Positions 1 to 64,000 of a stretch of 64,000 nt of DNA are shown one piece after another (positions within the stretch are counted from its first letter, which is position 1; every line of letters starts with the position of its first letter). The translations under genes and the position numbers were made by a program. Under the pieces are notes generated by a model. The model ran no database searches, was not told the origin of the DNA, and saw only the letters and a program-made list of their open reading frames with translations. This stretch comes from Alphaproteobacteria bacterium (GTDB lineage Bacteria > Pseudomonadota > Alphaproteobacteria > Rhizobiales > JAKIUO01), in contig JAJRPI010000056.1 in assembly GCA_024280895.1 (NCBI GenBank), forward strand, positions 29,314-93,313. Reading direction: 5' to 3'.

Positions 1-9
1 AAAACAGCA

Positions 10-393
10 ATGCCAGTTATCAAACCGGCCAAAGCACCCGTTGCGGCCCCCGTTAGAATCCAAACTGCCAAAGTAACTTCCACGCCCGCACCGGCCACTT
101 TGCCCAAACTAACGGTTAGCTCCGATGTTGAAACGGCCATGATGGCTCGCGCCAGTGGCTTGATGGACGCACGCGATATCGGCGCGGCTCGTATGGTTTT
201 TGTTTATTTGGCCCGCCATGGCAGTGCAGTGGCAATGAACCGTTTGGCGCAGACCTATGATCCGCAGTTTTTGGGATCGCGAGGTTTTGATGAGGGTAAG
301 AATAGTGATCTGATACGCGCCAAACGCCTTTACGGCGCAGCATCTGGTATGGGCGATCAAGAGGCGGCGGCCCGTTTGCAAGAAATGCAATAG
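10..393 (+). CDS. Sel1-like/TPR repeat protein, C-terminal portion (frame is open to position 1, so it may start upstream of the window)
   Basis: ORF track 127 aa. The Ala/Pro-rich N-terminal part is followed by Sel1-like repeats (GAARMVFVYLARHGSAVAMNRLAQTYD; AKRLYGAASGMGDQEAAARL). There is no stop codon between nt 1 and 10. Confidence 0.45.
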   Translation: MPVIKPAKAPVAAPVRIQTAKVTSTPAPATLPKLTVSSDVETAMMARASGLMDARDIGAARMVFVYLARHGSAVAMNRLAQTYDPQFLGSRGFDEGKNSDLIRAKRLYGAASGMGDQEAAARLQEMQ

Positions 394-575
394 CGGACCT
401 ATGAAGAGAATGGACCAATATGCTTTGTTATTGACGCTCCACATAATGCGGTTTTGCAAATATAAAAATTAATTGAACACTGCACTTCTTTGCACTCACC
501 AGAGCCCGACTGGGCGACGGCCGAGGAGGCCGCTCCATCGAAGGCCCAAGCTTGCGAGGAATGGCCGTGAGATAT

Positions 576-1688
576 TTAAATAGAGCGCCCTTGCAGAATT
601 TGTTCAAACAGATCGGCATATTGTTTGGCGCCCGTTTCCATATCAAAGCTTTTGGCGCGCTCAATGCGGGGCGTTGGGTCGCCGGGGTTTTCAAGGACTT
701 TGTCGATCTCACTGGCCAGCCTATCTGGTGTGAGGCCAATGTCTAAAAGCGACCCATAGCGCCCATCATCAAGCACTTCTCTTGGGCCCCCGCAATCCGT
801 TGCCAGCACCGGCAAACCAAAGCCCAGCGCTTCCACCAGCACCAGGCCAAAACTCTCTGTGGAGGAGGTGAGGACAAAGCATTTTGCGCTGGCGTAATAG
901 GCACCGGTATCTTGCACATAACCCGGCAGCTTGACGCGAGGGGACAGGCCAAGTTCGTCAATCAACGAGGTCAGGCTCGAACGCTCGCTTCCCTCTCCCA
1001 CAATGATCAGGCTTGCTGATTTGTCCTTGAGTTGCGCGAAGGCCTTGATGAGCAAATCAAACCGCTTGTTCGGGACCAGACGCCCTATCGACAGCACGAT
1101 ATTCTCGCGCGTGTGCAGATCCGCTGGATCATGGTCTGGAGGGCTGACAGGTAATGGCACCGGATTATAGATGCGTAATAATTTGTCGCGCGAGGCTTTC
1201 CACTGGCTTGCTAGATTTTCCAGCAATTGATCTGAGACGGCTACAGTTTTTGCAGCATATCGGCTCATCATTGGCAGATTTTTATAGCCAAGCCAGCTTA
1301 GTTTACCGGTCTTGTATTCTTCAAAGCCATGATAGGTGAGCACCAGAGCCGGTGTGGTTTTGGCGGCGTTTGATTTCGCCAGATTTCTTGCTTTGGCCAG
1401 CACCGAGGCGGCTACAATCTTGAAATTAGCCGAGGCAATGGCGGAAATGACGATATCTGGATTTTGCTCTATGAGGACGCGCGACAGCTCGCGGATCGAG
1501 GCGATGTGGTCGTTTGAGAGCAGTAGTTTTTTGACGTTCGAGGACAGATCAGGACTATTTTCCCCCGGCTCAAACTCGACCACCAGAGCGACATCATGGC
1601 CGTTTGCTGCGAACCAGTTGGCGAGATTGGCGATCACTCGCTCAGCCCCGCCATCTACCAGTCCTGGAATATAGAAAAGCAGCTTCAT
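576..1688 (-). CDS. Glycosyltransferase family 4 (GT-B, GT1/GT4 type)
   Basis: Start taken at the internal ATG giving MKLLFYIPGLVDGGAERV (typical GT4 N-terminus). C-terminal EGSER...E-x7-E-like region (STESFGLVLVEALGFGLPVLATDCGGPREV). The longer 499-aa ORF overlaps the neighbouring gene and was trimmed. Confidence 0.85.
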   Translation of the reverse strand: MKLLFYIPGLVDGGAERVIANLANWFAANGHDVALVVEFEPGENSPDLSSNVKKLLLSNDHIASIRELSRVLIEQNPDIVISAIASANFKIVAASVLAKARNLAKSNAAKTTPALVLTYHGFEEYKTGKLSWLGYKNLPMMSRYAAKTVAVSDQLLENLASQWKASRDKLLRIYNPVPLPVSPPDHDPADLHTRENIVLSIGRLVPNKRFDLLIKAFAQLKDKSASLIIVGEGSERSSLTSLIDELGLSPRVKLPGYVQDTGAYYASAKCFVLTSSTESFGLVLVEALGFGLPVLATDCGGPREVLDDGRYGSLLDIGLTPDRLASEIDKVLENPGDPTPRIERAKSFDMETGAKQYADLFEQILQGRSI

Positions 1689-1704
1689 ATTCTCATCCCG
1701 GCAG

Positions 1705-2463
1705 CTATTCCGCTTTGTCGTCGCCCTCGGTTTTATTGGGGAAATTTGCAAAAACATCGGCCGCTTCACGCTTAGCGTCATCGGCGGTCGGGGCATCGGA
1801 GCGCGTACCCATGCCTGAAGGCGCGGGTGTTTGCGGCGTATCAAACGGGTTGACATTTGCTGGCGTCGTTGTTGCTGACGTGGGTAGCAAGGTGCCAGCT
1901 GGTTTCGGCATTTCACCGCCTTCGCGTTTGATGCGCTGGGCCGCAATTTCAACTTCATTGTCAAGATCGGTTTGTGTGCACAGACCAAGCGCCACGGGAT
2001 CAACGGGCTGGAAATTGGAGATATTGGTGTGCGTGCGTTCCTTGATTTTCTCGATCGTTGGTTTGGTTGTGCCAACGAGGCGAATGATCTGCGGGTCTTT
2101 CAGCTCAGGATGATTACGCACCAGCCAGACGATGGCATTGGGGCGATCTTGGCGTTTTGAAACCGGTACATATTTAGGCCGTTTACGCGTTTTTTTATTG
2201 CTGGCAGGGATGATCACGCTGCTTTTTTTCAATTTGAGATCATATTTGGGGTCTTCTTGACCCTTTTCGATTTCTTCGCGTTTCAGCTGGTTGGAGGAAA
2301 TAGGGTCCATGCCCTTGATGCCTTGCGCCACGTCATCGTCAGCGATGCCTTTAACCTCAAGCATGTGAAGCCCGCAAAAATCGGCAATCTGCTCAAAGGT
2401 CAGCGACGTGTTTTCGACCAGCCAGACGGCGGTGGCTTTTGGCATAAGAGGTGTATCGGCCAT
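1705..2463 (-). CDS. trcR: DUF1013 protein (cell-cycle transcriptional regulator TrcR family) with a long disordered C-terminal tail
   Basis: The N-terminus MADTPLMPKATAVWLVENTSLTFEQIADFCGLHMLEVKGIADDDVAQGIKGMDPI matches the alphaproteobacterial DUF1013 signature as I remember it. Confidence 0.75.
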   Translation of the reverse strand: MADTPLMPKATAVWLVENTSLTFEQIADFCGLHMLEVKGIADDDVAQGIKGMDPISSNQLKREEIEKGQEDPKYDLKLKKSSVIIPASNKKTRKRPKYVPVSKRQDRPNAIVWLVRNHPELKDPQIIRLVGTTKPTIEKIKERTHTNISNFQPVDPVALGLCTQTDLDNEVEIAAQRIKREGGEMPKPAGTLLPTSATTTPANVNPFDTPQTPAPSGMGTRSDAPTADDAKREAADVFANFPNKTEGDDKAE

Positions 2464-2604
2464 AAGTAATTCTCCGGCCCCCGGGGTTTAAAGAGGGAGG
2501 CGCTCTTGAAATTAGCATAAACTGTAAGGGAAACGTGCGCTCACTATAATCAAGGATCAATCGAAATCCAACCCAAAAGCCTAAAAAGAGTAAAAACGTG
2601 TATT

Positions 2605-3072
2605 TTAGAAGCAACGTTTCATGATTTTGCAGCGGGTTCTGCCATTGGGATAGGGGCCTTTGGCCGGATCACTGCGCAAGGTTGTGCAGATGCGCTTTAG
2701 TCCCTTGCGCTTTAACCATCCTTGACGATGGCCAGTTTTCGAGGCCCAGCAATCGGCTTTGCGCTCACTTTTACCGCGACGCTGATGGCCGCACTCATGG
2801 GTGTAAATCATCCATTGCTCGATCCGCGAATATTTTTTGAGCTTGCGCGGGTTAAGACCGATGAGGCCGGGAATAGAGCCGCCGACCATCCAGTATTTCG
2901 AGCTGACCAGCGTTTTCACCTTACCGCAGCGCATGGGTTTTCCAGCGATCACCAGTTTTCCTGGCTTGTAGACCCCGTCTTTAAGGGCGTGAGCTGGTTG
3001 TATCATCACTGCCAGCAGTGCAAACAAGAGGACCAGATTAGGCGCGCGAATATGAGAAAATGCAATACACAT
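2605..3072 (-). CDS. Hypothetical secreted protein with an HExxH-like motif (THECGH)
   Basis: 155-aa ORF with an N-terminal hydrophobic signal-like segment (LVLLFALLAVMIQPAHA). It is basic and Cys-containing. I recognised no family. Confidence 0.5.
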   Translation of the reverse strand: MCIAFSHIRAPNLVLLFALLAVMIQPAHALKDGVYKPGKLVIAGKPMRCGKVKTLVSSKYWMVGGSIPGLIGLNPRKLKKYSRIEQWMIYTHECGHQRRGKSERKADCWASKTGHRQGWLKRKGLKRICTTLRSDPAKGPYPNGRTRCKIMKRCF

Positions 3073-3188
3073 GAGATGACCACCCTCAAATTGTTTTTTA
3101 CAAACCCTTGATAGTTTAACGCGCGCATCATCCTCAATAAGGTGAACGAGGACAATGGGAAGATTGTCGCACAGCTATTTTGTACCGA

Positions 3189-4610
3189 TCAACCCGCCTT
3201 GTTAAACTCGCGCACATCAACAAAATGCCCGGCGATGGCAGCAGCGGTTGCCATGGCGGGGGACACGAGATGGGTGCGCCCGCCGCGTCCTTGACGGCTT
3301 TCAAAATTACGGTTTGAGGTGGAGGCACAGCGCTCCCCTGGCTCCAGCTGATCGGCGTTCATGGCCAGACACATGGAGCACCCGGGATCACGCCAGTCAA
3401 AGCCCGCTGCGATGAAGATTTTATCCAGCCCCTCGCGCTCGGCTTGCGCTTTGACAAGGCCAGAACCTGGGACAATCATTGCTTGCACATTTTCATTGAC
3501 GTGATGGCCTTTGGCAATAGAGGCGGCGGCGCGCAGATCCTCGATACGGCCATTGGTGCACGAGCCGATAAACATGCGGTCGATTTTGATGTCGGTCATT
3601 TTGGTGCCTGCCGTTAGCCCCATATAGTCAAGGGCGCGGGTTTTGGCTTCGCGAATAGAGATGTCTTCAATGTCATTTGGATCGGGCACTTCGCCAGTGA
3701 TCGACACCACATCTTCGGGGCTTGTTCCCCAGGTTAGGGTAGGGGGCAGATTGCTGGCATCGAGCACGATTTGCTTGTCGAAATGAGCGTCCGGATCGCT
3801 ATGCAAGGTGCGCCAATAGTCTACGGCTTGCTCGAAATCATCGCCCTTGGGCGACATGGGGCGGCCGCGAAAATATTCAAATGTGGTGTCGTCAGGGGCG
3901 ATGAGACCCGCCCTTGCGCCCCCTTCAATGGTCATGTTGCAAACCGTCATGCGCCCTTCCATGGAAAGATCTGTGATGGCCTCTCCCATGAACTCGATGA
4001 CATGGCCGGTGCCACCAGCCGTGCCCATTTCGCCAATGATGGCAAGGATAATGTCCTTGGCAGTGAGGCCGTGGGGCAGCTTTCCATTGACCTGCACTTT
4101 CATGTTTTTGGCTTTGGACTGGATCAGCGTCTGGGTGGCCAGCACATGCTCGACCTCAGAGGTGCCAATGCCGTGCGCCAGCGCACCAAACGCGCCATGG
4201 GTAGAGGTATGGCTATCACCGCAGACAATGGTGGTACCAGGCAGGGTAAAGCCTTGCTCTGGGCCGATGATATGGACAATGCCCTGACGCTCGTCATCCA
4301 TATGAAAAATAGGCACGCCAAACTGTGCGCAGTTGGCCTCCAGTGTCTCGACCTGAATACGGCCTTCTTCGCTATCGAAACCTTTGTCACGATTGCGGGT
4401 GGGTACATTATGGTCTGGGACCGCAAGGGTCTTGTTGGGGGCGTGAACCACTCGCCCCGCGGCGCGCAAACCTTCAAAGGCCTGCGGACTGGTAACTTCG
4501 TGCACGAGATGGCGGTCAATATAGATCAAGGAGCTATCATCATCGCTGGTGTCGATGAGATGATCATTCCAGATTTTGTCATAAAGTGTTTGTGGCATTG
4601 TTTCTGGCAT
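3189..4610 (-). CDS. leuC: 3-isopropylmalate dehydratase large subunit
   Basis: 473 aa. Aconitase-family motifs are present ([53 protein letters not shown]). Confidence 0.97.
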
Positions 4611-4684
4611 TCTGGCGGCTCCTCAAGAGGGGATGTTGTATATGTCTTGTATTTATCTCATATGCGGGGGGATGCAAGTCATCA

Positions 4685-5377
4685 TTAGCGCACGCGGCAC
4701 CCCTGTAATCGCTCGCGCTTGCCGCCAAAGCCTTGCACCCGGCGCACATCAAACCCTGCCTGCTGCAGATTGCGGCGCACAAAACCGGCTGCCGTATAGG
4801 TGGAAAATGTGCCACCAACCTTCGTGTGATCAAAAACCTGGTGCATCAAATCAAGTTCCCAGAGCTGCGGGTTTTTAGCCGGTGAAAAGCCATCCAGATA
4901 CCAGGCATCAGCTTGCTCGCACCAAGTTGGCAGGGTGGCGCGGGCATCTCCCAATAAGAGATTGAGCGTCACATTGCCAAATTGATATTGCTTGGCGGAG
5001 TTCTGGTTGAGCAGGGGAGTGGCAAGGTCGGCGAGGTCAGGCCAAACGGCAAGGGCACGGCCTATTTGTTCTGGCTCAAGAGGATATTGCTCAAAAGACG
5101 TGAAGATTAGCCTTGCATGTTCAGGCGCTAATTTTTGCCAATGATGCAGCGTTTCAAAAAAATTGAGACCGGTGCCAAATCCCAGTTCGGCAATATGAAA
5201 AGTGGAGCCTGTTTGCCAGCGCCCTTGCTCCTGCCATCGATCCGCCAGCTCATTGCCATCAAGGAATACGGCTTGCGTTTCAGCGCGGCCGTCTTCGCGC
5301 GAAAAATAGCGATCCTCAAAGCGTCTTGAGTATGGCGCGTTGTTATCAATCCATGTTAGATCGGCATCTAGGGTCAT
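4685..5377 (-). CDS. mnmD: tRNA (mnm5s2U34) methyltransferase, stand-alone MnmC methyltransferase-domain homolog (MnmD/DUF752-like)
   Basis: 230 aa. PYSRRFEDRYFS...HIAELGFGTGLNF...DAWYLDGFSPAKNPQLW is characteristic of the SAM-dependent half of MnmC. Confidence 0.75.
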   Translation of the reverse strand: MTLDADLTWIDNNAPYSRRFEDRYFSREDGRAETQAVFLDGNELADRWQEQGRWQTGSTFHIAELGFGTGLNFFETLHHWQKLAPEHARLIFTSFEQYPLEPEQIGRALAVWPDLADLATPLLNQNSAKQYQFGNVTLNLLLGDARATLPTWCEQADAWYLDGFSPAKNPQLWELDLMHQVFDHTKVGGTFSTYTAAGFVRRNLQQAGFDVRRVQGFGGKRERLQGCRVR

Positions 5378-5456
5378 GGTCCAGTCATAGACCAGCGGTG
5401 CGCGGTGTGTCTATGATCGGCGGCGAATAGATAGCCAATAAACGGAGTGTGGTTTC

Positions 5457-6653
5457 GTGTCAGCAAAAGCCGCTTTAAATCTCGTTCCAGCCACAAGCTT
5501 GAGCAGCGATCTGTTGATCGTTGGTGGTGGGGTGCTGGGCCTGTGGGCCGCTAAATATGCGCTCGATGCGGGCCTCAAGGTGACGCTCATCGACAAAAAA
5601 CGCTGCGGTTCTGGCGGCTCTCGCGGGTTGCTGGGAGCGCTGGCTCCCCATTTACCCAACGCCATGAATGACAAGAAGCGCTTTCAGCTGCACGCCCTTG
5701 ACGAGCTGCCCGGGCTTGTAGCGCAGCTTGAAGAGCAAAGCGGGCTGATCGCCCATTATGGCCAGACCGGGCGGTTGATGCCGATCCGCGTGCCCGGCTT
5801 TCAAAAACGTGTTGATCGCTGTATCGAGGAATCTCGCGTGAGCTGGGATCTGGGGGTGCGTTCATACACGTTCGAGCAGGTGGAGATTGGTTCCTACGAG
5901 GGGTGGGTCAATCCTGAACTTGCGCCAATGGGGCTGGCCTTTGATAGCCTAAGCGCCCGTATTGTGCCGCGCAGTTTTATGCAAGTGCTGTATGCCTTCG
6001 TCATGGACCGCATCGAGATCATTGAGGGTTGTGAACTCATCTCCTTTGATCAGAAAAAAGGCCGCGCCCGGATGCGCGATGGGCGCGCGATCCTTGCCGA
6101 CAAAGTCGTGCTGGCGGCGGGCTATGAGACCTATGATCTCTTGAAGCCACTGGCCCGCGCTGACCTGGGCCACGGGGTCAAGGGGCACTCGTCCTTGTTT
6201 AAGCTGGACGGGGTCGCTGATATGCCAAGCCTTTATGATAATGGCGTTTATGTCGTGCCACATGGGGATGGCACAGTGGCGGTGGGCAATAGCTCGCAAA
6301 ATGAGTGGAGCGATGAACATGCGGTTAGCGAAGGTCATTGCCTGCCCTACATCATCAGGGCAATCGAGCTGTGCCCCGCCTTGCAAAAGGCAAAGTTTTT
6401 ATCCCATTGGGCCGGGGTGCGCCCGCGCTCGCACGCCAAGGACCCCATTGTCGGCGCGCTGGATGATCGCGGCGGCGTGCATGTGCTGACGGGGGGCTTC
6501 AAGATCAGCTTTGGCATTGCGCATCGTCTGGCGCGCGCGCTCATTGAGCGGATCACTGGGGCACCAAACCGCGTTTCTCTGCCCCCAAGCTATGAGGTGG
6601 CTTATCATTTGGCGGAGGCGGAAAAAGACAATCGTGGAGATAAAAAGATATGA
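5457..6653 (+). CDS. FAD-dependent oxidoreductase (DAO family, resembles the MnmC oxidase half)
   Basis: GTG start. Rossmann dinucleotide motif DLLIVGGGVLGLWAAKYA. 398 aa, divergent from the mnmD-like gene across a 79-bp spacer. Confidence 0.7.
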   Translation: MSAKAALNLVPATSLSSDLLIVGGGVLGLWAAKYALDAGLKVTLIDKKRCGSGGSRGLLGALAPHLPNAMNDKKRFQLHALDELPGLVAQLEEQSGLIAHYGQTGRLMPIRVPGFQKRVDRCIEESRVSWDLGVRSYTFEQVEIGSYEGWVNPELAPMGLAFDSLSARIVPRSFMQVLYAFVMDRIEIIEGCELISFDQKKGRARMRDGRAILADKVVLAAGYETYDLLKPLARADLGHGVKGHSSLFKLDGVADMPSLYDNGVYVVPHGDGTVAVGNSSQNEWSDEHAVSEGHCLPYIIRAIELCPALQKAKFLSHWAGVRPRSHAKDPIVGALDDRGGVHVLTGGFKISFGIAHRLARALIERITGAPNRVSLPPSYEVAYHLAEAEKDNRGDKKI

Positions 6654-7216
6654 GCCGTATGATTTCAAACAGGCCAAGAGCGGCGCTTGTTGGGGTGTTG
6701 ATCATCGCCGCTTACTTCATGCTGACCTACACCATCACCCATCATAAAATTGCGGGCGTTGTGACCGACCTTATTGCCGGGTTCGCCGTGATCGCCATTC
6801 CTTTTTTGATGTTGCCAATCTTTAAATCGGACACGAATAAAGCGCTGATCAATGGCTATATGATCGCCAGAATTATCGAAGGGCTGTTGATGCTGATCGG
6901 CGGGATATTCATTTTAATGCCGTCATTGGAAGCCTATCGAAACACCCTGTACGAACATGTGCAGGTGTATTTTTTCATCGCCGGAGCGCTGTTGTTTTAC
7001 ATTTTGCTGTATCGCACCAGAGCTGTGCCGCGCTTTATTTGCGTGTGGGGAGGGCTTGCAACTTTAGCGCTTTTTGCCGTGACGATGCTTGGCCTGTTTG
7101 GCATCAAAGCGCCAATGCTGGATGTCCTGGTGGCACCGATGATCTTGAACGAGTTGTTTCTGGCCATCTGGTTGATGGTCAAAGGGTTCAATAAGGACGC
7201 TATTGGCGGCGTGTGA
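6650..7216 (+). CDS. DUF4386-like integral membrane protein
   Basis: 188 aa with about 5-6 hydrophobic helices. ATGA start/stop overlap with the upstream oxidoreductase. The family assignment is from memory only. Confidence 0.55.
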   Translation: MSRMISNRPRAALVGVLIIAAYFMLTYTITHHKIAGVVTDLIAGFAVIAIPFLMLPIFKSDTNKALINGYMIARIIEGLLMLIGGIFILMPSLEAYRNTLYEHVQVYFFIAGALLFYILLYRTRAVPRFICVWGGLATLALFAVTMLGLFGIKAPMLDVLVAPMILNELFLAIWLMVKGFNKDAIGGV

Positions 7217-7270
7217 TTTTGGTTCTCTGCCTGAGCTTTGCGGGTGTGATTTGGTGGGCGGCCCTAACCC

Positions 7271-7327
7271 AATCGGGGCGTTACGCTTCGCTAACGACAC
7301 CCTACAGGCTCACAAAAAATACAAAAC
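7271..7327. repeat. Truncated half-copy of the 131-bp nested-palindrome REP/MITE-like element
   Basis: aatcggggcgttacgcttcgctaacgacaccctacaggctcacaaaaaatacaaaac aligns with the left halves of the copies at 8724 and 9180, then diverges. Confidence 0.8.
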
Positions 7328-7435
7328 TATATCCAGCTCTTAGAGTGGTTTTTTACATATTTTTTCTGGAGGAGGAAGGAGGGAGGGTGAACTGCCCCTC
7401 GGCCTCCATTTTCCTGATACCTCAATGGGTTGATC

Positions 7436-8581
7436 CTAACCGCCTGAAATCTTGTGACTAATTTTATCGAGGAGCGTTTTATGCTTCGCTTCTTGCGGGT
7501 GAGGGCTCTTCTTGTTGGGATCTGCCTCGGCTGGTTTGGTTTTTACTCTTACGTGTTCAGTTTTATCGGGGGTTTTGGGTTGGAAATCATCCATATATTT
7601 TCCTTCATAATATTCTGGAAACCACCCCAAAAACAGATTGGCACTCAATATCAGCATTCCAAGGCTTAACCCGCCAACTCCTACAAAAGTAAATATTTCG
7701 GTGAGGATATGATCATGAGCGGCATCGCGGCCAATCCATGGAGCGAGCCAGAACATCGTGAACCAGGCCAGCGGATAAATGCTACCCATACCGATTAATA
7801 TTGCCGTGATTGATTTCAAGCTAGTCCTCAGATTGGCTATCATGACGAGGAAGATCAAGCCCAAAGAGAAAGCTGCAATCGCAGCTGCGTGGAAATGTGC
7901 ACGTTGCGCGTAACGCCATATTTTTGATTGACTTTTATTATCGTGAACGTCGGGTACTGCGGCAATGCCCTGGGCGACAGCACTTTTAAAACCATCTTCA
8001 TTTACACCAAATGCGATGCCCATAGAGATACCAAATATTAATCCCGCAAGGGTCATTAACAATCCGAGCTTAACCAGCACAAGTTCTGATACTTTTCTTT
8101 GTGCGAACGCGCCAAAAAATAAATTGAAGAATAACATGCCTATCCCTGCGATCAGACCGCCATAGGCAATATAAGTGACGGTTTGAACAGCGATATGAAG
8201 ATGGGCAGCATCACGCCCCATGGACGGGGCTAGATAGAACATTGTGATCCAGGACAGAGGATATAAATTCCCCAAGCCCACCAAGCTGGCAGCGACAGGT
8301 TTGAGTGACATCTTCAGGTTGGAAAACATCATGAGGAGAATGAGAGAAATAGAAAAAGCCGCGATACCGGTCGCATGAAAATGGGCACGTTGGGCGTAAC
8401 GCCATATTTTTGATTGGCTTTTGCTATCATGTAGATCGGGAAAAGCGGTAATACCACGAGCCACGTAATCTTTAAATGTATCTTCGAAAATTCCAAACGC
8501 GATGCCGAGTACGACGCCAAATCCCAGTCCCAACATTGTCAGCAAAAGGCCAAATTTTACATTCTCTAATTCTTTATACAT
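7436..8581 (-). CDS. Internally duplicated polytopic membrane protein (2 x 4 TM), His-rich motifs, function unknown
   Basis: Two gapless repeats are offset by 162 aa (DNA 8557-8111 and 8071-7625). They share KSQSKIWRYAQRAHFHA and GRDAAHxH. The tail is Lys/Pro-rich. Start is either ATG 8581 or TTG 8602. Confidence 0.75.
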   Translation of the reverse strand: MYKELENVKFGLLLTMLGLGFGVVLGIAFGIFEDTFKDYVARGITAFPDLHDSKSQSKIWRYAQRAHFHATGIAAFSISLILLMMFSNLKMSLKPVAASLVGLGNLYPLSWITMFYLAPSMGRDAAHLHIAVQTVTYIAYGGLIAGIGMLFFNLFFGAFAQRKVSELVLVKLGLLMTLAGLIFGISMGIAFGVNEDGFKSAVAQGIAAVPDVHDNKSQSKIWRYAQRAHFHAAAIAAFSLGLIFLVMIANLRTSLKSITAILIGMGSIYPLAWFTMFWLAPWIGRDAAHDHILTEIFTFVGVGGLSLGMLILSANLFLGWFPEYYEGKYMDDFQPKTPDKTEHVRVKTKPAEADPNKKSPHPQEAKHKTLLDKISHKISGG

Positions 8582-8723
8582 TATACGTACTTTCTGAAAC
8601 AATACTTAGTACAAGATGCACGTCCTAGTCTAAAGAGGAAGTGGTCTAACCGCTGTTAGCATCCCCCAACTACCATACTCTGACTAAAGATGAAATATAT
8701 TTTGGGAGAATTTGTCCTAACGC

Positions 8724-8855
8724 AATCCGTGCGTTACGCTTCGCTAACGGTATCCTACCAGGCTCCCAATAAAATACAAAACCGTAGGGTGTGTTAGCAC
8801 GTTTCATGGGCGTTGATACAGGTACGAATTTATCAAAGCGCGTAACGCACCGATT
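8724..8855. repeat. 132-bp nested-palindrome REP/MITE-like element, copy 1
   Basis: 16-nt terminal inverted repeats (aatccgtgcgttacgc / gcgtaacgcaccgatt) enclose an inner inverted pair (gctaacggtatcctac / gtagggtgtgttagc). Confidence 0.85.
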
Positions 8856-8868
8856 ATTGCCGATGGTC

Positions 8869-9130
8869 CGCGCGGTGCGTTACGCGCCTTTTGCGAGGTT
8901 TTGCCGTGTTGAGGGTTATCAGTGAGGCGCTAACGGCACCCTACTTGCTAAATGCTGCAAGAGCTAGGGGGAGGTTGTTACCTCAGCACCCTATGTCATC
9001 CCCGCGCCCCATGTCATTCCTGCGCAGGCAGGGATCCATACTCCCTTGCCCGTCAATTGAGAGAGCAGACTATCAATTGTTAAATCTGTGGTTATGGACC
9101 CCAGCCTTCGCTGGGGTGACACTGATTTTT
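8869..9130. repeat. Cluster of REP hairpins (GTAGGGTG-type 76-bp element plus GTCATCCCCGCG..GGGATCC and CCCCAGCCTTCGCTGGGG stem-loops)
   Basis: cggtgcgttacgcgcc...ggcgctaacggcaccctac. Also gtcattcctgcgcaggcagggatcc and accccagccttcgctggggt. The same hairpin types recur at 39600-40122. Confidence 0.8.
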
Positions 9131-9179
9131 TGTGCTGCTGTTGGTTCGGGTTTGCAAAACCTACGACATGTCCCAACCC

Positions 9180-9310
9180 AATCGGTGCGTTACGCTTCGC
9201 TAACGTCACCCTACAGGCTCCCAATAAAATACAAAACCGTAGGGTGTGTTAGCGCGTTTCATGGGCGACCATACAGGCGCAAATTTATCAAAGCGCGTAA
9301 CGCACCGATT
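9180..9310. repeat. 131-bp nested-palindrome REP/MITE-like element, copy 2
   Basis: Perfect 16-nt terminal inverted repeats aatcggtgcgttacgc (9180-9195) and gcgtaacgcaccgatt (9295-9310). Near-identical to copy 1 over most of its length. Confidence 0.85.
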
Positions 9311-9370
9311 ATTGCCGATAGTCCGTTACGGTGCAATAAATTGCACCCTACAGGCCCGGCACCCCATACA

Positions 9371-10933
9371 CTATTCCCACTCAATAGTCCCGGGCGGTTT
9401 GCTGGTGATATCGAACACGACGCGGTTGATACCGCGTACTTCGTTGATGATGCGGGTCGCCGTCTTATCCAAAAACTCATGCTCGAAGGGATAGTAATTT
9501 GCCGTCATGCCGTCGGTGGAGTTTACCGCGCGCAGGGCGCAGACATATTCGTATGTTCGGGCATCGCCCATGACGCCGACGGTTTGCACGGGGAGCAGTA
9601 CGGCAAAAGCCTGCCAGATTTCATCATATAATCCCGCCTTGCGGATCTGATCGAGATAGAGGGCATCGGCCTGTTGCAGGATGGCGACTTTTTCTCTTGT
9701 GATGGCGCCGGGGATGCGGATGGCAAGGCCGGGGCCGGGGAAGGGGTGGCGGCCAACGAAATGATCGGGCAGACCCAGTTCACGGCCAAGATTGCGCACC
9801 TCGTCTTTGAACAGCTCGCGCAGGGGTTCCACGAGCTGCATGTTCATACGCTCAGGCAGACCGCCAACATTATGGTGCGATTTGATGGTCACCGAGGGGC
9901 CACCGATAAAGGAGACGCTTTCGATAACATCGGGGTAGAGCGTGCCTTGCGCAAGGAAATCTGCGCCGCCGATCTTTTGGGCTTCTTCCTCGAACACATC
10001 AATGAACAGGCCGCCAATGATCTTGCGTTTCTTTTCGGGATCATCGACGCCTTCAAGGGCATCAAGGAAACGATCAGCGGCGTTCACATGGGTGAGCTTG
10101 ATATTATAGTGATCGCGGAACATGCCAACGACTTCATCGGCTTCACCTTGGCGCATGAGGCCATGATCGACAAAGATGCAGTTGAGCTGATCGCCAATGG
10201 CTTCTTGTAGCAGGACGGCAACAACGGAGCTATCAACGCCCCCCGACAAGCCGCAAATCACCTGACCGTCGCCGATCTGTTTTTTGACCTTGGCAAGCTC
10301 CATCTCGTGAAAGGCCTTCATGGTCCAGTCGCCAGAGCAGCCAGCGATCTTGTGGGTGAAATTATAGAGCAAGTCTTTGCCGATGGGTGTGTGTGCAACT
10401 TCGGGGTGAAACTGCACGGCATAATATTTGCGGGCTTCATCGGCGATGGCTGCAAACGGCGCGTTGTCCGAGGTGGCGGTGACGTGGAAGCCATCTGGGA
10501 TGCTGGTGACCTTGTCGCCATGAGACATCCAGACGGTGCTTTGCTCCCCGACCTTGAGGATACCGTCAAACAAGGGGCACTCATGAGTGAGGGTTATTTG
10601 CGCGCGGCCAAATTCGCGCTCGTCAGCTTCCTCGACGCCGCCGCCAAGTTGCGCCACCATGGTCTGTTCGCCATAGCAGATGCCAAGCACCGGGATGCCC
10701 GCATCAAAAACCTCTTTTGGTGCGGTGGGTGTGTCCATTTCCATAACGCTGGCAGGGCCGCCCGACAAGATAACGGCCTTGGGATTAAAGTCGGCGAAGG
10801 TTTCCGCTGCTTTATTAAACGGGTGGATTTCGCAATAGACGCCGCTTTCACGCACGCGCCGCGCGATCAATTGGGTAACCTGTGATCCAAAGTCAATAAT
10901 GAGGATGCGATCATCGGAGGAGTTGAGGCTCAT
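9371..10933 (-). CDS. guaA: GMP synthase (glutamine-hydrolysing)
   Basis: Start at [26 protein letters not shown]. GATase motif GICYGEQ. PP-loop SGGVDSSV. C-terminal PPGTIEWE. Confidence 0.97.
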
Positions 10934-11919
10934 ATCGGGGACTCTTTGCGTCTCGAGAAGAATTGTTTGCAAGCGATAGAGCAGCCGGGGCCGCAAGGTC
11001 AAGCAGCTTTGCTTTATATCCAAACGAATCAGTTGTGAGAAGAGCGTTGAATTCTTGAGAACAGTCGGGACGTCATGAAGCGGTAATCAAAGAATTTGGA
11101 GATGATTGAGCGCCATTGAATGTTTTGATCATCTAAGAGGTTTTTTACCATAAAAACCGCCTCGGACCCCTAAAAACACCGTCATATCAATTGGTTTTGG
11201 GATTTTAGTAGCGGGCCGTGGAGGGGGTGATTATGGATCGGATATGGGAGTGTTTCCCGATGTGGAACAGCTAAATTAAGTTTTAACGCTTTATTAACCA
11301 TAGTGGCGGGTTTTAGGCATCGAATCTTTGAAACTCCCCTGTTTTGGGGAGTTCGTGGGAGTTCCAAATTGCCTAAAAATATGTTATAGTGTGTGAACAA
11401 TGATACGGGTCCAGTAGAAACTCAAAATAATGAGAGCTTCTTTTGTGTGAGTTGGGATTTGATCAATTGTCCATGAAGGCCTGCCGCTAAATATTAGTGA
11501 TGGGACCGCCAAGACAAAAAGATCAAGTCTCCTTTTACCTTAAGGAGTATTTGGCGCGACATTGTGAGAGAGTTGAGCGGGGAGGCACTGCGAGTTTTGG
11601 ATATTGGGTCCAATAGCAGAAAACCGGTCAGCCAATTTGTATGAAAAAGGTGTGGCGACAAAGTTTCATCACTTGGTTGCCTTATAAGCGTAGTGGTAAG
11701 GAATTTCGTTTCGCGCAAAAATCAGGACTGCCTTCATGAAGGCGGCATGAAACCAAAAGAGATGCGCCGATCAAAATTCAAATCCAGCATGTACCTTGCT
11801 AATCATTGATGTGCACCCGTGTTTTTGAGCATGCGGGACACATTGGGACGTCCCATGATCCAAGACAGGCGAGCCTGTTTGGGGGAGGGCTGATGTTGAA
11901 CAGCGGAGAAAGTTGATAA

Positions 11920-12501
11920 ATGGCCGATAAAAAGAACGTGACACAGAGAAAAGGTTTCAAGACCGGAGAATTCGTCGTTTACCCAGCTCATGGTGTGGGT
12001 GTGGTGACTGGTATCGAAAAACATGAAGTTGCTGGTGCAGAACTGGAAATGTTCGTCATTCATTTCGAGCAGGACAAGCTGACTTTGCGGGTGCCAACCG
12101 CCAAGGTTCATGATGTTGGTATGCGTAAATTGTCAGATAAGATATTGGCTAAAAAAGTCATGACCTTGTTGAAAGGCAAGCCACGCGTCAAGCGCACCAT
12201 GTGGAGCCGCCGTGCTCAGGAATATGAAGCCAAGATCAATTCTGGCGATCTGTCACTTGTTGCTGAAGTCGTGCGCGACCTTTATCGCGGTGAAGATCAG
12301 CCAGAACAGTCTTATTCGGAACGTCAGCTCTATGAAGCTGCGTTAGAGCGCATGGCTCGCGAAATCGCTGCGGTTAATAAATGCAGCCAAAAAGAAGCAG
12401 TTGATCGCATCATTGAAGTGCTCTCCAAGAGCGCTAAGGCGTTGCGCAAGGCGGCTGAAAGTGCAGCTGCCAAAGAAGCAGAAGAAGGCAAAGCTGCTTA
12501 A
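11920..12501 (+). CDS. carD: CarD/CdnL family RNA-polymerase-binding transcription regulator
   Basis: FKTGEFVVYPAHGVGVVTGIEKHEVAGAELEMFVIHF...LRVP is the CarD_CdnL_TRCF domain. The C-terminal tail is Lys/Ala/Glu-rich. Confidence 0.9.
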   Translation: MADKKNVTQRKGFKTGEFVVYPAHGVGVVTGIEKHEVAGAELEMFVIHFEQDKLTLRVPTAKVHDVGMRKLSDKILAKKVMTLLKGKPRVKRTMWSRRAQEYEAKINSGDLSLVAEVVRDLYRGEDQPEQSYSERQLYEAALERMAREIAAVNKCSQKEAVDRIIEVLSKSAKALRKAAESAAAKEAEEGKAA

Positions 12502-12516
12502 GCCAGCTTTTTGGGG

Positions 12517-12535
12517 AGACGGGGCGACCCGTTTC
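12517..12535 (+). terminator. Weak candidate terminator after carD
   Basis: agacggg-gcga-cccgttt stem-loop followed by a short T/C stretch. The stem is short. Confidence 0.3.
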
Positions 12536-12823
12536 CAGCGACCTGGCCATTTGATAAATATCCCCGGCAGGACCTCTTGTCATTGAGGCCCTGCTGGCGC
12601 GATGTTTCCCATTTTTTTAAAGTTATTCGTTCCTACAATCTCGTTGTTGCCTGTTAGGTGCAGAGCTTATTGGCGCTTGCGTGATTGATGAAAATCAACC
12701 TGTGACTATTTTATTTGTTTCTTGATTGAAATTCTGAAGGACGGTTGAATTTCGCTCAAGAAATGGTGTACACTCCATACTATCTCTATGAAATATGGTG
12801 ATAAGTTTACTGTTGCGTGAGGT

Positions 12824-14179
12824 ATGCTTGGGGGCGTTGTAATGATTTGGTCCAGTAGATTTTATGTCGGGCTTGCCTTGGCTATGCTCGTTTGTAGCGC
12901 TTCAGCAAATGCGTCGATCAATGCGAACGGCGATATTGGTGTGCAGCGGTTTTTCTTTTTTGGCGCCGTAATAGACAAGAAACCTGCCTCGGCCAGTAAA
13001 TCCACACAAAAGTGTCGCACCAATACCCGGGTTGCCAGCCTGCTCAAGAAATATGATCACGCCATAAAGCGCTATCTTCGCAGCAAAACCAGATCCATCC
13101 TGCTGAAAAATACGCCGCGCATTAGAGAGGGTATGACCCTGTCTGATTATTTTGCGGACTATCGGGATTATTCGATTTTCATCCGCACTCAAACCCTGCA
13201 AGATTTTCCGGTTAAAAACCTCAATGTGCGCAAGAAATTCTATATCTGGAAAGAAGGGGACAAGATCATTATGGGATCTGATGTGATGTTGATGTCGCAA
13301 AAGACCCAGGATGCGGTGATCGAGCGGGTGATCGGCAAGGCGCGCCGCAAATGGGCGGCCGACGAGTATCACCGGGTTGCAGAAAAAACCAAACGTGTCG
13401 CCAATGCCACCTCGTTCAAGCTGGATTGCCAGCATACCGCTGATCTCAACGGCTTGGTGAATAAGGCCATAACGGACCTGATGTCGAAAGATGATCACCG
13501 GGTTGTTTCGCCGCGCACATTCGATAAATTGCTGACCATTTTACGTGCTTATATCACTTTCAACTATTACAAGGATTTGTCTCGCGACGAGTTTGACCAG
13601 CGCTTCAAGGAGCTGGGACGCAAGGAAGGGCGCGGGCGTTGGACGCATCAAAAACTCACACGCCTGCTTGGTCTGCATGAAATGGGCCGCATTGAGAGTA
13701 ATAGGGCTTTTCGCAAAACCTATGAGGAAGCGATCACACGGGCAGCCAAAGGGACGCCGCACATTCCGCGCAAATGGATAGAAGAAATTATCTGGATTGA
13801 AACCAAGGGCGACCCCATGACCATTTCACGGGCCGGGGCCTATGGGTTGATGCAATTGATGCCACTGGTCTATATCGGCATGGGACCGGAAAAAGCGCGC
13901 ACCATTCCCCTATCGTTTGAGCGGACCATCAATCCGTTTAACGCCGAAAATAATATTGTGCGCGGTGCTGTTTTTCTTGGAAAATTGCAGCGTATGCTGA
14001 AACCGCATATGCGCGGATATGCCCGTTCGACGCAAAAGAAAATCATTTTTCACGCCTATAATGGTGGTGTCACACGGGTCATCAGATTGCTGAAAAAACA
14101 TGGGCTTGGCTATCGCGCCCATCTGCCGGGCGAAACCAAAGCATATATGGATAAGCTGGCCGATTTCCCGCAACGCTGA
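12824..14179 (+). CDS. Secreted lytic transglycosylase (SLT domain) with a large N-terminal domain of unknown function
   Basis: Signal-like N-terminus (ALAMLVCSASANA). SLT catalytic motif IIWIETKGDPMTISRAGAYGLMQLMP. Confidence 0.8.
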   Translation: MLGGVVMIWSSRFYVGLALAMLVCSASANASINANGDIGVQRFFFFGAVIDKKPASASKSTQKCRTNTRVASLLKKYDHAIKRYLRSKTRSILLKNTPRIREGMTLSDYFADYRDYSIFIRTQTLQDFPVKNLNVRKKFYIWKEGDKIIMGSDVMLMSQKTQDAVIERVIGKARRKWAADEYHRVAEKTKRVANATSFKLDCQHTADLNGLVNKAITDLMSKDDHRVVSPRTFDKLLTILRAYITFNYYKDLSRDEFDQRFKELGRKEGRGRWTHQKLTRLLGLHEMGRIESNRAFRKTYEEAITRAAKGTPHIPRKWIEEIIWIETKGDPMTISRAGAYGLMQLMPLVYIGMGPEKARTIPLSFERTINPFNAENNIVRGAVFLGKLQRMLKPHMRGYARSTQKKIIFHAYNGGVTRVIRLLKKHGLGYRAHLPGETKAYMDKLADFPQR

Positions 14180-14233
14180 GCTTGCTGCGAGAATTTCAGA
14201 CCGCCTGCGCCCCGAACTTATTGCCGATCTTTC

Positions 14234-15214
14234 CTAGCTTTTCACATTAACAAGGATGCGCCCGCGGATTTCCCCTGTGAGCAGATTGCTGGCGGTTTTA
14301 ATAACCTCATCCAGGCTTATTTCATTGGTCATCGCAGCGAGCTTGTTCCTGTCGAGATCGCGCGCCAAAGCGGTCCAGGCGGCGATGCGCTTGGCTGTGG
14401 GGGCATAGACGCTATCGACGCCGCACAAGGTAACCCCGCGCAAGATGAACGGCATCACAGAGGAGGGGAAGTCAAAGCCTTGCGCCAGGCCACAAGCTGC
14501 GACCACGCCGCCATATTTTAGCGATGCGCAGATATTTGCCAGCGTATGACTGCCCGCCACATCAATGGCTCCGGCCCAGCGCTCTTTTTGCAAGGGGCGG
14601 CCAGCTTGGGCCAGCTCGGCGCGGTCAATGATGGTGCTGGCACCAAGGTCATTGAGATAGTCCGCTTGCGATTGTACGCCTCTGGTGGAGGCGGTGACGC
14701 TAAACCCGCCTTTGGCCAGCAATGCGATGGCAACAGATCCAACACCGCCTGTTGCACCCGTCACTAAAATATCGCCACTGGCAGGCGTAATGCCGTGATC
14801 TTCCAGCGCCGACACGCAAAGCTGTGCCGTATAGCCAGCCGTGCCAATGGCCATCGCATCTTTGGTGGTAAAGCCATCGGGGAGCTTGATCAGCCAATCC
14901 GCGTTGAGACGGGCCTTTTGCGCAAGGCCGCCCCAATGCAGTTCGCCAACGCCATGACCGTTGAGCACCACCTTGTCACCAGCCGCAAAATCGGGGCTGG
15001 CACTCTCAATGACCTCGCCAGCCAGATCAATGCCCGGCACCATGGGGAAGTTGCGCACCACGGGGCCTTTGCCAGTGATGGCCAGCGCATCCTTGTAATT
15101 GAGCGTTGAATATTCGACCTGCACCAGCACATCTTCATCGGGAAGCTGGCTTTGCTCAATTTGCGTGAGCGTTGCCGCATGGCCATCATCATTGGTGATC
15201 AAGATTGCTTTCAT
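14234..15214 (-). CDS. acuI: YhdH/AcuI-family NADPH-dependent oxidoreductase (acrylyl-CoA reductase-like MDR)
   Basis: Start at MKAILI. YSTLNYKDALAITGKGPVVRNFPMVPGIDLAG and VTGATGGVGSVAIALL are typical of the YhdH subgroup. Confidence 0.8.
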   Translation of the reverse strand: MKAILITNDDGHAATLTQIEQSQLPDEDVLVQVEYSTLNYKDALAITGKGPVVRNFPMVPGIDLAGEVIESASPDFAAGDKVVLNGHGVGELHWGGLAQKARLNADWLIKLPDGFTTKDAMAIGTAGYTAQLCVSALEDHGITPASGDILVTGATGGVGSVAIALLAKGGFSVTASTRGVQSQADYLNDLGASTIIDRAELAQAGRPLQKERWAGAIDVAGSHTLANICASLKYGGVVAACGLAQGFDFPSSVMPFILRGVTLCGVDSVYAPTAKRIAAWTALARDLDRNKLAAMTNEISLDEVIKTASNLLTGEIRGRILVNVKS

Positions 15215-15304
15215 GGGATGGTTCCTTATTGATTTTGAGCAAAGTGTAATTAGTCCATGATGATCCGTCAAAACAAACGTCAGGAAAAGAAGCAGTCCTT
15301 CTTG

Positions 15305-16138
15305 TTATTCTTCTTCCAAAAGCTCAATCTGCTCTTTGTGGGTGACTTTTATCACCGGGCCATTCCAGCGCTCAATCCAGCCGCGCACCCTGATACGGCG
15401 ACCCATCAGTTTTTCAAGCGCCAGCCCGTCGCGTTCGATGCTTCGCTTGTATTTCTTCTTGATGGCAATGGTGAAATCTTTGCGCCAATCATCGCCAAAA
15501 TTGAGAAATACCCATCTTTTGACAATGGCGACCTTGCGCACGCGCCCCTCCACCAGTGTGAAGCGGTATCTTTGGCGCAATAATTGTTTTAGCTGCAAGG
15601 CTGGTTGGGGCTGAAAGTTTTTGTATCGCCACAGGCCGTGCTGGCCCTCGCGGGCGGTTTTTTCCAGCGCCAGCATTTGTTGCATGCACGAGCGATTGTC
15701 GCGATATGAATAACTGCGCGCCAGCCCGGCGCGTAGCAAAAGTCCCTGTATCCACGTCCCGTCAACGCCATAGACATGGGCCAAGAGGCGGTCATAGCGA
15801 TCATGAGCGCGCCCGCTCTGGTGCAGTTCAACCCTCTTGCCCACGACTTCTTGGTGCAAAAGCTTGATGGCCTTTGCTCCGATGGCGTTGAGATTTTTGG
15901 CCATATTGCTGGTGGGCTGGTCAAATTGCCTGACCGGCATGACACCGATAAGGCGCACCAGTTCGCCGCTTTTAAGCTGTAGAACACCGTCTTTAAAAAC
16001 TTTTGTAACAAGGGCAGATCGTTGATGTTTCGCCTTGCAGGGGAGCGCGGATTGAGGCTCCAGTGCGGGGGCTGGGGAGGCTAAAACCAGGGACACAAGA
16101 GCAATCAACACTAATTTGCGTTTGAGGTGGCCGATCAT
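15305..16138 (-). CDS. Secreted thermonuclease (SNase-like) family protein
   Basis: Signal peptide LIALVSLVLASPAPA. SNase-like segments VRLIGVMPV and YDRLLAHVY...WIQGLLLRAGLARSY. Confidence 0.7.
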   Translation of the reverse strand: MIGHLKRKLVLIALVSLVLASPAPALEPQSALPCKAKHQRSALVTKVFKDGVLQLKSGELVRLIGVMPVRQFDQPTSNMAKNLNAIGAKAIKLLHQEVVGKRVELHQSGRAHDRYDRLLAHVYGVDGTWIQGLLLRAGLARSYSYRDNRSCMQQMLALEKTAREGQHGLWRYKNFQPQPALQLKQLLRQRYRFTLVEGRVRKVAIVKRWVFLNFGDDWRKDFTIAIKKKYKRSIERDGLALEKLMGRRIRVRGWIERWNGPVIKVTHKEQIELLEEE

Positions 16139-16192
16139 CCGTGGTTAATTTCCTCTAACGCAATCCATCGATTCTCTTGATGCAACCATTTT

Positions 16193-18418
16193 ATGAGTCC
16201 CATGCAATCTCGTACAGAACAAACTGGCCCGCTTGAGCTTACAGGCCAAAATGAAACCCTCAAAGGTCAGGTGGACGGTATCACCTTTCACAATGAGGAA
16301 AACGGCTATTGCGTTTTGCGCATCAAGCTGCGCGATGCGCGTGAGCTCATTAATGTGGTGGGGCATGTGGCCAGTATATCGGTGGGCGAGATGATTGAGG
16401 CCACGGGCAACTGGGTCAATGATGCGCGCTTTGGCCAGCAATTTCGCGCCGTTACCATGCACGTGGTGCCCCCAGAAACGATCGATGCCATTGAGCGCTA
16501 TTTGGCAAGCGGCATGATCAAGGGGTTGGGTCCCAAATATGCCAGCAAGCTGGTTGCCGCATTTGGTGACAAGGTTTTTGAGGTCATAGAGCATGAACCG
16601 GCTCGTTTGCGTGATATTGACGGCATTGGTAAAATGCGCGCCCAGATCATTATGGAAAGTTTCCATGATCAAAAAGTGGTGCGCGAGATCATGATGTTTT
16701 TGTCCTCACACGGCATTGGCACCCAGCGCGCCGTGCGTATCTACAAGACCTATGGCGCCAAGGCCATGGATCTGATCTGCGCCAACCCTTACAGGCTTGC
16801 CACTGATATCAGAGGCATTGGCTTCAAGATGGCGGACAGTATTGCCATGTCGCTGGGCGTTGAGAAAACCTCTCCCATGCGCGCCAGGGCCGGTATTTCT
16901 TATGTTCTGTCAGAAGCCATGAATGAAGGCCATTGCGGTTTGCCACGCGCGGATCTCTATGAGATGTCAGAGCGATTGTTGCAGATCCCCGACGATATTA
17001 TTGAAGAGGCGCTGGAACATGAGGTGAGCGAACATAATGTGCTGCTGGAGGACCTGGGGTCGCACAAGGCTGTTTTTTTGCGGGATCTATTTGAGGCTGA
17101 ACATGGCATCGCTGGTAATTTCAAGCGATTGATGAGCGATAATCCCCCCTGGGACGAGGTGGATCTTGATGGGCGTCTGCCGGAACTTGAGCGCGAAAGT
17201 GGTCTTGAATTTGCCGATAGTCAGGTAAAGGCGCTATCGCTTGCGCTAAAGTCGCGTATTTTGGTGATCACTGGCGGTCCTGGGGTCGGCAAGACCACCT
17301 TGATCAACACTATCATCAAGCTGGTGTCTGAGAGCGACACGGATCTGGAGATTACCCTTTGCGCACCAACCGGGCGCGCAGCCAAACGCATGTCGGAAAC
17401 CACGGGTTTGGAAGCCAAGACGATCCATCGTCTGCTGGAGAGCGATCCCTCTTCTGGCGGCTTCAGGCGCGATGAAGAAGACCCGTTAAGCTGCGATTAT
17501 CTGATCTGTGATGAAACCTCAATGGTCGATGTACCCTTGATGTACGCCTTGACGCGGGCGCTTCCCGATAAGGCGGCTTTGTTGTTGGTGGGAGATATTG
17601 ACCAGCTGCCATCGGTTGGGCCGGGGCAGGTTCTTGGCGATATTATCGAAAGCGGTTATGTGCCGGTTGTGCGCTTGACGGAGGTTTTTCGCCAGGCCCG
17701 CGAAAGCCGTATTATATTGAATGCCCATAAAATCAATAGTGGAGAGCTGCCAGATCTCGACAAGCCTTCAGGGGACAGTGATTTCTACTTTGTCGAGGCG
17801 GCTAGCGAGGCCAAGGGGCGCGAGAAAATCATCGAGCTGATTTCGAACCGCATCCCGCGCGGATTTTCGATGGATCCCATGCGCGACGTTCAGATTTTAA
17901 CCCCCATGAACCGTGGGGGGTTGGGCACACGCTCCCTTAATATCGAGCTGCAAAATGTTCTTAACCCGGAAAAGCCGGGTCAGCCCAAAGTGCAAAGATT
18001 TGGCTGGACCTATCGCCCCGGCGACAAGGTCATGCAGACCACCAATGATTATGATCGCGATGTTTTCAATGGCGATCTTGGCTATATTATCTCTATTGAT
18101 GAAGCGGAAAGCGAAATGGTCATCGATTTCGATGGCCGTGATGTGGTGTTTGACTTTAGCGATCTTGATAATCTGACGCTGGCTTATGCGACCACCATTC
18201 ATAAATCGCAAGGGTCCGAATATCCCGCCATCATTATGGTTATGACCATGCAGCATTTTCCCATGCTGGAGCGCAATTTGATCTATACTGGCGTAACGCG
18301 CGGCCGCCAGCTGGTGCTGCTGGTGGGGGAAGTGCGGGCCATCGCAAAAGCCGTCAAGGGCGACCGGCAACGACATCGCTGGACTAGGCTAAAAGAGAAT
18401 TTGTGCGAGAACGGGTGA
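16193..18418 (+). CDS. recD2: RecD2-type SF1B ATP-dependent DNA helicase
   Basis: 741 aa. Walker A GGPGVGKTT. LICDETSMVD, LVGDIDQLPSVGPG, AYATTIHKSQGSEYP. Confidence 0.9.
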   Translation: MSPMQSRTEQTGPLELTGQNETLKGQVDGITFHNEENGYCVLRIKLRDARELINVVGHVASISVGEMIEATGNWVNDARFGQQFRAVTMHVVPPETIDAIERYLASGMIKGLGPKYASKLVAAFGDKVFEVIEHEPARLRDIDGIGKMRAQIIMESFHDQKVVREIMMFLSSHGIGTQRAVRIYKTYGAKAMDLICANPYRLATDIRGIGFKMADSIAMSLGVEKTSPMRARAGISYVLSEAMNEGHCGLPRADLYEMSERLLQIPDDIIEEALEHEVSEHNVLLEDLGSHKAVFLRDLFEAEHGIAGNFKRLMSDNPPWDEVDLDGRLPELERESGLEFADSQVKALSLALKSRILVITGGPGVGKTTLINTIIKLVSESDTDLEITLCAPTGRAAKRMSETTGLEAKTIHRLLESDPSSGGFRRDEEDPLSCDYLICDETSMVDVPLMYALTRALPDKAALLLVGDIDQLPSVGPGQVLGDIIESGYVPVVRLTEVFRQARESRIILNAHKINSGELPDLDKPSGDSDFYFVEAASEAKGREKIIELISNRIPRGFSMDPMRDVQILTPMNRGGLGTRSLNIELQNVLNPEKPGQPKVQRFGWTYRPGDKVMQTTNDYDRDVFNGDLGYIISIDEAESEMVIDFDGRDVVFDFSDLDNLTLAYATTIHKSQGSEYPAIIMVMTMQHFPMLERNLIYTGVTRGRQLVLLVGEVRAIAKAVKGDRQRHRWTRLKENLCENG

Positions 18419-19122
18419 TGAAATATCCAAATACCAGCCTATGGGCCGCGCTTGATGATGATCTGTTGGTGGTCAATGATGACAATAGCAGTTTGCTTCT
18501 TTCTTTGATTGATTGCGGCACCTTGAGCCTTTCGTCTGGCAAGCTTGTGGTGTGCGATCCTTTTGCCGGTTTGCGCAAGCAAGACAATCTCTATGTGCCG
18601 GTGCCAAAGGGGCGCTTTCGCGTCGTTGTTACCCTCGCTGATGTGAGTGACGCAAAAGATGGCTCTCATATGCGAGAAGCCTATGCCACAATATTGCTTG
18701 ATGAGGAGGCCAGTGAAGTTTGCCGAAAGATCATAACACCTGTTAAGGGCACTAAAAACGTCCGCGCACAAATTGGTGATGATGGCACTTATGCTGGTTT
18801 TTTTGTCGATGCAGGAACCGCGTCATTTGTTGACGCTGAATCGGTCAGCAAATTTATGCCAAGTGAAGACCTGTGGTATAAGCAGGTTTTCGAAAATACT
18901 AGAGATGACAGCTGGTTTAAGCTGATGGATAATCCAGACCATATTCGTGCTGGGCTAGCCAATATCAAATTGCCACTTGCCAGTCAGGGTGAAAATATCA
19001 TCCTTGTTCATTCGGGTTGGGGCGATGGGGTTTATCCCGTGATTGGTGGTTATGACAAGGCGGGGAACCTTATGCGGGTTCACATTGATTTTCAGGTCGT
19101 GATTGCACAAAGCGCCCAATAA
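18418..19122 (+). CDS. DUF4241-like protein
   Basis: The start ATG shares one base (18418) with the recD2 stop (TGATG). GKLVVCDPF and HSGWGDGVYPVIGGYD...VHIDF resemble DUF4241. The family call is from memory. Confidence 0.5.
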   Translation: MKYPNTSLWAALDDDLLVVNDDNSSLLLSLIDCGTLSLSSGKLVVCDPFAGLRKQDNLYVPVPKGRFRVVVTLADVSDAKDGSHMREAYATILLDEEASEVCRKIITPVKGTKNVRAQIGDDGTYAGFFVDAGTASFVDAESVSKFMPSEDLWYKQVFENTRDDSWFKLMDNPDHIRAGLANIKLPLASQGENIILVHSGWGDGVYPVIGGYDKAGNLMRVHIDFQVVIAQSAQ

Positions 19123-19420
19123 CAACAATATCGTTGCATTTACGGTGAGAGGATTTGATAGTAAAGTGAGAACAAATAGCTTGCTCGATGCGCCATTTTC
19201 TCATGATGTTGACATATTCATGTCTGAAACTTGTCAGAGATTGCATTTGGAGCTGGTGAGAAGATATCCATTCTATGGGGGGTATTTCAAATAAGTGCAA
19301 ACCCTCATATAATGAGCCAGAATAATTGAACCAACAGGGTTCGCATTGCGACTAATAGTGAGATCCTTATCATTGGGCAAACCAGGATTTCTAAAGACGA
19401 TCAGCAAGAGGAATAGAGTT

Positions 19421-20149
19421 ATGACGGGACCAAATGAAACACCGGGAAATGACAAGACAATTGGCGATCGCGCCGTTGATTTTGTAGAAAATGCCGGTTC
19501 ACAAGTTGAAAATGTTGTAGAAGGGGTGATCGGCGAAGATCATCTCGTTGTTCGCAAGACAAAAAAGGCCTGGCGGTTTTTCTTGTTATATCCGGCCGTT
19601 TTCGGTGTGCTGCTCGGGGCTATTCCCACCGGCATCGATCTTTACAAGAGTTTTAAATACGGCATTTCGGTATCAGATGTTGCGCACGCTGAAAAACAGA
19701 AAAACTTATGGATCAAGAATATTCGTTGTGTGCAAAATCTTAGCTATCATACCGTGAAGACGGAAGATAAATCGACGGTTCAGATCGGCGCTTGTCAGAA
19801 CGGCGATGTATTGATCGAATTGATCCCCAAAGATGGTGGCACACAGGTTGCCGAATGGGTTTCCCTGGATCGCGCCAAAGCGGCGGCTGCTGCCAATTCA
19901 GTTGGCTCTTTGTTGTTTTCAAAAGCTTTCGCATCTGGCATAAGCGCTGCGGCTGCGGCTGCGGCTGCGGCATCAGGTGGCGGCACGGTGAAAACCGTAT
20001 GCACAAGCATCAATCCAGAGGAGCAGATGATCGAGCGGATCGTCAAGCGTGGCAATGTGTGTACAAGAGAGGTCAATAATATGATCACTCGCAAATCGAT
20101 CAAAACAGAAGTGGTGTCGTGCGATACGAAGTGCATGCCAATGAAATAG
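19421..20149 (+). CDS. Hypothetical single-pass membrane protein, Cys-rich ectodomain, poly-Ala tract
   Basis: GAGGA RBS 8 nt before ATG 19421. One TM helix (FFLLYPAVFGVLLGAIPTGI). Seven Cys downstream. No recognised domain. Confidence 0.55.
   Translation: MTGPNETPGNDKTIGDRAVDFVENAGSQVENVVEGVIGEDHLVVRKTKKAWRFFLLYPAVFGVLLGAIPTGIDLYKSFKYGISVSDVAHAEKQKNLWIKNIRCVQNLSYHTVKTEDKSTVQIGACQNGDVLIELIPKDGGTQVAEWVSLDRAKAAAAANSVGSLLFSKAFASGISAAAAAAAAASGGGTVKTVCTSINPEEQMIERIVKRGNVCTREVNNMITRKSIKTEVVSCDTKCMPMK
19946..19971 (+). repeat. Hexanucleotide microsatellite (GCTGCG)x4 plus a partial unit, encoding poly-Ala
   Basis: gctgcg gctgcg gctgcg gctgcg gc, read directly. It is in frame within the 19421-20149 CDS (AAAAAAAAA). 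Confidence 0.9.
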
Positions 20150-20157
20150 GGCAAGCT

Positions 20158-21087
20158 CTACTTTTTGCCAAGACATGATAAAAAGGCTCGGGCGATATTT
20201 CTTAGCAAAGAGAAATAGAGCTCCGGGCCTTTTTCTATGTGCGCTCCGATTGTATCAAGACTGGCGGTTCGCACGCTTGCTCCCTCGACCACAAGATCAA
20301 CCAGCTTTGAGCGAAATTGTGGTTCGGAAAAAACGCAAATGATATGCTGGGTTTTTATTTTTTGCTGCAAATCCCTCAGATGGCGGGCACCGGGCTGCTG
20401 GTCCAGATGGACGGCAATGGATCCGGCATAGTTCAGATTGAAGCGCCGTTCAAAATAGATAAGGGCATCATGAAAGCTCAAATAGGGGCGCTCCCTGACC
20501 GGGATCAAATCGCTCTGTATCTGAGCTGTCAGTCTATCAAGCCGGGCGATCATTTGTTTGCTATTTTGCCAGTAAAGAGATTTGTGCGTTGGATCGAGCG
20601 AAGACAAAGCGGTAGCGATTGCGATGACAAAACCACGCGCATTTTGAGGGTCCAGCCAGATATGGGGGTCAATTGTGCGGGGCTTTAATCTGGTTGCGTG
20701 TTTGGAATGACGTGCTTCCTCGCTGTGGATCACATGGCGGGTACGAAATTTTGTGTTGGCAAGGGTGAGAATTTGAGATTTTCCAGCCAGAGATTTTAAA
20801 GGTTCAATGAGAAAAGTTTCAATCGCTGGCCCGACCTGTACGACAAGGTCAGCGCTTTGCAAGGCCGCCGCATCAGATGGTTTGAGGGCATAGGTATGAG
20901 GGGAGCCACTTGCCACCAGTAAATGAGGGTTGCCAGCACCAAGCATGACCCCTGCGACCAATGAATGAATAGGTTTGATGGTCGCCACAACATTGATTTT
21001 GGCGCGCACTGGTTGCGCAAATGCCAGCATCAGTAAGACGCAACTTGAGAGCAGAGTGACTGATATCTTTGAATATTTACTGCTCAC
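20158..21087 (-). CDS. znuA: Zinc ABC transporter substrate-binding protein
   Basis: GTG start after AGGAG gives VSSKYSKISVTLLSSCVLLMLAFAQPVRA (signal peptide). ZnuA/TroA-family body (DPHIWLDP, SFHDALIYF). The longer ATG-initiated ORF would run through the Zur box. Confidence 0.85.
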   Translation of the reverse strand: MSSKYSKISVTLLSSCVLLMLAFAQPVRAKINVVATIKPIHSLVAGVMLGAGNPHLLVASGSPHTYALKPSDAAALQSADLVVQVGPAIETFLIEPLKSLAGKSQILTLANTKFRTRHVIHSEEARHSKHATRLKPRTIDPHIWLDPQNARGFVIAIATALSSLDPTHKSLYWQNSKQMIARLDRLTAQIQSDLIPVRERPYLSFHDALIYFERRFNLNYAGSIAVHLDQQPGARHLRDLQQKIKTQHIICVFSEPQFRSKLVDLVVEGASVRTASLDTIGAHIEKGPELYFSLLRNIARAFLSCLGKK

Positions 21088-21119
21088 ACCATGCTCCTGA
21101 GGCTTTGTGGACCGATCAT

Positions 21120-21140
21120 AAATGTTATGATATAACATAA
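21120..21140. promoter_or_regulatory. Zur box in the znuA/znuC divergent promoter region
   Basis: aaATGTTATgatATAACATaa. The 7-3-7 inverted repeat is perfect and matches the classic Zur operator core ATGTTAT-N3-ATAACAT. It lies 33 nt from the znuA start and about 40 nt from the znuC start. Confidence 0.85.
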
Positions 21141-21180
21141 CGAAATACAAGGGATCATGTCGCTGTTCTGGAGGCCACTG

Positions 21181-22041
21181 GTGAACGAAGCCGAAGAAAA
21201 AATATCTGCAATGAGAGGATTTGAGAGTGCTTTTGAGCTTGTTCGTGCTGAGCGTATCGGTATCCAGCGCGATGGCCGATGGCTGGTGCGTCATGTTGAT
21301 TTGCGGGTTCGTGCGGGTGAAATCGTTACGCTGATTGGCCCCAATGGGTCTGGGAAATCGACAACGGCCAAGACTATTCTTGGATTACTACCTCTTGACG
21401 AGGGCAAGGTTCACATGAGTAAAAATCTGCGCATTGGCTATGTGCCGCAATCTTTGGCGATCGATCCCAACCTGCCGCTGACGGTCAAGCGCTTGATGAC
21501 ATTGACTGCCCGCTATCCCCTTGAGGAGATCAAGGCGGCTTTACGTTCTGTGGGGGCCTTGCACACGCTTGATAGTGCCGTTCAAGAACTGTCAGGCGGG
21601 GAATTTCAACGGGTCTTGCTGGCCCGCGCCATCATAGCAAAACCGCAACTCCTGGTTCTTGATGAGCCTGTTCAAGGTGTCGATTATGCTGGAGAAATTT
21701 CATTATATGAACTCATTGGCTCGCTACGCGATCAGTTGAATTGCGGCATATTGCTGATCTCTCATGATCTTCATATCGTCATGGCGGCCACCGATACAGT
21801 GGTGTGTCTGAACGGCCATGTCTGTTGCCAGGGCACTCCTCAACGCGTGGCCAATGACCCGGAATATCACCGATTATTCGGGGTGAGGGCAGCTGATACG
21901 CTGGCTCTATATCATCACGATCATGATCATCATCATCACGCCGATGGATCGATTATCGCGCAAGGCGAGACCTGTGAGTGTCCGCCAGACGGGGAGTTGG
22001 AACAGCAAAAAACCGGCGAAAGGGATGGCGACAATGTTTGA
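21181..22041 (+). CDS. znuC: Zinc ABC transporter ATPase with a His/Cys-rich C-terminal extension
   Basis: GGAGG 6 nt before GTG 21181 (alternative starts are 21157 and 21211). Walker A GPNGSGKST. Signature LSGGEFQR. Walker B LLVLDEP. Tail HHDHDHHHHADG...CEC. Confidence 0.88.
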   Translation: MNEAEEKISAMRGFESAFELVRAERIGIQRDGRWLVRHVDLRVRAGEIVTLIGPNGSGKSTTAKTILGLLPLDEGKVHMSKNLRIGYVPQSLAIDPNLPLTVKRLMTLTARYPLEEIKAALRSVGALHTLDSAVQELSGGEFQRVLLARAIIAKPQLLVLDEPVQGVDYAGEISLYELIGSLRDQLNCGILLISHDLHIVMAATDTVVCLNGHVCCQGTPQRVANDPEYHRLFGVRAADTLALYHHDHDHHHHADGSIIAQGETCECPPDGELEQQKTGERDGDNV

Positions 22042-22831
22042 TGATTTTTTTGCCCGTGCCATGATGGCTGGTATTGGCGTGGCGCTGATCGCAGCGCCGC
22101 TTGGCTGCTTTATTGTCTGGCGGCGCATGGCTTATTTCGGTGATACGATTTCCCATTCGGCCCTGCTCGGTGTGGCGCTTGGTTTTTTGTTGCAGATTAA
22201 TATCAGCGTGGCGGTGTTCGTGATTGCGGCGCTTGTTTCTCTTTCTCTTTTGACCTTGCAAAAGCATGCAAAGCTTTCAAGCGACTCTCTTTTGGGAATT
22301 TTATCCCATTCGGCGCTGGCAGCAGGTCTGGTGGTAATTGCCTTTATGCCGGGCCTGCGCATTGATCTCATGGGCTATCTGTTTGGTGATATTCTGGCGG
22401 TCTCGCGCGGGGATATTGCGATCATCTATGGCGGTGGATTATTGGTGTTGGCAATATTGGCATGGATCTGGCGGCCTTTGCTGGCCGAGACGGTGAGCCA
22501 TGATCTGGCCAAGGCCGAGGGGTTGAAGCCGGAATTCACACGGTTTGTCTTCATGTTGCTGGTGGCGCTGATCGTCGCCATTGCCATGAAAATTGTTGGC
22601 ATCTTGTTGATTACAGCTTTGCTGATTATTCCAGCCAGTACGGCGCGCCGTTTTGCGGCCACTCCAGAAACGATGGCTATTGGCGCAATGGTCGCGGGCG
22701 TTTTGGCGGTGGTCGCCGGGCTTTACGGGTCCTTGACATTTGATACGCCGTCCGGCCCCTCGATTGTGGTGGCAGCATTGATACTGTTTCTTGGTGTCTC
22801 CATTGCGCCGCTAAAAAAGGCAGCGGGTTGA
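22034..22831 (+). CDS. znuB: Zinc ABC transporter permease
   Basis: Start MFDDFFARAMMAGIGVAL overlaps the znuC stop by 8 nt. ABC-3 family polytopic permease. Confidence 0.88.
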   Translation: MFDDFFARAMMAGIGVALIAAPLGCFIVWRRMAYFGDTISHSALLGVALGFLLQINISVAVFVIAALVSLSLLTLQKHAKLSSDSLLGILSHSALAAGLVVIAFMPGLRIDLMGYLFGDILAVSRGDIAIIYGGGLLVLAILAWIWRPLLAETVSHDLAKAEGLKPEFTRFVFMLLVALIVAIAMKIVGILLITALLIIPASTARRFAATPETMAIGAMVAGVLAVVAGLYGSLTFDTPSGPSIVVAALILFLGVSIAPLKKAAG

Positions 22832-22832
22832 T

Positions 22833-23231
22833 ATGAGCAAAATGTCCTTGACCAAAAATCAGCAGATCGTCTTTTCGGCCCTGATCAGTGCCAAAGGCCC
22901 GCTCACAGCCTATAAAATTCTCGATCTGGCCCGCGTCAAGCGCGAAGGGTTAAAGGCGCCGCTGACCATTTATCGGGCTCTTGATGGATTGCTGCAAAAG
23001 GGGCTGGCCCATCGTATTGAGAGCCTCAACGCTTTTGTTGCCTGTTCCAGTGCGCCACATAAAGAGGCCGCCAGCTTCATGATCTGCGAGCAATGCGGGA
23101 TGACGTTGGAATTGCCCATCTATGCGTGTGAAGTGCCCTTGCGCCAACAGGCCTCAAGTGCTGGTTTCCATCTCCACAAGATCAATATTGAGATGCTTGG
23201 ACTATGTTCCGATTGCGGCAAAAATCACTAA
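22833..23231 (+). CDS. zur: Fur-family zinc uptake regulator
   Basis: 132 aa. Winged-helix N-terminus, then CEQCG...CSDCG metal-site Cys pairs. Immediately follows znuB. Confidence 0.85.
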   Translation: MSKMSLTKNQQIVFSALISAKGPLTAYKILDLARVKREGLKAPLTIYRALDGLLQKGLAHRIESLNAFVACSSAPHKEAASFMICEQCGMTLELPIYACEVPLRQQASSAGFHLHKINIEMLGLCSDCGKNH

Positions 23232-23353
23232 AACATTGACAAATAAGGACATTGAGCGCTTTCTCCCTGCGACACTGTAGCGATTGTGTAATACGCGTAT
23301 CGGTATATAAAACGGCCAGAAAATATCTTTGGAAGTTTTGAGAGGGTGATAAA

Positions 23354-23731
23354 ATGCGTAATGTGATTATGACGGGCCTGTTTGCTCTGGTCGTTTTGGG
23401 TTGGACAGCAGATAGCTCACAAGCTGGCAGAAAGCCAACTGGTTGCCTCCCCTCCATCGTCAAACAGCGCCTTGCACAGGTTCGCAAGAAATTTGGTCCC
23501 GTTACCATTATTTCCACCAAGCGCAGCGGTGCTCGCATTGCCGGCACTGGTCGCCGCTCCAAGCATGCCGATTGCCGCGCTGTCGATTTTAAGGTCAGAA
23601 ACAAAATGAAAGCCTGGCGCTGGCTCAACAAAAACCATAATGGCGGTGTTGGCCTCTATCACGGCACTTGCAGCCATATCCACATTGATAATGGCCCGCG
23701 CGCCCGCTGGAACCGCAATTATTGCGGCTAG
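23354..23731 (+). CDS. Secreted peptidase M15A/DUF882-like zinc metallopeptidase
   Basis: Signal peptide. H-x6-D (SKHADCRAVDF) and a distal HxH (CSHIHID) resemble the LAS-type zinc site. Confidence 0.6.
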   Translation: MRNVIMTGLFALVVLGWTADSSQAGRKPTGCLPSIVKQRLAQVRKKFGPVTIISTKRSGARIAGTGRRSKHADCRAVDFKVRNKMKAWRWLNKNHNGGVGLYHGTCSHIHIDNGPRARWNRNYCG

Positions 23732-23758
23732 CATATTGTCTGGTGCGCGGCGCTGAAT

Positions 23759-23929
23759 TAATCGCCTGCGCGGCGGGCGGAAAAGGGCGTCTTTGGTTGC
23801 GCTACCGCTTCGCTATTTCAGCGCGGTCCCTTTCTTCTCCATTTTGTGGGAGTTGTATTGGGGGCCGCAACACATCCCCTAAAGATGGGTTCCAAGGGCT
23901 CGCCCTTGGTGCTGTCCGCATAGGACGCC
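23759..23929. repeat. Composite REP-like element, left copy, flanking the nas cluster
   Basis: The end modules aatcgcctgcgcggcgggcggaaaagggc (23759-23787) and gggttccaagggctcgcccttggtgctgtccgcataggacgcc (23887-23929) recur inverted at 34782-34810 and 34528-34570. Confidence 0.85.
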
Positions 23930-23972
23930 TGGCCCCGCAGCGGGATGGTGGGCGGCAAGCGCATTCCTCACC

Positions 23973-25676
23973 TCACCTGAGCAATTGCAGCAAATTCAGC
24001 AATAGCAAAATTAGCGCTGTGATTTTCCAAAATGATACCGGGTTGCGCTGCAGCAGGGGTTGGCTGGCCACTTCTAGACTAGCCGGGTTTGGCTTTTCCA
24101 GATCAGTTAAAAATTGTGACATTAGCGAATAACGCTTGCTCTGCTGCCTGGCAACCGCTTTGCCAAGCGCCCATGAGACATGGCGCGGGATGTTATTATT
24201 GTGCTCATGGGCTGGTGTCAGGGGCAGTTTTGCCACATCTTTCTTGCTCGCAAAGCCTTTGCCATAGGGGTGCTTGCCCGTCAGCATTTCATAGGTGATG
24301 ACCCCAAGGGAATAGAGGTCTGACCCGCTGGTTGGTTTTTGGCCCAATAGATATTCTGGTGCGCTATAGTCCCTTGTTCCCAGCAATTCGGGGAGTTTGT
24401 GGGCACCCTCGACTTCTTGCAGGCCGGCGACGCGCGTAGAGCCAAAATCGATGATTTTAACTGTGCCATGCTGGTCGATGAGGATATTGTCGGGTTTTAA
24501 ATCCTGATGGATCATTTCCTTGCGATGAAAAGCCCGTAACCCCATGGCGATCTGGCTGACAATTTCGCGCACTTCAACGATGCCGGGTTGCGGGTGGTCA
24601 TGTATCCATTGTGTGAGGGTCTGGCCTTCTACATAATCCAGAACCGTATAGAGGAATTTGCGTGATCGCCCCTTGTGGCGCACCTTCAAGACATGGGGGC
24701 TGTCAATTTGCGAACCGATCCATTCTTCGCGGGTGAATAATTCTATATAGGCGGGATCGTCTTCGAAATTGACGGACGGTGTTTTGAGCACCACGCGCTC
24801 ATTTGTTTTGACGTCCACCGCCAGATATACCTGTGACCGTGACGATAGATAAAGATCGCGCTCAATGCGAAAGCCGTCCATTACCATGCCGGGCTCGAGT
24901 TCAGGGGGGAAGGGGCGATCGGTCAGTTTTTGCAGATGAGCTTCTTCCGAGAGGGTGCCTGGATCATCGATGCGCACGATCTGACATGACAGATTGTCAC
25001 CACTGCCAGCTTCATGGGCAGCGTCAGTAAGTGCCTTGGCAGCCGTCTCCAGATTGTCATGCTCAAGAACAAGTTTGCGGATCTCACCATCGCGCAAAAA
25101 GTCATGCACGCCATCAGTGGAAAACAGCAAGATGTCCCCAGCCTGCAAAGGCCTGGAGTGATAATCGACTTCCAGTGCCGGGTCGATGCCAAAGGCTCGC
25201 GAGAGCATGTCGCGTCCACGCGATAAATGCACGCGGTGATCTCTGGTTAATTGGCGCAATGTGCGGCCGCGCAACAGATAGATGCGGCTGTCACCGGCAT
25301 GGAAAATATGGGCCATGGCCCCCTTGAGCACGAGCCCTGAAAAGGTTGTGACCATGGCGCGGTCAGAGGTGTATTGCGCCTGACCTTGCGAATAGAGCCA
25401 GCGATTGACCGCCGTCAGGACGCGGCTGACAGATGTTTTGACGGTCCAGCTTTCATGGGTGCAGTAATAGTCCATGAGAAAGGATTTGACGAGGGTTTCG
25501 GAGGCTTCCTTGCCAGCTTCAGAGGTGCTCATGCCATCGGCAATGGCCATGGCAATCCCTTTGCTTTCGAGCAGGGCGCGGTCTGGCACGATGATGCCAT
25601 AGCTGTCATCATTGCGCTCTTTGCGACCCTTCGTAGAATGAAGGCCAATGGTGATTTTAGGGCCGTTTGTCATCAA
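23973..25676 (-). CDS. Bifunctional PP2C-type phosphatase / Ser-Thr protein kinase with a C-terminal TM helix
   Basis: N-terminal PP2C motifs (RNDDSYGI, AIADGMS, DGV). Kinase motifs (VVLKTP, HQDLKPDNILI, DFGSTR, APE). C-terminal WKITALILLLLNLLQLL. Confidence 0.85.
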   Translation of the reverse strand: MMTNGPKITIGLHSTKGRKERNDDSYGIIVPDRALLESKGIAMAIADGMSTSEAGKEASETLVKSFLMDYYCTHESWTVKTSVSRVLTAVNRWLYSQGQAQYTSDRAMVTTFSGLVLKGAMAHIFHAGDSRIYLLRGRTLRQLTRDHRVHLSRGRDMLSRAFGIDPALEVDYHSRPLQAGDILLFSTDGVHDFLRDGEIRKLVLEHDNLETAAKALTDAAHEAGSGDNLSCQIVRIDDPGTLSEEAHLQKLTDRPFPPELEPGMVMDGFRIERDLYLSSRSQVYLAVDVKTNERVVLKTPSVNFEDDPAYIELFTREEWIGSQIDSPHVLKVRHKGRSRKFLYTVLDYVEGQTLTQWIHDHPQPGIVEVREIVSQIAMGLRAFHRKEMIHQDLKPDNILIDQHGTVKIIDFGSTRVAGLQEVEGAHKLPELLGTRDYSAPEYLLGQKPTSGSDLYSLGVITYEMLTGKHPYGKGFASKKDVAKLPLTPAHEHNNNIPRHVSWALGKAVARQQSKRYSLMSQFLTDLEKPNPASLEVASQPLLQRNPVSFWKITALILLLLNLLQLLR

Positions 25677-25689
25677 CTACCATTTCTCT

Positions 25690-27171
25690 TTAACTAACAT
25701 CAATCATCTCGACCGTGCCATCGGGCAGCACCTCTGCCATTTGACCACTTGGTTCATCAAGAAAGAACTGCACTGCAAGTAGTGTGACAATGGCCGCCCC
25801 GGCAATGGTCAAAAAGAATATTTTAGGAGCGACAAATGACAAAACGGTCAAGAAGATAACACCGCCGACATTGCCATAGGCCCCAACCATGCCAGCGATC
25901 TGGCCTGTCATGCGTCGCCGGATCAAGGGCACCATGCCAAATATTGCCCCCGAGCCAGCCTGACCCAGAAACGAGCATATCATGGTAATGCCTACAACCA
26001 GAGGCAGCCAAAAGGCGCTGGTGACCTGTGAGAGCACAAGATAGCCTACCACCATCCCCGCCAGCAGTACCGACAAGGTTTTTTTGCGCCCGAAGTGATC
26101 GCTGACCAGACCGCCGCCGGGGCGCGCGATCAAATTGGTAAACGCGAAGGCGGAGGCCAGTAGACCCGCTGTGATCAAGTCCAGCTCGAACACATCGGTA
26201 TAATAGAGCGGCAGCATGGAAACCACAGCCAGTTCTGATCCAAATGTCACCATATAGGCAAGATCAAGCACGGCCACCTGTTTGAAGGAATAACGCTCGA
26301 TTGCAGGCACGCTGTTTGCGAATATATGGCCGTTTATTTTATATATCTGCGCGATTTGCAGGCCATAGAGCGCCAGTAAAAGCGCATAGATTGCGTAGGT
26401 TGCACCAATGCCCAGCAGGTTCATATTGGCGGGGGATAATTTCCACGCCAGAACAGCCAGTGCCAGAAAAATCGGAGCCTGCATGAGGCAGGATAAGAAA
26501 AAATCGCCGGGACTGGAGATCTCCATCGCACCAACTTTTTTGGGTTTGAAATAGGTCGAGCCCTTTGGGGTATCGGTGACCGAGAAAAAATAGATGACCC
26601 CATAGATAAGCGCAATGAGGCCGGTTATGGCCACTGCATAGCGCCAGCCATCATCGCCGCCAATCCACAGGGCGATCATCGGCAGGCTGATGGCAGCCCC
26701 AGCTGAGCCAAAATTGCCCCAGCCGCCGTAAATCCCTTGCGCGAGGCCGGTTTGTTTGGCGGGAAACCACTCGGAGATCATGCGGATGCCAATGACAAAG
26801 CCAGCGCCAGCAAAGCCCAGTAAAAAGCGGGTCAGCGCCAGCGTCTGGAAATCCTTGGCCAGAGCAAACATGAAGCATAAAAAGCTGGAGATAATCAGCA
26901 GCGAGGAGAAGGTGTTTCTGGGGCCGAACCGGTCTACCAGCATGCCAATGATCACGCGGGCGGGGATGGTCAGTGCCAGATTGAGGATCAGCAGGGTTTT
27001 TACTTCTTGTGAGGACAGGCCAAGGGTCTCGCGGATCGAGCCGAGCAATGGCGCCATGTTGAACCAGACCAAAAAGCTGATAAAAAAGGCCATCCAGGTG
27101 TAATGCAGTATTTGAATATTGGGCCGCTTGAGCGCAAGCAGATTGAGGCTTTGAGCGGTTTGTTGTGACAT
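25690..27171 (-). CDS. narK: MFS nitrate/nitrite transporter (NNP family, NarK/NasA/NrtP type)
   Basis: 493 aa, about 12 TM helices. NNP-like Gly-rich motifs (GFAGAGFVIG, GGWGNFG, VGAYGNVGG). Sits in a nas context. Confidence 0.88.
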   Translation of the reverse strand: MSQQTAQSLNLLALKRPNIQILHYTWMAFFISFLVWFNMAPLLGSIRETLGLSSQEVKTLLILNLALTIPARVIIGMLVDRFGPRNTFSSLLIISSFLCFMFALAKDFQTLALTRFLLGFAGAGFVIGIRMISEWFPAKQTGLAQGIYGGWGNFGSAGAAISLPMIALWIGGDDGWRYAVAITGLIALIYGVIYFFSVTDTPKGSTYFKPKKVGAMEISSPGDFFLSCLMQAPIFLALAVLAWKLSPANMNLLGIGATYAIYALLLALYGLQIAQIYKINGHIFANSVPAIERYSFKQVAVLDLAYMVTFGSELAVVSMLPLYYTDVFELDLITAGLLASAFAFTNLIARPGGGLVSDHFGRKKTLSVLLAGMVVGYLVLSQVTSAFWLPLVVGITMICSFLGQAGSGAIFGMVPLIRRRMTGQIAGMVGAYGNVGGVIFLTVLSFVAPKIFFLTIAGAAIVTLLAVQFFLDEPSGQMAEVLPDGTVEMIDVS

Positions 27172-27230
27172 TAATCGTTTCCTTGGGTTGCAAAGAGGCT
27201 ATTCGCAAATGGTTAACTCAGACATGTTTC

Positions 27231-27246
27231 AGCAAAGCCCGTGCCA
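27231..27246 (-). promoter_or_regulatory. Sigma-54 (-24/-12) promoter for narK and the kinase gene
   Basis: The minus strand reads TGGCACgggctTTGCT, a perfect fit to TGGCAC-N5-TTGCW. It lies about 60 nt upstream of the narK ATG. Confidence 0.75.
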
Positions 27247-27515
27247 TTTCGCATATAAAATAGCAAGCCATTGATATTGCGTGAAAAATAAAGAATGGTG
27301 CCGTGCCGAGTGAGGGGGTGCCTCCCTTTTTCCTGCTCAACCAGTCGGCAAAAGATTAAAAAATAGGCACGCATGCTAGGTGATTAAATTACAGGCATAA
27401 TTTATATTAATATGCTTGAATATTAGGCCGGGAAACTTTTATATGAGGACGGTTGAAATGCTGTAAAACAAATAAAAATAAGTAAAAACAAATAGATATG
27501 AGTGATCATTTGTTC

Positions 27516-27531
27516 TGGCATGATCGTTGCA
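27516..27531 (+). promoter_or_regulatory. Sigma-54 (-24/-12) promoter for nirBD-nasA
   Basis: TGGCATgatcgTTGCA with GG-N10-GC spacing. It lies about 135 nt upstream of the nirB ATG. Confidence 0.7.
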
Positions 27532-27561
27532 AATTCATTAACGAACAGGTTTAAGACCGAT

Positions 27562-27591
27562 GCCTTGCTGAGTGCCAAGGTCAATTTTTTA
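27562..27591 (+). terminator. Candidate leader attenuator hairpin plus T-run in the nirB 5' leader
   Basis: gCCTTGctgagtgcCAAGGt followed by caaTTTTTTa. The stem is only 5-6 bp, so this is weak. Confidence 0.25.
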
Positions 27592-27666
27592 TCGTTGAAA
27601 CAGGAGCTGCGGCAGGTCTCGATAAGAGGCCGGTGGGGTCTGAAACAGCCACATGAAGGGCAAGAA

Positions 27667-30111
27667 ATGGCAAGAGAAAAGCTAGTTGTGATTGGCAATG
27701 GAATGGCAGGGATGCGCTGCGTCGAGGAGTTGCTGGAACGCGCCCGCGATCACTATGACATCACGGTGTTTGGCGATGAGCCCTATGGTAATTACAACCG
27801 CATTTTACTGTCACCGGTGCTGGCAGGCGAAAAAACCATTGATGAAATCATGCTCAATGATGAAGCCTGGTATGCTGAAAATGACATTACGCTCATTCAT
27901 GGGACCGGTAAGCGCGTTGAAGAAATCCGCCGCGACCGCAAAGTTGTGATCACGCAAGATGGCCTTGAACAGCCCTATGATCGCTTGTTGATCGCCACGG
28001 GCTCCAAGCCGTTCATGCTGCCTTTGCCGGGTGCTGATCTTGACGGGGTCATCGCCTTTCGCGACATCAAGGATGTGGACACCATGTTGGCGGCCGCTCA
28101 AACCTATAAGAGCGCCGTTGTCATTGGCGGGGGTCTGCTGGGCCTTGAAGCGGCCAATGGCCTGATGAAAAACGGCATGAGCGTTACCGTTATTCATCTG
28201 CTTGACAGCTTGATGGAGATGCAACTGGATGATGCTGCCGCCAGCATGCTTAAAGCCTCGCTCATAGAGCGCGGCCTCAAATTCGAGATGAAAGCCAGCA
28301 CCAAAGAGCTGGTCGGTACGTCACGCGTTGAAAAAGTTGTGCTGGATAATGGCAGTGAAATCGACGCTGACCTCGTTGTCATGGCGGTGGGTATTCGCCC
28401 CAATATCGAGCTGGCGCAAAAGGCCGGTATCCATTGTGAGCGCGGCATTGTTGTCGATGACACCATGCTGACTTTTGATCCAGCCGTTCATGCGATTGGC
28501 GAGTGTGCCCAGCATCGCGGTATTGCCTATGGTCTGGTGGCGCCTTTGTTCGAGCAAGCCAAGGTTTGTGCTAATCATCTGGCGCAAAAAGCGTTTGCCT
28601 CTTACAAGGGGTCGACCACTTCAACCAAGCTTAAAGTCACCGGAATTGATCTGTTTTCCGCCGGAGATTTCAAAGGCGGTGATGATTGCGAAGAGATTGT
28701 GCTGGAAGATAAAAAAGCAGGTATCTATAAAAAGATTGTGCTTGAAAATGACAAGGTCAAGGGCGCCGTTCTTTATGGCGACACCATCGATGGGGCCTGG
28801 TATTTCCAGCTAATGCGCGAGAAGTCTGACGTCTCGCAAATGCGCCGCTCGCTGATGTTTGGGCAAAGTCATGTGGGCGATAGTGGCACCGGCGGCATGG
28901 ATGTTATGAGCATGTCCGATGACACAGAAGTGTGTGGTTGTAACGGCGTTAGCAAGGGCGATATTACCTACGCCATTTCCAGTAAGGGATTGTTTACGCT
29001 CGATGATGTTCGGTCTCATACCAAGGCGTCTTCGTCGTGCGGCACCTGCACCGGGCTGGTTGAGCAGCTTTTGATGGCGACGCTGGGTTCTGACTATTCA
29101 GCTTCTCCCAGCGAGAAAGCCATGTGCAAATGCACGGATCATTCTCATGACCGGGTGCGTCGTGCTATTGTAGACAATCAGATCAAAACCATTCCAGAGG
29201 TTATGAAATTCCTCGATTGGTCAACGCCTGATGGCTGCGCATCTTGTCGCCCCGCACTCAACTATTATCTGCTTTGTGCCTGGCCGAGCGATTATGTGGA
29301 CGATGGCCAGTCCAGATTTATCAATGAGCGCGCTCATGGCAATATCCAAAAAGATGGCAGTTATTCTGTGGTGCCGCGCATGTTTGGCGGGCTTTGCACC
29401 GCTGATGATTTGCGGACCATTGCGGATGTTTCTGATAAATATGGCGTACCTGAAATGAAGGTGACGGGCGGGCAACGCATTGATTTGTTTGGCGTTAAAA
29501 AAGAAGACCTCCCCGATATGTGGGCCGATTTATCGGACGCTGGATTTGTATCGGGGCATGCTTATGGCAAGGCCATGCGTACTTGTAAAACCTGTGCTGG
29601 TGCCAACTGGTGCCGCTTTGGTACGCAGGATAGTACAGGACTTGGCGTCAAGATCGAAGAGCTTTCCTGGGGCTCGTGGATGCCGCACAAGTTCAAATTT
29701 GCCGTATCGGGTTGCCCGCGCAATTGCGCCGAGGCGACCATCAAGGACTTTGGCGTGGTGTGCGTCGATAGTGGCTATGAGCTGCATGTCGGCGGCAATG
29801 GCGGCATCAAGGTGCGCGTGACGGACTTTTTGACCAAGGTTGAAACGGAAGAAGATGTGCTGGAATGGGCAGGGGCCTTTTGTCAGTATTACCGCGAAGA
29901 GGCGCATTATCTGGAGCGTACGGCTCCCTGGATTGAACGCATTGGTCTGGCTCCTATCAAGGAAAAGCTGGAAGATGACAAGATCCGTCTTGAGCTTTAT
30001 GAGCGCTTTATCATCTCCCAGAAATCTGCGCAAATCGACCCGTGGAAAGAGCGCTCCAAGGGGGAGCTGACCAAAGAATTTTTACCGATCAAGGATCTGG
30101 TGGCAGGATGA
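27667..30111 (+). CDS. nirB: NAD(P)H-dependent assimilatory nitrite reductase large subunit
   Basis: Start MAREKLVVIGNGMAGMRCVEELL. BFD-like 2Fe-2S (CGCNG...CGTCTG). Siroheme/4Fe-4S site (CKTCAGANWCRFG ... SGCPRNCAE). Confidence 0.95.
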   Translation: MAREKLVVIGNGMAGMRCVEELLERARDHYDITVFGDEPYGNYNRILLSPVLAGEKTIDEIMLNDEAWYAENDITLIHGTGKRVEEIRRDRKVVITQDGLEQPYDRLLIATGSKPFMLPLPGADLDGVIAFRDIKDVDTMLAAAQTYKSAVVIGGGLLGLEAANGLMKNGMSVTVIHLLDSLMEMQLDDAAASMLKASLIERGLKFEMKASTKELVGTSRVEKVVLDNGSEIDADLVVMAVGIRPNIELAQKAGIHCERGIVVDDTMLTFDPAVHAIGECAQHRGIAYGLVAPLFEQAKVCANHLAQKAFASYKGSTTSTKLKVTGIDLFSAGDFKGGDDCEEIVLEDKKAGIYKKIVLENDKVKGAVLYGDTIDGAWYFQLMREKSDVSQMRRSLMFGQSHVGDSGTGGMDVMSMSDDTEVCGCNGVSKGDITYAISSKGLFTLDDVRSHTKASSSCGTCTGLVEQLLMATLGSDYSASPSEKAMCKCTDHSHDRVRRAIVDNQIKTIPEVMKFLDWSTPDGCASCRPALNYYLLCAWPSDYVDDGQSRFINERAHGNIQKDGSYSVVPRMFGGLCTADDLRTIADVSDKYGVPEMKVTGGQRIDLFGVKKEDLPDMWADLSDAGFVSGHAYGKAMRTCKTCAGANWCRFGTQDSTGLGVKIEELSWGSWMPHKFKFAVSGCPRNCAEATIKDFGVVCVDSGYELHVGGNGGIKVRVTDFLTKVETEEDVLEWAGAFCQYYREEAHYLERTAPWIERIGLAPIKEKLEDDKIRLELYERFIISQKSAQIDPWKERSKGELTKEFLPIKDLVAG

Positions 30112-30452
30112 ATAATATGAACAGCAAACATTGGATTGAAATTGGCCCCCTCAAGGACATTGCCGTGAAGGGCGCGCGCATCGTCAAGCATGCGGGCGGT
30201 GATATCGCCATTTTTCGCACCAGTGAAGACGAGGTCTACGCATTGGATAATAAATGCCCGCACAAAGGCGGCCCCTTGTCCGATGGCATCGTGCATGGTT
30301 GCCGCATCACCTGTCCCTTGCATAACTGGGTGCTGGAATTAAAGACCGGCAAGGCTGTCGCTCCCGATGAAGGGGAAGCCAAGACCTGGCCCGTCAAAGT
30401 TGAAGATGGCCTTATTTATCTGGGCACCGAAGATGATGTGGCGTTCGCGTAA
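30108..30452 (+). CDS. nirD: Nitrite reductase small subunit (Rieske-like)
   Basis: ATGA overlap with the nirB stop. CPHKGGPLSDG...CPLHNW. Confidence 0.9.
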   Translation: MNNMNSKHWIEIGPLKDIAVKGARIVKHAGGDIAIFRTSEDEVYALDNKCPHKGGPLSDGIVHGCRITCPLHNWVLELKTGKAVAPDEGEAKTWPVKVEDGLIYLGTEDDVAFA

Positions 30453-30478
30453 GCAGTGGTAAAAAGAGAAAGACACAG

Positions 30479-32683
30479 ATGTTATTTGGACGCGCAAAAA
30501 AGAACCCAGTGAAGATTGCCGACAAGGGGATCGTCGATTGGAAATATGCCACTTGCGGCTATTGCTCCACCGGCTGCTCCATTGAGGTTGGTCTGAACAA
30601 AGAGGGCAAGGCTGTGAGCTCGCGCGGCGTTGGTGGCGCGGATGTCAATCGCGGCAAGCTATGTCTCAAGGGCATTTTTGAACATGAATTATTCGACAGC
30701 GATGGGCGCGGCACCACCCCCATGATGCGCGATCATTATCATGAGGATTTTGCTCCAACGAATTGGGACACGGCACTGGATCGTACCCATGACGAGATCC
30801 GCCGCATTCAGGAAAAATATGGTCGCGACAGCTTCGCCATTATCTCCACCGGTCAGATGCTCACCGAAGAGTTTTACACGCTTGGCAAGCTCACCCGTGG
30901 TCTCATTGGCACCAATAATTATGACGGTAATACAACGCTTTGCATGAGTTCGGCCGTTTCTGGTTACAAGCGCTCCTTTGGCTCTGACGGTCCTCCTGGC
31001 TGTTATGAGGATTTTGAACATACCAATTGCCTCGTTGCATGGGGTTCCAATCTGTCCGAGCAGCATCCAATCATTTACTGGCGTATGAAAGACGCGCAGG
31101 AAAAACGCCCGTTCCCGCTCATTGTCATTGATCCGCGCGTCACCATGCTGGCCCAAAATGCCGATATGCACCTACCCATTACACCCGGCACCGATGTGGT
31201 TCTGCAAAATGCCTTGATGCACGTCATCTTGAAAGAGGGACTGGAGGACCGGCGCTATATCGACGCCAATACCAATGGCATCGCGCAGCTTGAAGCTGAG
31301 GTCGCCAAATATGATCCCGTCACCGCAAGTAAAATCTGCGGTATTGATGAGGACACCATCCAGACGGTGGCACGCCTGTTCGCCAAGGCCGGTGCGGCCA
31401 TGCAGATCTGGACAATGGGCATCAATCAAAGCACGCATGGATCAGATGGCGTGGTGGGCATCAATAATCTGGCGCTGATCACTGGCAATATCGGCAAACC
31501 GGGCGGCACTTCGCTTTCGATCACTGGTCAATGTAACGCAATGGGCACCAGAGAATGGTCGTCCTGCTCGGGATTGCCGGGATATCGGGCTTTGGAAAAT
31601 CCAGAGGACCGCGAGGAGATAGGTAAATTCTGGGGCTGTGATCCAGAGTTCTTTCCCAAAAAGCGCGGGCTTTATCAAACCGATATCTATCCCGCTATCG
31701 AAACCGGCCAGATCAAGGGCCTATGGTTGATCGCCACCAATCCCTTGAGCTCTTTGCCCAATACGGCGCGCATCAGAAAAAGTATGGAGCGACTGGAATT
31801 TTGTGTGGTGCAAGATTGCTATAAGGATACCGAAAGCGCGCAATATGCCCATGTCTATCTGCCAGCTGGTACCTGGGCGGAAAAAGAAGGGGTGATGACC
31901 AATACCGAGCGCCGGGTCAATATCGTCAAACCCATCATGAAGCCCCCCGGGGACGCCAAGCCCGATCTGTGGATTTTTAACCAGATGGCCAAGCGCTTCA
32001 ATCTGGATAAAAAGCTCAGCTTTCCTGAAAAAGCCGCTGATATTTTTCTGGAGATGACCAGGCTTTCCAAGGGGCGGCTGTCCGACATCACTGGTATGAA
32101 CCATGAAATGATCGAGAAAAACCGCGGCGTGCAATGGCCTTATACAGCGGAGCAGGCGGCTTCAGGCGAGGCACCGCCCAAAGGTGGCAAGCGGATCTAT
32201 ACCAAAGATGGAACCTTCAGTTATAAGGACGGCCGCGCCAAGCTGATCCCGCTGCCCTTTATTGATAATAATGAAGTGCCGGATGAAAAATTCCCGTTCT
32301 GGCTTAATACCGGCCGCTTGATCGAGCACTGGCACGGCCGCACCAAGACCGGCAAAGTGGCCGATAATAATAAATATGTGCCTATTCCCTTTATCGAGAT
32401 TAATCCAGATGCGGCTAGAGAGCTTGGCGTCCGGACCGGGGAATATGTGCGGCTGGTGTCGCGTCGTTCTGACGCCATTGTCATGGTCACGCCAACCGGG
32501 CGCGTCCCAAAAAACATGGTGTTCCTGCCATTCCATTTTTTCGATTGCGCCAACCGCTTGACCCTTGGCCTGCTCGACCCTCATTCGCGCCAGCCAGCCT
32601 ATAAGCAATCGGCCATCCGCATCGAGAAATTACCCGATCAGGCTGAGGCGGCAAAAGCCAGCATGGAAATGAGAGAATTTTGA
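30479..32683 (+). CDS. nasA: Assimilatory nitrate reductase-like Mo-bisPGD catalytic subunit (no Tat leader)
   Basis: N-terminal 4Fe-4S ligands CGYCSTGC...LCLKG. Molybdopterin oxidoreductase body. C-terminal FLPFHFFDCANRLTLGLLDPHSRQPAYKQSAIRIEK. No RR signal. Confidence 0.8.
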   Translation: MLFGRAKKNPVKIADKGIVDWKYATCGYCSTGCSIEVGLNKEGKAVSSRGVGGADVNRGKLCLKGIFEHELFDSDGRGTTPMMRDHYHEDFAPTNWDTALDRTHDEIRRIQEKYGRDSFAIISTGQMLTEEFYTLGKLTRGLIGTNNYDGNTTLCMSSAVSGYKRSFGSDGPPGCYEDFEHTNCLVAWGSNLSEQHPIIYWRMKDAQEKRPFPLIVIDPRVTMLAQNADMHLPITPGTDVVLQNALMHVILKEGLEDRRYIDANTNGIAQLEAEVAKYDPVTASKICGIDEDTIQTVARLFAKAGAAMQIWTMGINQSTHGSDGVVGINNLALITGNIGKPGGTSLSITGQCNAMGTREWSSCSGLPGYRALENPEDREEIGKFWGCDPEFFPKKRGLYQTDIYPAIETGQIKGLWLIATNPLSSLPNTARIRKSMERLEFCVVQDCYKDTESAQYAHVYLPAGTWAEKEGVMTNTERRVNIVKPIMKPPGDAKPDLWIFNQMAKRFNLDKKLSFPEKAADIFLEMTRLSKGRLSDITGMNHEMIEKNRGVQWPYTAEQAASGEAPPKGGKRIYTKDGTFSYKDGRAKLIPLPFIDNNEVPDEKFPFWLNTGRLIEHWHGRTKTGKVADNNKYVPIPFIEINPDAARELGVRTGEYVRLVSRRSDAIVMVTPTGRVPKNMVFLPFHFFDCANRLTLGLLDPHSRQPAYKQSAIRIEKLPDQAEAAKASMEMREF

Positions 32684-33858
32684 TGTTTAAAACACGAAGC
32701 GACGAACCAAAATACGCTCATTTATGGGATAAAGAAACCAAGCTTGCCAATATTTATGGCGATACGATCGACCTTGTCGAGGGCAGCGATCTGCCAGCCG
32801 ATCAAAGCCTCAATATTAATGGCGATGGTTCGGTCGGCGACAATCCCAACCGCAACAAGCAACACGGTTTTTATTTCACCGCTGATAATTGCATTGGTTG
32901 CCATGCCTGCGAAGCGGCCTGTTCTGAAAAAAACGACAATCCCTCACATATCGCTTTTCGCTCGGTTGGTTTTGTGGAAAGCGGTAGCTATCCAGATTAC
33001 AACCGCCTCAATATCAGCATGGCTTGCAATCACTGCGATGATCCCGTTTGCCTGAAGGGTTGCCCAACGCGGGCCTACACGAAATTTGCCGAATATGGCG
33101 CGGTGCTGCAAGATCCTGACATTTGTTTTGGCTGCGGCTATTGCACCTGGGTCTGTCCCTATAACGCCCCGCAGCTTGATCCGGTTAAAGGCGAAGTGAG
33201 CAAATGCAATATGTGTGTTGATCGCTTGGAAGTCGGTCTTAAACCAGCTTGCGTTTCCGCTTGCCTTGGTAATGCGCTGGACTTTGGCGTCATCGAGAAT
33301 GTTCCTGAGCGCCGCGAGCAGGCCAAGGTGCAAATTCCCGGGTTTCCTGATCCAGGGATCAGCCATCCCAATATCCGCTTTTCTCTGTCGCGCACGCTGC
33401 AGAGGGTGTTCACCCGTCCCGACAGCGCGCCGCTCAAATATGTACGTGAGGGAGATGGTTTTAATCCTGTGGTCAATGAGGCGGCAGGCGTTGGCGAGCG
33501 CCAATGGAATCTCAAATCTCTGCTCACCAGCCATGAAAATGCGCATATTGTTTTCACGCTCTGCACGCAGGCGGTGATGGGGGCCTTTCTTTTGGTGCTG
33601 CTGGGTGGCTGGCTCGATCAGCCCTTATATACAACGGAGTTGTTTGTGCCTGTGATGGCCGCGCTGGTCGGCCTGTTGGGCTTTGGTCTGGCGGTGCTCA
33701 ATCTGCATCTGGGTAAGCCCATGCGGTTTTATCGCGGTTTCAACAATTGGCGCCTGTCGCCGGTGAGCCGCGAAATCGCCGGTGTGTCGCTGTTTTTTAC
33801 AGCCCTTTCCGGCTATGCCTTTTCGGCCTTCTGGGATCGCAATATCTGGGTATGCTGA
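32683..33858 (+). CDS. DmsB/NrfC-like 4x[4Fe-4S] polyferredoxin fused to about 3 TM helices of a DmsC-like anchor
   Basis: TGATG overlap with nasA. Four Cys clusters (CIGCHACEAAC; CNHCDDPVCLKGCP; CFGCGYCTWVCP; CNMC..ACVSAC). C-terminal helices follow (IVFTLCTQAVMGAFLLVLL, FVPVMAALVGLLGFGLAVL, IAGVSLFFTALSGYAFSAF). Confidence 0.75.
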   Translation: MFKTRSDEPKYAHLWDKETKLANIYGDTIDLVEGSDLPADQSLNINGDGSVGDNPNRNKQHGFYFTADNCIGCHACEAACSEKNDNPSHIAFRSVGFVESGSYPDYNRLNISMACNHCDDPVCLKGCPTRAYTKFAEYGAVLQDPDICFGCGYCTWVCPYNAPQLDPVKGEVSKCNMCVDRLEVGLKPACVSACLGNALDFGVIENVPERREQAKVQIPGFPDPGISHPNIRFSLSRTLQRVFTRPDSAPLKYVREGDGFNPVVNEAAGVGERQWNLKSLLTSHENAHIVFTLCTQAVMGAFLLVLLGGWLDQPLYTTELFVPVMAALVGLLGFGLAVLNLHLGKPMRFYRGFNNWRLSPVSREIAGVSLFFTALSGYAFSAFWDRNIWVC

Positions 33859-34499
33859 GTGCCCATAGCGTTGACCTGCTGATTGTTTTGCCAGGACTGG
33901 GGGCGGTTCTGGGGGCGGTTGTTGGTCTTTATTACATGATCAAACTCTATCTTATTCCAGCGCGGCCTTTCTGGAACCACTGGCAAACAGCCAGCAGTTT
34001 TGTCGGCTCTGCCATCACCCTTGGCATGCTTTTGTTAAGCAGTCTGACGGTTCTGGCTCAAGGGTTTCATATGGAGGTGAGAGCGGTGGCGCTGATATTA
34101 CTCGCCGGGCTAATGCTGGAAGCTATCGGCCTTGCTTTCCATGCACGCACCATGAAGCGGCAAGGCGGCGAAGGGGCGGCGTCGCATTTCGAACAAGTGA
34201 CGCGCTATGGCTTCCCCTATTTGTTACGTAATTTGTTGCTGGGGGGAAGCATTGTCTCCCTTGTCGGTGTCGCCCTATTCGGTTTGCCATTGGGAGGGGC
34301 AGGCATCGCCATTACCTTGCTGCTTGCTCTGTCTATTCTAGCAAGCGCCATTATCGGGCGCGCCCTGTTCTATGTGCTCGTCATTCCAACGACCATGCCG
34401 GGGGGCTTCTTCTGGCGCAATAAGGGCTTTGAGGAGCACGCAATTGAAACGGGTCTGGCTGATAAAATTCACGCCGGAATTGTTACGGGCAAGCATTGA
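33852..34499 (+). CDS. DmsC/YnfH-like membrane anchor, C-terminal portion (about 5 TM)
   Basis: ATGCTGA overlap with the previous gene. Very hydrophobic 215-aa product. It could be a separate coupled gene or the 3' part of one frameshifted gene. Confidence 0.6.
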   Translation: MLSAHSVDLLIVLPGLGAVLGAVVGLYYMIKLYLIPARPFWNHWQTASSFVGSAITLGMLLLSSLTVLAQGFHMEVRAVALILLAGLMLEAIGLAFHARTMKRQGGEGAASHFEQVTRYGFPYLLRNLLLGGSIVSLVGVALFGLPLGGAGIAITLLLALSILASAIIGRALFYVLVIPTTMPGGFFWRNKGFEEHAIETGLADKIHAGIVTGKH

Positions 34500-34527
34500 T
34501 CTAAGTTAATGAATGCGCTCGCCGCGC

Positions 34528-34810
34528 GGCGTCCTGTGCGGACAGCAGCAAGGGCGAGCCCTTGCAACCCTGTTTTGACTCTAAAGTTTGGCTTATGTGT
34601 AGGGTGTCAATAGCGATAGCGTATTGCACCGTTGCAGACTCAAATCGGTGCAATACGCTGCGCTATTGACACCCTACATTTTCGGAAACCTGCTCGTGGA
34701 TACGTAGCGATTTGTTGTTACGAGCTGATACGAACGAGAAAGCCCCTTTCACCCTCTTTAAAATGGGGATGAAAGGGGCTTGCCCTTTTCCGCTCGCCGC
34801 GTAGGCGATT
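34528..34810. repeat. Composite REP-like element, right copy (inverted), flanking the nas cluster
   Basis: 34528-34570 is the reverse complement of 23887-23929 (40/43 identical by my alignment). 34782-34810 is the reverse complement of 23759-23787 (27/29). The interior carries a 78-bp GTAGGGTG-type palindrome (34599-34676). Confidence 0.85.
34730..34781 (-). terminator. Candidate terminator hairpin downstream of fccB (part of the REP composite)
   Basis: Perfect 12-bp stem AAGCCCCTTTCA / TGAAAGGGGCTT (34740-34751 and 34770-34781). The minus strand is followed by TTCTCGTT. Confidence 0.4.
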
Positions 34811-34828
34811 AAATCTTACCTTATCGCA

Positions 34829-36109
34829 TCAAGTACCAAACATGTCTTTGGTGATGGCGTTGTACCAGCCAAAGAACTCTGCATAGGTTTGCTGGCGAAG
34901 CTGATCGCTTTCGCCGACCTTGGAGATCAGTTTGGACGTTGGCTCGATCTTGGTTTTACCAGCTTTATAGGTGGCACCGACCTTGATACCGTCATCAATG
35001 GCAAGGAAGCTCCAGCAGGTATTAGCATATTTGGCCGGGAAGGTCCGCGATCCAAGCAGTACACCGCGCACAGCCATGGCGCATGATTTGGCCTGCGAGT
35101 TGGCGGAGAACCCTGATTTTGGCATGGAAGCCGCAATACTCGTATCGCCGATCACATAGATATTAGGATCAACCGTTGATTGCATGCTGCCGGGTTTGAT
35201 TGGTGCCCATCCCGTTTTGTTGGTGAGGCCGGCATCTTTGGCAATGCGTCCACCGGTCATGGCAGGGATGACGCAACCAGCGTCTGCTTTGAAATTATCG
35301 AGACCGGTTTCGAATGTCATATTATCGGTATCGACGCGTTTTATTCCATCCAGCGATGACAGAGGATTCCATTCGATCATATCGCCATAATGACGTTTCC
35401 AACCGTCTTGGAATAGCGCCATTTTGGAGAATTTATCTTTGGGATCAAGAATGATGATCTTGGCTTTTGGATTGTGATATTTGAAATGATGCGCAATCAT
35501 CGAGACGCGCTCATATGGTCCTGGAGGACAGCGATACGGATTTGGCGGGGTCAGCATGACAAAGGTGCCGCCCTGTTTCATCGTGGTAACGCGGTTCTTG
35601 AGGAATTGTGCCTGCGTACCCGACTTCCAGGCATGCGGGAAAGTTCCAGAGCCAGAGACAGAATAGCCTGGCACGCTGTCATACTTAATATCGATGCCTG
35701 GTGAGACAATCAAGATATCGTAGGGAATGGAAGAGCCGCCACCAAGTACAACTTTTTTGCCGGCGCGATCAATGCTTGTTGCCCAGTCATGAACGACATT
35801 GATGCCGAACTTGGAGGCCAGCTTGTCATAGGAATGACCAATGCTTTCATATTTGCGGAAGCCGCCAATATAGAGATTTGAGAAGAAGCAGGTATAATAG
35901 CGTTTGGTCGGCTCCAGCAGAGTGACCTCTAGCTTGCCTTTGGAATCCTTGGCGAGATAACGCGCAACGGTCGCGCCGCCGGCTCCACCACCGATTACCA
36001 CAACTCTAGGTCTCCCAGCTCCAAACACGGCGCCAGTATTGGCGCTGAGCCCCAAAGTCAGGGCAGCAGCTCCTGTTAGTTTGCCGAATTGCCTTCGGTT
36101 CATTGTCAT
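34829..36109 (-). CDS. fccB: Flavocytochrome c sulfide dehydrogenase, flavoprotein subunit (FccB/SoxF type)
   Basis: Tat leader MTMNRRQFGKLTGAAALTLG. FAD motif VVVIGGGAGGATVARYL. FCSD-like body. Confidence 0.85.
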   Translation of the reverse strand: MTMNRRQFGKLTGAAALTLGLSANTGAVFGAGRPRVVVIGGGAGGATVARYLAKDSKGKLEVTLLEPTKRYYTCFFSNLYIGGFRKYESIGHSYDKLASKFGINVVHDWATSIDRAGKKVVLGGGSSIPYDILIVSPGIDIKYDSVPGYSVSGSGTFPHAWKSGTQAQFLKNRVTTMKQGGTFVMLTPPNPYRCPPGPYERVSMIAHHFKYHNPKAKIIILDPKDKFSKMALFQDGWKRHYGDMIEWNPLSSLDGIKRVDTDNMTFETGLDNFKADAGCVIPAMTGGRIAKDAGLTNKTGWAPIKPGSMQSTVDPNIYVIGDTSIAASMPKSGFSANSQAKSCAMAVRGVLLGSRTFPAKYANTCWSFLAIDDGIKVGATYKAGKTKIEPTSKLISKVGESDQLRQQTYAEFFGWYNAITKDMFGT

Positions 36110-36178
36110 CTCATTACTCCCTGTTTTGCGCCTCAATAGTCCATAGACTATTGATCGTTTTATCTGTTGCCTGTGAGG

Positions 36179-36499
36179 CTACTCAGTCGGCTCTACTGGT
36201 TTAATCGTTGCAAAATAAGCGGCAAGCGCTTCCATTTCTTCTGTTGTCATCGGCTCGGTTATCATCCGCATGACCGGATTTTCCCGTTCTTTGGCCTGGT
36301 AGGATTGCAAAGTCTTGACAAAGGCTTTGGTGTCCCAGCCAACAATTGAGGGGATCCCATTATCAACGCCGGTCAACTGATGGCATGTGACACAGGCCGT
36401 TGACAGATATTCCCCATACGCAATATCGCCTTCGCCATGTGCAGATATTGACCCGATCATCAGTGCTGCAAGTAACGTGAATAGGCGAACCATTGGCAT
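36179..36499 (-). CDS. Monoheme c-type cytochrome (FccA/SoxE-like partner)
   Basis: Signal peptide. Single CVTCH heme motif. Located 70 bp upstream of fccB on the same strand. Confidence 0.7.
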   Translation of the reverse strand: MPMVRLFTLLAALMIGSISAHGEGDIAYGEYLSTACVTCHQLTGVDNGIPSIVGWDTKAFVKTLQSYQAKERENPVMRMITEPMTTEEMEALAAYFATIKPVEPTE

Positions 36500-36578
36500 C
36501 CCTTTCTGTCGTCATTATCCTTGCTTGCCCGCTCGGTGAGGAGCCGGGCAAAAGGCCATTCCATTTTCTCCAGCCTGC

Positions 36579-37784
36579 TTATTGCGATCCCGCATCTCCG
36601 GATTGACGCAGAGCATAGCTGATCAGGATCAAGCGCAGCTTGTCGATGACGGTGGCCATATAGCCAAGCTCGTCTTTGCGTTCCGTGCCATAAAACTCGA
36701 TATCGAGATCGCCATCAATGAATTTATCCAGCGTGTACGAAATCTTGTTGATCGGTCCCAGCACATGAGAGAACAATACATAGGCAATCAGCAGCATCAG
36801 TAGCCCGAGACCAACCGCTGAGCCAAGAAAAATATTCTTAGAAAGCAGTGAGTTGCTTTGCAGATGTTCGGTGGTGGTGCGTTTAGAGGCCTCGATGGCG
36901 TTGCTATATTCCGCGTGCAGGATCTGCAGGGCGGACAAGGCGGGCTTGTCATCAATTTCGACGCGCAAATTGATTTCTTCAGGAGATTTGTGAAGGCCGG
37001 CCATTTTTATAGCCTGATCAAGATTATCGCGATATTTGTTGACGACTTCCATCAAGCCGTTGAGCGCCAGGTTTTCGGCAGGAACCAGCGAGAAATTACG
37101 ATATTTGTCTACTGCTACCTGAATGTCAGCGATCGATTTTTTGACCTTTTCGACCCGCTCGCTTTTCTGGCGGAGCAGGAAGTTTTTGAACTCGTGGATC
37201 ATGCCGCCATAACCAAGGGCGCGGTGAATTTCGCCCAATAGTTCAATTTTTGTCTGTTCGTCCGATTGTTCAAGACGGTGAGATTTCACAGCTTTACGCA
37301 GGACGGCCAGACCGCTCATGGCGGGGGTGTCGTCGACCTTGACCACCTTATCGATTTGCCGTGAGCTGTAGCCTTCATCGACCATGGTACTGGCTTCTTG
37401 CAGATTGATGGCATAGGCATCAACCACTTTTTTGATCTGTCGAAGGGCGGAGCGCTCGCCAGGAGTGATGGAGGCTTCGGTATATTGTTCGATGGAGGCG
37501 TGTACCTTGCCGACGGAGACGCGAATGCGGGCAGGCAGCTTGTTGTCCTTGGTGATGACGTAATTCTTGAAACGATGGATCATCTGACCGTAACCAAGAG
37601 CTTTTTCGATGGAGTTAAAAGCGCTGACGCGGGTGGAACTGATATCTTGATATTTGGTCCAGAACTTTTCGGCCTGATCGGAATTTCCCGATATTGTCAT
37701 GGCACTATAGATGACAAACGCACCATAGATTGCAATGAATGCAAGTATGGCGAGAGAGAGTGCTTTGATGGACATATTCTTCAT
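36579..37784 (-). CDS. Membrane sensor-like protein: tandem duplicated extracytoplasmic module + TM + HAMP, no output domain
   Basis: TM1 ALSLAILAFIAIYGAFVIY. Two roughly 135-aa repeats each carry ALGYG(Q/G)MIH(R/E)FKN(Y/F). TM2, then HAMP (LGPINKISYTLDKFIDGDLDIEF..RKDELGYMATVIDKLR). The protein ends about 15 aa later. Confidence 0.7.
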   Translation of the reverse strand: MKNMSIKALSLAILAFIAIYGAFVIYSAMTISGNSDQAEKFWTKYQDISSTRVSAFNSIEKALGYGQMIHRFKNYVITKDNKLPARIRVSVGKVHASIEQYTEASITPGERSALRQIKKVVDAYAINLQEASTMVDEGYSSRQIDKVVKVDDTPAMSGLAVLRKAVKSHRLEQSDEQTKIELLGEIHRALGYGGMIHEFKNFLLRQKSERVEKVKKSIADIQVAVDKYRNFSLVPAENLALNGLMEVVNKYRDNLDQAIKMAGLHKSPEEINLRVEIDDKPALSALQILHAEYSNAIEASKRTTTEHLQSNSLLSKNIFLGSAVGLGLLMLLIAYVLFSHVLGPINKISYTLDKFIDGDLDIEFYGTERKDELGYMATVIDKLRLILISYALRQSGDAGSQ

Positions 37785-38611
37785 TACTCGGACGCTCCAT
37801 GTCGTTTTCGGTTTGCTCTAATTGTCCATAACCAGAAGAGAACGCGTTGAGCGGTCCCTCACTGGTTGACGCCGGATATGGTCTCCAGCTTGTTATTTCG
37901 GGCGCATAAGCTTGCGCGAAAGGCGTGAACTAACATCACTCAACGTTGAGTGACGCTCATTTGATCACATTTGCTCAACTTAGCAAATAGTATTCCAAAT
38001 GCCAATTTCTCGCATCATTCAAGCTTGTTTGTGGTGCATCGGACCGATTTGGCCTCGCAACTGCGTCGCTGAACCCCTTTGTTCGACCCGGTTCCCGCCA
38101 GGGTCAATTGCTTTTTCTTCGTTGTCGCATAATAGCATGGGGAGTGTGGCCTGAATAGCGCCAAATCTATTATGGTTGAGGTGAGAAATTGACAGGTGCC
38201 TAAATGTCATAACTGCGCGGCTTTGGAGGCATTTTTATGGCAGCTGGCAAAATAGGTGGGGGTGTGATCAAGGGGTATGCGCCTCTTTTCATGAATATTG
38301 ACACTCTAACACACCCCGCGCGCGGGGTGAATTGGATTTGGTGAACGTGAATTGTCGCCCACTCTATAGTTATTATCGCCTGATTCTTGCCTGGGCGAAA
38401 ATGGTGTGTGGGCACGAGGGGCGATATTTCTGGGTTACGCTTTGCCACTTTTGGAAAGGGCACGGCTGGAAAATGAGGGAGTGTTCGCAAGGCCTTTGCG
38501 TCAGGAGTAAAGGGTTGCGGGGTCTTTATTGCGAAGCTAGTCTGCCCATGCTTGCCCTGCTGGTCGTTCTTGGCAAACTGGCCGTCACTTAGGATTTACG
38601 GAGTTCAAACC

Positions 38612-39007
38612 ATGACATTTCACGAGGCGATGCTTAGTCAGCCCTATTGGGTGGTGATGTGGACCCGCATTCTAGGTGCTGTCATCGTTGGAACGCTGGT
38701 GATATTGATATTCTCGAAGGCCACACGGCGCGATGCGTTGATCATTTTTGTGACCCACCTCGCCGTTTTATTCGTCATGGGCTGGCTGTTTAAGCAGGTT
38801 GGCTATGTGCGCCTGCTCGGTATTGTCCATGTCTTTTTGTGGACGCCCCTGGTTGTTTACCTGTTCAGGCGTCTTGGCGACCGCGCCATCACCTTCCCGT
38901 TCCGCCAGACGATCTGGCTCCTGCTTTTGGTGCTTTCCATCTCGCTGGCCTTTGACTATCTGGACGTCACCCGCTACCTGCTCGGCGAACGAGCCAGCCT
39001 CGTTTGA
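38612..39007 (+). CDS. Hypothetical small membrane protein (about 4 TM)
   Basis: GGAG 8 nt before ATG 38612. Hydrophobic 131-aa product. No recognised family. Confidence 0.5.
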   Translation: MTFHEAMLSQPYWVVMWTRILGAVIVGTLVILIFSKATRRDALIIFVTHLAVLFVMGWLFKQVGYVRLLGIVHVFLWTPLVVYLFRRLGDRAITFPFRQTIWLLLLVLSISLAFDYLDVTRYLLGERASLV

Positions 39008-39027
39008 AGGGGCAAAGGGGCAGGCAT

Positions 39028-39149
39028 GTAGGGGGTGTTAGCGAAGCTGTATGCACCGATTTCCCAATCTCCCAAACGGTGCATACCGCACCTTTTGCGA
39101 AGACGGGGCCAGATTGTGAGGCGACAGCCACTGCGCTAAGACATCCTAC
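39028..39149. repeat. GTAGGG-type REP elements
   Basis: gtagggggtgttagcgaagc...gcaccgatt, then cggtgcataccgcaccttttgcgaag...gcgctaagacatcctac. The latter is homologous to 8869-8944 and 40047-40122. Confidence 0.75.
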
Positions 39150-39152
39150 GTG

Positions 39153-39416
39153 CTATCTCCAGAAGCGGCACCAGCCATTGGGCGAGAACGTGCCGCTGAC
39201 TATCTGGCAGCTATTGTTTCGCGGATTGAACAAGCGGCAATTGGCGCAATTTTGTTGCCCTTGCGGGGAGCTGCGATAACCGGCCGCCTTCGAGCTGACC
39301 TTGGCGGCCGCTGGTTCCGTGCTGCCAAGCACTCCAGCAAGGGAGGTAACGGAGGCAACCAGTCCGGTTTGGAGCAATGTGCGGCGCGATATATTTTTCA
39401 TGAGACTTTCCTTCAT
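39153..39416 (-). CDS. hip: High-potential iron-sulfur protein (HiPIP) with Tat leader
   Basis: SRRTLLQTGLVASV Tat motif. CANCRLF...C...GWCRFW is the HiPIP four-Cys pattern. Confidence 0.8.
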   Translation of the reverse strand: MKESLMKNISRRTLLQTGLVASVTSLAGVLGSTEPAAAKVSSKAAGYRSSPQGQQNCANCRLFNPRNNSCQIVSGTFSPNGWCRFWR

Positions 39417-39599
39417 GTGATCGGTTTGGTGGAGGGCCGATTGGCGGCCCTGTCTTCCAATCCTTTACGAAGGAGTTCTGTTGTTTCCAGCGGCGTTTTT
39501 ACGCCAGCCGCCCATATGTCGCAGTTGGAGCCCAATCGAGGTTCGCGAAATATTTCGGGGTCCAAGCCCCAAGCGTCCCCGGCAGTAAAACGGGAGCTA

Positions 39600-40122
39600 G
39601 CCACATCTCGGCACTTCCATTGTCATTCCCGCATCCGCCCTGCGCCATCCCCGCACCCCCATGTTTTATCCCCACGTCTCCATCGTCATCCCCGCGCAGG
39701 CGGGGATCCAAGCGACCATCAACTTGTGCGATACCTGTTACATTGTTGAGGGGGAGCAGTAAGTCGCTCTTACTCCCTCTCCCGGGGGGGCTGGAGTGAG
39801 GGGGATGGATCTCTCGATTGTTTGCGGTCCGCTATACACCACATCCGGCCATAGCAATGATTTGCAAACTTCATATCGTGTCACCCCAGCGCAGGCTGGG
39901 GTCCATAACCCCGGAATTATCAGTTGAAAGCTTATCCTCTCAATTGCAGGTCAAGGGAGTATGGTTCCCGGCCTTCGCCGGGATGACGTTTGTGTGTGGG
40001 GTGGCGTTGGCATTTGTATATCTAGCATCGCTGCAAAGGAAAAAATGTAGGGTGTGTTACGCGCCATTCGCGAAGGCAGGACCAGATTACAAGGCCACAG
40101 CAACGGCGCTAACACACCCTAC
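39600..40122. repeat. REP hairpin cluster ending in a 76-bp GTAGGGTG terminal-inverted-repeat element (40047-40122)
   Basis: gtcatccccgcgcaggcggggatcc, gtcaccccagcgcaggctggggtcc and ttcccggccttcgccgggatgac. Also gtagggtgtgttacgcgcc...ggcgctaacacaccctac. Confidence 0.8.
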
Positions 40123-41021
40123 TTGCTAGTCTTAGAAAGCCGAGAGAATATGATGTTATCAGAAGTACCATGCACAACGATGCGGGTTTTTGTTAGGGTA
40201 GGGGAAGTCTTGTTCAGCCAATCTTGGATCAAAATTGACCGCGCAGAATTGTTCGTATTTGTGTCAATTTTGACTTGATGGCTAGTACCAGGCATTTGGC
40301 GTTCTTCGAATTTTGTATCTTGCTTGAGCGTGTTATTCGAATGACCTGCTATTATGTCAGCAGCCGCCGTAAGAATAGCCGTAGATTCCTTGTATTTCGG
40401 ATCATCTGATGGTGCCAGCTTGATCGCTGGGCTATCCGATGTTTGATAATGCCTTCGAAATGAAGAAACCATAGAAACAATGTCGCGCCGTTGATGTTCT
40501 GTTTCAATAACCTGATCGTGATCCGACCACCATTCAACTTCTGCAGTTGCAGTGGTGCTGATCTCGATGATGCGAGAAAGCACATGAGTAATGCGTGCGG
40601 CGCGTTCGAAATTAGTCGGATTGCTCCAGTCACTCAGAAAAACGCCTTTTTGTTTGAGTGCGATGGCGCTCCCTTTTGTGAAAGTTAATTCTTTTAGGAG
40701 CTTGGAGCGAAAAGAAACTGAAATCAGATTGCCCCGGAGACTGTCACAAGCATCAAGGAAGGCTTGCGTTTTCGTTAAGTTATGTTTCCCGTGAATTTCC
40801 TTAAATGAGGGAGGCTTCCCATAGTTGTTTACTAATTCGTCGAAAGGCTCTCCCTGCTGGATGTAGTCGTCCCAGTCAAATAGTAAGTACCCTAAAGTCC
40901 ACCATTTGGTCCCGTCGTCACCGCTATAGTCAGAACCGACGACTACGCGATCGCACGACAAAGGGGCCAGATCTGCGCCGATAAAGGACTTTGCAAGTAT
41001 ATTACTCCAGGGTTCGTTCAC
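40119..41021 (-). CDS. Hypothetical 300-aa protein, possibly DUF3800-like
   Basis: GTG start overlaps the upstream stop (GTGA). Weak resemblance to DUF3800 landmarks (VVVGSDYSGDDG; FKEIHGKHNL; TAAADIIAGHS). Visibly lower G+C than uvrA. Confidence 0.55.
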   Translation of the reverse strand: MNEPWSNILAKSFIGADLAPLSCDRVVVGSDYSGDDGTKWWTLGYLLFDWDDYIQQGEPFDELVNNYGKPPSFKEIHGKHNLTKTQAFLDACDSLRGNLISVSFRSKLLKELTFTKGSAIALKQKGVFLSDWSNPTNFERAARITHVLSRIIEISTTATAEVEWWSDHDQVIETEHQRRDIVSMVSSFRRHYQTSDSPAIKLAPSDDPKYKESTAILTAAADIIAGHSNNTLKQDTKFEERQMPGTSHQVKIDTNTNNSARSILIQDWLNKTSPTLTKTRIVVHGTSDNIIFSRLSKTSK

Positions 41022-41236
41022 TCTGCTGCTACCGGTTCCAGTGTGTAAAGATGGGCCAGTTTGGTGACTGTTTTCAGGTCGCCTTCTTCCAGAGCTTTTT
41101 CGACAGCTTCCATCTTGCGGACATCAGCAATGGAATAATAGGGGGCCCATTCATGGTCGGTTTCGATCAGGGAGACCTCCACTTCCGCGACATAATTATC
41201 CTTTCGGAACAGCTTCTTGATTGTCTTTTTGCTCAT
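41018..41236 (-). CDS. Small acidic protein, putative antitoxin partner of the DUF4258 toxin
   Basis: 72 aa. TAATG overlap with the toxin gene. The YVAEVEVSLIETDHEWAPYYS...EKALEEGDL pattern recalls partners seen next to DUF4258 genes. The family name is not known to me. Confidence 0.5.
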   Translation of the reverse strand: MSKKTIKKLFRKDNYVAEVEVSLIETDHEWAPYYSIADVRKMEAVEKALEEGDLKTVTKLAHLYTLEPVAAE

Positions 41237-41550
41237 TATATTCTCTTTCTGAAGCCATCAGTCCATTTACTACTACTGGGTTCGTAGGCTGTCACTAGAA
41301 CAAGGGGCTCATCGGCTCCCTTTTCAAGCCCCCATACGGCATGAAGCACCCTGTTTTGTGAGTGGTGCAGTAACAGAACTGTCGGGCCAGCGTGAAAATC
41401 AGGATAGTCTTCCAGCAGTTCAGCGCTATCCAGGCTATTCACTAGATCATCAGATGATATTCCATTTGCTCGCAGGCGGTCAAATGCGTGGGTCGATATA
41501 TGAATATTGTCAGCATTGGCGAGTAATCTTATTTTGTCGAGAAACGCCAT
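41236..41550 (-). CDS. DUF4258 domain protein (putative type II toxin)
   Basis: IHISTHAFDRLRANGISSDDLVNSL...LLEDYPDFHAGPTVLLL...LHAVWG...LVLVTAYEP fits the DUF4258 pattern. The ATG shares one base with the uvrA stop (TGATG). A GTG at 41553 is an alternative start. Confidence 0.7.
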   Translation of the reverse strand: MAFLDKIRLLANADNIHISTHAFDRLRANGISSDDLVNSLDSAELLEDYPDFHAGPTVLLLHHSQNRVLHAVWGLEKGADEPLVLVTAYEPSSSKWTDGFRKRI

Positions 41551-44546
41551 CACTCCGCTGCCTTGGCCTGTTTCTGGCCGCCGCGTTTCGCCGCCTTGGT
41601 GGGTTTTTTCTTAACCGCCGCCTTTTTCGCCACTGCCTTTTTCTTCCCCGCAGCTTTCTCCTCCGCAGCTTTAGCAGCCTTCCCGGGCCTTTTCTCCAGC
41701 AGCGCCTTTAAATATTGGCCCGTATAGCTGGCTTTGACTTTGGCCACCTCTTCCGGTGTGCCCGTGGCGACGATCTTGCCGCCTTTGTCGCCGCCCTCGG
41801 GGCCAAGGTCGATGATCCAGTCGGCGGTTTTGATGACTTCGAGATTATGCTCGATGACCACCACCGTGTTGCCGGTCTCCACCAGTTCGTGCAGCACTTC
41901 CAATAGCTTGGCGACGTCGTGAAAATGCAGGCCCGTTGTTGGTTCATCCAGAATATACATCGTTCTGCCGGTTGCGCGCTTGGCGAGCTCTTTGGAGAGT
42001 TTGACGCGCTGCGCTTCGCCCCCCGATAGGGTGTTGGCGCGCTGGCCGATATGGATATAGCCAAGGCCGACGCGCTCTAATGTCACCAGCTTGTCGCGAA
42101 TGGCGGGCACCGCCTTGAAAAAGCGTGCCCCTTCTTCCACCGTCATGTCGAGCACATCTGCGATACTCTTGTCCTTGAATTTGATCTCCAGGGTTTCGCG
42201 ATTATAGCGCTTGCCTTTGCACTGGTCGCAGGTGACGAACACGTCGGGCAAAAAGTGCATCTCGATCTTGATGACGCCGTCCCCCTGACAGGCTTCGCAG
42301 CGCCCGCCTTTGACATTGAACGAAAAACGCCCCGGCTTATAGCCGCGCGCCCGCGCTTCGGGCAGGTTGGTGTACCATTCGCGGATCGGCGTGAACGCGC
42401 CGGTATAGGTGGCGGGGTTAGATCTTGGTGTGCGGCCAATCGGCGATTGGTCAATATCGATGATTTTGTCCAAATGCTCCAGCCCCTCGATTTTGTCATA
42501 GGGGGCGGGGACATGGCGGTTATTATTGAAATGGCGGGCCATGGCTTTATACAGCGTCTCGATCAGCAAGGTGGACTTGCCGCCCCCCGACACGCCGGTG
42601 ACACAGGTGAAAGTGCCAAGCGGGATTTGCGCATCGACATTTTGCAGATTATTGCCGGTGGCTCCCATGATTTTGACCATGCGGGTTTTGCGGGGCTTGC
42701 GCCTGTTTGCGGGCAGTGGCACTTCGCGAGCACCTGTCAGATATTGACCCGTCAGGCTGTTTTTGTCCTTGAGAATATGGGCGGGGGTGCCTTGCGAGAC
42801 AATTTCGCCGCCATGGATGCCAGCGCCGGGGCCAATATCAACGACATGATCGGCGGTCATGATGGCGTCCTCGTCATGCTCCACGACAATCACCGTATTG
42901 CCCAGATCGCGCAGATGGCGCAGGGTTTCCAGCAGGCGGGCATTGTCGCGCTGATGTAGCCCGATGCTTGGTTCGTCCAGCACATATAAAACGCCGGTCA
43001 GCCCCGAGCCGATCTGACTGGCAAGACGAATGCGCTGGCTCTCGCCGCCAGAAAGCGTGCCGGAATTACGCGATAAGGACAGATAGTCCAGCCCCACATC
43101 GTTGAGGAATTTCAGCCGGTCGGAAATTTCCTTGAGGATACGCACGGCGATTTCGTTTTGCTTGTCGGTGAGGGCTTGGGGCAGGGTTTTGAGCCATTTG
43201 CCCGCTTCGCGGATCGACATCTGGGTGATATTGCTGATGTGCTTATCGTTGATCTTGACGACCAGAGCCTGCTCTTTGAGGCGGTGTCCATCACACGAGT
43301 GGCACTTGCGCCGCGACTGAAAACGCCCCAGCTCTTCGCGGATGCCCATGCTTTCGGTTTCGCGCCAGCGCCGCTCGATAATATTGACGACGCCTTCAAA
43401 TGGCCGCTTGACCGATCTAGCCTGCAGGCCATCGTCAAAGGTGAAACTGATCATGGTTTTGCCCGACCCAAACAATAAAGCGTCTTGCACTTTTTTGGGC
43501 AGATCGCGCCACGGGGTGCTCATCTTGACTTTATAATGTTTGGCGATGGCTTGCAGCATCTGGCGATAGATCGGTGCCATCTGGCCGTGGCGGGTCCACG
43601 GGGCAATAGCGCCTTTATCAAGGGTCTTGTCCTTGTCGGGCACCATCATCTCAGCTTCAAACTTGAGTTCGGTACCAAGCCCATCGCAGGTTGGGCAAGC
43701 TCCAAACGGATTATTGAAGGAAAACAGGCGTGGCTCGATCTCATCAATCGTGAAGCCCGACACAGGGCAGGCGAAGCGCGCAGAAAAAATGATCTGTTCG
43801 GGAGGCTCTCCCGCCGCTTCTTTTTCTTTATCAACAATCTCGACAAAGGCCAGGCCGTCGGCCAGCTCCAGTGCCGTTTCCATACTGTCAGCAAGGCGCG
43901 TGGCAATATCTTCACGCACGACAAGGCGGTCGACTACGACTTCGATATTATGCTTGATCTTCTTGTCCAGAGCTGGCACATCGCCGATCTCATAAAGGGT
44001 GCCATCGACCTTGACGCGCTGAAAACCCGCTTTTTGCAAGGTCATGAATTCCTTGCGATATTCTCCTTTGCGGCCGCGCACGATGGGGGCCAGAAGATAG
44101 AGCCTGGTTTTTGCAGGCAGGTCCAGAACGCGGTCGACCATCTGGCTGACTGTCTGGCTCTCGATGGGCAGGCCCGTGGCAGGGGAATAGGGGATACCAA
44201 CGCGGGCAAACAGTAAGCGCATATAGTCGTATATTTCGGTCACTGTACCAACTGTTGAACGCGGGTTGCGGCTGGTGGTTTTCTGCTCGATAGAGATTGC
44301 TGGCGACAGACCGTCAATAGCATCCACATCTGGCTTTTGCATCATCTCCAGAAACTGGCGGGCATAGGCCGACAGGCTATCCACATAGCGGCGTTGCCCT
44401 TCCGCATAAATAGTGTCAAAGGCCAGTGAACTTTTGCCGGACCCTGACAGGCCTGTGATGACCACCAGCTTTTCGCGAGGTAATTCCAATGAGATATTTT
44501 TCAGATTATGTTCGCGTGCCCCTTGCACGGAAATGGTCTTTTTCAT
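41550..44546 (-). CDS. uvrA: Excinuclease ABC subunit A with a roughly 45-aa Lys/Ala-rich C-terminal tail
   Basis: 998 aa. [54 protein letters not shown]. Two ABC modules and zinc-finger Cys motifs. Confidence 0.98.
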
Positions 44547-45085
44547 GATGAGGCTTGTCTCCGTGCCAGATAATCATTTCGATTGAGCTTAAAGTAGCGA
44601 TGTGCAAGGCCACGGTGAAAGGTGTTTTTACATAAGGTCAGACCCAGTTTCTCAATGACACTGATGGAGCGGTGATTATACGGCAAGGCCACGGCGCAAA
44701 TCTGATTGATACCAATCTTTGTAAATCCGTGTTCAAGCAACCGCCCCGCGGCTTCTGTTGCATAGCCCTTGCCCCATTGATCTCGCCGCAAATGATAGCC
44801 GATTTCAATTTCGTTTGTGTCATCCAGGGGCTGTAACAACAGAACCCCTATGAGGGCATTCTTGTCCTCTCTTGAAAAAATCAGCCACCAGCCAAGGCCC
44901 CATTTGTTCATTTTCATACTGTTACGGATTCCCAGGCGCAATAGTCTCCATGACATGCGGTTTTTGTGCCAGAAAATGATCATTGGATCCCTTAGAATGT
45001 GCCCGACAAGGCGGGCATCAGTTGGGGTAAACGGGCGAATATGCAGGCGCTCGCTTTGGAGGACGAGAGCTTCATTTGTGAACAT
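44543..45085 (-). CDS. GNAT family N-acetyltransferase (RimJ/RimL-like)
   Basis: Start [45 protein letters not shown] is the acetyl-CoA-binding motif. ATGA overlap with the uvrA start. Confidence 0.8.
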
Positions 45086-45127
45086 TTTGCGCGAATTCTC
45101 CTTGCCAGTCTGGCGGCGGTATGATAA

Positions 45128-45142
45128 GAACAATAAGTGAAC
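45128..45142. promoter_or_regulatory. Alphaproteobacterial LexA (SOS) box, GAAC-N7-GAAC
   Basis: GAACaataagtGAAC (GTTC-N7-GTTC on the minus strand). It lies 43-57 nt upstream of the GNAT-uvrA start and about 210 nt upstream of divergent ssb. Confidence 0.75.
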
Positions 45143-45351
45143 AGGTAATTCCATGCAAGTGACAAACGTGCAATATCAGGGGATTAACTGTGGATAGGCA
45201 CGAAATCTCAAGGGAATGTATTGTCAGGCCCCAAAGCCGTCAATATGCAAGATGAGAGTTGAATGAGGTGATTCTCACCCCAAGACCTTCCTCCTCATGG
45301 ATTGAAGGCGCAAAAACAGATGATCCGGGAAGGATCGACAAGGAGGCAGTT

Positions 45352-45873
45352 ATGGCCGGAAGTATCAATAAGGTGACTTTGATTGGCAATCTTGGTGCTG
45401 ACCCCGAGATCAAGCACACGCAGGACGGGCGTCCCATCGCTAATCTGAGTGTGGCAACGACAGAGACATGGCGCGACAAGGCCTCTGGCGAAAAACGCGA
45501 GAAAACCGAATGGCACCGGGTGGTGATTTTTTCAGAAGGTCTTTGCCGGGTGGTCGAGCAATATCTGAAAAAAGGCTCAAAGGTTTATCTGGAAGGTTCT
45601 CTTCAGACCCGCAAATGGCAGGATCAACAAGGTCAGGACAAATATACGACCGAAGTCGTGCTGCAAAACTTTGGCGGCACGCTTGTTATGCTTGATGCCC
45701 GTCAGGGCGGCGGCATGAGTGATGGCGCTGGCGGCGGTTATGGTGGCAATGACCAGTATTCTGGCGGTGGCCAAGGTAGTTCTGGGGGCAATCAAGGTGG
45801 TGGTTCATCAGCGCCATCGGCTCCCTCTGGCGGCTCGTTTGAAAAAGAACTAGATGATGAAATCCCGTTCTAG
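45352..45873 (+). CDS. ssb: Single-stranded DNA-binding protein
   Basis: [35 protein letters not shown]. Gly-rich linker. Acidic tip DDEIPF. Confidence 0.95.
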
Positions 45874-45928
45874 GGATTTTTCGGTCTTTCAGTTTTATGC
45901 AGCATCAAGTATGTTGGAGGTCGTATTG

Positions 45929-45960
45929 AAAACGGTGGATCAAAACTGATCGACCGTTTT
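45929..45960 (+). terminator. 14-bp-arm palindrome: probable ssb terminator, or an operator for the CDF gene
   Basis: AAAACGGTGGATCA-aaac-TGATCGACCGTTTT (one mismatch), followed by gctttg. Confidence 0.45.
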
Positions 45961-45979
45961 GCTTTGCAAGGAGGGCAGT

Positions 45980-46933
45980 GTGGCAGACATCAAGAAAATA
46001 GCGGTACCCAAAAAAATAACCGCAGAAAAAAAAGCGACGCTGATTTCCAGTCTGGTTGCCTTGATGCTCGTGATCACCAAGACGGTTGCTGGCTTGCTAT
46101 CGGGGTCGGTTGCTGTGCTGGCCAGTGCGATTGATAGTGCGCTTGATCTGGCGGTGTCTGCGTTCAACTATTTCGCCATCTCACGTTCGGAAAAACCAGC
46201 CAGCGAGCGGTTTAATTACGGGCTTGGCAAAATCGAAGGACTGGCCGCGACCATTGAGGGCACCGTCATTATCATGTCGGGCCTGTTTATCTTGTACAAG
46301 GCCATATACAAAGCCATGCTTGGCGGCGGCACGACCCATCTGGAAATGTCCATGGGGGTGATGCTGTTTTCGCTGGGCGTCACGGCTTTGCTGGTGATCT
46401 ATCTGACGCGCACTGCCAAGGCCACCAATAATCTGGTGGTGAAGGCCGATGCCATGCACTATAAAACCGACCTCTATGCCAATGTAGGCGTGCTGGTTTC
46501 GCTGGTCTTGGTTAAAATGACTGGCAATCACCTCATCGACGCGTTGGTGGGGGCGATCATTGCCATCTATATCATTTATTCGGCCTATGAAATTTTGCGC
46601 GAAGGGGTGCTTAACCTGCTGGACGTGGCGCTGGCAAAGGAGATGGTTGAGCAGATCAAAGCCATCATCAACACAGAGCCAGATGTTAGCAGCTATCACT
46701 TTTTGCGCACTCGCAAGGCGGGAAGCAATCATTTCGTAGAAGCCCATCTGGTATTTCAGCGAGGTATTTTGCTAGATACCGCCCATGATGCTGCGGATCA
46801 TATCGAGAGTGAGGTTATGGGGCTGGACGACAAGGCCAATTGGGTGTTCAACCTGCATCTGGACCCGGTGGATGACTCAGGAGAGGGCCATCAACACGGT
46901 CATGAACATGGCGATGTTCAAGCGAAGAACTGA
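45980..46933 (+). CDS. Cation diffusion facilitator (CDF) metal efflux transporter with a His-rich C-terminus
   Basis: AGGAGG 5 nt before GTG 45980. TM motifs (SGSVAVLASAIDSALD; HYKTDLYANVG). Tail GEGHQHGHEHGD. Confidence 0.85.
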   Translation: MADIKKIAVPKKITAEKKATLISSLVALMLVITKTVAGLLSGSVAVLASAIDSALDLAVSAFNYFAISRSEKPASERFNYGLGKIEGLAATIEGTVIIMSGLFILYKAIYKAMLGGGTTHLEMSMGVMLFSLGVTALLVIYLTRTAKATNNLVVKADAMHYKTDLYANVGVLVSLVLVKMTGNHLIDALVGAIIAIYIIYSAYEILREGVLNLLDVALAKEMVEQIKAIINTEPDVSSYHFLRTRKAGSNHFVEAHLVFQRGILLDTAHDAADHIESEVMGLDDKANWVFNLHLDPVDDSGEGHQHGHEHGDVQAKN

Positions 46934-47039
46934 TCCCCACGGGATTGAGTTGTGTTCTATCATTGCACTGCCCGCGTGAAAGCACTAAATATGCTATTGA
47001 GCAGTTAACGTCCTAGTTTTTGTTGAAGGAAATTTCCCT

Positions 47040-48056
47040 ATGTTTGATGCCCGTTCCATTTTAGATGCGCTTGTCGCCGGTAGTTCAGAGCAAACGCGCA
47101 ATGCCCGTGAAAGCGGCGGTCTCAATGATATCATGGGCGATATTCTGGGGCAGTTGAAAAAAGCCGGGGGAGCGGAGCAGTCCTCTTCGTTCGAGCGCGA
47201 TGATCCCTATCAGCGATATGATGATGAGCAGCGCTTGGATCAAACACAGACGCGAGCGCGTAATCCGCTTGAAGACCTGTTCGGGCAATTGGGTGGCGGC
47301 GGTTCTTCTCAATATGAAGAGCAGGCTGAGCCACGCTACACCGAACAACGCAAACCGGACAGATCAGAAAATCAATATGAGCAGCGCTCCCCGTCCCAGC
47401 CGGACTATGGCGATCTTCTGGACCGCGTAAAGGATCTGGTTGGCAATAATAAAACGGCTGCCGGGGCGATTGTTGGTGGTCTTGGCGGTTTGCTGCTGGG
47501 CACCAAAACTGGTCGTTCCCTGACGGGTAAAGCGGTGCGCCTTGGGGGGCTCGCTCTGATCGGCTCGCTTGCCTATAAAGCCTATAAAAATTACCAGGAA
47601 GGAGCTGCTTCGCAACCTCAGGGCTCGCAAGATGATGATCGTTTCGGCGTGCCCGAATTGCCGCCACAGGGGTCAGGCTATGAGGCCGACGCCATGACCA
47701 ATGATGATGCGGCGCTTTATATTCGCACTATGGTAGCAGCGGCCGCTTCAGACGGTCAGATAGATCGCGAGGAACAGCGCAATATTCTTGGCAATATGGA
47801 ACAGGCGGGGATGGATGGCGAGGCCATGGAGTTTCTGGCCAATGAATTCAACAATCCCGCTAGCGTCGAGGATATTATAGCCAGTGTGCGGACGCAGGAG
47901 CAGGCTGCCAAAGTCTATACAGCGGCACGTATCGCCATTGAGCCAGACACCAGAGAAGAGCAGCGCTTTTTGTCCTATCTGTCCGAGCAACTCAATCTCG
48001 ATAGCTCACTGGCCGCCCATATCGATGACAGCACTTATGCGATCAAGGTCCGGTAA
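47040..48056 (+). CDS. DUF533 / TerB-like (YebE family) protein
   Basis: Disordered acidic middle, one TM helix (AAGAIVGGLGGLLLG), and a C-terminal TerB-like domain (MVAAAASDGQIDREEQ...AARIAIEPDTREEQRFL). Confidence 0.7.
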   Translation: MFDARSILDALVAGSSEQTRNARESGGLNDIMGDILGQLKKAGGAEQSSSFERDDPYQRYDDEQRLDQTQTRARNPLEDLFGQLGGGGSSQYEEQAEPRYTEQRKPDRSENQYEQRSPSQPDYGDLLDRVKDLVGNNKTAAGAIVGGLGGLLLGTKTGRSLTGKAVRLGGLALIGSLAYKAYKNYQEGAASQPQGSQDDDRFGVPELPPQGSGYEADAMTNDDAALYIRTMVAAAASDGQIDREEQRNILGNMEQAGMDGEAMEFLANEFNNPASVEDIIASVRTQEQAAKVYTAARIAIEPDTREEQRFLSYLSEQLNLDSSLAAHIDDSTYAIKVR

Positions 48057-48059
48057 ATA

Positions 48060-48665
48060 GTGCAGATGAGCGACCTTCCTTATTCGCAAGCCAGTGAAAA
48101 TAACAAGCGGCCGATCCTCGCAATATTGCGCGAGACGCTGGCTAGTACCAAAACCGTGCTCGAAATTGGCAGCGGTACGGGACAGCACGCAGTTTTCTTT
48201 GCCGAGCAATTACCCCATCTTGCATGGCAGCCTAGCGAACAGGCAAAAAATATCGATACTTTGTCTCTTCGCCTTGACGCGCAGGCTCCTGCAAATGTCA
48301 GCAAGCCAGTGGTTGTTGATGTGGCTGACGATCCTTGGCGCGTCGAGCCGGTTGAGGCTGTTTTTGCGGCCAACTGCGTGCATATCATGTCTTGGAGGCA
48401 TGTCGAAAAAATGTTTCGCGGACTGAATGGAGTGCTGAAACCGGGGGGACATCTTATCCTCTATGGTCCCTATAAATATGGTGGTGCCTTCACGTCCAGC
48501 AGTAACGCCCAATTCGAACAATGGCTGCAGGGTAATGATCCCCTCAGCGGTATTCGCGACTTTGAAAAAGTCGACGAGTTGGCGAACGGCATCGGACTGA
48601 CATTGCTTGATGATCATCAAATGCCGGCCAATAATCAATGTCTGGTCTGGCAGCGACAAGCCTGA
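48060..48665 (+). CDS. DUF938 SAM-dependent methyltransferase-like protein
   Basis: NKRPILAILRETL...VLEIGSGTGQHAVFFAEQLPHLAWQPSE...LILYGPYKYGGAFTSSSNAQF. Confidence 0.7.
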   Translation: MQMSDLPYSQASENNKRPILAILRETLASTKTVLEIGSGTGQHAVFFAEQLPHLAWQPSEQAKNIDTLSLRLDAQAPANVSKPVVVDVADDPWRVEPVEAVFAANCVHIMSWRHVEKMFRGLNGVLKPGGHLILYGPYKYGGAFTSSSNAQFEQWLQGNDPLSGIRDFEKVDELANGIGLTLLDDHQMPANNQCLVWQRQA

Positions 48666-48798
48666 AACCTTCTAGTGAAGTAAGGTTTGCGCCCGCAATT
48701 ATGATATGTTCTACGCGAATGGTCTGTTTACCACTCATTCACAATCGCTTGATAAGCTCCCGCTACTTATTTTTTTATTTATTTCATTGCGAGGCTAT

Positions 48799-49494
48799 AT
48801 GTTAAATTTGGCAACGGCTGATATCGGCGATTTGTATAATCATATTTTGAAGACTGCCCAGATTGATGAATATGTTGTGGCACGGGATTCAGCGACACTT
48901 GGTGCCGTCTCTTTCGTTAGTATTGATGGGCCAACACAAACTCTTGTCATGCCCGTTATTGATAATATGAGTGATGTCAATCGCGACAAAGCCGGTTTTA
49001 TGCTGGACGCCAGCCTGCTTAATCTGTTGCGCAAACGAGACCTTGTCGATAGCCGACAAACGGTTTGTATAGATGTGCATTTTCGCACTTTGATGAAAAC
49101 CTCTTTTCGCACGCGCTATCTGGTCGTGCTGGCCGATTTTGTCAAAGCCTATGGGCAAAAGGTGTTGCTGAATATCACAAATGTACCCGCTAATCTCAAT
49201 ACAACGCGGTTTAGTGACCTGCTGCGCTATCTCATTCCCATACTTGACAATGTTTCCATGCAACTCACTGCCGAAAATATTCTGGCTCAGGATCTGCCCA
49301 AAATTTCTGCCAGATATTTCGTGCTAACGGTTGCAGAACTCTCAGCGATCAACGCATCGGAACGCCGCGATCTGGTGCTTGGACGCCTGTCCAAACTACC
49401 TGATTACAAGAAGGAAATCATTGTTCGTGATCAGCCACAACCCGCGCTAAAGCCAGAGCCAGCGAGTTCGCATGACGACGCATTCTATCTTTAG
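48799..49494 (+). CDS. Hypothetical protein
   Basis: Start at MLNLATADIG, downstream of an AT-rich stretch. No motif recognised, so the coding call rests on ORF length and position alone. Confidence 0.45.
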   Translation: MLNLATADIGDLYNHILKTAQIDEYVVARDSATLGAVSFVSIDGPTQTLVMPVIDNMSDVNRDKAGFMLDASLLNLLRKRDLVDSRQTVCIDVHFRTLMKTSFRTRYLVVLADFVKAYGQKVLLNITNVPANLNTTRFSDLLRYLIPILDNVSMQLTAENILAQDLPKISARYFVLTVAELSAINASERRDLVLGRLSKLPDYKKEIIVRDQPQPALKPEPASSHDDAFYL

Positions 49495-49563
49495 CAGCCT
49501 TTGTTCCTTCAATGATGGCTGAGGGTCTGGAAATTTGCGTGCAGATGGCGCATATTCTCCTTT

Positions 49564-51882
49564 ATGGCAAAAATTGAACCCATTCCTTTATCCGGTTTTA
49601 CCGATGTGGCGCAGCCGCTTATTTCCGGCCATCCGCTGGTCATTGGCGAGCGCGGGCGCGAGCGCACGGGCCGCAATGAAAGCGAGGTGGTAACTTACCG
49701 CCCTCAGCATCTGGAAAAATTTGAAGGCGGTGTGCGCTTTGATCTGACCTCCGAATTTGAGCCAAAAGGGGATCAACCGACCGCCATTGAGGAATTGGTG
49801 GAGGGGCTTGCCACCAAGGAGAAGACGCAGGTTTTGCTGGGGGTGACGGGATCTGGCAAAACCTACACCATGGCGCAGGTGATCGCCCGTACCCAGCGCC
49901 CGGCGCTTATTCTGGCTCCCAATAAGACCCTGGCGGCGCAGCTCTATGGGGAGTTCAAAAATTTCTTTCCCAATAATGCCGTGGAATATTTCGTCTCCTA
50001 TTATGACTATTATCAGCCCGAGGCCTATGTGGCGCGCACCGATACCTTCATCGAGAAGGAAAGCTCCGTCAATGAGCAGATCGACCGCATGCGCCACGCT
50101 GCGACGCGCTCGGTGCTGGAGCGCGATGATGTGATCATTGTCAGCTCGGTGTCCTGCATCTATGGCATCGGCTCGGTGGAGACCTATACGGAAATGACCC
50201 TGACCATCGAGGTCGGGGAGGAAATCAAGCATGAGGATGTGACGACACAAATTACATCCGTTGGCCAGCGCGCCCTAATTGGTGAACTGGTGGCGCTGCA
50301 TTACCGGCGCAATGATATGTCGTTCGAGCGTGGCAATTTTCGCGTGCGCGGTGATGTCATCGAGCTTTGGCCGCCGCATTTGGAGGACCGCGCCTGGCGT
50401 TTTTCCCTGTTTGGCGACGAGATCGACGAGATTGTCGAATTTGATCCACTGACCGGCGAAAAGATCCGCGATCTGGAACGCTTGAAAATCTACGCCAACT
50501 CTCATTATGTGACACCGCGCCCGACCCTGCATCAAGCGATGGAGGGCATCAAGGTTGAGCTTAAGCAGCGCCTTACCGAACTGGAAAATGCCGGTCGTTT
50601 GCTGGAATATCAACGCCTCGAACAGCGCGTCACTTTTGATCTGGAAATGATGGCGGCCTCTGGCGCTTGTGCTGGTATCGAAAACTATTCACGCTATTTG
50701 ACCGGCCGCAATCCCGGCGATCCGCCGCCAACCCTGTTTGAATATCTGCCAGAAAACGCGCTGGTATTTATCGATGAAAGCCATGTCACCATTGGTCAGC
50801 TCGGTGCCATGTTCCGAGGTGACTTCAAACGCAAATCAACCCTCGCTGATTTTGGTTTTCGCCTGCCCAGCTGCATGGATAACCGGCCCCTGCGCTTTGA
50901 GGAATGGGATGTCATGCGCCCGCAGACCGTTTGCGTGTCAGCAACGCCGGGACCGTGGGAGATGAACGAGACGCAAGGCGTGTTTGCCGAGCAGGTCATT
51001 CGGCCAACCGGGCTGACGGACCCCGATATCGACATCAGACCGGCCGGGACGCAGGTCGATGATCTGCTGGATGAGGTTAAACAGGTAGCGGCCAAGGGCC
51101 TGCGCACGCTGGTCACCACGCTGACCAAACGCATGTCTGAAGATCTCACCGAATATTTTCATGAGCAGGGGGTGCGGGTACGCTATATGCACAGCGATAT
51201 CGATACGCTGGAACGCATCGAAATCCTGCGTGATCTGCGCCTTGGCGCGTTTGATGTGCTCATTGGTATCAATCTTTTGCGTGAGGGTCTGGATATTCCC
51301 GAATGTGCGCTGGTGGCCATTCTGGATGCGGACAAGGAAGGATTTTTGCGCTCTGAAACCAGCCTCGTGCAAACCATTGGCCGCGCGGCGCGTAATGTCG
51401 AGGGGCGGGTCATTCTTTACGCCGACAAGATCACCGGTTCCATGCAGCGCGCCATCGACGAGACTGACCGTCGCCGCACCAAGCAAGAAGCCTATAATAA
51501 AGAGCACGGCATTACCCCCGAAAGTGTCAAAAAGAATATTGGCGATATCTTGGGTGGCGTTTATGAGCAGGATCACGTCACGGCAGGTCTTGGCGCGGGC
51601 TTTTCGGATGGCGGGCAGGCCCCGCTGGTGGGCCATAATCTGGAAACCGTACTCGGCGATATGGATAAGCGCATGAAAGAGCTGGCCTCCGATCTGGAGT
51701 TCGAAGAAGCGGCCCGCCTGCGCGACGAAATCAAACGTCTGCGCGATGTCGAAATGCTGGTCGCCGACGACCCGCTGGCCCGCCAATCCGCCATTGAAGA
51801 TAAAAGCACCAAGCCACGATCCGAAGGCGGCAGGGCAGGGACGCAGACCTATAAAAGCAAGAGTAAAAAACGAAGGCGTTGA
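49564..51882 (+). CDS. uvrB: Excinuclease ABC subunit B
   Basis: [12 protein letters not shown] Walker [18 protein letters not shown] domain [17 protein letters not shown]. Basic tail. Confidence 0.98.
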
Positions 51883-51943
51883 TGGCGAATGACCTCGCCG
51901 GCCTCTTATGTCTCTGCAAGGCTTGGCAGCTTTTCAGCTGGAA

Positions 51944-51962
51944 CCAAGGGATGATCCCTTGG
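51944..51962. terminator. Palindrome between convergent uvrB and higA (possible bidirectional terminator)
   Basis: CCAAGGGAT-g-ATCCCTTGG read directly. No strong T-run. Confidence 0.25.
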
Positions 51963-51980
51963 AACTCATTTGGGTAGTGT

Positions 51981-52289
51981 TTAATGAGCTGCTTCCAGCG
52001 TCGGGATGTTTGTGACATCCGTTTCTCGCTTGGCATGCCAGAGATCATAAGCTGCTTGCATGTTTAGCCATACTTCCGGGCTATTGCCGAGCAATTTGCC
52101 GATACGTACGGCCATCTGTGAAGTGACCGGCTGCTTTTCAGATATAATATCATAAAGCGTTTGCCGCGAAATACCCAGATCACGCGCCAGTTGGGCCTTG
52201 GGAGTATCCAGAGCCGGAAAGACAATATCACGCAATAGTGCACCGGGATGCGTCGGACACCGCTGCGGATTTCTTGTTATTTTTGTCAT
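51981..52289 (-). CDS. higA: HigA-family antitoxin (XRE HTH)
   Basis: HPGALLRDIVFPALDTPKAQLARDLGISRQTLYDIISEKQPVTSQMAVRIGKLLGNSPEVWLNMQAAYDL. Confidence 0.8.
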   Translation of the reverse strand: MTKITRNPQRCPTHPGALLRDIVFPALDTPKAQLARDLGISRQTLYDIISEKQPVTSQMAVRIGKLLGNSPEVWLNMQAAYDLWHAKRETDVTNIPTLEAAH

Positions 52290-52322
52290 GTTACTTCTCC
52301 AACTCCCCGCTGAAAGTGAACA

Positions 52323-52610
52323 TTAAATAACTAGTTCAATGTCGACATCAATAGCGCTGTCATCCTCCCAGTCATATGAAAGGCGCCAGCCAATCGCGAC
52401 AATGACGTCATAACGTTCGCGCTCAACTTCTTTGAACTGATAGCGTCTTAGCCCTGGAACAAACATGTCTTCGGGTTTCACTGCAGCATCCAGAAGGTCG
52501 AGGACCTGTGCAACCGTTTGTGTTAGTTCTGTCGGGACTGATTTTATGTCATCTCCTCTTGTCCAGAATTTTTCTAGTTCGTCGTTTCGAAAAGACTTGA
52601 TCATCTTCAT
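52323..52610 (-). CDS. higB: HigB-type (RelE/ParE superfamily) toxin
   Basis: Start at the internal MKMIKSFRNDELEKFWTRG (classic HigB N-terminus). The 78 aa upstream in the long ORF look non-coding and AT-rich. Confidence 0.7.
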   Translation of the reverse strand: MKMIKSFRNDELEKFWTRGDDIKSVPTELTQTVAQVLDLLDAAVKPEDMFVPGLRRYQFKEVERERYDVIVAIGWRLSYDWEDDSAIDVDIELVI

Positions 52611-52934
52611 AGCTCCGCTGCTATCGCTTTCGCGATTGTTTAAGCACCGGAGAGATGCCCAAGAGTCAAACTCCATCCCTCCAAATTCAAATGTTATAGG
52701 CTCCATACTTTCTTTACAATGTAAGGTATTAGAAGTCATGTGTCTACTAAGACCATACGTTTTGTCTAACATCATCTCTCGACCTTCGTCGGGATGACGT
52801 TTTTTGTTGTGTTGGGGGACGTTGCTATAATCTTTTTCATTCACACATAAGTATTTGCTTTGGGCTGGTAAATTTGCCCCGTTTGACTTATACGGTCCGT
52901 AAAGATTATTTCCTCGCTAACAAAGGACCTCCCC

Positions 52935-53885
52935 ATGCCCACAAACCTCAAGAAACTGTTTGATGCCGAGCCTAAATCGCCGCTTTATGTGGCGGTCAAT
53001 CGGGTGCTGGTTAAAAACGATCCCAACTTGATGAAAATGATGAAGCAGGCCAGCGCTAAAATGTGTTTGGCGACGGCGCTTTCTCCCGGCTTCAAGGGCT
53101 TTGATCTGATGGGGCAGATCGGCTCTTGCCCTATGGGCATGCGCTGGGCGGCCAGTTCTGACATGCGCGAGGAGCTGTCGCATATCTGGATCGACCAGAT
53201 CACCTATTGGGACAGCTGGGAAGAACATGAAAAATTTCATGAGACCTTTGAGGATGTGGTGGTGGAAGCCTGTGCGCGCTGCGGTGACGTGCTGCTCGAT
53301 GGCCCTGAAGAACCGGTTTACCGCATTGTTGCGAGCAAATTGCCCAAGCTGATCTCCAAGAACCAGATGCTTAAAATGGGTTTTGACAATAAAGGCGACA
53401 CATCGGGCTATGCCATGGATAGCGGTGAAACCGTCACCGTCATGGCCCAGCATTTGCTGCGCCCCGGCAAGGAGGATATTTTCGAAAAAGCCGAAGTGCA
53501 GGTGATGGACAAGCTGATGAACACCAGCGGCGTGCTGGGCTATCAGATCTTGAAGCGCATTGGTTTTTCGACGCTTGGCAGTGGACATGCGACGACGCAA
53601 AGCATGATGGCCGATATGATCTCACCGTCTGGGCAAAACCTCAAACGCACAGCCGAAGTCTGGGAGGGCTATACGGTACCGGCGCAATATCTGGTGATGG
53701 TGGAATTTGACAGCCTGCAAGCGGCGCAGCGCGGCATGCCGCACGTTAATGTCAATCCAGAAATGCTGTTCATCCATGGGCCAAAGGTGTTTGATAACCT
53801 GCTCAGAATGCCCAGCGTTTATATTTCAGGTTCCATGTTCGCTGAACATACTTATCGCGAAGTTTTGCAGGGCAACAAGAAATAA
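52935..53885 (+). CDS. sor: Sulfur oxygenase reductase (SOR) homolog
   Basis: 316 aa. Collinear with archaeal SOR landmarks: Cys44 (KMCLATA), His98-x3-His102 (HEKFHE), Cys113-x2-Cys116 (CARCG), Glu126 (EEPVY). Also ITYWDSWEEH and QYLVMVEF. Confidence 0.8.
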   Translation: MPTNLKKLFDAEPKSPLYVAVNRVLVKNDPNLMKMMKQASAKMCLATALSPGFKGFDLMGQIGSCPMGMRWAASSDMREELSHIWIDQITYWDSWEEHEKFHETFEDVVVEACARCGDVLLDGPEEPVYRIVASKLPKLISKNQMLKMGFDNKGDTSGYAMDSGETVTVMAQHLLRPGKEDIFEKAEVQVMDKLMNTSGVLGYQILKRIGFSTLGSGHATTQSMMADMISPSGQNLKRTAEVWEGYTVPAQYLVMVEFDSLQAAQRGMPHVNVNPEMLFIHGPKVFDNLLRMPSVYISGSMFAEHTYREVLQGNKK

Positions 53886-53952
53886 GCGGCGTTCCATTTG
53901 CTTTGTCTTCGTGATTGGGTAAGACTACCGGACTTAAAGCGGGGAGAGTGCC

Positions 53953-54543
53953 ATGAAAAAATTGAGAATTGCGATTATATGGCTGTTCGCGCTGCTGATG
54001 CTCGGCGGTATGACCAGCCCTGGTCAGGTCGACAATGCTCAATTGGCCGATCTGCAAAGCAGTTTGGACATGTATAAGAAAGTCTCGATGGCACGTGATG
54101 TGGACGGATTATTGTCCTTTTTGCATCCCGGTGTGTTTACGCGTGAGCCAAAAGAGCAGATGCGAAAAATGATGACGGAGGCTCTCGCCAATGGCAAAGC
54201 CCCCGCAATGCACAAGATTGAGTTCCAGATCATCAGCCCTGTGCAGCCCTTTAGTCAGGGTGTTTTTGTTCGTGTGGGAGCATTGAGCGAGTTGACCATG
54301 ACACGCCCGGGGGATGTGACACCGCAAATAGATGCCTTGATGGTTGATCTCATTAAAGAGCGTATGGGCGAGGTTGAAACCTCAATTGACGAGCAGAAAA
54401 ATGTCATTGTGATCAAGAAAAATTCCTGGATGCTTGGCGTCAAGCAAGAGGGGGCGGGCTGGAAATTTATTGATCAGCACCGGATCGGATTTTTCTTTGA
54501 TAATAAATTACTGCCCGCTGATCTTATGAGCATGGTGCAATAG
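53953..54543 (+). CDS. Hypothetical secreted protein
   Basis: Signal peptide MKKLRIAIIWLFALLMLGG. 196 aa. No recognised domain. Confidence 0.5.
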   Translation: MKKLRIAIIWLFALLMLGGMTSPGQVDNAQLADLQSSLDMYKKVSMARDVDGLLSFLHPGVFTREPKEQMRKMMTEALANGKAPAMHKIEFQIISPVQPFSQGVFVRVGALSELTMTRPGDVTPQIDALMVDLIKERMGEVETSIDEQKNVIVIKKNSWMLGVKQEGAGWKFIDQHRIGFFFDNKLLPADLMSMVQ

Positions 54544-54546
54544 GCA

Positions 54547-55731
54547 TTAGATCCTTTGCAGCACGAAAAATATTGCAAAGGCCAGAGTGGCGGCGACCGG
54601 CAGGGTAATCAGCCATGCAAGCACGATCTGGCGGATCATCTGCCAATGGGCGGAGCGGTTGGCAATGCCGATGCCAAACAGGCCACCGACCGAGCAATGG
54701 GTGGTTGAGACGCCCCAGCCAAAAACAGCCGAACCGGTAACGAGAATGGAGGTCACCAGATTGGCGGTGAAACCTTGACCTGCATTCATGTCGGCGATCT
54801 TGTGGGCCAGCGTATCGGCGATGCGGCCAGCGGCCAGATAACCGCCCAGCGCCATTGACACGCCAACCAGCGCAACCCCCCAGACAAGGCTTGAAGGGTT
54901 CGACAGCGCCACGACGCCAGATCCCACCAGCAGACCTGTGATCTTTGCGGTGTCTTGTAGGCCCCGCGCAAAGCCAACGGTGCCAGCGGTTAGAAAATGC
55001 AGAGCGTTGATCAGTTTCTCGGCGCTAAGGCCGATCATCTGGCCTTGGTAGCGCTGGCGGCAATGAGGCTCATCCCCCACCACGACGCGCAGTCCCGTGG
55101 GGATCATGTGCTCACCGCACGACGAGTGCATGGACAAGGTGCCGTCTTTATTCACAACGGGATGTAGTGGCGGCATATTGATCGCCACGACATGTTCGCT
55201 TTGGGCAATGCAGACACAGGTTTCACGATGAATACCAAGCTTCTTGCGGGTGGTGGTAAAGATGTAATAGAGGCCAAGCGTCAACACGAGGGCCAGCAGC
55301 GGGGCGACCAGCAAAGGCAGCGCGAAACGCGAGCCGAGCAAGAGCAGCTCGACACCGCCAGGCGCAATCAGACCAGCACCCACCAGCCCGCCAACAATCG
55401 CATGGGTGGTGGAAATGGGAAAGCCAAGCCTGGTGGCCAGAAACACGGTGCTCGCAGAGGCCAATGTCACAGACAGTAAAAAATCAGGGTCAGCCAGCAC
55501 TTGGGCCTCCACAAGCCCCTTGCCGCTAAACGCCTTGATCAGCGCCGTGCCCAGTAACAAAGCGGCGAGCGATCCAGCCAGTGTCGTCACCATGGCCCAG
55601 GTAATGGCGGTTTTGTAATTGGTGGTGCGGCTGGCAAACAGTGTCGCAACGCCCTTGAAATTATCATTTGCCCCATTGGAAAAAGCCAGCCAGGCAACGG
55701 CGAGCAGCATAAGGACGAGCGAAATTGTCAA
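54547..55731 (-). CDS. PiT-family (PHO4) inorganic anion permease
   Basis: GANDNFKGVATL near the N-terminus and STTHCSVGGLFG in the C-terminal half match the duplicated PiT signature. Confidence 0.8.
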   Translation of the reverse strand: MTISLVLMLLAVAWLAFSNGANDNFKGVATLFASRTTNYKTAITWAMVTTLAGSLAALLLGTALIKAFSGKGLVEAQVLADPDFLLSVTLASASTVFLATRLGFPISTTHAIVGGLVGAGLIAPGGVELLLLGSRFALPLLVAPLLALVLTLGLYYIFTTTRKKLGIHRETCVCIAQSEHVVAINMPPLHPVVNKDGTLSMHSSCGEHMIPTGLRVVVGDEPHCRQRYQGQMIGLSAEKLINALHFLTAGTVGFARGLQDTAKITGLLVGSGVVALSNPSSLVWGVALVGVSMALGGYLAAGRIADTLAHKIADMNAGQGFTANLVTSILVTGSAVFGWGVSTTHCSVGGLFGIGIANRSAHWQMIRQIVLAWLITLPVAATLAFAIFFVLQRI

Positions 55732-56010
55732 GGCGGAGCTCCCTTTGGGGGGGTTGTGTCTTGTGATAAGTTTTCATGACCAGCGTCAGTTCCCTGCAAA
55801 AGGTAGCATAAATCTGACGATTAGGCGTCTGACATTGCAATCACATTTTCGAGAGCCAATTTTGATCGACTTGAAAAACCCATATTCCCATGTCTTCAAT
55901 CAGGTCTTCAATTATGCACATTGTTGTGAGTGGTAATATGTAAATAATTGCGCTAAGAGTGGCGCGAAAGTTTAAATTTCCCAGATATCGGGTTTATAGC
56001 GAGGACTATT

Positions 56011-56820
56011 ATGCAAAGAATTATTGCAACATTTTCAATGCTCATGCTTGTGGCATTTGCGTCTGTGTCGGGGGCTGTCGCCGGTGAGCTGAAAATTAAA
56101 GACCTTAAAAAGGGCGATGGTGCCATAGCCGTTATCGGACACAAGGTTTCCGTACACTATACGGGGTGGCTCCTTGACGGTAAAAAGTTTGATTCAAGCC
56201 TTGATCGCGGTAAGCCGTTCAGTTTTACCCCCGGTCAGGGACGCGTGATCCAGGGTTGGGAAAAAGGCGTGTTAGGCATGAAGGTTGGTGGCAAGCGCGA
56301 GCTGATCATCCCGCCCGAACTTGGCTATGGCAAACGCGGCGCCGGTGCTGCCATTCCCCCCAATGCGACTTTGAAATTTGAAATTTCATTGCTCAAGGTG
56401 GAAGCGCCAAAATTTAAAAATCTCTCCAATAGCCAGCTCAAGGACGAACTTAAAAAGGGCACGGTCATTTATGACATTCGCCTCCCCAAAGAGTGGAAGA
56501 AAACCGGCATCATCAAGGGTAGCCGCCTGTTGACATTCTTTGATGAGCAAGGGCAGATCAACCCCGATTTTCAGGATACATTCTCCAAGCAGGTGAAGAA
56601 AACTGACAATGTGATTTTGATTTGTCACGTCGGCAACCGGACCAATGCCATCTCTAATTTTCTCGCAGAACGTGCAGGCTATAAGGGTGTCATGAACGTC
56701 ACCAAAGGTATCACCCATTGGATCAAGGAAAAGAACCCGGTTGTTACGGCAGAAATTCCTAAAGATTGTTGGTTGTGCGGCGAGCGTGTGAATATCAAAC
56801 GGGGCTCAGGGGCCCAGTAA
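56011..56820 (+). CDS. Secreted FKBP-type peptidyl-prolyl isomerase fused to a rhodanese domain
   Basis: Signal peptide. FKBP core (VSVHYTGWLLDGKKFDSS...VIQGWEKG...PPELGYG). C-terminal rhodanese with active-site loop CHVGNRT. Confidence 0.8.
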   Translation: MQRIIATFSMLMLVAFASVSGAVAGELKIKDLKKGDGAIAVIGHKVSVHYTGWLLDGKKFDSSLDRGKPFSFTPGQGRVIQGWEKGVLGMKVGGKRELIIPPELGYGKRGAGAAIPPNATLKFEISLLKVEAPKFKNLSNSQLKDELKKGTVIYDIRLPKEWKKTGIIKGSRLLTFFDEQGQINPDFQDTFSKQVKKTDNVILICHVGNRTNAISNFLAERAGYKGVMNVTKGITHWIKEKNPVVTAEIPKDCWLCGERVNIKRGSGAQ

Positions 56821-56849
56821 CGGGATCAGTGAACAGAGCGCTATGAGAG

Positions 56850-56878
56850 GGGGGAGCTTGGCGGCTCTCCCTTTTTTT
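56850..56878 (+). terminator. Candidate rho-independent terminator
   Basis: An imperfect GC-rich stem (ggggagc...gctctccc) followed by TTTTTTT. Confidence 0.45.
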
Positions 56879-56996
56879 ATGACCACGCACGAAATGTTGG
56901 GATGAATATGGGATAAAGTTAAAAAAACAATTGGTTTCAGACGTTTAATATTGTTGGCGAAAATGTCTTGAATATGTAATATTTTGGGTATTAGAT

Positions 56997-59900
56997 ATGA
57001 TGAATATTCACCTTATAGAACTGGATGGTACCCCCGTGCATAGAAGATTTTCGCTGTTCATATTGGTATCAGGCGTGTTTTTATCGTCTGTTGCGCTTGC
57101 TGACCGCTCACATTTGACGCAAAAAGGTGCTGACATTGCTGGTAATGAGGCGGTAGCCGCCGAGCCTTTATTGTCCAATATTCGCCAGATGACGGTCGTT
57201 GGCAAGCGGGCCGGAGAAGGATATTTTTCTCCCAATGGCCGCTTGATGATTTTTCAGTCCGAGCGAGAGCCTGGCAACCCTTTCTATCAGATGTATCTCA
57301 TGAACCGCGATACAGGCGATGTGCACCGCGTTTCACCCGGTCATGGCAAAACCACTTGTGGCTGGATACATCCCGTGCAGCAAAAGGCCCTGTTTGCCTC
57401 AACGCAAAATGATCAAAGTGCCATTGCCAAGCAGACAGCTGAGCTTAAAATACGGGCGTCGGGGAAAAAGCGCCGCTATAGCTGGGACTATGACGAAACA
57501 TATGAAATTCACGAATTTGACTTCAGCACAGGGCGCTACAAAAACCTTACCAATATGAAGGGGTATGATGCGGAAGGATCTTATTCTCCCGATGGCCGCA
57601 CGATTGTTTTTGCGTCAAACCGCGAAGCGTATAATCATAAATTGAGCGATGCGGAACAAAAGCTGTTTGCCAGGAATGCGTCCGCCTTCATGGAAATTTA
57701 CACCATGAATGCCGATGGCAGCAATGTGAAGCGCCTGACGTCGGCCCCTGGCTATGATGGCGGGCCGTTTTATTCAAGCGACGGTAAAAAAATTGTCTGG
57801 CGACGGTTTTCGCTCGATGGTCGCTCGGCTGAAATTCATACAATGGATGCAGACGGGCAAAATAAGCGCCAAGTCACCAATTTGGGACTAATGTCCTGGG
57901 CCCCGTTCTATCATCCCTCTGGCGATTATATCATTTTTGCATCCAATCGTTTCGGGCACGCCAATTTCGAGTTGTTCATCATGGATGCGCAGGGCCGCGG
58001 CGATCCCGTACGCGTGACAAATTCCAAAGGCTTTGATGGCTTGCCGGTGTTCACGCCCAATGGCAAATCTCTGTCCTGGACTTCCAAGCGCGGTAAAAGT
58101 TCGAGCAGCAACGGTTCGCAGATTTTTATGGCCGACTGGGATGATAGCAAAGCGCGCTTGATGCTTGGCTTGTCAAAGACGGCGAGAGCAGGAAATGCGG
58201 TCGTCAATGCGTCTTGCAAGGATTGCAAGGAACAGATTTCGCGTCTGCGCTGGCATGTTGCAACGCTGACTTCGAAGCAAATGAACGGACGCTTGACCGG
58301 CAGCAAGGGTGGCAAGCGGGCAACGACATATGTGGCGGATGTTTTTCGCTTGCTGGGGCTAAAGCCGGCTGGTGACAATGGCACCTATTTTCAGTCTTTT
58401 ACATTCACATCAGGCGTGTCGCTGGGCGACAATAACAGTCTGACCATCGCCGCCAAAGATCATTCGCTGGGGCCAACCCTTGATGAAGAATGGCGTCCCT
58501 TGTCATTCTCGCGCAATGGGCGGCACAAGGAGAGTGATGTGGTGTTCGCCGGTTATGGCATCCAAGCGCCAAAAACGGACAAGGGCGAGGCGTATAACTC
58601 GTATGAGGATGCCGACGTCAAAGGCAAGTGGGTGCTGATGTTCCGCGGCTTGCCCGGCAATATTAAACCGGCCCAAAGACTACATTTAAGCCGTTTTGCG
58701 CGTTTGCAATATAAGGCATCTGTGGCCAGGTCAAAAGGTGCGATTGGTATTCTTGTGGCGCCGGCCCCCGGGGTCAAATACAAGGATCAGCTGGTCAAGC
58801 TTTCGCTTGATGCGGTCGGTGGGACAAGTTCCCTCAATGCCGTTTCCATCAATACGGAATTGTTCGATCGCATCATGGAACCGCTGGGCAACGGCTTTGG
58901 CGCATTGCTGAAAGCCGTCGATAAAGGCGAAGAAATGCGTGCCACGCTGGTGCCTGATATAAAGATCGCCAGTACCATAAATATCGTTCACCAGAAGAAA
59001 ACCGGACGCAATGTGCTGGCGCGTCTGGCTTCTGGTGCAAAGGAAAACCGTGCTGCCGTGATTGTTGGCGCGCATATTGATCATCTGGGCCGGGGCAATG
59101 TATCTGGTTCTTTGGCACTTGGTGATGATACGAACAAGATCCATGCCGGGGCTGATGATAATGCCTCTGGCGTTGCGGCCTTGCTGGACATTGCCGAACG
59201 GTTCGCCGGGGCTCATAAATTTGGGGCATTGAAACCAGAGCGTGACATTATTTTTGCGGCCTGGTCTGGCGAAGAGCTTGGGCTGATCGGTTCGGATCAT
59301 TTCACAAAGACAATGATCGAGAAAACCGCTGAAAAAGGCCTGTATGGAAAATATACTGCGTATCTCAATATGGATATGGTGGGGCGTTTGCGTGAGCGAG
59401 TAATCCTCAGTGGAATGGGGTCCAGTTCGGTCTGGCCCCATCTTGTCGAGCGTTCAAATGTGCTTGCCGGGCTCAATTTGAAGCTCTCAAATAATAGTTA
59501 TCTGCCAACGGATGCGACCAGTTTTTATCTGGCAGGGGTTCCTGTTTTGCATGCCTATACCGGCTCTCACAAAGATTATCATTTGCCATCTGACACCTCC
59601 GACAAGATCAATTATGAGGGGCTGGCAAAAATCACCACCTTGATGGAAGGGGTGGCCCGCCAGATCGTGCGCTCCACAAAGGCTCCTGATTATCTCAAGC
59701 AGAAAAAAGCAGCAAGAGATGGTGCGCGCCGCGCCGCGCAGGTCTATCTTGGCACCGTGCCCGACTATGTTTCGAGCGGCCTCAGAGGCTTGAAACTGTC
59801 AGGGGTGATGAAAGGGGGGCCAGCTGCAAAAGCAGGCCTTGTTGCTGGTGATGTGATTGTTCGGTTGGCCGATGCCGACATCGAAAATATTCACGATTAT

Positions 59901-60005
59901 GTGCGGGTTATTAATATGCTGAAAATTGGCAAAACCATTAAAGTGGTGGTATTGCGCGATCACAAGAAGCATGAATTTAATTTGACCCCAGCGCCCAAGG
60001 AATAA
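56997..60005 (+). CDS. Secreted multidomain peptidase: TolB-like PD40 beta-propeller + M28 aminopeptidase + PDZ
   Basis: PD40 repeats (YFSPNGRLMIFQS, SYSPDGRTIVFAS, PFYSSDGKKIVW, PVFTPNGKSLSW). M28 motif GADDNASGVAALL. PDZ GGPAAKAGLVAGDVIVRL. Confidence 0.8.
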   Translation: MMNIHLIELDGTPVHRRFSLFILVSGVFLSSVALADRSHLTQKGADIAGNEAVAAEPLLSNIRQMTVVGKRAGEGYFSPNGRLMIFQSEREPGNPFYQMYLMNRDTGDVHRVSPGHGKTTCGWIHPVQQKALFASTQNDQSAIAKQTAELKIRASGKKRRYSWDYDETYEIHEFDFSTGRYKNLTNMKGYDAEGSYSPDGRTIVFASNREAYNHKLSDAEQKLFARNASAFMEIYTMNADGSNVKRLTSAPGYDGGPFYSSDGKKIVWRRFSLDGRSAEIHTMDADGQNKRQVTNLGLMSWAPFYHPSGDYIIFASNRFGHANFELFIMDAQGRGDPVRVTNSKGFDGLPVFTPNGKSLSWTSKRGKSSSSNGSQIFMADWDDSKARLMLGLSKTARAGNAVVNASCKDCKEQISRLRWHVATLTSKQMNGRLTGSKGGKRATTYVADVFRLLGLKPAGDNGTYFQSFTFTSGVSLGDNNSLTIAAKDHSLGPTLDEEWRPLSFSRNGRHKESDVVFAGYGIQAPKTDKGEAYNSYEDADVKGKWVLMFRGLPGNIKPAQRLHLSRFARLQYKASVARSKGAIGILVAPAPGVKYKDQLVKLSLDAVGGTSSLNAVSINTELFDRIMEPLGNGFGALLKAVDKGEEMRATLVPDIKIASTINIVHQKKTGRNVLARLASGAKENRAAVIVGAHIDHLGRGNVSGSLALGDDTNKIHAGADDNASGVAALLDIAERFAGAHKFGALKPERDIIFAAWSGEELGLIGSDHFTKTMIEKTAEKGLYGKYTAYLNMDMVGRLRERVILSGMGSSSVWPHLVERSNVLAGLNLKLSNNSYLPTDATSFYLAGVPVLHAYTGSHKDYHLPSDTSDKINYEGLAKITTLMEGVARQIVRSTKAPDYLKQKKAARDGARRAAQVYLGTVPDYVSSGLRGLKLSGVMKGGPAAKAGLVAGDVIVRLADADIENIHDYVRVINMLKIGKTIKVVVLRDHKKHEFNLTPAPKE

Positions 60006-60030
60006 GTCGGCAACCACACTAAAAACTGTT

Positions 60031-60074
60031 ATAAAGCCTGATGCGATGAAATAGTTCACATCAGGCTTTATTTA
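60031..60074 (+). terminator. Rho-independent terminator
   Basis: Perfect 13-bp stem ATAAAGCCTGATG / CATCAGGCTTTAT (60031-60043 and 60059-60071), followed by TTAT. Confidence 0.6.
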
Positions 60075-60193
60075 TGCTGGTCAAAGGGCTGCTGGAGTGG
60101 TATTTCAAATCGTCAACCATGGATTTTTGCTTTTCGTCTGTTTGAGCAATGCAGCCGGCAAGAAAAACCAGAAATTTCAAACCAGGAGGTTGA

Positions 60194-61711
<1,518 letters not shown>

Positions 61712-61740
61712 CTCAAACCATTCAAACACAGGTCAGATAA

Positions 61741-62160
61741 ATGAATTTTGCATCGATCATATATCCGCTTTTCGTTCAGGTTGCACTGACCTTTTGTTTG
61801 ATGTTTATAATGGCCTTTAATCGGGTGAAGGCTGCTCGGGCGCGCCGTTACAGGCTGCGCGATATCGCGGTTAATTCCGCTAATTATCCAGATGATGTGC
61901 GCAAGTTCGGCAATAGCTACGTCAATCAATTTGAGCTACCTGTACTTTTTTATCTGATCTGCGTCGTGCTGATGATCGCGGGGCCTGGCAATAATAAGCT
62001 TTATTTGATGTTGGCCTGGGCTTTTGTTGCGACACGCATTGTGCATGCCTTTATTCACGTCACGTCAAATAATGTCATTCGCCGCTTTTATGCGTTTTTG
62101 GCGGGGGCGATCACCTTGATTGCCATGTGGGGGTTGTTGGCGTTCGAGCAACTCACCTAG
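61741..62160 (+). CDS. MAPEG-family membrane protein
   Basis: 139 aa with 4 hydrophobic helices. ...NQFELPVLFY...RIVHAFIH resembles MAPEG. Confidence 0.6.
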   Translation: MNFASIIYPLFVQVALTFCLMFIMAFNRVKAARARRYRLRDIAVNSANYPDDVRKFGNSYVNQFELPVLFYLICVVLMIAGPGNNKLYLMLAWAFVATRIVHAFIHVTSNNVIRRFYAFLAGAITLIAMWGLLAFEQLT

Positions 62161-62368
62161 AGCGACTGGCAGCGTTATTTTGCCAGCCTTTCGTGTAGAA
62201 TGCTCCTTTGATTTTCATATTTTGTTAGTCTAAACAATGGATCGGCGCGCACTTGTGCTCATTTGATGCGTGATATGCACGTTTATTGCATTGAGAATTC
62301 CACATACAGGCTAGGTACGTCCTTGCTTGAAATCTGGGTCTCAACAAATAAACGATGAGCAAGTACCA

Positions 62369-63856
62369 ATGATCAAAACACAAAGAAAACCCTCATTCTT
62401 AGAGCGTTTTTCCCGCTCTGCAAAAGGCACAACGGTCGTAATCTTCGCTTTTATGGCCGTTCCCATAATGGCACTGTCGGGAGGAGCTGTCGATTATGGC
62501 ACAGCTTTGCGCGTCAAATCCGAATTGAGCGCGACGCTTGATGCAGCCTTGCTGGCAGCAACGCAAGCCTATGCGCTTGATGATAGTGTCGATACAAAAA
62601 AAATCGTCAATGAGTTTATTACCAGGAACTATACGCTGTCGGGCAAGACATTATTGTCTTCTTCGCTGACGGTGAGTGATCCAACGATCAGCGATGATGG
62701 AGAAATGACCGCGCAGCTCAATGTCAAGGTTGCCGCCAACTTTTTGAAGCTTGTGGGCTTCCCCGAATTTGATTTTTCCCTCAGTTCCTCTGCAATTGTC
62801 GGAGGCCAATCGCTTGAAGTTGCCGTTGTTCTTGATAACACCGGCTCCATGAGTGGTGCCAAATTGGCGGCCTTGAAAGAGGCCGCAACCGACCTTGTTG
62901 AAAACCTCATTCAAGACGGCAAAGATACGGTGAAAATGTCACTGGTGCCGTTTGCCGATTATGTCAATATTGGCGTCGACCACCGGTTCGAGACAGGGGT
63001 TGATGTGCCCGCCGACTTTACCCATTCCTGGGTGGTGCCCGCCGGTACAAAATGCTGGAATACTTATCCGGACTCAACTCAGCAGTGCTCCAACAATCCC
63101 TATCAGGGCACGTGCTATAATGATGGTGTTCCTTATAGCTGCCAAAAGAACAGCTGGTCTTGCACTGGCGACAAGGGCGATCCGGTTCAGCAGTGTCAGG
63201 ATTATCCAGAAAAAGTAAAATCCAACAACTATAGTTGGCATGGTTGTGTTGCATCGCGTCCCCATGACCTCAATGTGCTGGATGAAGATTATGCGACAGC
63301 AGTCCCAGGCCTTATGAGCACCTGGAACTGGTGCAAACAGATCTCTCCGATCACCCGCCTGACCAGTGACAAAGACACAATCACGACCGCTATTGATGTG
63401 ATGAAAGCCAAGCGCAATACCTATATTCCATCAGGTCTGGCATGGGGTTGGCGGACAATTTCTGACAGGGCCCCATTTGCAGATGGTGTTGCCTATAGCA
63501 ATGATGCGGTAAAAAAAGCCATCATTTTGATGACCGATGGCAATAATACCAAGAGCATGAGAAAATGGACCGGTATATCGACGTCCAAAAATGCTGGTGA
63601 AGTATGGGGTCACAATGCGGGCAATGTCGCCGATGCCAATAATATGACATCCGAATTGTGCACCAATATCAAAGCCAAGGGTATTATCATTCACACCATC
63701 GCCTTTGAAGTGCCTGAAGGTTCGCCAGTTGAAACGCTAATGAAAAATTGTGCAGGCAATGGTGGTAAATATTTTGATGCAGATGATAGTGAGCAGCTAT
63801 CAGCCGCCTTCAAGCAGATTGCCCTGGCTTTGCTCAATCTGCGATTGAGCAAATAA
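62369..63856 (+). CDS. TadG/TadE-like N-terminus plus von Willebrand factor A domain protein (Flp-pilus associated type)
   Basis: N-terminal SAKGTTVVIFAFMAVPIMALSGGAVDYG. MIDAS-like DNTGSMSG. Cys-rich insert. TTG at 62327 is an alternative start. Confidence 0.7.
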   Translation: MIKTQRKPSFLERFSRSAKGTTVVIFAFMAVPIMALSGGAVDYGTALRVKSELSATLDAALLAATQAYALDDSVDTKKIVNEFITRNYTLSGKTLLSSSLTVSDPTISDDGEMTAQLNVKVAANFLKLVGFPEFDFSLSSSAIVGGQSLEVAVVLDNTGSMSGAKLAALKEAATDLVENLIQDGKDTVKMSLVPFADYVNIGVDHRFETGVDVPADFTHSWVVPAGTKCWNTYPDSTQQCSNNPYQGTCYNDGVPYSCQKNSWSCTGDKGDPVQQCQDYPEKVKSNNYSWHGCVASRPHDLNVLDEDYATAVPGLMSTWNWCKQISPITRLTSDKDTITTAIDVMKAKRNTYIPSGLAWGWRTISDRAPFADGVAYSNDAVKKAIILMTDGNNTKSMRKWTGISTSKNAGEVWGHNAGNVADANNMTSELCTNIKAKGIIIHTIAFEVPEGSPVETLMKNCAGNGGKYFDADDSEQLSAAFKQIALALLNLRLSK

Positions 63857-63893
63857 CTCCTCGCTCGAAAAGTATCAGATCAATTGACCAAAA

Positions 63894-63921
63894 GGCCGTC
63901 GCGAAAGCGGCGGCCTTTTTC
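63894..63921 (+). terminator. Rho-independent terminator
   Basis: GGCCGTCGC-gaaa-GCGGCGGCC (one G-U pair), followed by TTTTT. Confidence 0.7.
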
Positions 63922-64000
63922 ATTGTGGAAGAGATACTAGGCAAATTGTCGCATTCGGGTTAGGGTGTGAACAGTGTAACCATCGAGAGGAAAAAAAATG

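Follow-up and report, generated by a model that had tools for sequence, protein, structure and literature searches.

Composite repeats at both ends of a nitrate-assimilation cluster probably belong to a dispersed family of hairpin-forming intergenic doublets

The two composite repeats that bracket the nitrate-assimilation (nas) cluster in the 64-kb stretch of DNA analysed here (the window) are, with high probability, copies of a dispersed and modular intergenic repeat that forms hairpins, is arranged in doublets like those of REPINs and BIMEs, and is independent of the nas genes. Units of the same family follow many unrelated genes, are present or absent at orthologous sites, and covary in their stems. 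Their mobility is suggested, at the level of sequence, by just this pattern of presence and absence and by their dispersal. The family (P and D units) is of a REP-like kind already known, and since it lacks a GTAG head and has no counterpart in Rfam 15, it is probably undescribed. An initial annotation had proposed a mobile or recombination-prone nas cassette, with hairpins of one REP-like family as a fallback, and it is the fallback that turns out to be essentially right.

The cluster consists of six genes, namely those for a PP2C-kinase and a narK-type MFS transporter, nirB, nirD, nasA and a Fer4_11/DmsC-like gene. Eight had been counted before; a frameshift splits the Fer4_11/DmsC-like gene and is the sole reason for its appearance as two ORFs. 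Znu-zur-M15 lies on one side of the cluster and fccB on the other, and the repeats occupy the two convergent spacers thus formed, M15/kinase (M15 peptidase stop at 23731, kinase stop codon at 23973-23975) and DmsC-like/fccB (last nas ORF ending at 34499, fccB stop codon at 34829). Some of the MAGs considered here are labelled in their records as Alphaproteobacteria or Hyphomicrobiaceae, at odds with their nas genes of gammaproteobacterial type.

The inverted composites lie where they had been placed. The proximal arms (23887-23929 and 34528-34570) are complementary at 40 of 43 positions (93%) and the distal arms (23755-23788 and 34782-34815) at 91% over 34 nt, and the distances reported for them hold as well, the left element lying 44 nt from the kinase stop (23973) and the right one 29 nt past the last nas ORF. 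Allowing up to 3 mismatches, the 64-kb window has no further copy of the 43-nt or the distal module, and none of 100 shuffles produced a match. The compensatory change described for the hairpin hp2 is also real, the outermost stem pair being C-G on the left (CCAAGGG-CGAG-CCCTTGG) and G-C on the right (GCAAGGG-CGAG-CCCTTGC). The 43-nt match does not, however, mark the limit of the proximal module, since the unit is longer and has a conserved head, AATGCGCTCGCCGCGCGG, which on the right begins at 34512, 12 nt past the stop of the Fer4/DmsC-like gene. The two elements comprise 170-300 nt of hairpins and nested repeats each, with no ORF inside either (Table 1).

Table 1. Parts of the two composite elements at the borders of the nas cluster (positions in the window).
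Feature	Position	Strand	Basis or remark
Left D (distal) unit	23755..23788	+	inverted-repeat arm; starts 24 nt past M15 peptidase stop
39-nt insertion	23789..23827	.	splits second hairpin of left D unit; local alignments
Interrupted left D unit, 3' arm and tail CCCTTTCTTCTCCATTTT	23828..23845	+	counterpart CCCTTTCATCCCCATTTT in right D unit
Central spacer of left doublet	23846..23886	.	without significant similarity to right interior
Left P (proximal) unit	23887..23972	-	CM R1 23909-23947 (23 bits), 23909-23965 (29 bits)
Right P (proximal) unit	34512..34570	+	CM R1 61.4 bits, E=1e-10
Nested GTAG-type REP doublet (TGTAGGGTGTCAATAGCG ... CGCTATTGACACCCTACA)	34598..34678	.	perfect 18-nt inverted arms; other repeat family
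Truncated D-like half GAAAGCCCCTTTCACCC	34733..34759	+	inverted repeat; pairs with adjoining right D unit
Right D (distal) unit	34762..34815	-	reads TTAATCGCCTACGCGGCGAGCGG-AAAAGGGC-AA-GCCCCTTTC-ATCCCCATTTTA

In each element two units are paired in inverted orientation as a doublet, the heads facing out and the tails facing in. A P unit reads AAT, hp0 (GCGC-TCGCC-GCGC), hp1 (GTCC-TRYGC-GGAC), AGC, hp2 and an AACCC tail, with CTCGCCG invariant in hp0 and hp2 variable at 7-9 bp; the D unit is a related subtype lacking hp0. The right P unit follows this order, with hp0 at 34515-34527, hp1 (GTCC-TGTGC-GGAC) at 34531-34543 and hp2 at 34548-34565, then the tail AACCC. On the left, from low coordinates, come the tail AACCC, hp2, hp1 (GTCC-TATGC-GGAC) and a diverged head (AATGCGCTTGCC...) that holds a 23-nt insertion and reaches the kinase stop codon; in the orthologue of this unit in L247 the head is intact (loci outside the window are numbered with the prefix L). 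The left D unit is built of an AAT start, a CGCC-TGCGC-GGCG hairpin, GGCGG and the 5' arm of a second hairpin, AAAAGGGC, and is also found at L003:3155, L132:459, L193 and L247:3296.

The interiors differ, as had been noted, because of independent nested insertions. The 39-nt insertion on the left resembles this genome's GTAG-type REP family (TGCGCTACCGCTTCGCTA versus TGCGTTACGCTTCGCTA at 9172), and is shared with the orthologous element in L247 and missing in L003 and L193. Beyond it, the alignment of CCCTTTCTTCTCCATTTT with CCCTTTCATCCCCATTTT scores 26, just above the best of 200 shuffles (25), which is marginal alone, and L247 reads CCCTTTCATCCCCATTTT at that position. On the right, the nested GTAG doublet makes up most of the extra length; its GTAG head fits the REP definition of PMC2817692, and its direct-repeat family has further copies at 7263, 8716 and 9172. 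The region of the D-like half and the D unit (34725-34828) has an RNA fold z-score of -4.5, and the right D unit ends 14 nt short of the fccB stop codon.

With a covariance model of hp0 and hp1 (R1), 33 units were found across the loci examined. Those outside nas loci follow ispB-like, GHMP-kinase, RimO/MiaB-like, ImuB/DnaE2, UvrD/GlyQ, TPP-enzyme, IscA-like, threonine-dehydratase and DsbA-like genes, and nas genes are present in one of the 21 loci chosen without regard to nas (L062; among the matches listed). For instance, the MAG Dive100_bin10.29 has an orthologous nas cluster (L247) together with copies at imuB/dnaE2 (L023) and uvrD/glyQ (L117); copies with the exact head number at least five on four contigs of the MAG D100SM.bin.2, and occur at no fewer than two loci of Dive100_bin10.29 in addition to the nas left unit in L247. 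For the size of the family and the range of its hosts these are lower bounds, the matches listed from public collections being mostly chance matches in GC-rich DNA. The 18-nt head and the loops are kept exactly at unrelated loci, in organisms whose flanking genes are ~75-87% identical. All copies lie in spacers at gene 3' ends, many between convergent genes, and at most loci the head is -2 to +18 nt from the stop codon. The 64-kb window has four units, all of them at the nas borders, and in the 22-kb loci of relatives each R1 match is inside or adjoins the nas cluster, so the units may be locally enriched at the ends of nas operons.

Intact doublets measure ~125-135 nt (125 nt in L193, 129 nt in L064, 134 nt in L132, about 130 nt at the left in L003), with sizes up to 200 nt in the family, and have no coding capacity. 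The one at L193:2465-2589, a compact P+D doublet lying where ispB-like and GHMP-kinase genes converge, is the nas-flanking composite minus its interiors, and folds at -52 kcal/mol (z = -2.3). Halves are frequently of different types: P+D (window, L193), Q+P (L132:5061-5194, L064), D+Q (L132:459-560) and P with a Q remnant (L002). Some doublets have exact 18-nt terminal inverted repeats (L064 7079-7207, L079 2196-2393, L132 5061-5194). No transposase was found among 20 flanking proteins scanned.

It is extremely unlikely that the composites form the ends of a cassette that is mobile or invertible, with recombination or transposition between them moving or flipping the 10.6-kb nas block. The arms are real, inverted and in the two spacers bounding the cluster, the block has different neighbourhoods in more distant relatives, and in L003 synteny breaks exactly at the right junction, with the proximal unit retained. 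However, L002 has the cluster in the same place and orientation with no left element, its M15/kinase spacer being 2 bp, and L247, at ~87% nucleotide identity to the window cluster, likewise has it with the left element and neither the right P nor the right D unit; both have a Q-type unit, not D, beside fccB. The right P unit has orthologues in L248, L002 and L003 with compensatory stem changes, hp0 in L248 having switched to GACC/GGTC. Units even occur inside the cluster, between narK and the kinase gene, in L002 and L062, and with one side missing in L002 and L247 the idea that the repeats precisely delimit the cluster fails in relatives. Relocated clusters of more distant relatives (L004, L008, L010) have no such units at their borders, the nas segment is inverted in none of the five relatives compared, the elements encode no transposase, and comparison of the filled M15/kinase sites (window, L003, L247) with the empty one in L002 revealed no recognisable target-site duplication. 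Copies at unrelated loci are also at least as close to the arms as the arms are to each other: the left P unit matches the copy at the ispB locus of L193 at 41/43 and the right P unit at 40/43, and each nas D unit is 1 nt from the copy at L132:459 and 2 nt from its partner. Modules at many unrelated intergenic sites, and nas genes in place without one or other repeat, had both been set beforehand as findings against the cassette, and both are what we find. The pair looks inverted for no other reason than that each of the two doublets, being asymmetric, faces nas with its P half, a 1-in-2 outcome.

The suggestion that the hairpin structure is under selection stands for the stems of the family as a whole. 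Across the 33 units 97.2% of cells are paired and 51 are double-change cells, which 0 of 500 shuffles reach, and with partners slid no more than 43% are paired; unit stems are 93-97% paired overall, and the hp2 arms of 31 units come in 20 distinct sequences, forming 218 Watson-Crick and 3 G-T pairs against 13 mismatches. Because the stems are thus Watson-Crick on both strands, the constraint cannot be assigned to RNA, and there is no sense-strand bias, the antisense folding slightly more stably in 21 of 28 units with G-U counts of 50 versus 43. We hold it to be very unlikely that the proximal unit is a nas-specific cis-regulatory RNA that lies in the 3' UTRs of the two divergent nas operons and co-regulates or co-stabilises their transcripts. 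Both operons do end, in mRNA sense, in head-hp1-hp2 right past the stop (window, L003), L002 and L248 have the module at their right end, orthologous copies show covarying stems, and the R1 matches in nas-centred loci are all nas-associated; but the same module also stands behind many unrelated housekeeping genes, L002 lacks it at the left and L247 at the right, and it has no Rfam match (Rfam 15 gave no gathering-level match in the window and, over the elements, sub-threshold matches at chance level only). A similar picture emerges for ordinary, immobile convergent terminators that are alike through shared descent or convergence on GC-rich stems, which we find improbable. These would fit the location of all copies at gene 3' ends, and T-rich runs begin 5-6 nt after the hp2 and D-hairpin stems (for example AACCCTGTTTTG and ATCCCCATTTTA). 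As judged from the bases, however, the run does not come directly after the stem as in intrinsic (Rho-independent) terminators, and a simple scan for the terminator consensus passes over every P and D hairpin; the exactly conserved head and loops at unrelated loci, the presence/absence and subtype swaps at orthologous spacers, and the doublets of mixed unit types, which point to copying, also argue against it.

If the composites are copies of a dispersed repeat, as we prefer, the doublets would settle where genes end and spacers are very short, often in contact with the stop codon, and those flanking nas would have had a history separate from that of the nas genes, with gains, losses, swaps and further interruption by nested repeats. 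The units may be non-autonomous DNA hairpin elements, which would spread through mobilisation in trans or through replacement by gene conversion, and in place they are probably 3'-end hairpins with a putative role in terminating or stabilising transcripts. At the kinase gene here, and at rimO-like and uvrD genes elsewhere, the unit abuts the stop codon or contributes stop or last codons. It is possible, if rather doubtful, that P, D and Q together form an undescribed non-autonomous hairpin family with a three-hairpin end module, the invariant CTCGCCG and no GTAG head, spread by an enzyme other than the GTAG-recognising RAYTs and preferring to abut stop codons, sometimes supplying the stop or last codons itself. 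If so, a real site preference, and not chance, would lie behind the repeated gains, losses and subtype swaps at the ends of both nas operons.

Among known systems, composite transposons and IS-bounded cassettes likewise have inverted repeats on both sides of a coherent gene block, but the repeats here have a transposase neither within them nor nearby, one side is missing in syntenic relatives, and the repeats also occur inside the block elsewhere and at unrelated loci. MITEs resemble the doublets in their size (125-200 nt here) and lack of coding capacity, the dispersed copies, the presence/absence at orthologous sites and the exact 18-nt terminal inverted repeats of some doublets; P+D ends are only loosely inverted, no target-site duplication is seen and no parent IS is known. 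REPs, described with BIMEs from enterobacteria, Pseudomonas and Stenotrophomonas (Nunvar et al. 2010, PMC2817692), are defined by a conserved 5' GT[AG]G head adjoining a palindrome (table in PMC2817692). The P and D units are short imperfect palindromes outside genes, as REPs are, and lack this head of RAYT-associated REPs: neither end has GTAG or GTGG in the 23- and 33-unit alignments, in which units start AATGCGCTCGCC and end AACCC(C). RAYT-associated REPs are further marked by more than 100 copies per genome and by a cognate single-copy RAYT gene, an IS200/IS605-like Y1 transposase, with the repeats on its flanks. REPINs are hairpin-forming REP doublets mobilised by RAYT transposases (Bertels & Rainey 2011, PMC3116915), and differ in having one palindrome of ~20-35 nt where the units here have three successive hairpins in ~60 nt; the halves here are often of unlike subtypes (P+D, P+Q, D+Q), and no RAYT was seen among the 20 flanking proteins scanned. 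They agree in being extragenic, with inverted related units round a short, less conserved spacer, a doublet that can fold as a whole (as in L193), singlets resembling decayed doublets, and common compensatory stem changes. The sequence family is unrelated to that of BIMEs, with the head AATGCGCTCGCCGCGCGG in place of GTAG/GTGG; the likeness lies in the mosaic of several palindromic unit types in alternating orientation with varying inter-unit lengths, in hybrid clusters of two families, here a GTAG REPIN nested in the right element, and in palindromy kept by complementary mutations. REP doublets with hairpins, compensatory changes and mosaic arrangements have been described for REPINs and BIMEs (PMC3116915, PMC2817692).

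The inverted repeats initially placed on either side of the nitrate assimilation (nas) genes are real and lie where they were first located, an inverted-repeat search recovering both the nas-proximal arms (43 nt, 93% complementary) and the distal arms (34 nt, 91% complementary). The Pfam map shows that the M15 peptidase and kinase genes on one side, and the DmsC-like and fccB genes on the other, have convergent ends, and therefore both the LEFT and the RIGHT element fill spacers between convergent ends. Allowing up to 3 mismatches, neither module has a third site in the 64-kb window, and no match arose in 100 shuffles. The two elements are members of a dispersed, modular family of hairpin-forming repeats with a doublet architecture like that of REPINs and BIMEs (known doublet and mosaic palindromic repeats), and at orthologous spacers these repeats turn over by gain, loss and swapping. 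The fallback reading of the initial annotation, hairpins of one REP-like family, was thus essentially correct.

Genes and repeats around the nas cluster, with doublets from other loci (window positions unless a locus is named; gene assignments by Pfam scan)
Feature	Position	Strand	Remark
znuA		(-)	left flank of nas, then znuC, znuB, zur
M15 peptidase	stop 23731	(+)	before LEFT element
LEFT distal arm	23755-23788		pairs with RIGHT distal arm
Insertion in LEFT D hairpin	23789-23827		39 nt
LEFT proximal arm	23887-23929		pairs with RIGHT proximal arm
PP2C-Ser/Thr kinase	23973-25676	(-)	after LEFT element
NarK-type MFS transporter		(-)	beside kinase
10-nt direct repeats	27465-27503		divergent narK/nirB promoter region
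nirB, nirD, nasA, Fer4_11/DmsC-like gene	end 34499	(+)	before RIGHT element
Fer4_11/DmsC-like gene	32680-34499	(+)	3' of nasA; ORFs 32680-33858 and 33747-34499
RIGHT P head	begins 34512		12 nt past stop codon
RIGHT proximal arm	34528-34570
GTAG-type REP doublet	34598-34678		in RIGHT interior, 18-nt perfect arms
Truncated D-like half	34733-34759		in RIGHT interior
RIGHT distal arm	34782-34815
fccB	34829-36136	(-)	after RIGHT element, then cytochrome c
Other GTAG-type REP copies	7263-7319, 8716-8772, 9172-9228; also 8780-8950, 9230-9350, 40045-40125
Third family, inverted pair	9013-9122 / 39878-39987		110 nt
Third family, 39-nt copies	9099, 39966, 52777
Doublet P+D	L193:2465-2589
Doublet	L064:7079-7207
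Doublet Q+P	L132:5061-5194
Doublet D+Q	L132:459-560
Doublet D+C	L003:3155-3281

Comparison with relatives and with other loci reveals the reported 43-nt proximal module to be a portion of a longer unit, the P unit, which runs AAT, a first hairpin (hp0, GCGC-TCGCC-GCGC), GG, a second hairpin (hp1, GTCC-TRYGC-GGAC), AGCR, a third hairpin (hp2, a stem of 7-9 bp whose sequence varies) and the tail AACCC. The distal module belongs to a related subtype called the D unit, with the order AAT, CGCC-TRYGC-GGCG, RGCRG, AAAAGGGC-nn-GCCCCTTTC and then CATCCCCATTTTA. Further subtypes differ from the others mainly in hp2, which is TTGGGGAC..GTCCCCAA in Q, GCAGGGAC..GTCCCTGC in C and CCAGAGGGA..TCCCTCTGG in S. 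Doublets consist of two units with their heads outward, spanning 125-135 nt, and both window elements are expanded P+D doublets. On the left the P head has diverged, carries a 23-nt insertion and reaches the kinase stop codon, and the D hairpin is split by a stretch that resembles the genome's GTAG-type REP family and appears to be a degenerate copy of it; on the right a complete doublet of the same family lies nested between P and D, together with a truncated D-like half. Because these nested insertions differ, the two interiors, already described as dissimilar, are of unequal length and otherwise lack significant similarity. We rejected the idea that they are diverged copies of one another, as the alignment matches the D tail only; they are independent insertions.

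In many cases the head of a unit and the end of the upstream gene overlap (window 23966-23975; L064:7206, L132:5060 and L013:3135 at non-nas loci), and at some loci outside the window the AAT of the unit provides the last two bases of a TAA stop codon. The window kinase ends ...CAG GTG AGG TGA inside GAGGTGAGGAATGCGC, a stretch also found 5' of the right unit of L003, a relative with nas genes.

Conservation of the hairpins is evident across the family. When considering hp0 and hp1 together, 97.7% of cells are paired in a MAFFT alignment of 23 units, with 31 double-change cells and 0 of 500 shuffles as high, and 97.2% in a model-derived alignment of 33 units, with 51 double-change cells, 0 of 500 shuffles as high and at most 43% pairing for slid partners. 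Since the whole-unit MAFFT alignment misregistered hp2, this hairpin was parsed by script and the covariance model, R1, was restricted to hp0 and hp1; the 31 parsed units hold 20 distinct hp2 arm sequences, and of their stem pairs 218 are Watson-Crick, 3 G-T and 13 mismatched. Orthologous units show compensatory changes as well, in the right hp2 (GCAAGGG/CCCTTGC in the window versus GCAGGGA/TCCCTGC in L003) and in the right hp0 (GCGC/GCGC versus GACC/GGTC in L248, despite NasA proteins that are 99% identical), and in the left hp2 (CCAAGGG-CGAG-CCCTTGG in the window versus CCAAGGGA-TGA-TCCCTTGG in L247). The change first noted between the two window elements, where the outermost proximal pair is C-G in the LEFT element and G-C in the RIGHT one, is genuine too. 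Compensatory changes and covarying stems together place a constraint on the hairpin at the family level, and this much of the original argument for selection on structure holds. RNA folds gave no sense-strand bias, the antisense strand giving the slightly more stable fold for 21 of 28 units (G-U counts 50 versus 43), and with no sense-strand advantage we dropped the compensatory change as proof of RNA selection. The constraint could act equally well on DNA hairpins as on RNA. P and D hairpins were not called by a simple terminator scan.

The neat P...P / D...D bracket had suggested that the repeats mark the boundaries of a mobile or invertible nas cassette; the chance that both P halves of two asymmetric doublets face nas is 1 in 2. 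Relatives with nas genes speak against the cassette. L002 (NasA 88%) has flanks identical in order to the window on both sides (znuA-znuCB-zur-M15 / nas / fccB-cytochrome c-401-aa gene), with a 2-bp M15/kinase spacer and no element on the left, and a P unit plus a Q-type remnant on the right. L003 (NasA 87%) carries a compact D+C doublet on the left and a P-type singlet on the right, where its flank shares 0 genes with the window. The left element of L247 (about 87% nucleotide identity), the closest relative with both flanks, is the orthologue of the one in the window and shares its 39-nt nested insertion, and the right side of L247 has no P unit; where the window has its P+D doublet, the nas/fccB spacer of L247 (14038-14992, 955 bp) holds a 219-codon ORF with no Pfam match on record, four tandem copies of TGATCAGGCCCGAATG and a Q-type remnant beside fccB. 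L248 (NasA 99% at the amino acid and 88% at the nucleotide level), whose left junction lies outside the locus, has on the right a P unit of another hp0 subtype and an interior unlike that of the window. Both junctions lie outside the locus in L062 (nas proteins 76-87% identical), which has a P-type unit inside the cluster (L062:692-776), as does L002 (L002:4968-5035), in each case directly after the narK stop and before the kinase, where the window spacer is 13 bp. Three further relatives (L004, L008 and L010; NasA 84-86%) have other neighbours and none of the units on either side.

No relative examined has the nas block inverted. Because relatives keep nas in place without one or other repeat, the bracket is specific to the window genome and is the outcome of independent turnover in two spacers. 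With the same units at unrelated intergenic sites, a mobile or invertible nas cassette is not supported, and annotation and evolutionary readings of the locus should therefore not invoke one. In L008 (Solemya velum symbiont; 4797-7107) the kinase beside nirB is truncated to 227 aa, with a phage-type integrase and a DUF5906/D5_N primase-like gene ahead of it, an arrangement suggesting disruption of the left part of that nas cluster by an integrated element.

Two collection scans gave about two dozen true units, a lower bound. The scan of genome contigs with the 18-nt head yielded at least about 12, about 90% of the matches listed being chance or coding matches in high-GC genomes (Streptomyces, Bradyrhizobium), and the scan of metagenome contigs with the hp1 motif also yielded at least about 12, GGCGTCCTGCGCGGACAGC being frequent in GC-rich coding DNA. 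R1 confirms 33 units across the loci examined. Outside nas loci, copies lie beside genes for ispB-like polyprenyl synthetase, GHMP kinase, RimO/MiaB-like radical-SAM enzymes, ImuB-like and DnaE2-like proteins, UvrD, GlyQ, a TPP enzyme, an IscA-like protein, exonuclease III, threonine dehydratase and DsbA-like proteins; among the loci found by the scans, L062 alone has nas genes. Two of the non-nas loci, L023 and L117, come from the same MAG as L247, and thus a close relative carries copies elsewhere in its genome, at sites unrelated to nas. The left P unit matches the L193 copy at 41 of 43 positions versus 40 of 43 for the right P unit, and each window D unit is 1 change from L132:459 and 2 from the other D unit; by these counts the two nas-flanking copies are not each other's nearest relatives. 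L193 itself, where the upstream gene ends GCATTAG, was considered as a further nas junction and rejected, since it has no similarity to any nas protein and is flanked by the ispB-like and GHMP kinase genes. In nas-centred loci every R1 match is nas-associated; shared ancestry and ascertainment explain part of the association, and there may be a mild preference for nas operon ends.

The family is common to several uncultured marine sulfur-oxidiser-like genomes. Among named proteins, the window NasA is closest to those of gammaproteobacterial sulfur-oxidiser symbionts (Solemya velum symbiont, 84%). The MAGs are labelled Hyphomicrobiaceae bacterium D100SM.bin.2 (L062, JAKIUO010000008.1) and Alphaproteobacteria bacterium Dive100_bin10.29 (L247, L023 and L117, JAJRQA01), labels that fit poorly with nas clusters whose proteins (L062) are 76-87% identical, or whose DNA (L247) is about 87% identical, to those of the window; the record taxonomy or binning looks doubtful.

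Several other features of the window deserve mention. The Fer4_11/DmsC-like gene, which relatives carry as one ORF (607-610 codons), reads as two overlapping ORFs because of a frameshift near the T run GCTGTTTTTT (about 33790-33800, region to 33876). The cause is either a sequencing error in the homopolymer or a true frameshift that makes the gene a pseudogene. Three overlapping 10-nt direct repeats (AAAACAAATA / AAAATAAGTA) stand just 5' of the GTG start (27502) of the longest nirB ORF. The GTAG-type REP family (GTAGGGTG...CACCCTAC, core GCGTTACGCTTCGCTAACG), separate from the P and D units, is present in several spacers, both singly and as doublets, which implies a RAYT-type system (REP-associated transposase) in this genome. 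A third family includes an inverted pair (82% complementary, 30.8 kb apart) and contains GTCATTCCTGCGCAGGCAGGGATCC-type hairpins and TCCCGGCCTTCGCCGGGATGACG motifs.

How the units move can be outlined conditionally. They may be non-autonomous DNA elements that spread through recognition of their end hairpins in trans, or gene conversion may homogenise the copies; the best candidates for sequence-specific recognition sites would be CTCGCCG, which is invariant in hp0, and the hp1 loop TRYGC. No transposase or transposition intermediate was seen at the copies examined, and the empty M15/kinase spacer of L002, set against the filled ones of the window, L003 and L247, shows no recognisable target-site duplication; kinase C-termini differ between species, those of the window, L002 and L003 being unlike. 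In place directly 3' of stop codons, the hairpins probably terminate transcripts or protect mRNA, and REP-type repeats have been proposed to act as 3'-end terminators or mRNA protectors (PMC2817692). The repeat unit turns over faster than the surrounding genes, and families of this sort make useful strain markers, confound both assembly and the analysis of synteny, and are candidates for new transposase-repeat partnerships.

Rfam 15 holds no match to the family, giving only chance matches of the palindromes to miRNA and CRISPR-repeat models, and no exact match to the repeat sequences was found in the literature searched. Unlike REPINs (PMC3116915) and BIMEs or REPs (PMC2817692), the units lack a GT[AG]G head, are 60 nt long with three hairpins and pair up as halves that differ in subtype; no RAYT gene was found. 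Like those systems, they lie outside genes and form inverted doublets around a variable spacer, with a hairpin spanning the whole doublet; unit types are combined in mosaics, some clusters are hybrids with a second repeat family, and stem changes are compensatory. Given the missing head and the lack of a match in Rfam 15 or the literature, we therefore set the family apart from RAYT-type REPs and file it as a REPIN/BIME-like family.

What the first reader, a model, noticed from the sequence alone, without database searches (positions are those of the whole stretch)
30479..34499. Nas-type molybdoenzyme followed by a polyferredoxin-membrane-anchor fusion and a split DmsC-like anchor: candidate quinol-linked cytoplasmic nitrate reductase
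The nasA-like catalytic subunit has no Tat leader and is translationally coupled (TGATG) to a DmsB/NrfC-like protein with four complete [4Fe-4S] Cys motifs. That protein also lacks a Tat leader, and its C-terminus continues into about 3 TM helices. The next gene overlaps by 7 nt (ATGCTGA) and supplies about 5 more TM helices. Together these resemble one 8-TM DmsC/NrfD-type quinol-interacting anchor split across two polypeptides. The characterised assimilatory systems I know (Klebsiella NasCA, Paracoccus NasBGC, cyanobacterial NarB) are soluble and use NAD(P)H or ferredoxin, with no membrane subunit. An A-B/C'-C'' complex facing the cytoplasm would tie nitrate assimilation to the quinone pool. 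It could also be a different oxyanion reductase recruited into the nas operon. Siroheme synthase (cobA), commonly the last nas gene, is absent here.
Basis: partly seen in the sequence, partly recalled or inferred. Interest (0 to 1): 0.75.

Follow-up and report, generated by a model that had tools for sequence, protein, structure and literature searches.

The report
Membrane-anchored assimilatory nitrate reductase, frameshifted anchor
The window holds a nitrate-assimilation operon whose nitrate reductase is paired with one iron-sulfur protein fused to a quinol-type membrane anchor, a widespread pairing I found described nowhere in the literature I could search; the "split" anchor seen here comes from a single missing base.

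Summary

The two-polypeptide anchor is not a design. Compared with an 87%-identical relative, the 1817-nt gene differs by one indel, a missing base next to a T run at about 33819. Adding one T restores a 605-aa protein. All 74 complete orthologues among 80 genomic loci are single ORFs.

The fusion and its pairing are real and old. A Nas-type gene lies directly upstream in all 61 loci with enough DNA. The pairing persists in nitrate-assimilation clusters down to 31-36% identity.

Charge bias (24 versus 0.9 K+R) and the absence of Tat signals put the FeS domain and the conserved DmsC/SoeC quinol-site residues on the cytoplasmic side.

Best reading (inferred, not assayed): a cytoplasm-facing quinol:nitrate oxidoreductase serving assimilation. 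It is built like SoeABC, does NarGHI's chemistry, and uses a Nas catalytic subunit.

Ten literature searches found no description of it.

The parts
23973..25676 (-). PP2C phosphatase / Ser-Thr protein kinase fusion. It is often found beside the nitrate transporter in related loci.
   Evidence: Pfam Pkinase 2.8e-41 and PP2C_2 1.1e-09. Homologues lie in many related loci.
25690..27171 (-). MFS transporter, presumed NarK/NrtP-type nitrate importer.
   Evidence: Pfam MFS_1 1.2e-40. It is conserved next to nirB and the Nas-like gene in many loci. Substrate is inferred from synteny.
27667..30111 (+). nirB, NAD(P)H nitrite reductase large subunit.
   Evidence: NCBIfam TIGR02374 scores 936 bits against a cutoff of 578. 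The ATG at 27667 comes from the alignment.
30108..30452 (+). nirD, Rieske-type small subunit. Its start overlaps the nirB stop.
   Evidence: NCBIfam TIGR02378 scores 100 bits against a cutoff of 74.65.
30479..32683 (+). Nas/Nap-type Mo-bisMGD catalytic subunit (734 aa). It is cytoplasmic and lacks a C-terminal 2Fe-2S domain.
   Evidence: Three Pfam domains. Best PDB match is D. desulfuricans NapA 2NAP, 437 bits over the full length, with the Cys ligand and FS0 cysteines aligned. There is no RR motif. It falls below all NCBIfam equivalog cutoffs.
32683..34499 (+). One gene for a four-cluster FeS protein fused to an 8-TM DmsC/SoeC-type anchor. It is interrupted here by a -1 frameshift; the restored product is 605 aa.
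   Evidence: Inserting one T gives 605 aa, collinear with P0122 (605 aa) and with E. coli DmsB followed by DmsC. The AF2 model of orthologue P0002 has pLDDT 89.6. Its FeS half matches PsrB, ArrB and FdnH, and its membrane half matches ActC.
32683..33858 (+). 5' fragment as it reads in the window: N-terminal extension, 4x[4Fe-4S] domain, about 75-aa linker, and TM1-3 carrying the quinol-site motif HLGKP...SPVSREI.
33819..33823 (+). Frameshift site. One base is missing at or next to a T run: window GCCTTTTCGG, L001 GCCTTTTTCGG, L081 GCTTTTTTCGG.
   Evidence: It is the only indel between the window and L081 across the 1817-nt gene. A 5-locus alignment agrees.
33852..34499 (+). 3' fragment (ATG-initiated ORF; the homologous frame begins about 33824): TM4-8 and the conserved cytoplasmic tail VIPTTMPGGFFWRNKGF.
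   Evidence: Pfam DmsC profile 122-275. dN/dS against L081 is 0.139 in this frame. No Shine-Dalgarno sequence precedes the ATG. The ATG is ATA in L081.

Best explanation
This is a nitrate-assimilation operon (transporter, nirBD, nitrate reductase). Its Nas-type catalytic subunit works with a dedicated membrane partner. That partner is a single polypeptide: a DmsB-like domain with four [4Fe-4S] clusters, joined by a linker to an 8-helix DmsC/SoeC-type domain.

The whole assembly faces the cytoplasm, so the anchor should be inverted relative to the periplasm-facing orientation reported for DmsC and PsrC, as proposed for SoeC.

The most likely mechanism runs as follows:
1. Quinol is oxidised at the conserved His/Ser/Ser/Glu site at the cytoplasmic end of TM2-TM3.
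2. Electrons pass through the four clusters to the [4Fe-4S] cluster and Mo-bisMGD of the catalytic subunit.
3. Nitrate is reduced to nitrite, which NirBD then reduces with NAD(P)H.

This would spare NAD(P)H or ferredoxin for the first step, which suits sulfur oxidisers and methanotrophs.

**Shown:** gene identities, the fusion, cofactor ligands, conserved synteny, the charge bias, and the frameshift.
**Inferred:** complex formation, the quinol donor, and the direction of electron flow.

In this window the anchor gene carries a one-base deletion. It is either an assembly error or a very recent mutation. It is not an evolved two-subunit design.

Sub-confidences:
- Architecture and nitrate role: about 0.9.
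- Frameshift rather than design: about 0.95.
- Quinol as donor: about 0.55.
For: **Frameshift**
- One indel in 1817 nt against L081, and one added T restores 605 aa.
- 73 of 74 complete orthologous genes are single ORFs of at least 590 aa, and one is 587 aa. None is split.
- dN/dS after the break is 0.139 in the restored frame.
- A sister MAG has a similar 1-nt deletion in nirB.

**Pairing**
- A Nas-like gene lies directly upstream in all 61 loci with at least 2.3 kb of upstream DNA. The gap is mostly -1 to 300 nt.
- The same pairing occurs in nitrate-assimilation clusters at 49%, 40%, 36%, 32% and 31% identity, with either NirBD or NirA, NrtABCD or MFS transporters, P-II, MoeA/MobA and CysG.
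- All partner enzymes have the C-M-(A/S)-(S/T)-A-V motif, no RR motif, and no C-terminal 2Fe-2S domain.

**Cofactors**
- Nearly all of the 16 Cys are invariant or >=90% conserved across 88 fused proteins of 25-77% identity.

**Quinol site**
- The equivalents of DmsC His65 (invariant), Ser82, Ser85 and Glu87 (>=90%) are conserved.
- These are the residues listed for DmsC and SoeC, and they have mutational support in DmsC (PMC8076601).

**Orientation**
- K+R counts are 24.0 on the FeS side against 0.9 on the other side in 40 close members, and 19.6 against 1.5 in 88 diverse members.
- None of the 88 has a hydrophobic, Tat-like N-terminus; one matches the RRx-hydrophobic pattern only.

**Fold**
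- pLDDT is 89.6. The FeS half matches PsrB (TM-score 0.77), ArrB and FdnH. The membrane half matches ActC and PsrC.
Against: - No biochemical or genetic data exist for any member.
- Complex formation between the two proteins was not modelled.
- NirBD sits next door. In Paracoccus, NirB/NirD-like proteins feed NADH electrons to NasC (my knowledge), so an NADH route is not excluded.
- Methylobacter-type loci also carry a canonical NADH reductase plus a NasA with a 2Fe-2S domain in the same cluster. The membrane-linked enzyme is therefore not always the only candidate.
- The positive-inside rule is a prediction, not a measurement.
- The frameshift means the system may be inactive in this particular organism.
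- The literature I could search is limited to open-access papers. The 2025 Richardson review of nitrate reductase classes could not be read.
Confidence: 0.6

Rival explanations
1. The fusion protein is only a membrane tether or electron wire. Electrons for nitrate reduction come from NAD(P)H through NirB/NirD, or from a soluble ferredoxin, enter the FeS domain, and the DmsC-like domain does no quinol chemistry.
For: - nirBD lies immediately upstream and is translationally coupled.
- Some remote clusters contain a CysJ-like FAD/NAD reductase (L087).
- A 2026 paper, following a 2025 review, describes cytoplasmic Cys-type nitrate reductases as using ferredoxin or NAD(P)H rather than quinols (PMC13381448).
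Against: - The quinol-site residues of DmsC and SoeC are conserved across fused proteins down to 25% identity. That is hard to explain for a passive anchor.
- The pairing persists whether the cluster has NirBD or ferredoxin-type NirA.
- Where a canonical NADH reductase is present, it comes with its own NasA paralogue carrying a 2Fe-2S domain.
Confidence: 0.17
2. The split is a genuine two-subunit design or a programmed frameshift. FeS plus TM1-3 and TM4-8 are made separately (or by ribosomal slippage) and assemble into one anchor.
For: - An ATG at 33852 overlaps the upstream stop (ATGCTGA).
- The break falls in the TM3-TM4 loop.
- The downstream frame is intact and under purifying selection.
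Against: - None of 74 complete orthologues is split.
- The closest relatives read straight through with one more base in the T run.
- The ATG is ATA in L081.
- No Shine-Dalgarno sequence precedes the ATG.
- There is no X XXY YYZ slippery heptamer in the sequence at the site.
Confidence: 0.05
3. The molybdoenzyme is not a nitrate reductase. It acts on another substrate (formate, sulfite or another oxyanion) and passes electrons to or from quinone, as SoeABC does.
For: - The highest-scoring NCBIfam model is formate dehydrogenase alpha, TIGR01591, at 546 bits.
- All nitrate-reductase equivalog cutoffs are missed.
- The SoeABC-like architecture normally runs toward quinone reduction (PMC8076601).
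Against: - TIGR01591 is also below its cutoff of 666.
- The Mo ligand context is Cys-Met (LCMSSAV), as in NapA, not Sec/Cys-His.
- The best solved relative is NapA.
- The gene pair lies with nitrate transporters and nitrite reductases in every informative locus. In most of them it is the only nitrate reductase candidate within the DNA held, up to about 8 kb on each side.
Confidence: 0.05

Closest known systems
SoeABC sulfite:quinone oxidoreductase (Allochromatium vinosum, Aquifex aeolicus)
   Same: - It is a Mo-bisPGD subunit without export signal, plus a four-cluster protein, plus an 8-TM DmsC/NrfD-type anchor.
- All are proposed to face the cytoplasm, with the anchor inverted (PMC8076601).
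- The quinone-site residues listed for SoeC (His65, Ser82, Ser85, Glu87) are all conserved here.
   Different: - The catalytic subunit here is Nas/Nap-type, not SoeA.
- B and C are one polypeptide here.
- Electron flow is expected from quinol to substrate, the reverse of Soe.
- The genomic context is nitrate assimilation, not sulfur oxidation.
DmsABC / PsrABC (periplasm-facing complex iron-sulfur molybdoenzymes)
   Same: - The fusion is collinear with E. coli DmsB followed by DmsC over its full length.
- It has a PsrB-like and PsrC/ActC-like fold.
- It has 16 Cys and the quinol-site His and Glu.
   Different: - There is no Tat signal on any subunit.
- There is strong K+R bias on the FeS side (24 versus 0.9), whereas E. 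coli DmsC shows none in the same columns (5 versus 5).
- B and C are fused.
- The close family has extra conserved N-terminal (60 aa) and C-terminal tails.
- The catalytic subunit belongs to a different clade.
NarGHI respiratory nitrate reductase
   Same: The proposed overall reaction and sidedness match: quinol oxidised in the membrane and nitrate reduced in the cytoplasm, through a four-cluster subunit. NarH is a structural match to the FeS domain.
   Different: - NarG uses an Asp ligand and is only remotely related (36.8 bits to TIGR01580).
- NarI is a dihaem cytochrome b that oxidises quinol on the periplasmic side, so it is electrogenic. Here the site lies on the cytoplasmic side and no haem-binding domain is detected.
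- The context here is assimilatory.
Soluble assimilatory nitrate reductases (NarB of cyanobacteria, NasA/NasC of Klebsiella, Bacillus, Paracoccus)
   Same: - The catalytic subunit is cytoplasmic with a Cys ligand.
- It sits in an operon with a nitrite reductase and a nitrate transporter.
- It matches the NasC and haloarchaeal NasA profiles over their full length.
   Different: - Its scores are far below both equivalog cutoffs (475 versus 1100, 460 versus 1000).
- It has no C-terminal 2Fe-2S domain and no NADH reductase subunit of its own. The canonical paralogue NasA2 in L023 has both.
- It is always paired with a membrane FeS protein.
NapAGH (periplasmic nitrate reductase with NapG four-cluster protein and NapH quinol dehydrogenase)
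   Same: A Nap/Nas-clade catalytic subunit is fed from quinol through a four-cluster ferredoxin-like protein and a membrane subunit (my knowledge of Wolinella and E. coli Nap).
   Different: - NapA and NapG are exported by Tat.
- NapH is an unrelated 4-TM protein with cytoplasmic FeS clusters.
- NapG and NapH are not fused.

Membership tests
Nas/NarB/Nap clade of Mo-bisMGD nitrate reductases | N-terminal [4Fe-4S] (FS0) motif C-x2-C-x3-C...C | tested here: met
   CGYCSTGCS...LCLKG aligns to the FS0 cysteines of NapA 2NAP. Pfam Molybdop_Fe4S4 scores 2.2e-09.
Nas/NarB/Nap clade of Mo-bisMGD nitrate reductases | Cys ligand to Mo in a C-M-(A/S)-S-A context, not Sec/Cys-His as in formate dehydrogenases | tested here: met
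   LCMSSAV aligns with LCMASAV (Cys140) of D. desulfuricans NapA. The same motif occurs in partners of remote fusions.
Assimilatory (cytoplasmic) nitrate reductase | No Tat signal; cytoplasmic location | tested here: met
   There is no RR motif, and 25 residues precede the first Cys. The match to the NapA profile starts at position 35, so the signal region is absent.
Assimilatory (cytoplasmic) nitrate reductase | Operon association with an assimilatory nitrite reductase and a nitrate transporter | tested here: met
   The window has an MFS transporter, nirB and nirD. The association is conserved across the 80 loci and in remote clusters.
NCBIfam equivalogs NasC (NF047855), haloarchaeal NasA (NF041323), NapA (NF010055/TIGR01706) | Score at or above the curated cutoff | tested here: not met
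   Scores are 475 versus 1100, 460 versus 1000, 416 versus 904, and 401 versus 931. It is not a member of any curated equivalog.
Assimilatory nitrate reductase | Nitrate reductase activity required for growth on nitrate | not testable with these tools
   This needs enzyme assays and mutants.
Four-cluster proteins of complex iron-sulfur molybdoenzymes (DmsB/PsrB/NarH type) | Four Cys groups (16 Cys) binding 4x[4Fe-4S]; FCP fold | tested here: met
   All 16 Cys are invariant in 39 close members, and nearly all are invariant or >=90% conserved in 88 diverse members. Foldseek matches ArrB, FdnH and PsrB (TM-score 0.77). TIGR02951 DmsB scores 160.8 against a cutoff of 214, so it is not the DmsB equivalog.
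DmsC family membrane anchor (PF04976) | Pfam score above gathering; 8 TM helices | tested here: met
   The window fragments score 43.5 and 25.1 bits against 22.3, and together cover profile positions 6-95 and 122-275. The intact orthologue L078 scores 56.2 bits over profile 6-274. Eight TM helices appear in hydropathy and in the AF2 model.
DmsC family membrane anchor (PF04976) | Quinol-site residues His65 and Glu87 (with Ser82) | tested here: met
   H342, S359 and E364 (restored numbering) align to them. They are invariant in 39 sequences and invariant or >=90% conserved in 88. The residue list comes from PMC8076601.
DmsC family membrane anchor (PF04976) | Termini and partner FeS subunit on the periplasmic (P) side, reached by Tat export | tested here: not met
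   There is no Tat signal. K+R counts are 24.0 on the FeS side against 0.9 opposite, which predicts a cytoplasmic FeS domain and an inverted anchor. This is a prediction only.
SoeABC | Cytoplasm-facing A, B and C subunits with an inverted DmsC-type anchor | tested here: met
   Orientation is as predicted above. The SoeC quinone-site list, including Ser85, is conserved.
SoeABC | SoeA-type catalytic subunit; separate B and C polypeptides; sulfur-oxidation context | tested here: not met
   The catalytic subunit is Nap/Nas-type. B and C are fused. The context is nitrate assimilation. I did not compare the sequence directly with a SoeA.
NarGHI | Asp-ligated NarG, NarH, dihaem NarI | tested here: not met
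   The narG model scores only 36.8 bits over a short stretch. The ligand is Cys. The anchor is DmsC-type.

The most novel reading that the evidence does not exclude
A third, widespread class of bacterial assimilatory nitrate reductase takes its electrons from the quinol pool rather than from ferredoxin or NAD(P)H. It does so through a cytoplasm-facing four-cluster protein fused to an inverted DmsC/SoeC-type anchor. On this reading it is the main nitrate-assimilating enzyme of gammaproteobacterial methanotrophs, many sulfur oxidisers and marine hydrocarbon degraders. It could even conserve energy if the NrfD-like domain carries the quinol protons outward.
Probability: 0.45. Interest if true: 0.75.

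Novelty: new variant of a known kind. Interest (0 to 1): 0.62.

Why it matters
Reviews I could read divide cytoplasmic nitrate reductases by donor into ferredoxin/flavodoxin and NAD(P)H types. They reserve quinols for the respiratory enzymes (PMC13381448).

A quinol-fed assimilatory enzyme would change several things:
- The cost of growth on nitrate is modelled for methanotrophs, which are routinely grown on nitrate media, and for chemolithoautotrophs that must make NADH by reverse electron flow. Both models would need revision.
- **Known architectures.** It would add a second cytoplasm-facing member, after SoeABC, to the family of molybdoenzymes with NrfD/DmsC anchors.
- **Annotation.** Current names for the anchor include 'DMSO reductase subunit B', 'DmsC/YnfH anchor' and even 'aspartate carbamoyltransferase'.

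At least 562 of about 185,000 species-level genomes carry the fusion.

For this window specifically, the split is a one-base artefact or lesion and should not be read as biology.

Tried and rejected
- **Programmed frameshift or designed split.** Rejected: no slippery heptamer, no Shine-Dalgarno sequence, an unconserved ATG, and no split among 74 complete orthologues.
- **Formate dehydrogenase reading** (top NCBIfam hit). Rejected on the cutoff, the active-site motif and synteny.
- **Identity with the 'FqoABC' complex of Calisto and Pereira.** Rejected: that complex has FdnGH-type subunits and a Tyr/Asp quinone site, in other phyla.
- **Tat hitch-hiking.** No subunit in the operon carries a signal.
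- **First AF2 run.** With 39 close sequences it gave pLDDT below 35 for the FeS half, so only its membrane half was used. A deeper 88-sequence alignment fixed this.
- **Exact lookup of the 391-aa product.** It found no contig. The source record stays unidentified beyond a 185-kb NCBI contig.
- **Rfam scan of the window.** No hits.
- **Promoter and terminator scan of 27100-34900.** Counts were at or below shuffle expectation, so it was uninformative.
- **Ten literature searches.** Terms included NasA, DmsB, DmsC, quinol, membrane anchor, SoeABC and NC-type. No paper describes this pairing. Papers read in detail did not mention it either.
- **Richardson 2025 review.** It is not held in the library.

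Full report
**1. What is in the window**

Between 23.9 and 34.5 kb lies a nitrate-assimilation cluster.
- On the minus strand are a PP2C/Ser-Thr kinase fusion (23973-25676) and an MFS transporter (25690-27171).
- On the plus strand are nirB (27667-30111; TIGR02374, 936 bits against a cutoff of 578) and nirD (30108-30452; TIGR02378, 100 bits against 74.65).
- Next comes a 734-aa molybdoenzyme (30479-32683), followed by two overlapping ORFs (32683-33858 and 33852-34499).
- The first of the two ORFs has four complete Cys groups, a Fer4_11 hit, and a tail matching DmsC profile positions 6-95. The second matches DmsC positions 122-275.

**2. The split anchor is a one-base frameshift**

- A database search with the 391-aa product returned hundreds of close homologues (66-87% identity). 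Apart from a few shorter, apparently partial sequences, all are single chains of about 600-660 aa with both the FeS and DmsC domains. Only the window's own protein is 391 aa.
- Its 90%-identity cluster contains an intact 605-aa protein, P0122.
- Against the contig that encodes P0122 (L081, 87% nucleotide identity), the 1817-nt gene differs by exactly one indel. A base is missing at or next to a T run: window GCCTTTTCGG, L001 GCCTTTTTCGG, L081 GCTTTTTTCGG.
- Inserting one T yields 605 aa reading ...SGYAFFGLLGSQYLGML.... P0122 reads ...CGYAFFGLLGPQYLGIL....
- Of the 80 related genomic loci, 74 hold a complete gene. 73 of these are single ORFs of at least 590 aa and one is 587 aa. None is split.
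- dN/dS after the break, in the restored frame, is 0.139, against 0.10 for the whole gene. The lesion is therefore recent or artefactual.
- The sister assembly L081 has its own 1-nt deletion in nirB. Indel errors in this type of assembly are plausible.
- The ATG that starts the second ORF is ATA in L081, and no Shine-Dalgarno sequence precedes it.

I conclude the split is not an evolved feature. Whether it is an assembly error or a true recent mutation needs the raw reads.

**3. The fusion and its pairing with a Nas-type enzyme are real, conserved and old**

- In all 61 loci with at least 2.3 kb of upstream DNA, a Nas-like gene lies directly upstream of the fusion. Including partial cases, this makes 73 loci. 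The gap is mostly -1 to 300 nt. A nirB homologue is usually nearby, often with nirD, the MFS transporter and the kinase.
- Carriers include cultured organisms: Methylomicrobium lacus (complete genome, L078: kinase, nirB, nirD, PhzF-like, Nas-like, fusion), a Methylomonas multispecies entry, Sulfuricella denitrificans skB26 and Methyloglobulus morosus KoM1. There are also many Methylococcales, Cycloclasticus, Thiotrichaceae, Thiobacillus, Porticoccaceae and Hyphomicrobiaceae MAGs.
- A search of 1.84 billion cluster representatives found many more distant fused proteins of about 440-590 aa at 31-50% identity.
- I looked up six of these. Five were informative, and all five sit next to a Nas-type enzyme, usually inside a nitrate-assimilation cluster:
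  - L083 (49% identity): P-II, P-II, MFS, Mo enzyme, fusion, NirB, NirD, MobA, MoeA and NrtA-like.
  - L085 (40%): Nas-like gene, then fusion.
  - L086 (36%): CysG, NirA, fusion and Mo enzyme.
  - L087 (32%): NrtABCD, GAF, fusion, Mo enzyme, NirA and a CysJ-like reductase.
  - L088 (31%): fusion, then Mo enzyme.
- All partner enzymes have the Cys ligand in C-M-(A/S)-(S/T)-A-V. None has an RR motif or a C-terminal 2Fe-2S domain.

**4. Identity of the catalytic subunit**

- The best solved relative is the monomeric NapA of Desulfovibrio desulfuricans (2NAP, 437 bits, full length).
- The FS0 cysteines and the Mo ligand Cys are aligned: LCMSSAV against LCMASAV.
- It matches the NasC, haloarchaeal NasA and NapA profiles over their whole length, but far below the cutoffs. 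The top hit, formate dehydrogenase alpha, is also below its cutoff.
- It therefore belongs to the Nas/Nap clade but to none of the curated equivalogs.
- In most loci it is the only nitrate reductase candidate beside a nitrite reductase and a nitrate transporter. This argues for nitrate as substrate.
- Methylobacter-type loci (L013, L023, L055) are an exception. Immediately downstream they also carry a 405-aa NirB-like NADH reductase and an 880-aa NasA paralogue (35% identity) with a BFD-type 2Fe-2S domain, next to ntrBC. That looks like two nitrate reductases with different electron inputs.

**5. Anatomy and orientation of the fusion protein**

- It is collinear with E. coli DmsB followed by DmsC.
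- In the close family it has a 60-aa N-terminal extension. There is an about 75-aa linker and a conserved C-terminal tail, VIPTTMPGxFFW.NKGF.
- The 16 Cys are invariant in 39 close members. In 88 diverse members (25-77% identity), 12 are invariant and 4 are at least 90% conserved.
- DmsC His65 is invariant. Ser82, Ser85 and Glu87 are at least 90% conserved. These are the quinol-site residues listed for DmsC and SoeC, with mutational support in DmsC (PMC8076601).
- Hydropathy and a confident AlphaFold model of orthologue P0002 (pLDDT 89.6, pTM 0.90) give eight TM helices.
- The FeS half matches the beta subunits ArrB, FdnH, PsrB (TM-score 0.77), PcrB and NarH. The membrane half matches ActC and PsrC.
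- K+R counts are 24.0 on the side of the FeS domain (linker, loops 2-3, 4-5 and 6-7, and the tail) against 0.9 on the other side in 40 close members.
- In 88 diverse members the counts are 19.6 against 1.5, with no sequence reversed. No N-terminus has a hydrophobic, Tat-like region; one sequence matches the RRx-hydrophobic pattern only.
- E. coli DmsC shows no such bias in the same columns: 5 against 5.
- The FeS domain and the quinol site at the end of TM2 and in loop 2-3 are therefore predicted to lie on the cytoplasmic side. That implies an inverted anchor, as proposed for SoeC (PMC8076601).

**6. Mechanism**

- **Shown:** the parts, the cofactor ligands, the fusion, the pairing and the predicted sidedness.
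- **Inferred:** the FeS domain docks on the catalytic subunit as in DmsAB or PsrAB. Quinol is oxidised at the His/Ser/Ser/Glu site. Electrons run through four clusters to FS0 and Mo, and nitrate is reduced to nitrite in the cytoplasm.
- From established redox potentials, both ubiquinol and menaquinol can reduce nitrate (+420 to +433 mV).
- With both half-reactions on the same side, the step would be non-electrogenic, unless the NrfD-like domain conducts protons outward. That last point is speculative.
- The carriers seen are mainly sulfur oxidisers, methanotrophs and hydrocarbon degraders. This fits an enzyme that spares NAD(P)H, but that is an argument from plausibility.

I put about 0.55 on the quinol donor, about 0.9 on the architecture and nitrate role, and about 0.95 on the frameshift.

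**7. Rivals**

- A passive tether or wire, with NADH or ferredoxin as donor, is the main rival (0.17). The conserved quinol site, and the persistence of the pairing with either NirBD or NirA, argue against it.
- A designed split or a programmed frameshift (0.05) fits the data poorly.
- A non-nitrate substrate (0.05) also fits poorly.

**8. Comparison with what is known**

- The architecture is closest to SoeABC (cytoplasm-facing A, B and C with an inverted anchor).
- The proposed chemistry is that of NarGHI.
- The catalytic subunit is Nas/NarB-like.
- It fails defining features of each, so it is not a member of any:
  - Compared with SoeABC, it has a different A subunit and fused B and C.
  - Compared with NarGHI, it has a Cys rather than Asp ligand and no NarI.
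  - Compared with DmsABC, it has no Tat signal and the anchor is inverted.
  - Compared with the curated Nas equivalogs, its scores are far below the cutoffs.
- A 2021 survey of NrfD-type complexes does not list it.
- A 2023 phylogenomic survey of the molybdoenzyme superfamily lists the assimilatory nitrate reductases only as cytoplasmic enzymes and does not mention such a partner.
- A 2026 paper, following a 2025 review, states that cytoplasmic Cys-type nitrate reductases use low-potential donors rather than quinols.
- Ten full-text searches found nothing on this pairing.
- The library covers open-access papers only, and the 2025 review could not be read. Prior description elsewhere cannot be excluded.

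**9. Verdict**

The feature that made this locus look unusual, the split anchor, is a single-base frameshift. I rate it a new variant of a known kind, with interest 0.62.

Noticed in passing
window 33798-34341 versus L001 (JAJRQA010000165.1) about 9120-9675: Between the window and its close relative L001, the flanking genes are 96-97% identical in protein and the FeS half of the fusion has dN 0.037. The membrane half has dN 0.288 and dS 1.34, and about 540 nt have no blastn match. This suggests a mosaic or recombined membrane domain.
   Followed up: partly
L081 4771-7214 (GCA_024279115.1 JAJRRW010000143.1): nirB in this sister MAG is split into 512 and 302 aa by a one-base deletion (CAGAT-AAAACC). 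This suggests that single-base indels in conserved genes recur in these assemblies.
   Followed up: yes
L023 5729-13899; also L013, L055 and probably L033: Methylobacter-type loci carry two nitrate reductase systems in tandem. The first is the Nas-like gene with the fusion. The second is a 405-aa NirB-like NADH reductase with an 880-aa NasA paralogue that has a C-terminal BFD 2Fe-2S domain. In L023, ntrB and ntrC are adjacent.
   Followed up: partly
P0016 (AMK76629.1 / WP_062328316.1), P0071, P0104, P0107: Public records name the fusion protein 'aspartate carbamoyltransferase', 'anaerobic dimethyl sulfoxide reductase chain B' or 'DmsC/YnfH family anchor'. The first is a clear misannotation.
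   Followed up: no
window 34829-36499 (-): This is a flavocytochrome c sulfide dehydrogenase-like pair: a 435-aa FCSD flavoprotein with a Tat-like MNRRQFGKL leader, and a 106-aa cytochrome c. It lies convergent with the nas operon. It is conserved in the closest relatives L001 and L081 but was not detected in the other related loci.
   Followed up: no
window 23973-25676 (-): A single protein combines a PP2C phosphatase and a Ser/Thr kinase domain next to the nitrate transporter. Homologues recur in many related nas clusters, which suggests a conserved regulatory partner.
   Followed up: no
L078 4617-5528 (Methylomicrobium lacus): A PhzF-like gene (303 aa) sits between nirD and the Nas-like gene. 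Other methanotroph-type loci show a gap of similar size between their nirB homologue and the Nas-like gene. Its role there is unknown.
   Followed up: no
window 36579-37784 (-): A 401-aa membrane protein has only weak 4HB_MCP and HBM sensor-domain hits and no detected signalling domain. It could be a truncated or atypical chemoreceptor-like sensor.
   Followed up: no
restored fusion protein residues 1-60 and 566-605 (window 32683-32862 and about 34380-34499): A conserved 60-aa N-terminal extension is present only in the close family and absent from fusions at 49% identity or less. A C-terminal cytoplasmic tail, VIPTTMPGxFFW.NKGF, is strongly conserved in the close family and has no counterpart in E. 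coli DmsB or DmsC. Both are possible contact surfaces for the catalytic subunit.
   Followed up: no

Follow-up and report, generated by a model that had tools for sequence, protein, structure and literature searches.

Archaeal sulfur oxygenase reductases (SORs) come from thermoacidophilic hosts, and the stretch of alphaproteobacterial DNA analyzed here (64,000 nucleotides, hereafter the window) raises the question of what an apparent SOR gene, sor, does in a mesophile-like bacterium. SORs in mesophilic bacteria (HnSOR and TpSOR), a solved structure from the subfamily of the enzyme, and the presence of sor in vent Hyphomicrobiaceae are already on record, as is the wide occurrence of the subfamily among marine and soda-lake sulfur oxidizers. 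Our analysis suggests, with a probability of roughly 0.85, that the gene encodes a functional, cytoplasmic SOR of the TpSOR type, which likely disposes of or oxidizes sulfur(0) in a Hyphomicrobiales host.

The 316-aa reading frame of the original prediction (Table 1) is present as described, opening with ATG and closing with TAA in both the ORF list and a codon check, and no second sor copy was found in the window. Rfam and tRNA scans over the window were empty, and an automatic promoter and terminator scan gave no more hits than shuffled sequence, with nothing convincing for sor. An extended -10-like element (TGCTATAAT), which falls in the 330-bp divergent intergenic region between higB and sor, is a candidate sor promoter that the scan missed because its -35 match is weak. 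The N-terminus of the protein (MPTNLKKLFDAEPKSPLYVAVNR), judged by eye, carries neither a hydrophobic nor a Tat signal, so that SOR is predicted to be a soluble cytoplasmic protein.

Table 1 Coordinates of sor, its sequence features and neighboring genes in the window.
Feature	Position	Strand	Basis or remark
FCSD flavoprotein FccB	34829-36136	-	Tat-type signal (RRQFGK...); 17 kb from sor
Monoheme cytochrome c, preceding FccB	36179-36499		
HigA	51981-52289	-	Upstream of sor
HigB	~52326-52604	-	Upstream of sor
Extended -10-like element TGCTATAAT, candidate sor promoter (inferred)	52823-52831	+	Found by eye; ~100 nt upstream of start
Shine-Dalgarno-like AAGGA (inferred)	52923-52927	+	Read from sequence; 7 nt 5' of ATG
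sor CDS, predicted TpSOR-type sulfur oxygenase reductase	52935-53885	+	ORF list, Pfam, PDB, Foldseek, dN/dS
N-terminal extension, subfamily-specific, ~13 alignment columns (residues 1-12 and 14-17)	52935-52982	+	Alignment with AaSOR/StSOR
Cys44 codon, counterpart of the persulfide-forming essential Cys31 (AaSOR/StSOR)	53064-53066	+	Alignment; 79/79 clade sequences
Cys65 codon, fourth subfamily-invariant cysteine	53127-53129	+	79/79 in clade; Leu in AaSOR, Val in StSOR
Segment with iron ligands and Cys113-x2-Cys116 pair	53226-53312	+	Alignment; all invariant in 79/79
His98 codon	53226-28	+	Aligns to His86
His102 codon	53238-40	+	Aligns to His90
Cys113 codon	53271-73	+	Aligns to Cys101
Cys116 codon	53280-82	+	Aligns to Cys104
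Glu126 codon	53310-12	+	Aligns to Glu114
FKBP-rhodanese fusion	56011-56820		Signal peptide; CHVGNR active-site loop

Profile and sequence searches, which had been proposed as a check of SOR-family membership, returned significant matches far beyond chance. The Pfam profile PF07682 (SOR; EC 1.13.11.55) scored 204.9 bits (cutoff 25; E = 1.7e-60), with residues 17-307 covering profile positions 2-299 of 300, and every match in a PDB sequence search was a SOR chain (E = 1e-36 to 2e-146): entry 9rdn at E = 2e-146 and ~68% identity, and the canonical SORs (6m35, 2cb2 and its mutants, 3bxv, and 6qpa) at E values of ~1e-36 to 1e-41. The AF2 model, built on a shallow alignment, was of moderate confidence (pLDDT 65.5, pTM 0.69; residues 25-85 and 107-123 poor). 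Compared by Foldseek with a PDB set without 9rdn, its best 10 matches were all SORs (TM 0.70-0.73, E 1e-18 to 1e-21), followed by a gap and then by generic ABM/ferredoxin-like proteins (TM < 0.5); the model shows the SOR monomer fold, in which two ferredoxin-like halves make up a beta-barrel core enclosed by helices. On the NCBIfam SOR equivalog model (NF047630), the protein scored 167.6 bits against a 400-bit cutoff, which marks it as a SOR-family member that is not of the canonical archaeal type. The collinearity with the Acidianus enzyme first noted thus extends over ~295 residues, but the Acidianus SOR (~32% identical) is not the closest kin, and the true relatives are bacterial (9rdn, ~68%). 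Together, these comparisons indicate that the gene encodes a genuine SOR of the bacterial Thioalkalivibrio-type subfamily and that, at 32% identity to archaeal-type SORs, its product is not a canonical one.

The predicted active site is intact. In HMMER and MAFFT alignments, Cys44, His98, His102, Cys113, Cys116, and Glu126 pair with Cys31, His86, His90, Cys101, Cys104, and Glu114 of AaSOR/StSOR, and these six residues, named as catalytic landmarks before any search and now checked codon by codon, are invariant in 79 of 79 clade sequences, as are the Zn-site residues His173 and His281. StSOR mutants of the same catalytic residues are inactive or reduced about 10-fold, and C31A abolishes activity (PMC7398979). 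The two conserved blocks that had been pointed out, ITYWDSWEEHEKFH and QYLVMVEF, were also found in the translation, beginning at residues 89 and 251, respectively.

SOR had been described as best known from thermoacidophilic archaea and a limited set of chemolithotrophic bacteria, but the subfamily found here is not so limited. From 5.8 billion proteins, 419 homologs were recovered; among the 120 listed, identities were 68-96% and the named sources were Gammaproteobacteria, Chromatiales, and Thiotrichales MAGs. Scanning a single genome for each GTDB species, we found relatives encoded in at least 100 candidate stretches, and 72 of the 80 loci kept are labeled gammaproteobacterial (Thiotrichaceae/Cocleimonas/Thiothrix, Chromatiaceae, Ectothiorhodospiraceae/Thioalkalivibrio, and Sedimenticolaceae), with another four labeled Alphaproteobacteria or Hyphomicrobiaceae. 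Cultured mesophiles are among these 80 loci (Cocleimonas flava, Halochromatium roseum, and Lamprobacter modestohalophilus), and the clade is found chiefly in sulfur oxidizers that live lithotrophically. When 1.84 billion representatives at the 50%-identity level were searched exhaustively, no more than 61 matched at E <= 0.001, most of them as fragments, and the whole TpSOR-type subfamily is represented there by essentially a single full-length sequence; the SOR superfamily is therefore small. Intermediate homologs in this set (P0275-P0277) are 35-36% identical to the window SOR.

The proposed phylogenetic check agreed with the profile searches: a neighbor-joining tree placed the window SOR inside the bacterial TpSOR-type clade, which a very long branch parts from AaSOR/StSOR, and, inside that clade, in a sub-clade of its own that branches close to the base. 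Since the SORs of Thioalkalivibrio loci are 89-91% identical to 9rdn, the solved structure probably comes from that genus; literature searches for PDB 9RDN and for a SOR with Cys44 found no paper. The NCBI SOR equivalog model misses this entire subfamily, an annotation gap that explains why close orthologs have been deposited as 'hypothetical protein'.

The window SOR carries the signatures of the subfamily in columns invariant in at least 78 of 79 sequences: an N-terminal extension of ~13 residues, Cys65, Phe302, His83, His270, and the lack of Arg at position 111. Within the extension, Lys6, Glu12, Ser15, and Leu17 hardly vary among the 79 aligned sequences; Asp10 and Pro13 are invariant in a 31-sequence sample (A1). 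Several of these signatures touch the routes by which substrate is proposed to reach the active site. Met297 (archaeal numbering) is replaced throughout the clade by Phe (Phe302 here) while Met296 is kept (Met301), and the trimer-channel Arg99 is replaced by Asp, Glu, or Thr across the 79 sequences (Glu111 here). The chimney residues Phe133/Val137/Phe141 correspond to Met145/Gly149/Asp155, followed by a 7-residue deletion, in a part of the alignment that is uncertain. The canonical set of access-route residues (Arg99, Met296/Met297, and, subject to that uncertainty, the chimney) is thus not retained, and these changes (Arg99 to Glu, Met297 to Phe, apparent loss of the chimney lining) count against the explanation that we favor, as does the score below the NCBIfam equivalog cutoff.

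A bolder reading of the same changes, which we consider tentative and rather improbable, is that TpSOR-type SORs form a separate, mesophile-adapted branch. Its cage routes would have been re-engineered (acidic residues for Arg99, Phe for Met297, a truncated chimney, and the N-terminal extension), with Cys65 in the catalytic pocket, and its members would act as pure cytoplasmic sulfur dioxygenases, providing the main route by which stored or imported S0 is oxidized at ~20 °C in Hyphomicrobiales that have Sox without SoxCD. If so, the near-basal alphaproteobacterial sequences would mean that the subfamily is not simply of gammaproteobacterial origin.

The alphaproteobacterial, mesophile-like setting first described held up. 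Named relatives of UvrB, encoded just upstream of sor, are almost exclusively Hyphomicrobiales (70-76% identity; Hyphomicrobiaceae and Methyloligellaceae MAGs, Breoghania, Pseudovibrio, Stappia, Hartmannibacter, and Methyloraptor), and unnamed MAG proteins match it at 88-96%. The window also encodes TrcR (PF06242), which we take to be an alphaproteobacterial cell-cycle regulator family. The IVYWREL proxy, computed over 15,589 residues, gave an optimal growth temperature of ~20 °C, a rough value that is clearly not thermophilic. The host thus belongs to the Hyphomicrobiales and is probably a mesophile.

Two MAGs labeled 'Alphaproteobacteria bacterium' from the Dive100 chimney on the Southwest Indian Ridge (L001 and L002) are collinear with the window from uvrA/uvrB to MAPEG at 79-91% DNA identity, sharing uvrA/uvrB, sor, a gene for a 196-aa protein, PiT, the FKBP-rhodanese fusion, an M28 peptidase, guaB, and MAPEG, so that three species-level genomes carry sor in one and the same uvrB-sor-PiT slot. 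SOR is 97.5% (L001) and 95.9% (L002) identical at the amino-acid level, close to UvrB (98.4% and 95.9%), and the 196-aa ORF downstream of sor, which has a signal peptide, evolves fast (88% identity to L001, 32% to L002). Against these two genomes, dN/dS was 0.033 for sor, 0.034 for IMPDH, and 0.019 for UvrB, and the dS of sor against L001 (0.49) lies within the range of its neighbors (0.39-0.53). Codon-usage fit (-1.008) is comparable to that of UvrB, GuaA, and LeuC, and both G+C and GC3 match core genes. The claim of a host-like G+C therefore stood (52.4% in sor, 51.6% in the window), but the ~62% first quoted for it came from a local, unrepresentative 60-nt sample, as 60-nt windows within the gene range from 38 to 67%. 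The host-like codon usage, shared slot, and low dN/dS indicate a functional gene, kept under purifying selection and passed on vertically since the divergence of these species.

These data bear directly on the notion that sor is a recent or decaying passenger that arrived with the adjoining higBA mobile module and is irrelevant at ~20 °C since SORs are thermozymes. Such a history would fit the anomalous composition of higBA, the patchy distribution of SOR in Proteobacteria (with the four alphaproteobacterial loci among 80), and the ~80 °C optima reported for SORs of mesophiles. The gene, however, matches the core genome in G+C, GC3, and codon usage, occupies the same slot in three species while higBA is absent from that slot in L001 and L002, shows a dN/dS of 0.033 with dS equal to its flanks, and retains an intact ORF and active site. 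Composition, synteny, dN/dS, and dS have already largely refuted the passenger account, which we regard as highly improbable, and recent horizontal transfer of sor together with higBA was rejected on composition, synteny, and dS. The higBA module does lie beside sor, upstream and on the minus strand, but its absence from the sister genomes speaks against a functional partnership, and it is unrelated variable cargo. An older transfer between Alpha- and Gammaproteobacteria, in either direction, is likely because of the patchy distribution.

To look for conserved neighbors, we clustered ORFs within 7 kb of sor at 81 loci, and none was common to more than about 10 of them; nor was a sulfur-transfer or sulfite-oxidizing partner linked to sor in any lineage. 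We therefore consider sor a stand-alone gene. The only 13-locus 'family' near sor in these loci was an antisense ORF within sor itself. A Mo-oxidoreductase/FeS/DmsC cluster elsewhere in the window (30479-34499) was considered as a SoeABC-type sulfite sink, an identity that was not established: its best NCBIfam matches were Fdh-alpha and NasC, all below cutoff.

The isolated position of sor amid housekeeping genes, with no conserved sulfur-gene neighbors across the 81 loci, lends some weight to a housekeeping rather than dissimilatory role, in which an enzyme that keeps the fold and iron site, with its substrate access re-engineered relative to archaeal SORs, would detoxify intracellular sulfane sulfur (polysulfides and protein or low-molecular-weight persulfides). 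The invariant Cys65 and the alteration of all proposed access routes throughout the subfamily point the same way, as does the fact that SOR conserves no energy (PMC12345210), and PMC6382920 describes the function of TpSOR in vivo as undetermined. We nevertheless consider this role unlikely, since a high in vitro turnover of elemental sulfur is reported for TpSOR (cited in PMC6382920 and PMC6060420), the clade occurs chiefly in lithotrophs that oxidize sulfur, and the host encodes FccAB.

The latter also underlies a reading close to the proposal made originally, that a canonical SOR with balanced oxygenation and disproportionation releases substantial H2S for re-oxidation by periplasmic FCSD. 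The FCSD and rhodanese genes are real, but their products are not functional partners of SOR: FCSD lies 17 kb off, both proteins carry export signals, and synteny is lacking across the 81 loci. FccB and the FKBP-rhodanese fusion are predicted to be periplasmic and SOR is not, so that coupling is plausible only through the flow of sulfur in the cell as a whole. Balanced activity is a possible reading, though on present evidence a doubtful one. The catalytic residues are exactly those found in enzymes that carry out both reactions, FccAB is encoded in the window, and one locus (L013) has an FccB-like gene ~1 kb upstream of sor; weighing against these, the sole characterized member of the subfamily, TpSOR, is reported to have atypically low reductase activity (PMC6382920), and FCSD is distant, periplasmic, and generally not syntenic with sor.

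In the reading that we prefer, a TpSOR-type enzyme that consumes sulfur(0) in the cytoplasm, the assembly into a 24-mer, the substrate, the ratio of products, and the role in the cell are inferred. As in SORs that have been solved and mutagenized, subunits would assemble into a hollow homo-24-mer, and zero-valent sulfur would enter its chamber, probably as linear polysulfide or persulfide, to be bound covalently as a persulfide on Cys44. Oxygenation by O2 at the mononuclear non-heme iron (His98, His102, and Glu126) would yield sulfite, with thiosulfate arising non-enzymatically; the disproportionation half-reaction would release sulfide in minor or variable amounts, and in minor ones if the enzyme resembles TpSOR. 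Most likely, the role in the host would be to dispose of or oxidize sulfur(0) arising from periplasmic sulfide and thiosulfate oxidation, by FccAB in the window host and by Sox without SoxCD in the sister MAGs. A 2022 study of a Southwest Indian Ridge chimney reported sor and the absence of soxCD in Dive100 Hyphomicrobiaceae MAGs (PMC9769843), and the lack of soxCD should favor S0 formation, making a sensible niche for SOR. The reaction would conserve no energy, its products feeding other sulfite- and sulfide-oxidizing enzymes. Because the characterized SORs of mesophiles have optima near 80 °C, the rate of the window SOR at ~20 °C may be low.

The importance of the locus is modest, in that it adds a vertically inherited Hyphomicrobiales member to a subfamily dominated by Gammaproteobacteria. 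Yet strong purifying selection (dN/dS 0.033) argues that sor does something important in its mesophilic host despite belonging to an energy-wasting enzyme type with an optimum of ~80 °C. Residual interest attaches to the subfamily-specific Cys65 and channel changes and to the role of SOR at ~20 °C, and a host with such an estimated growth temperature would be well suited to the search for a cold-active SOR.

Among known systems, TpSOR (Ruhl et al. 2017, J Bacteriol 199:e00675-16) is the closest counterpart. TpSOR is reportedly 29-34% identical to other SORs with Cys44 as its essential cysteine, and both traits match the clade of the window SOR. The link between TpSOR and the clade rests on these reported traits and on the likeness of 9rdn to Thioalkalivibrio loci. 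TpSOR/9rdn and the window SOR are alike over their full length (~68% identity), in the ~13-residue extension (hence the same Cys44 numbering), and in Cys65, the Phe at Met297, the loss of Arg99, and the short chimney; both genes stand alone in mesophilic hosts. They differ at position 111 (Thr in 9rdn, Glu here) and in their hosts, a haloalkaliphilic gammaproteobacterium for TpSOR and a Hyphomicrobiales bacterium of a vent-type lineage here. TpSOR, from the mesophile T. paradoxus, has been characterized: it is active as a 24-mer and has its optimum as well as its melting point at ~80 °C (PMC6060420). A predominantly oxygenase activity (reductase below 1%) is also reported for it. Entry 9rdn holds 8 chains, as does the crystal of the 24-meric StSOR (6m35), where they are the content of the asymmetric unit (PMC7398979).

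The archaeal SORs (Acidianus ambivalens, 2cb2; A. tengchongensis, 3bxv; and Sulfurisphaera tokodaii, 6m35) are collinear with the window SOR over ~295 residues (TM 0.70-0.73) and identical to it in the iron triad, three cysteines, Zn-site histidines, and Met296. They are, however, only 31-33% identical overall, a distance matched by the failed NCBIfam equivalog cutoff, and come from thermoacidophiles rather than a mesophile; the window SOR has in addition the N-terminal extension and Cys65, with Glu for Arg99, Phe for Met297, and loss of the chimney residues Phe133/Val137/Phe141 ahead of the 7-residue deletion. HnSOR of Halothiobacillus neapolitanus (6qpa) sets a precedent for a SOR of the same fold in a mesophilic proteobacterium, but groups with the canonical type (128 bits and 24-25% identity to the window SOR in structural alignment). 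Persulfide dioxygenases (PDO/ETHE1/SdoA) are likewise cytoplasmic, O2-dependent enzymes with a 2-His-1-carboxylate non-heme iron that oxidize sulfane sulfur to sulfite and conserve no energy in doing so (PMC6060420, PMC12345210), though they have an unrelated metallo-beta-lactamase fold, need a thiol carrier (GSSH), and form small oligomers instead of a 24-mer cage.

The nearest genes of all are those of the Dive100 Hyphomicrobiaceae MAGs (L001-L003), at 93-97% amino-acid identity to the window SOR. The uvrB-sor spacer holds higBA in the window; in L001 it encodes a membrane protein of 362 aa, and in L002 it is empty, while the L003 copy sits in another neighborhood with housekeeping flanks, its product (MCF6198634.1) being one of those labeled 'hypothetical protein' at NCBI. 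It is from sor in these Hyphomicrobiaceae MAGs, the closest relatives of the window, that sulfur disproportionation has been inferred (PMC9769843).

The SOR superfamily is small, with only 61 representatives among the 1.84 billion 50%-identity representatives searched. The orthologue of the window SOR in a Hyphomicrobiaceae MAG (locus L003), although 93% identical, carries the NCBI label "hypothetical protein", which fits the scores of the TpSOR-type (the bacterial subfamily of the Thioalkalivibrio SOR), far under the NCBIfam cutoff: the SOR equivalog is set at 400 bits and the window protein, of this type, reaches 168 bits. This is consistent with a systematic annotation gap. The search also returned three SOR homologues with 35-36% identity, P0275 (409 aa), P0276 (565 aa) and P0277 (392 aa), which exceed every characterised SOR by 80-250 residues, have additional sequence at the N-terminus and may be intermediate or fused forms within the superfamily.

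Comparison of the window with two sister-MAG loci (L001 and L002) shows that the spacer between uvrB and sor is a variable cargo slot, occupied differently in each (see table). On the other side, no terminator was found between sor and the ORF that starts 67 nt 3' of it, which encodes a secreted, fast-evolving protein (88% identity to L001, 32% to L002; dN/dS 0.125) matching no Pfam or NCBIfam family. In this lineage sor keeps a PiT/PHO4-family transporter gene as its 3' neighbour, in L001 and L002 as well as in the window; some PiT-family members, such as CysP of B. subtilis, carry sulfate, but nothing seen here ties this transporter to sulfur. Further downstream, an FKBP-type PPIase-rhodanese fusion (92% identity in L001, 86% in L002) retains an intact catalytic loop, CHVGNR, and has an N-terminal signal peptide, and is therefore periplasmic. 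The only sulfur gene seen adjoining sor was in L013, an "Alphaproteobacteria" MAG locus whose SOR is 75% identical: there, genes for an FccB-like flavoprotein (its ORF, as called, cut at the N-terminus) and a Rieske-like protein lie directly upstream.

Elsewhere in the window, a molybdopterin oxidoreductase cluster adjoins both nirBD and fccAB. The oxidoreductase resembles NasC/Fdh-alpha and, having no Tat signal, is cytoplasmic; next comes a DmsB-like 4Fe-4S protein, which continues into or overlaps a DmsC-type membrane anchor, possibly through fusion or frameshift. Every NCBIfam match to the cluster fell under cutoff, and its architecture, odd for an assimilatory nitrate reductase, is reminiscent of Soe/Psr-type complexes. 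The nitrate-assimilation cluster contains, immediately downstream of NarK, a gene fusing a PP2C phosphatase to a Ser/Thr protein kinase.

Features of the window and of compared sor loci
Feature	Sequence	Coordinates	Strand	Remark
PP2C-kinase fusion	window	23973-25676	-	
NarK nitrate/nitrite transporter	window	25690-27171	-	
nirBD	window	27502-30452		
Molybdopterin oxidoreductase/4Fe-4S/membrane-anchor cluster	window	30479-34499	+	
DmsB-like ORF	window	32680-33858		
DmsC-type ORF	window	33747-34499		
fccAB	window	34829-36499	-	
higBA	window	51981-52604	-	in slot; G+C 45-50%, poor codon fit
Cys65 codon of sor	window	53127-53129		within G-S-C-P-M-G
Secreted 196-aa protein	window	53953-54543	+	
PiT/PHO4-family transporter	window	54547-55731	-	
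FKBP-rhodanese fusion	window	56011-56820	+	
362-aa multi-pass membrane protein	L001	1912-3000		in slot
Empty slot	L002	9441-9907		
SOR orthologue MCF6198634.1	L003	2543-3487		
FccB-like flavoprotein	L013	758-1591		
SOR	L013	2737-3663		

Several residues set the TpSOR-type apart. A fourth cysteine, Cys65, is kept in all 79 aligned TpSOR-type sequences (79/79), whereas archaeal SORs have Leu/Val52 at this position. His83 is a further subfamily-invariant change, as are His270, whose counterpart in the Acidianus ambivalens enzyme (AaSOR) is Arg266, and Phe302, which stands in place of the archaeal Met297. Position 111, corresponding to AaSOR Arg99, varies across the subfamily among Asp, Glu, Thr and Asn but is never Arg.
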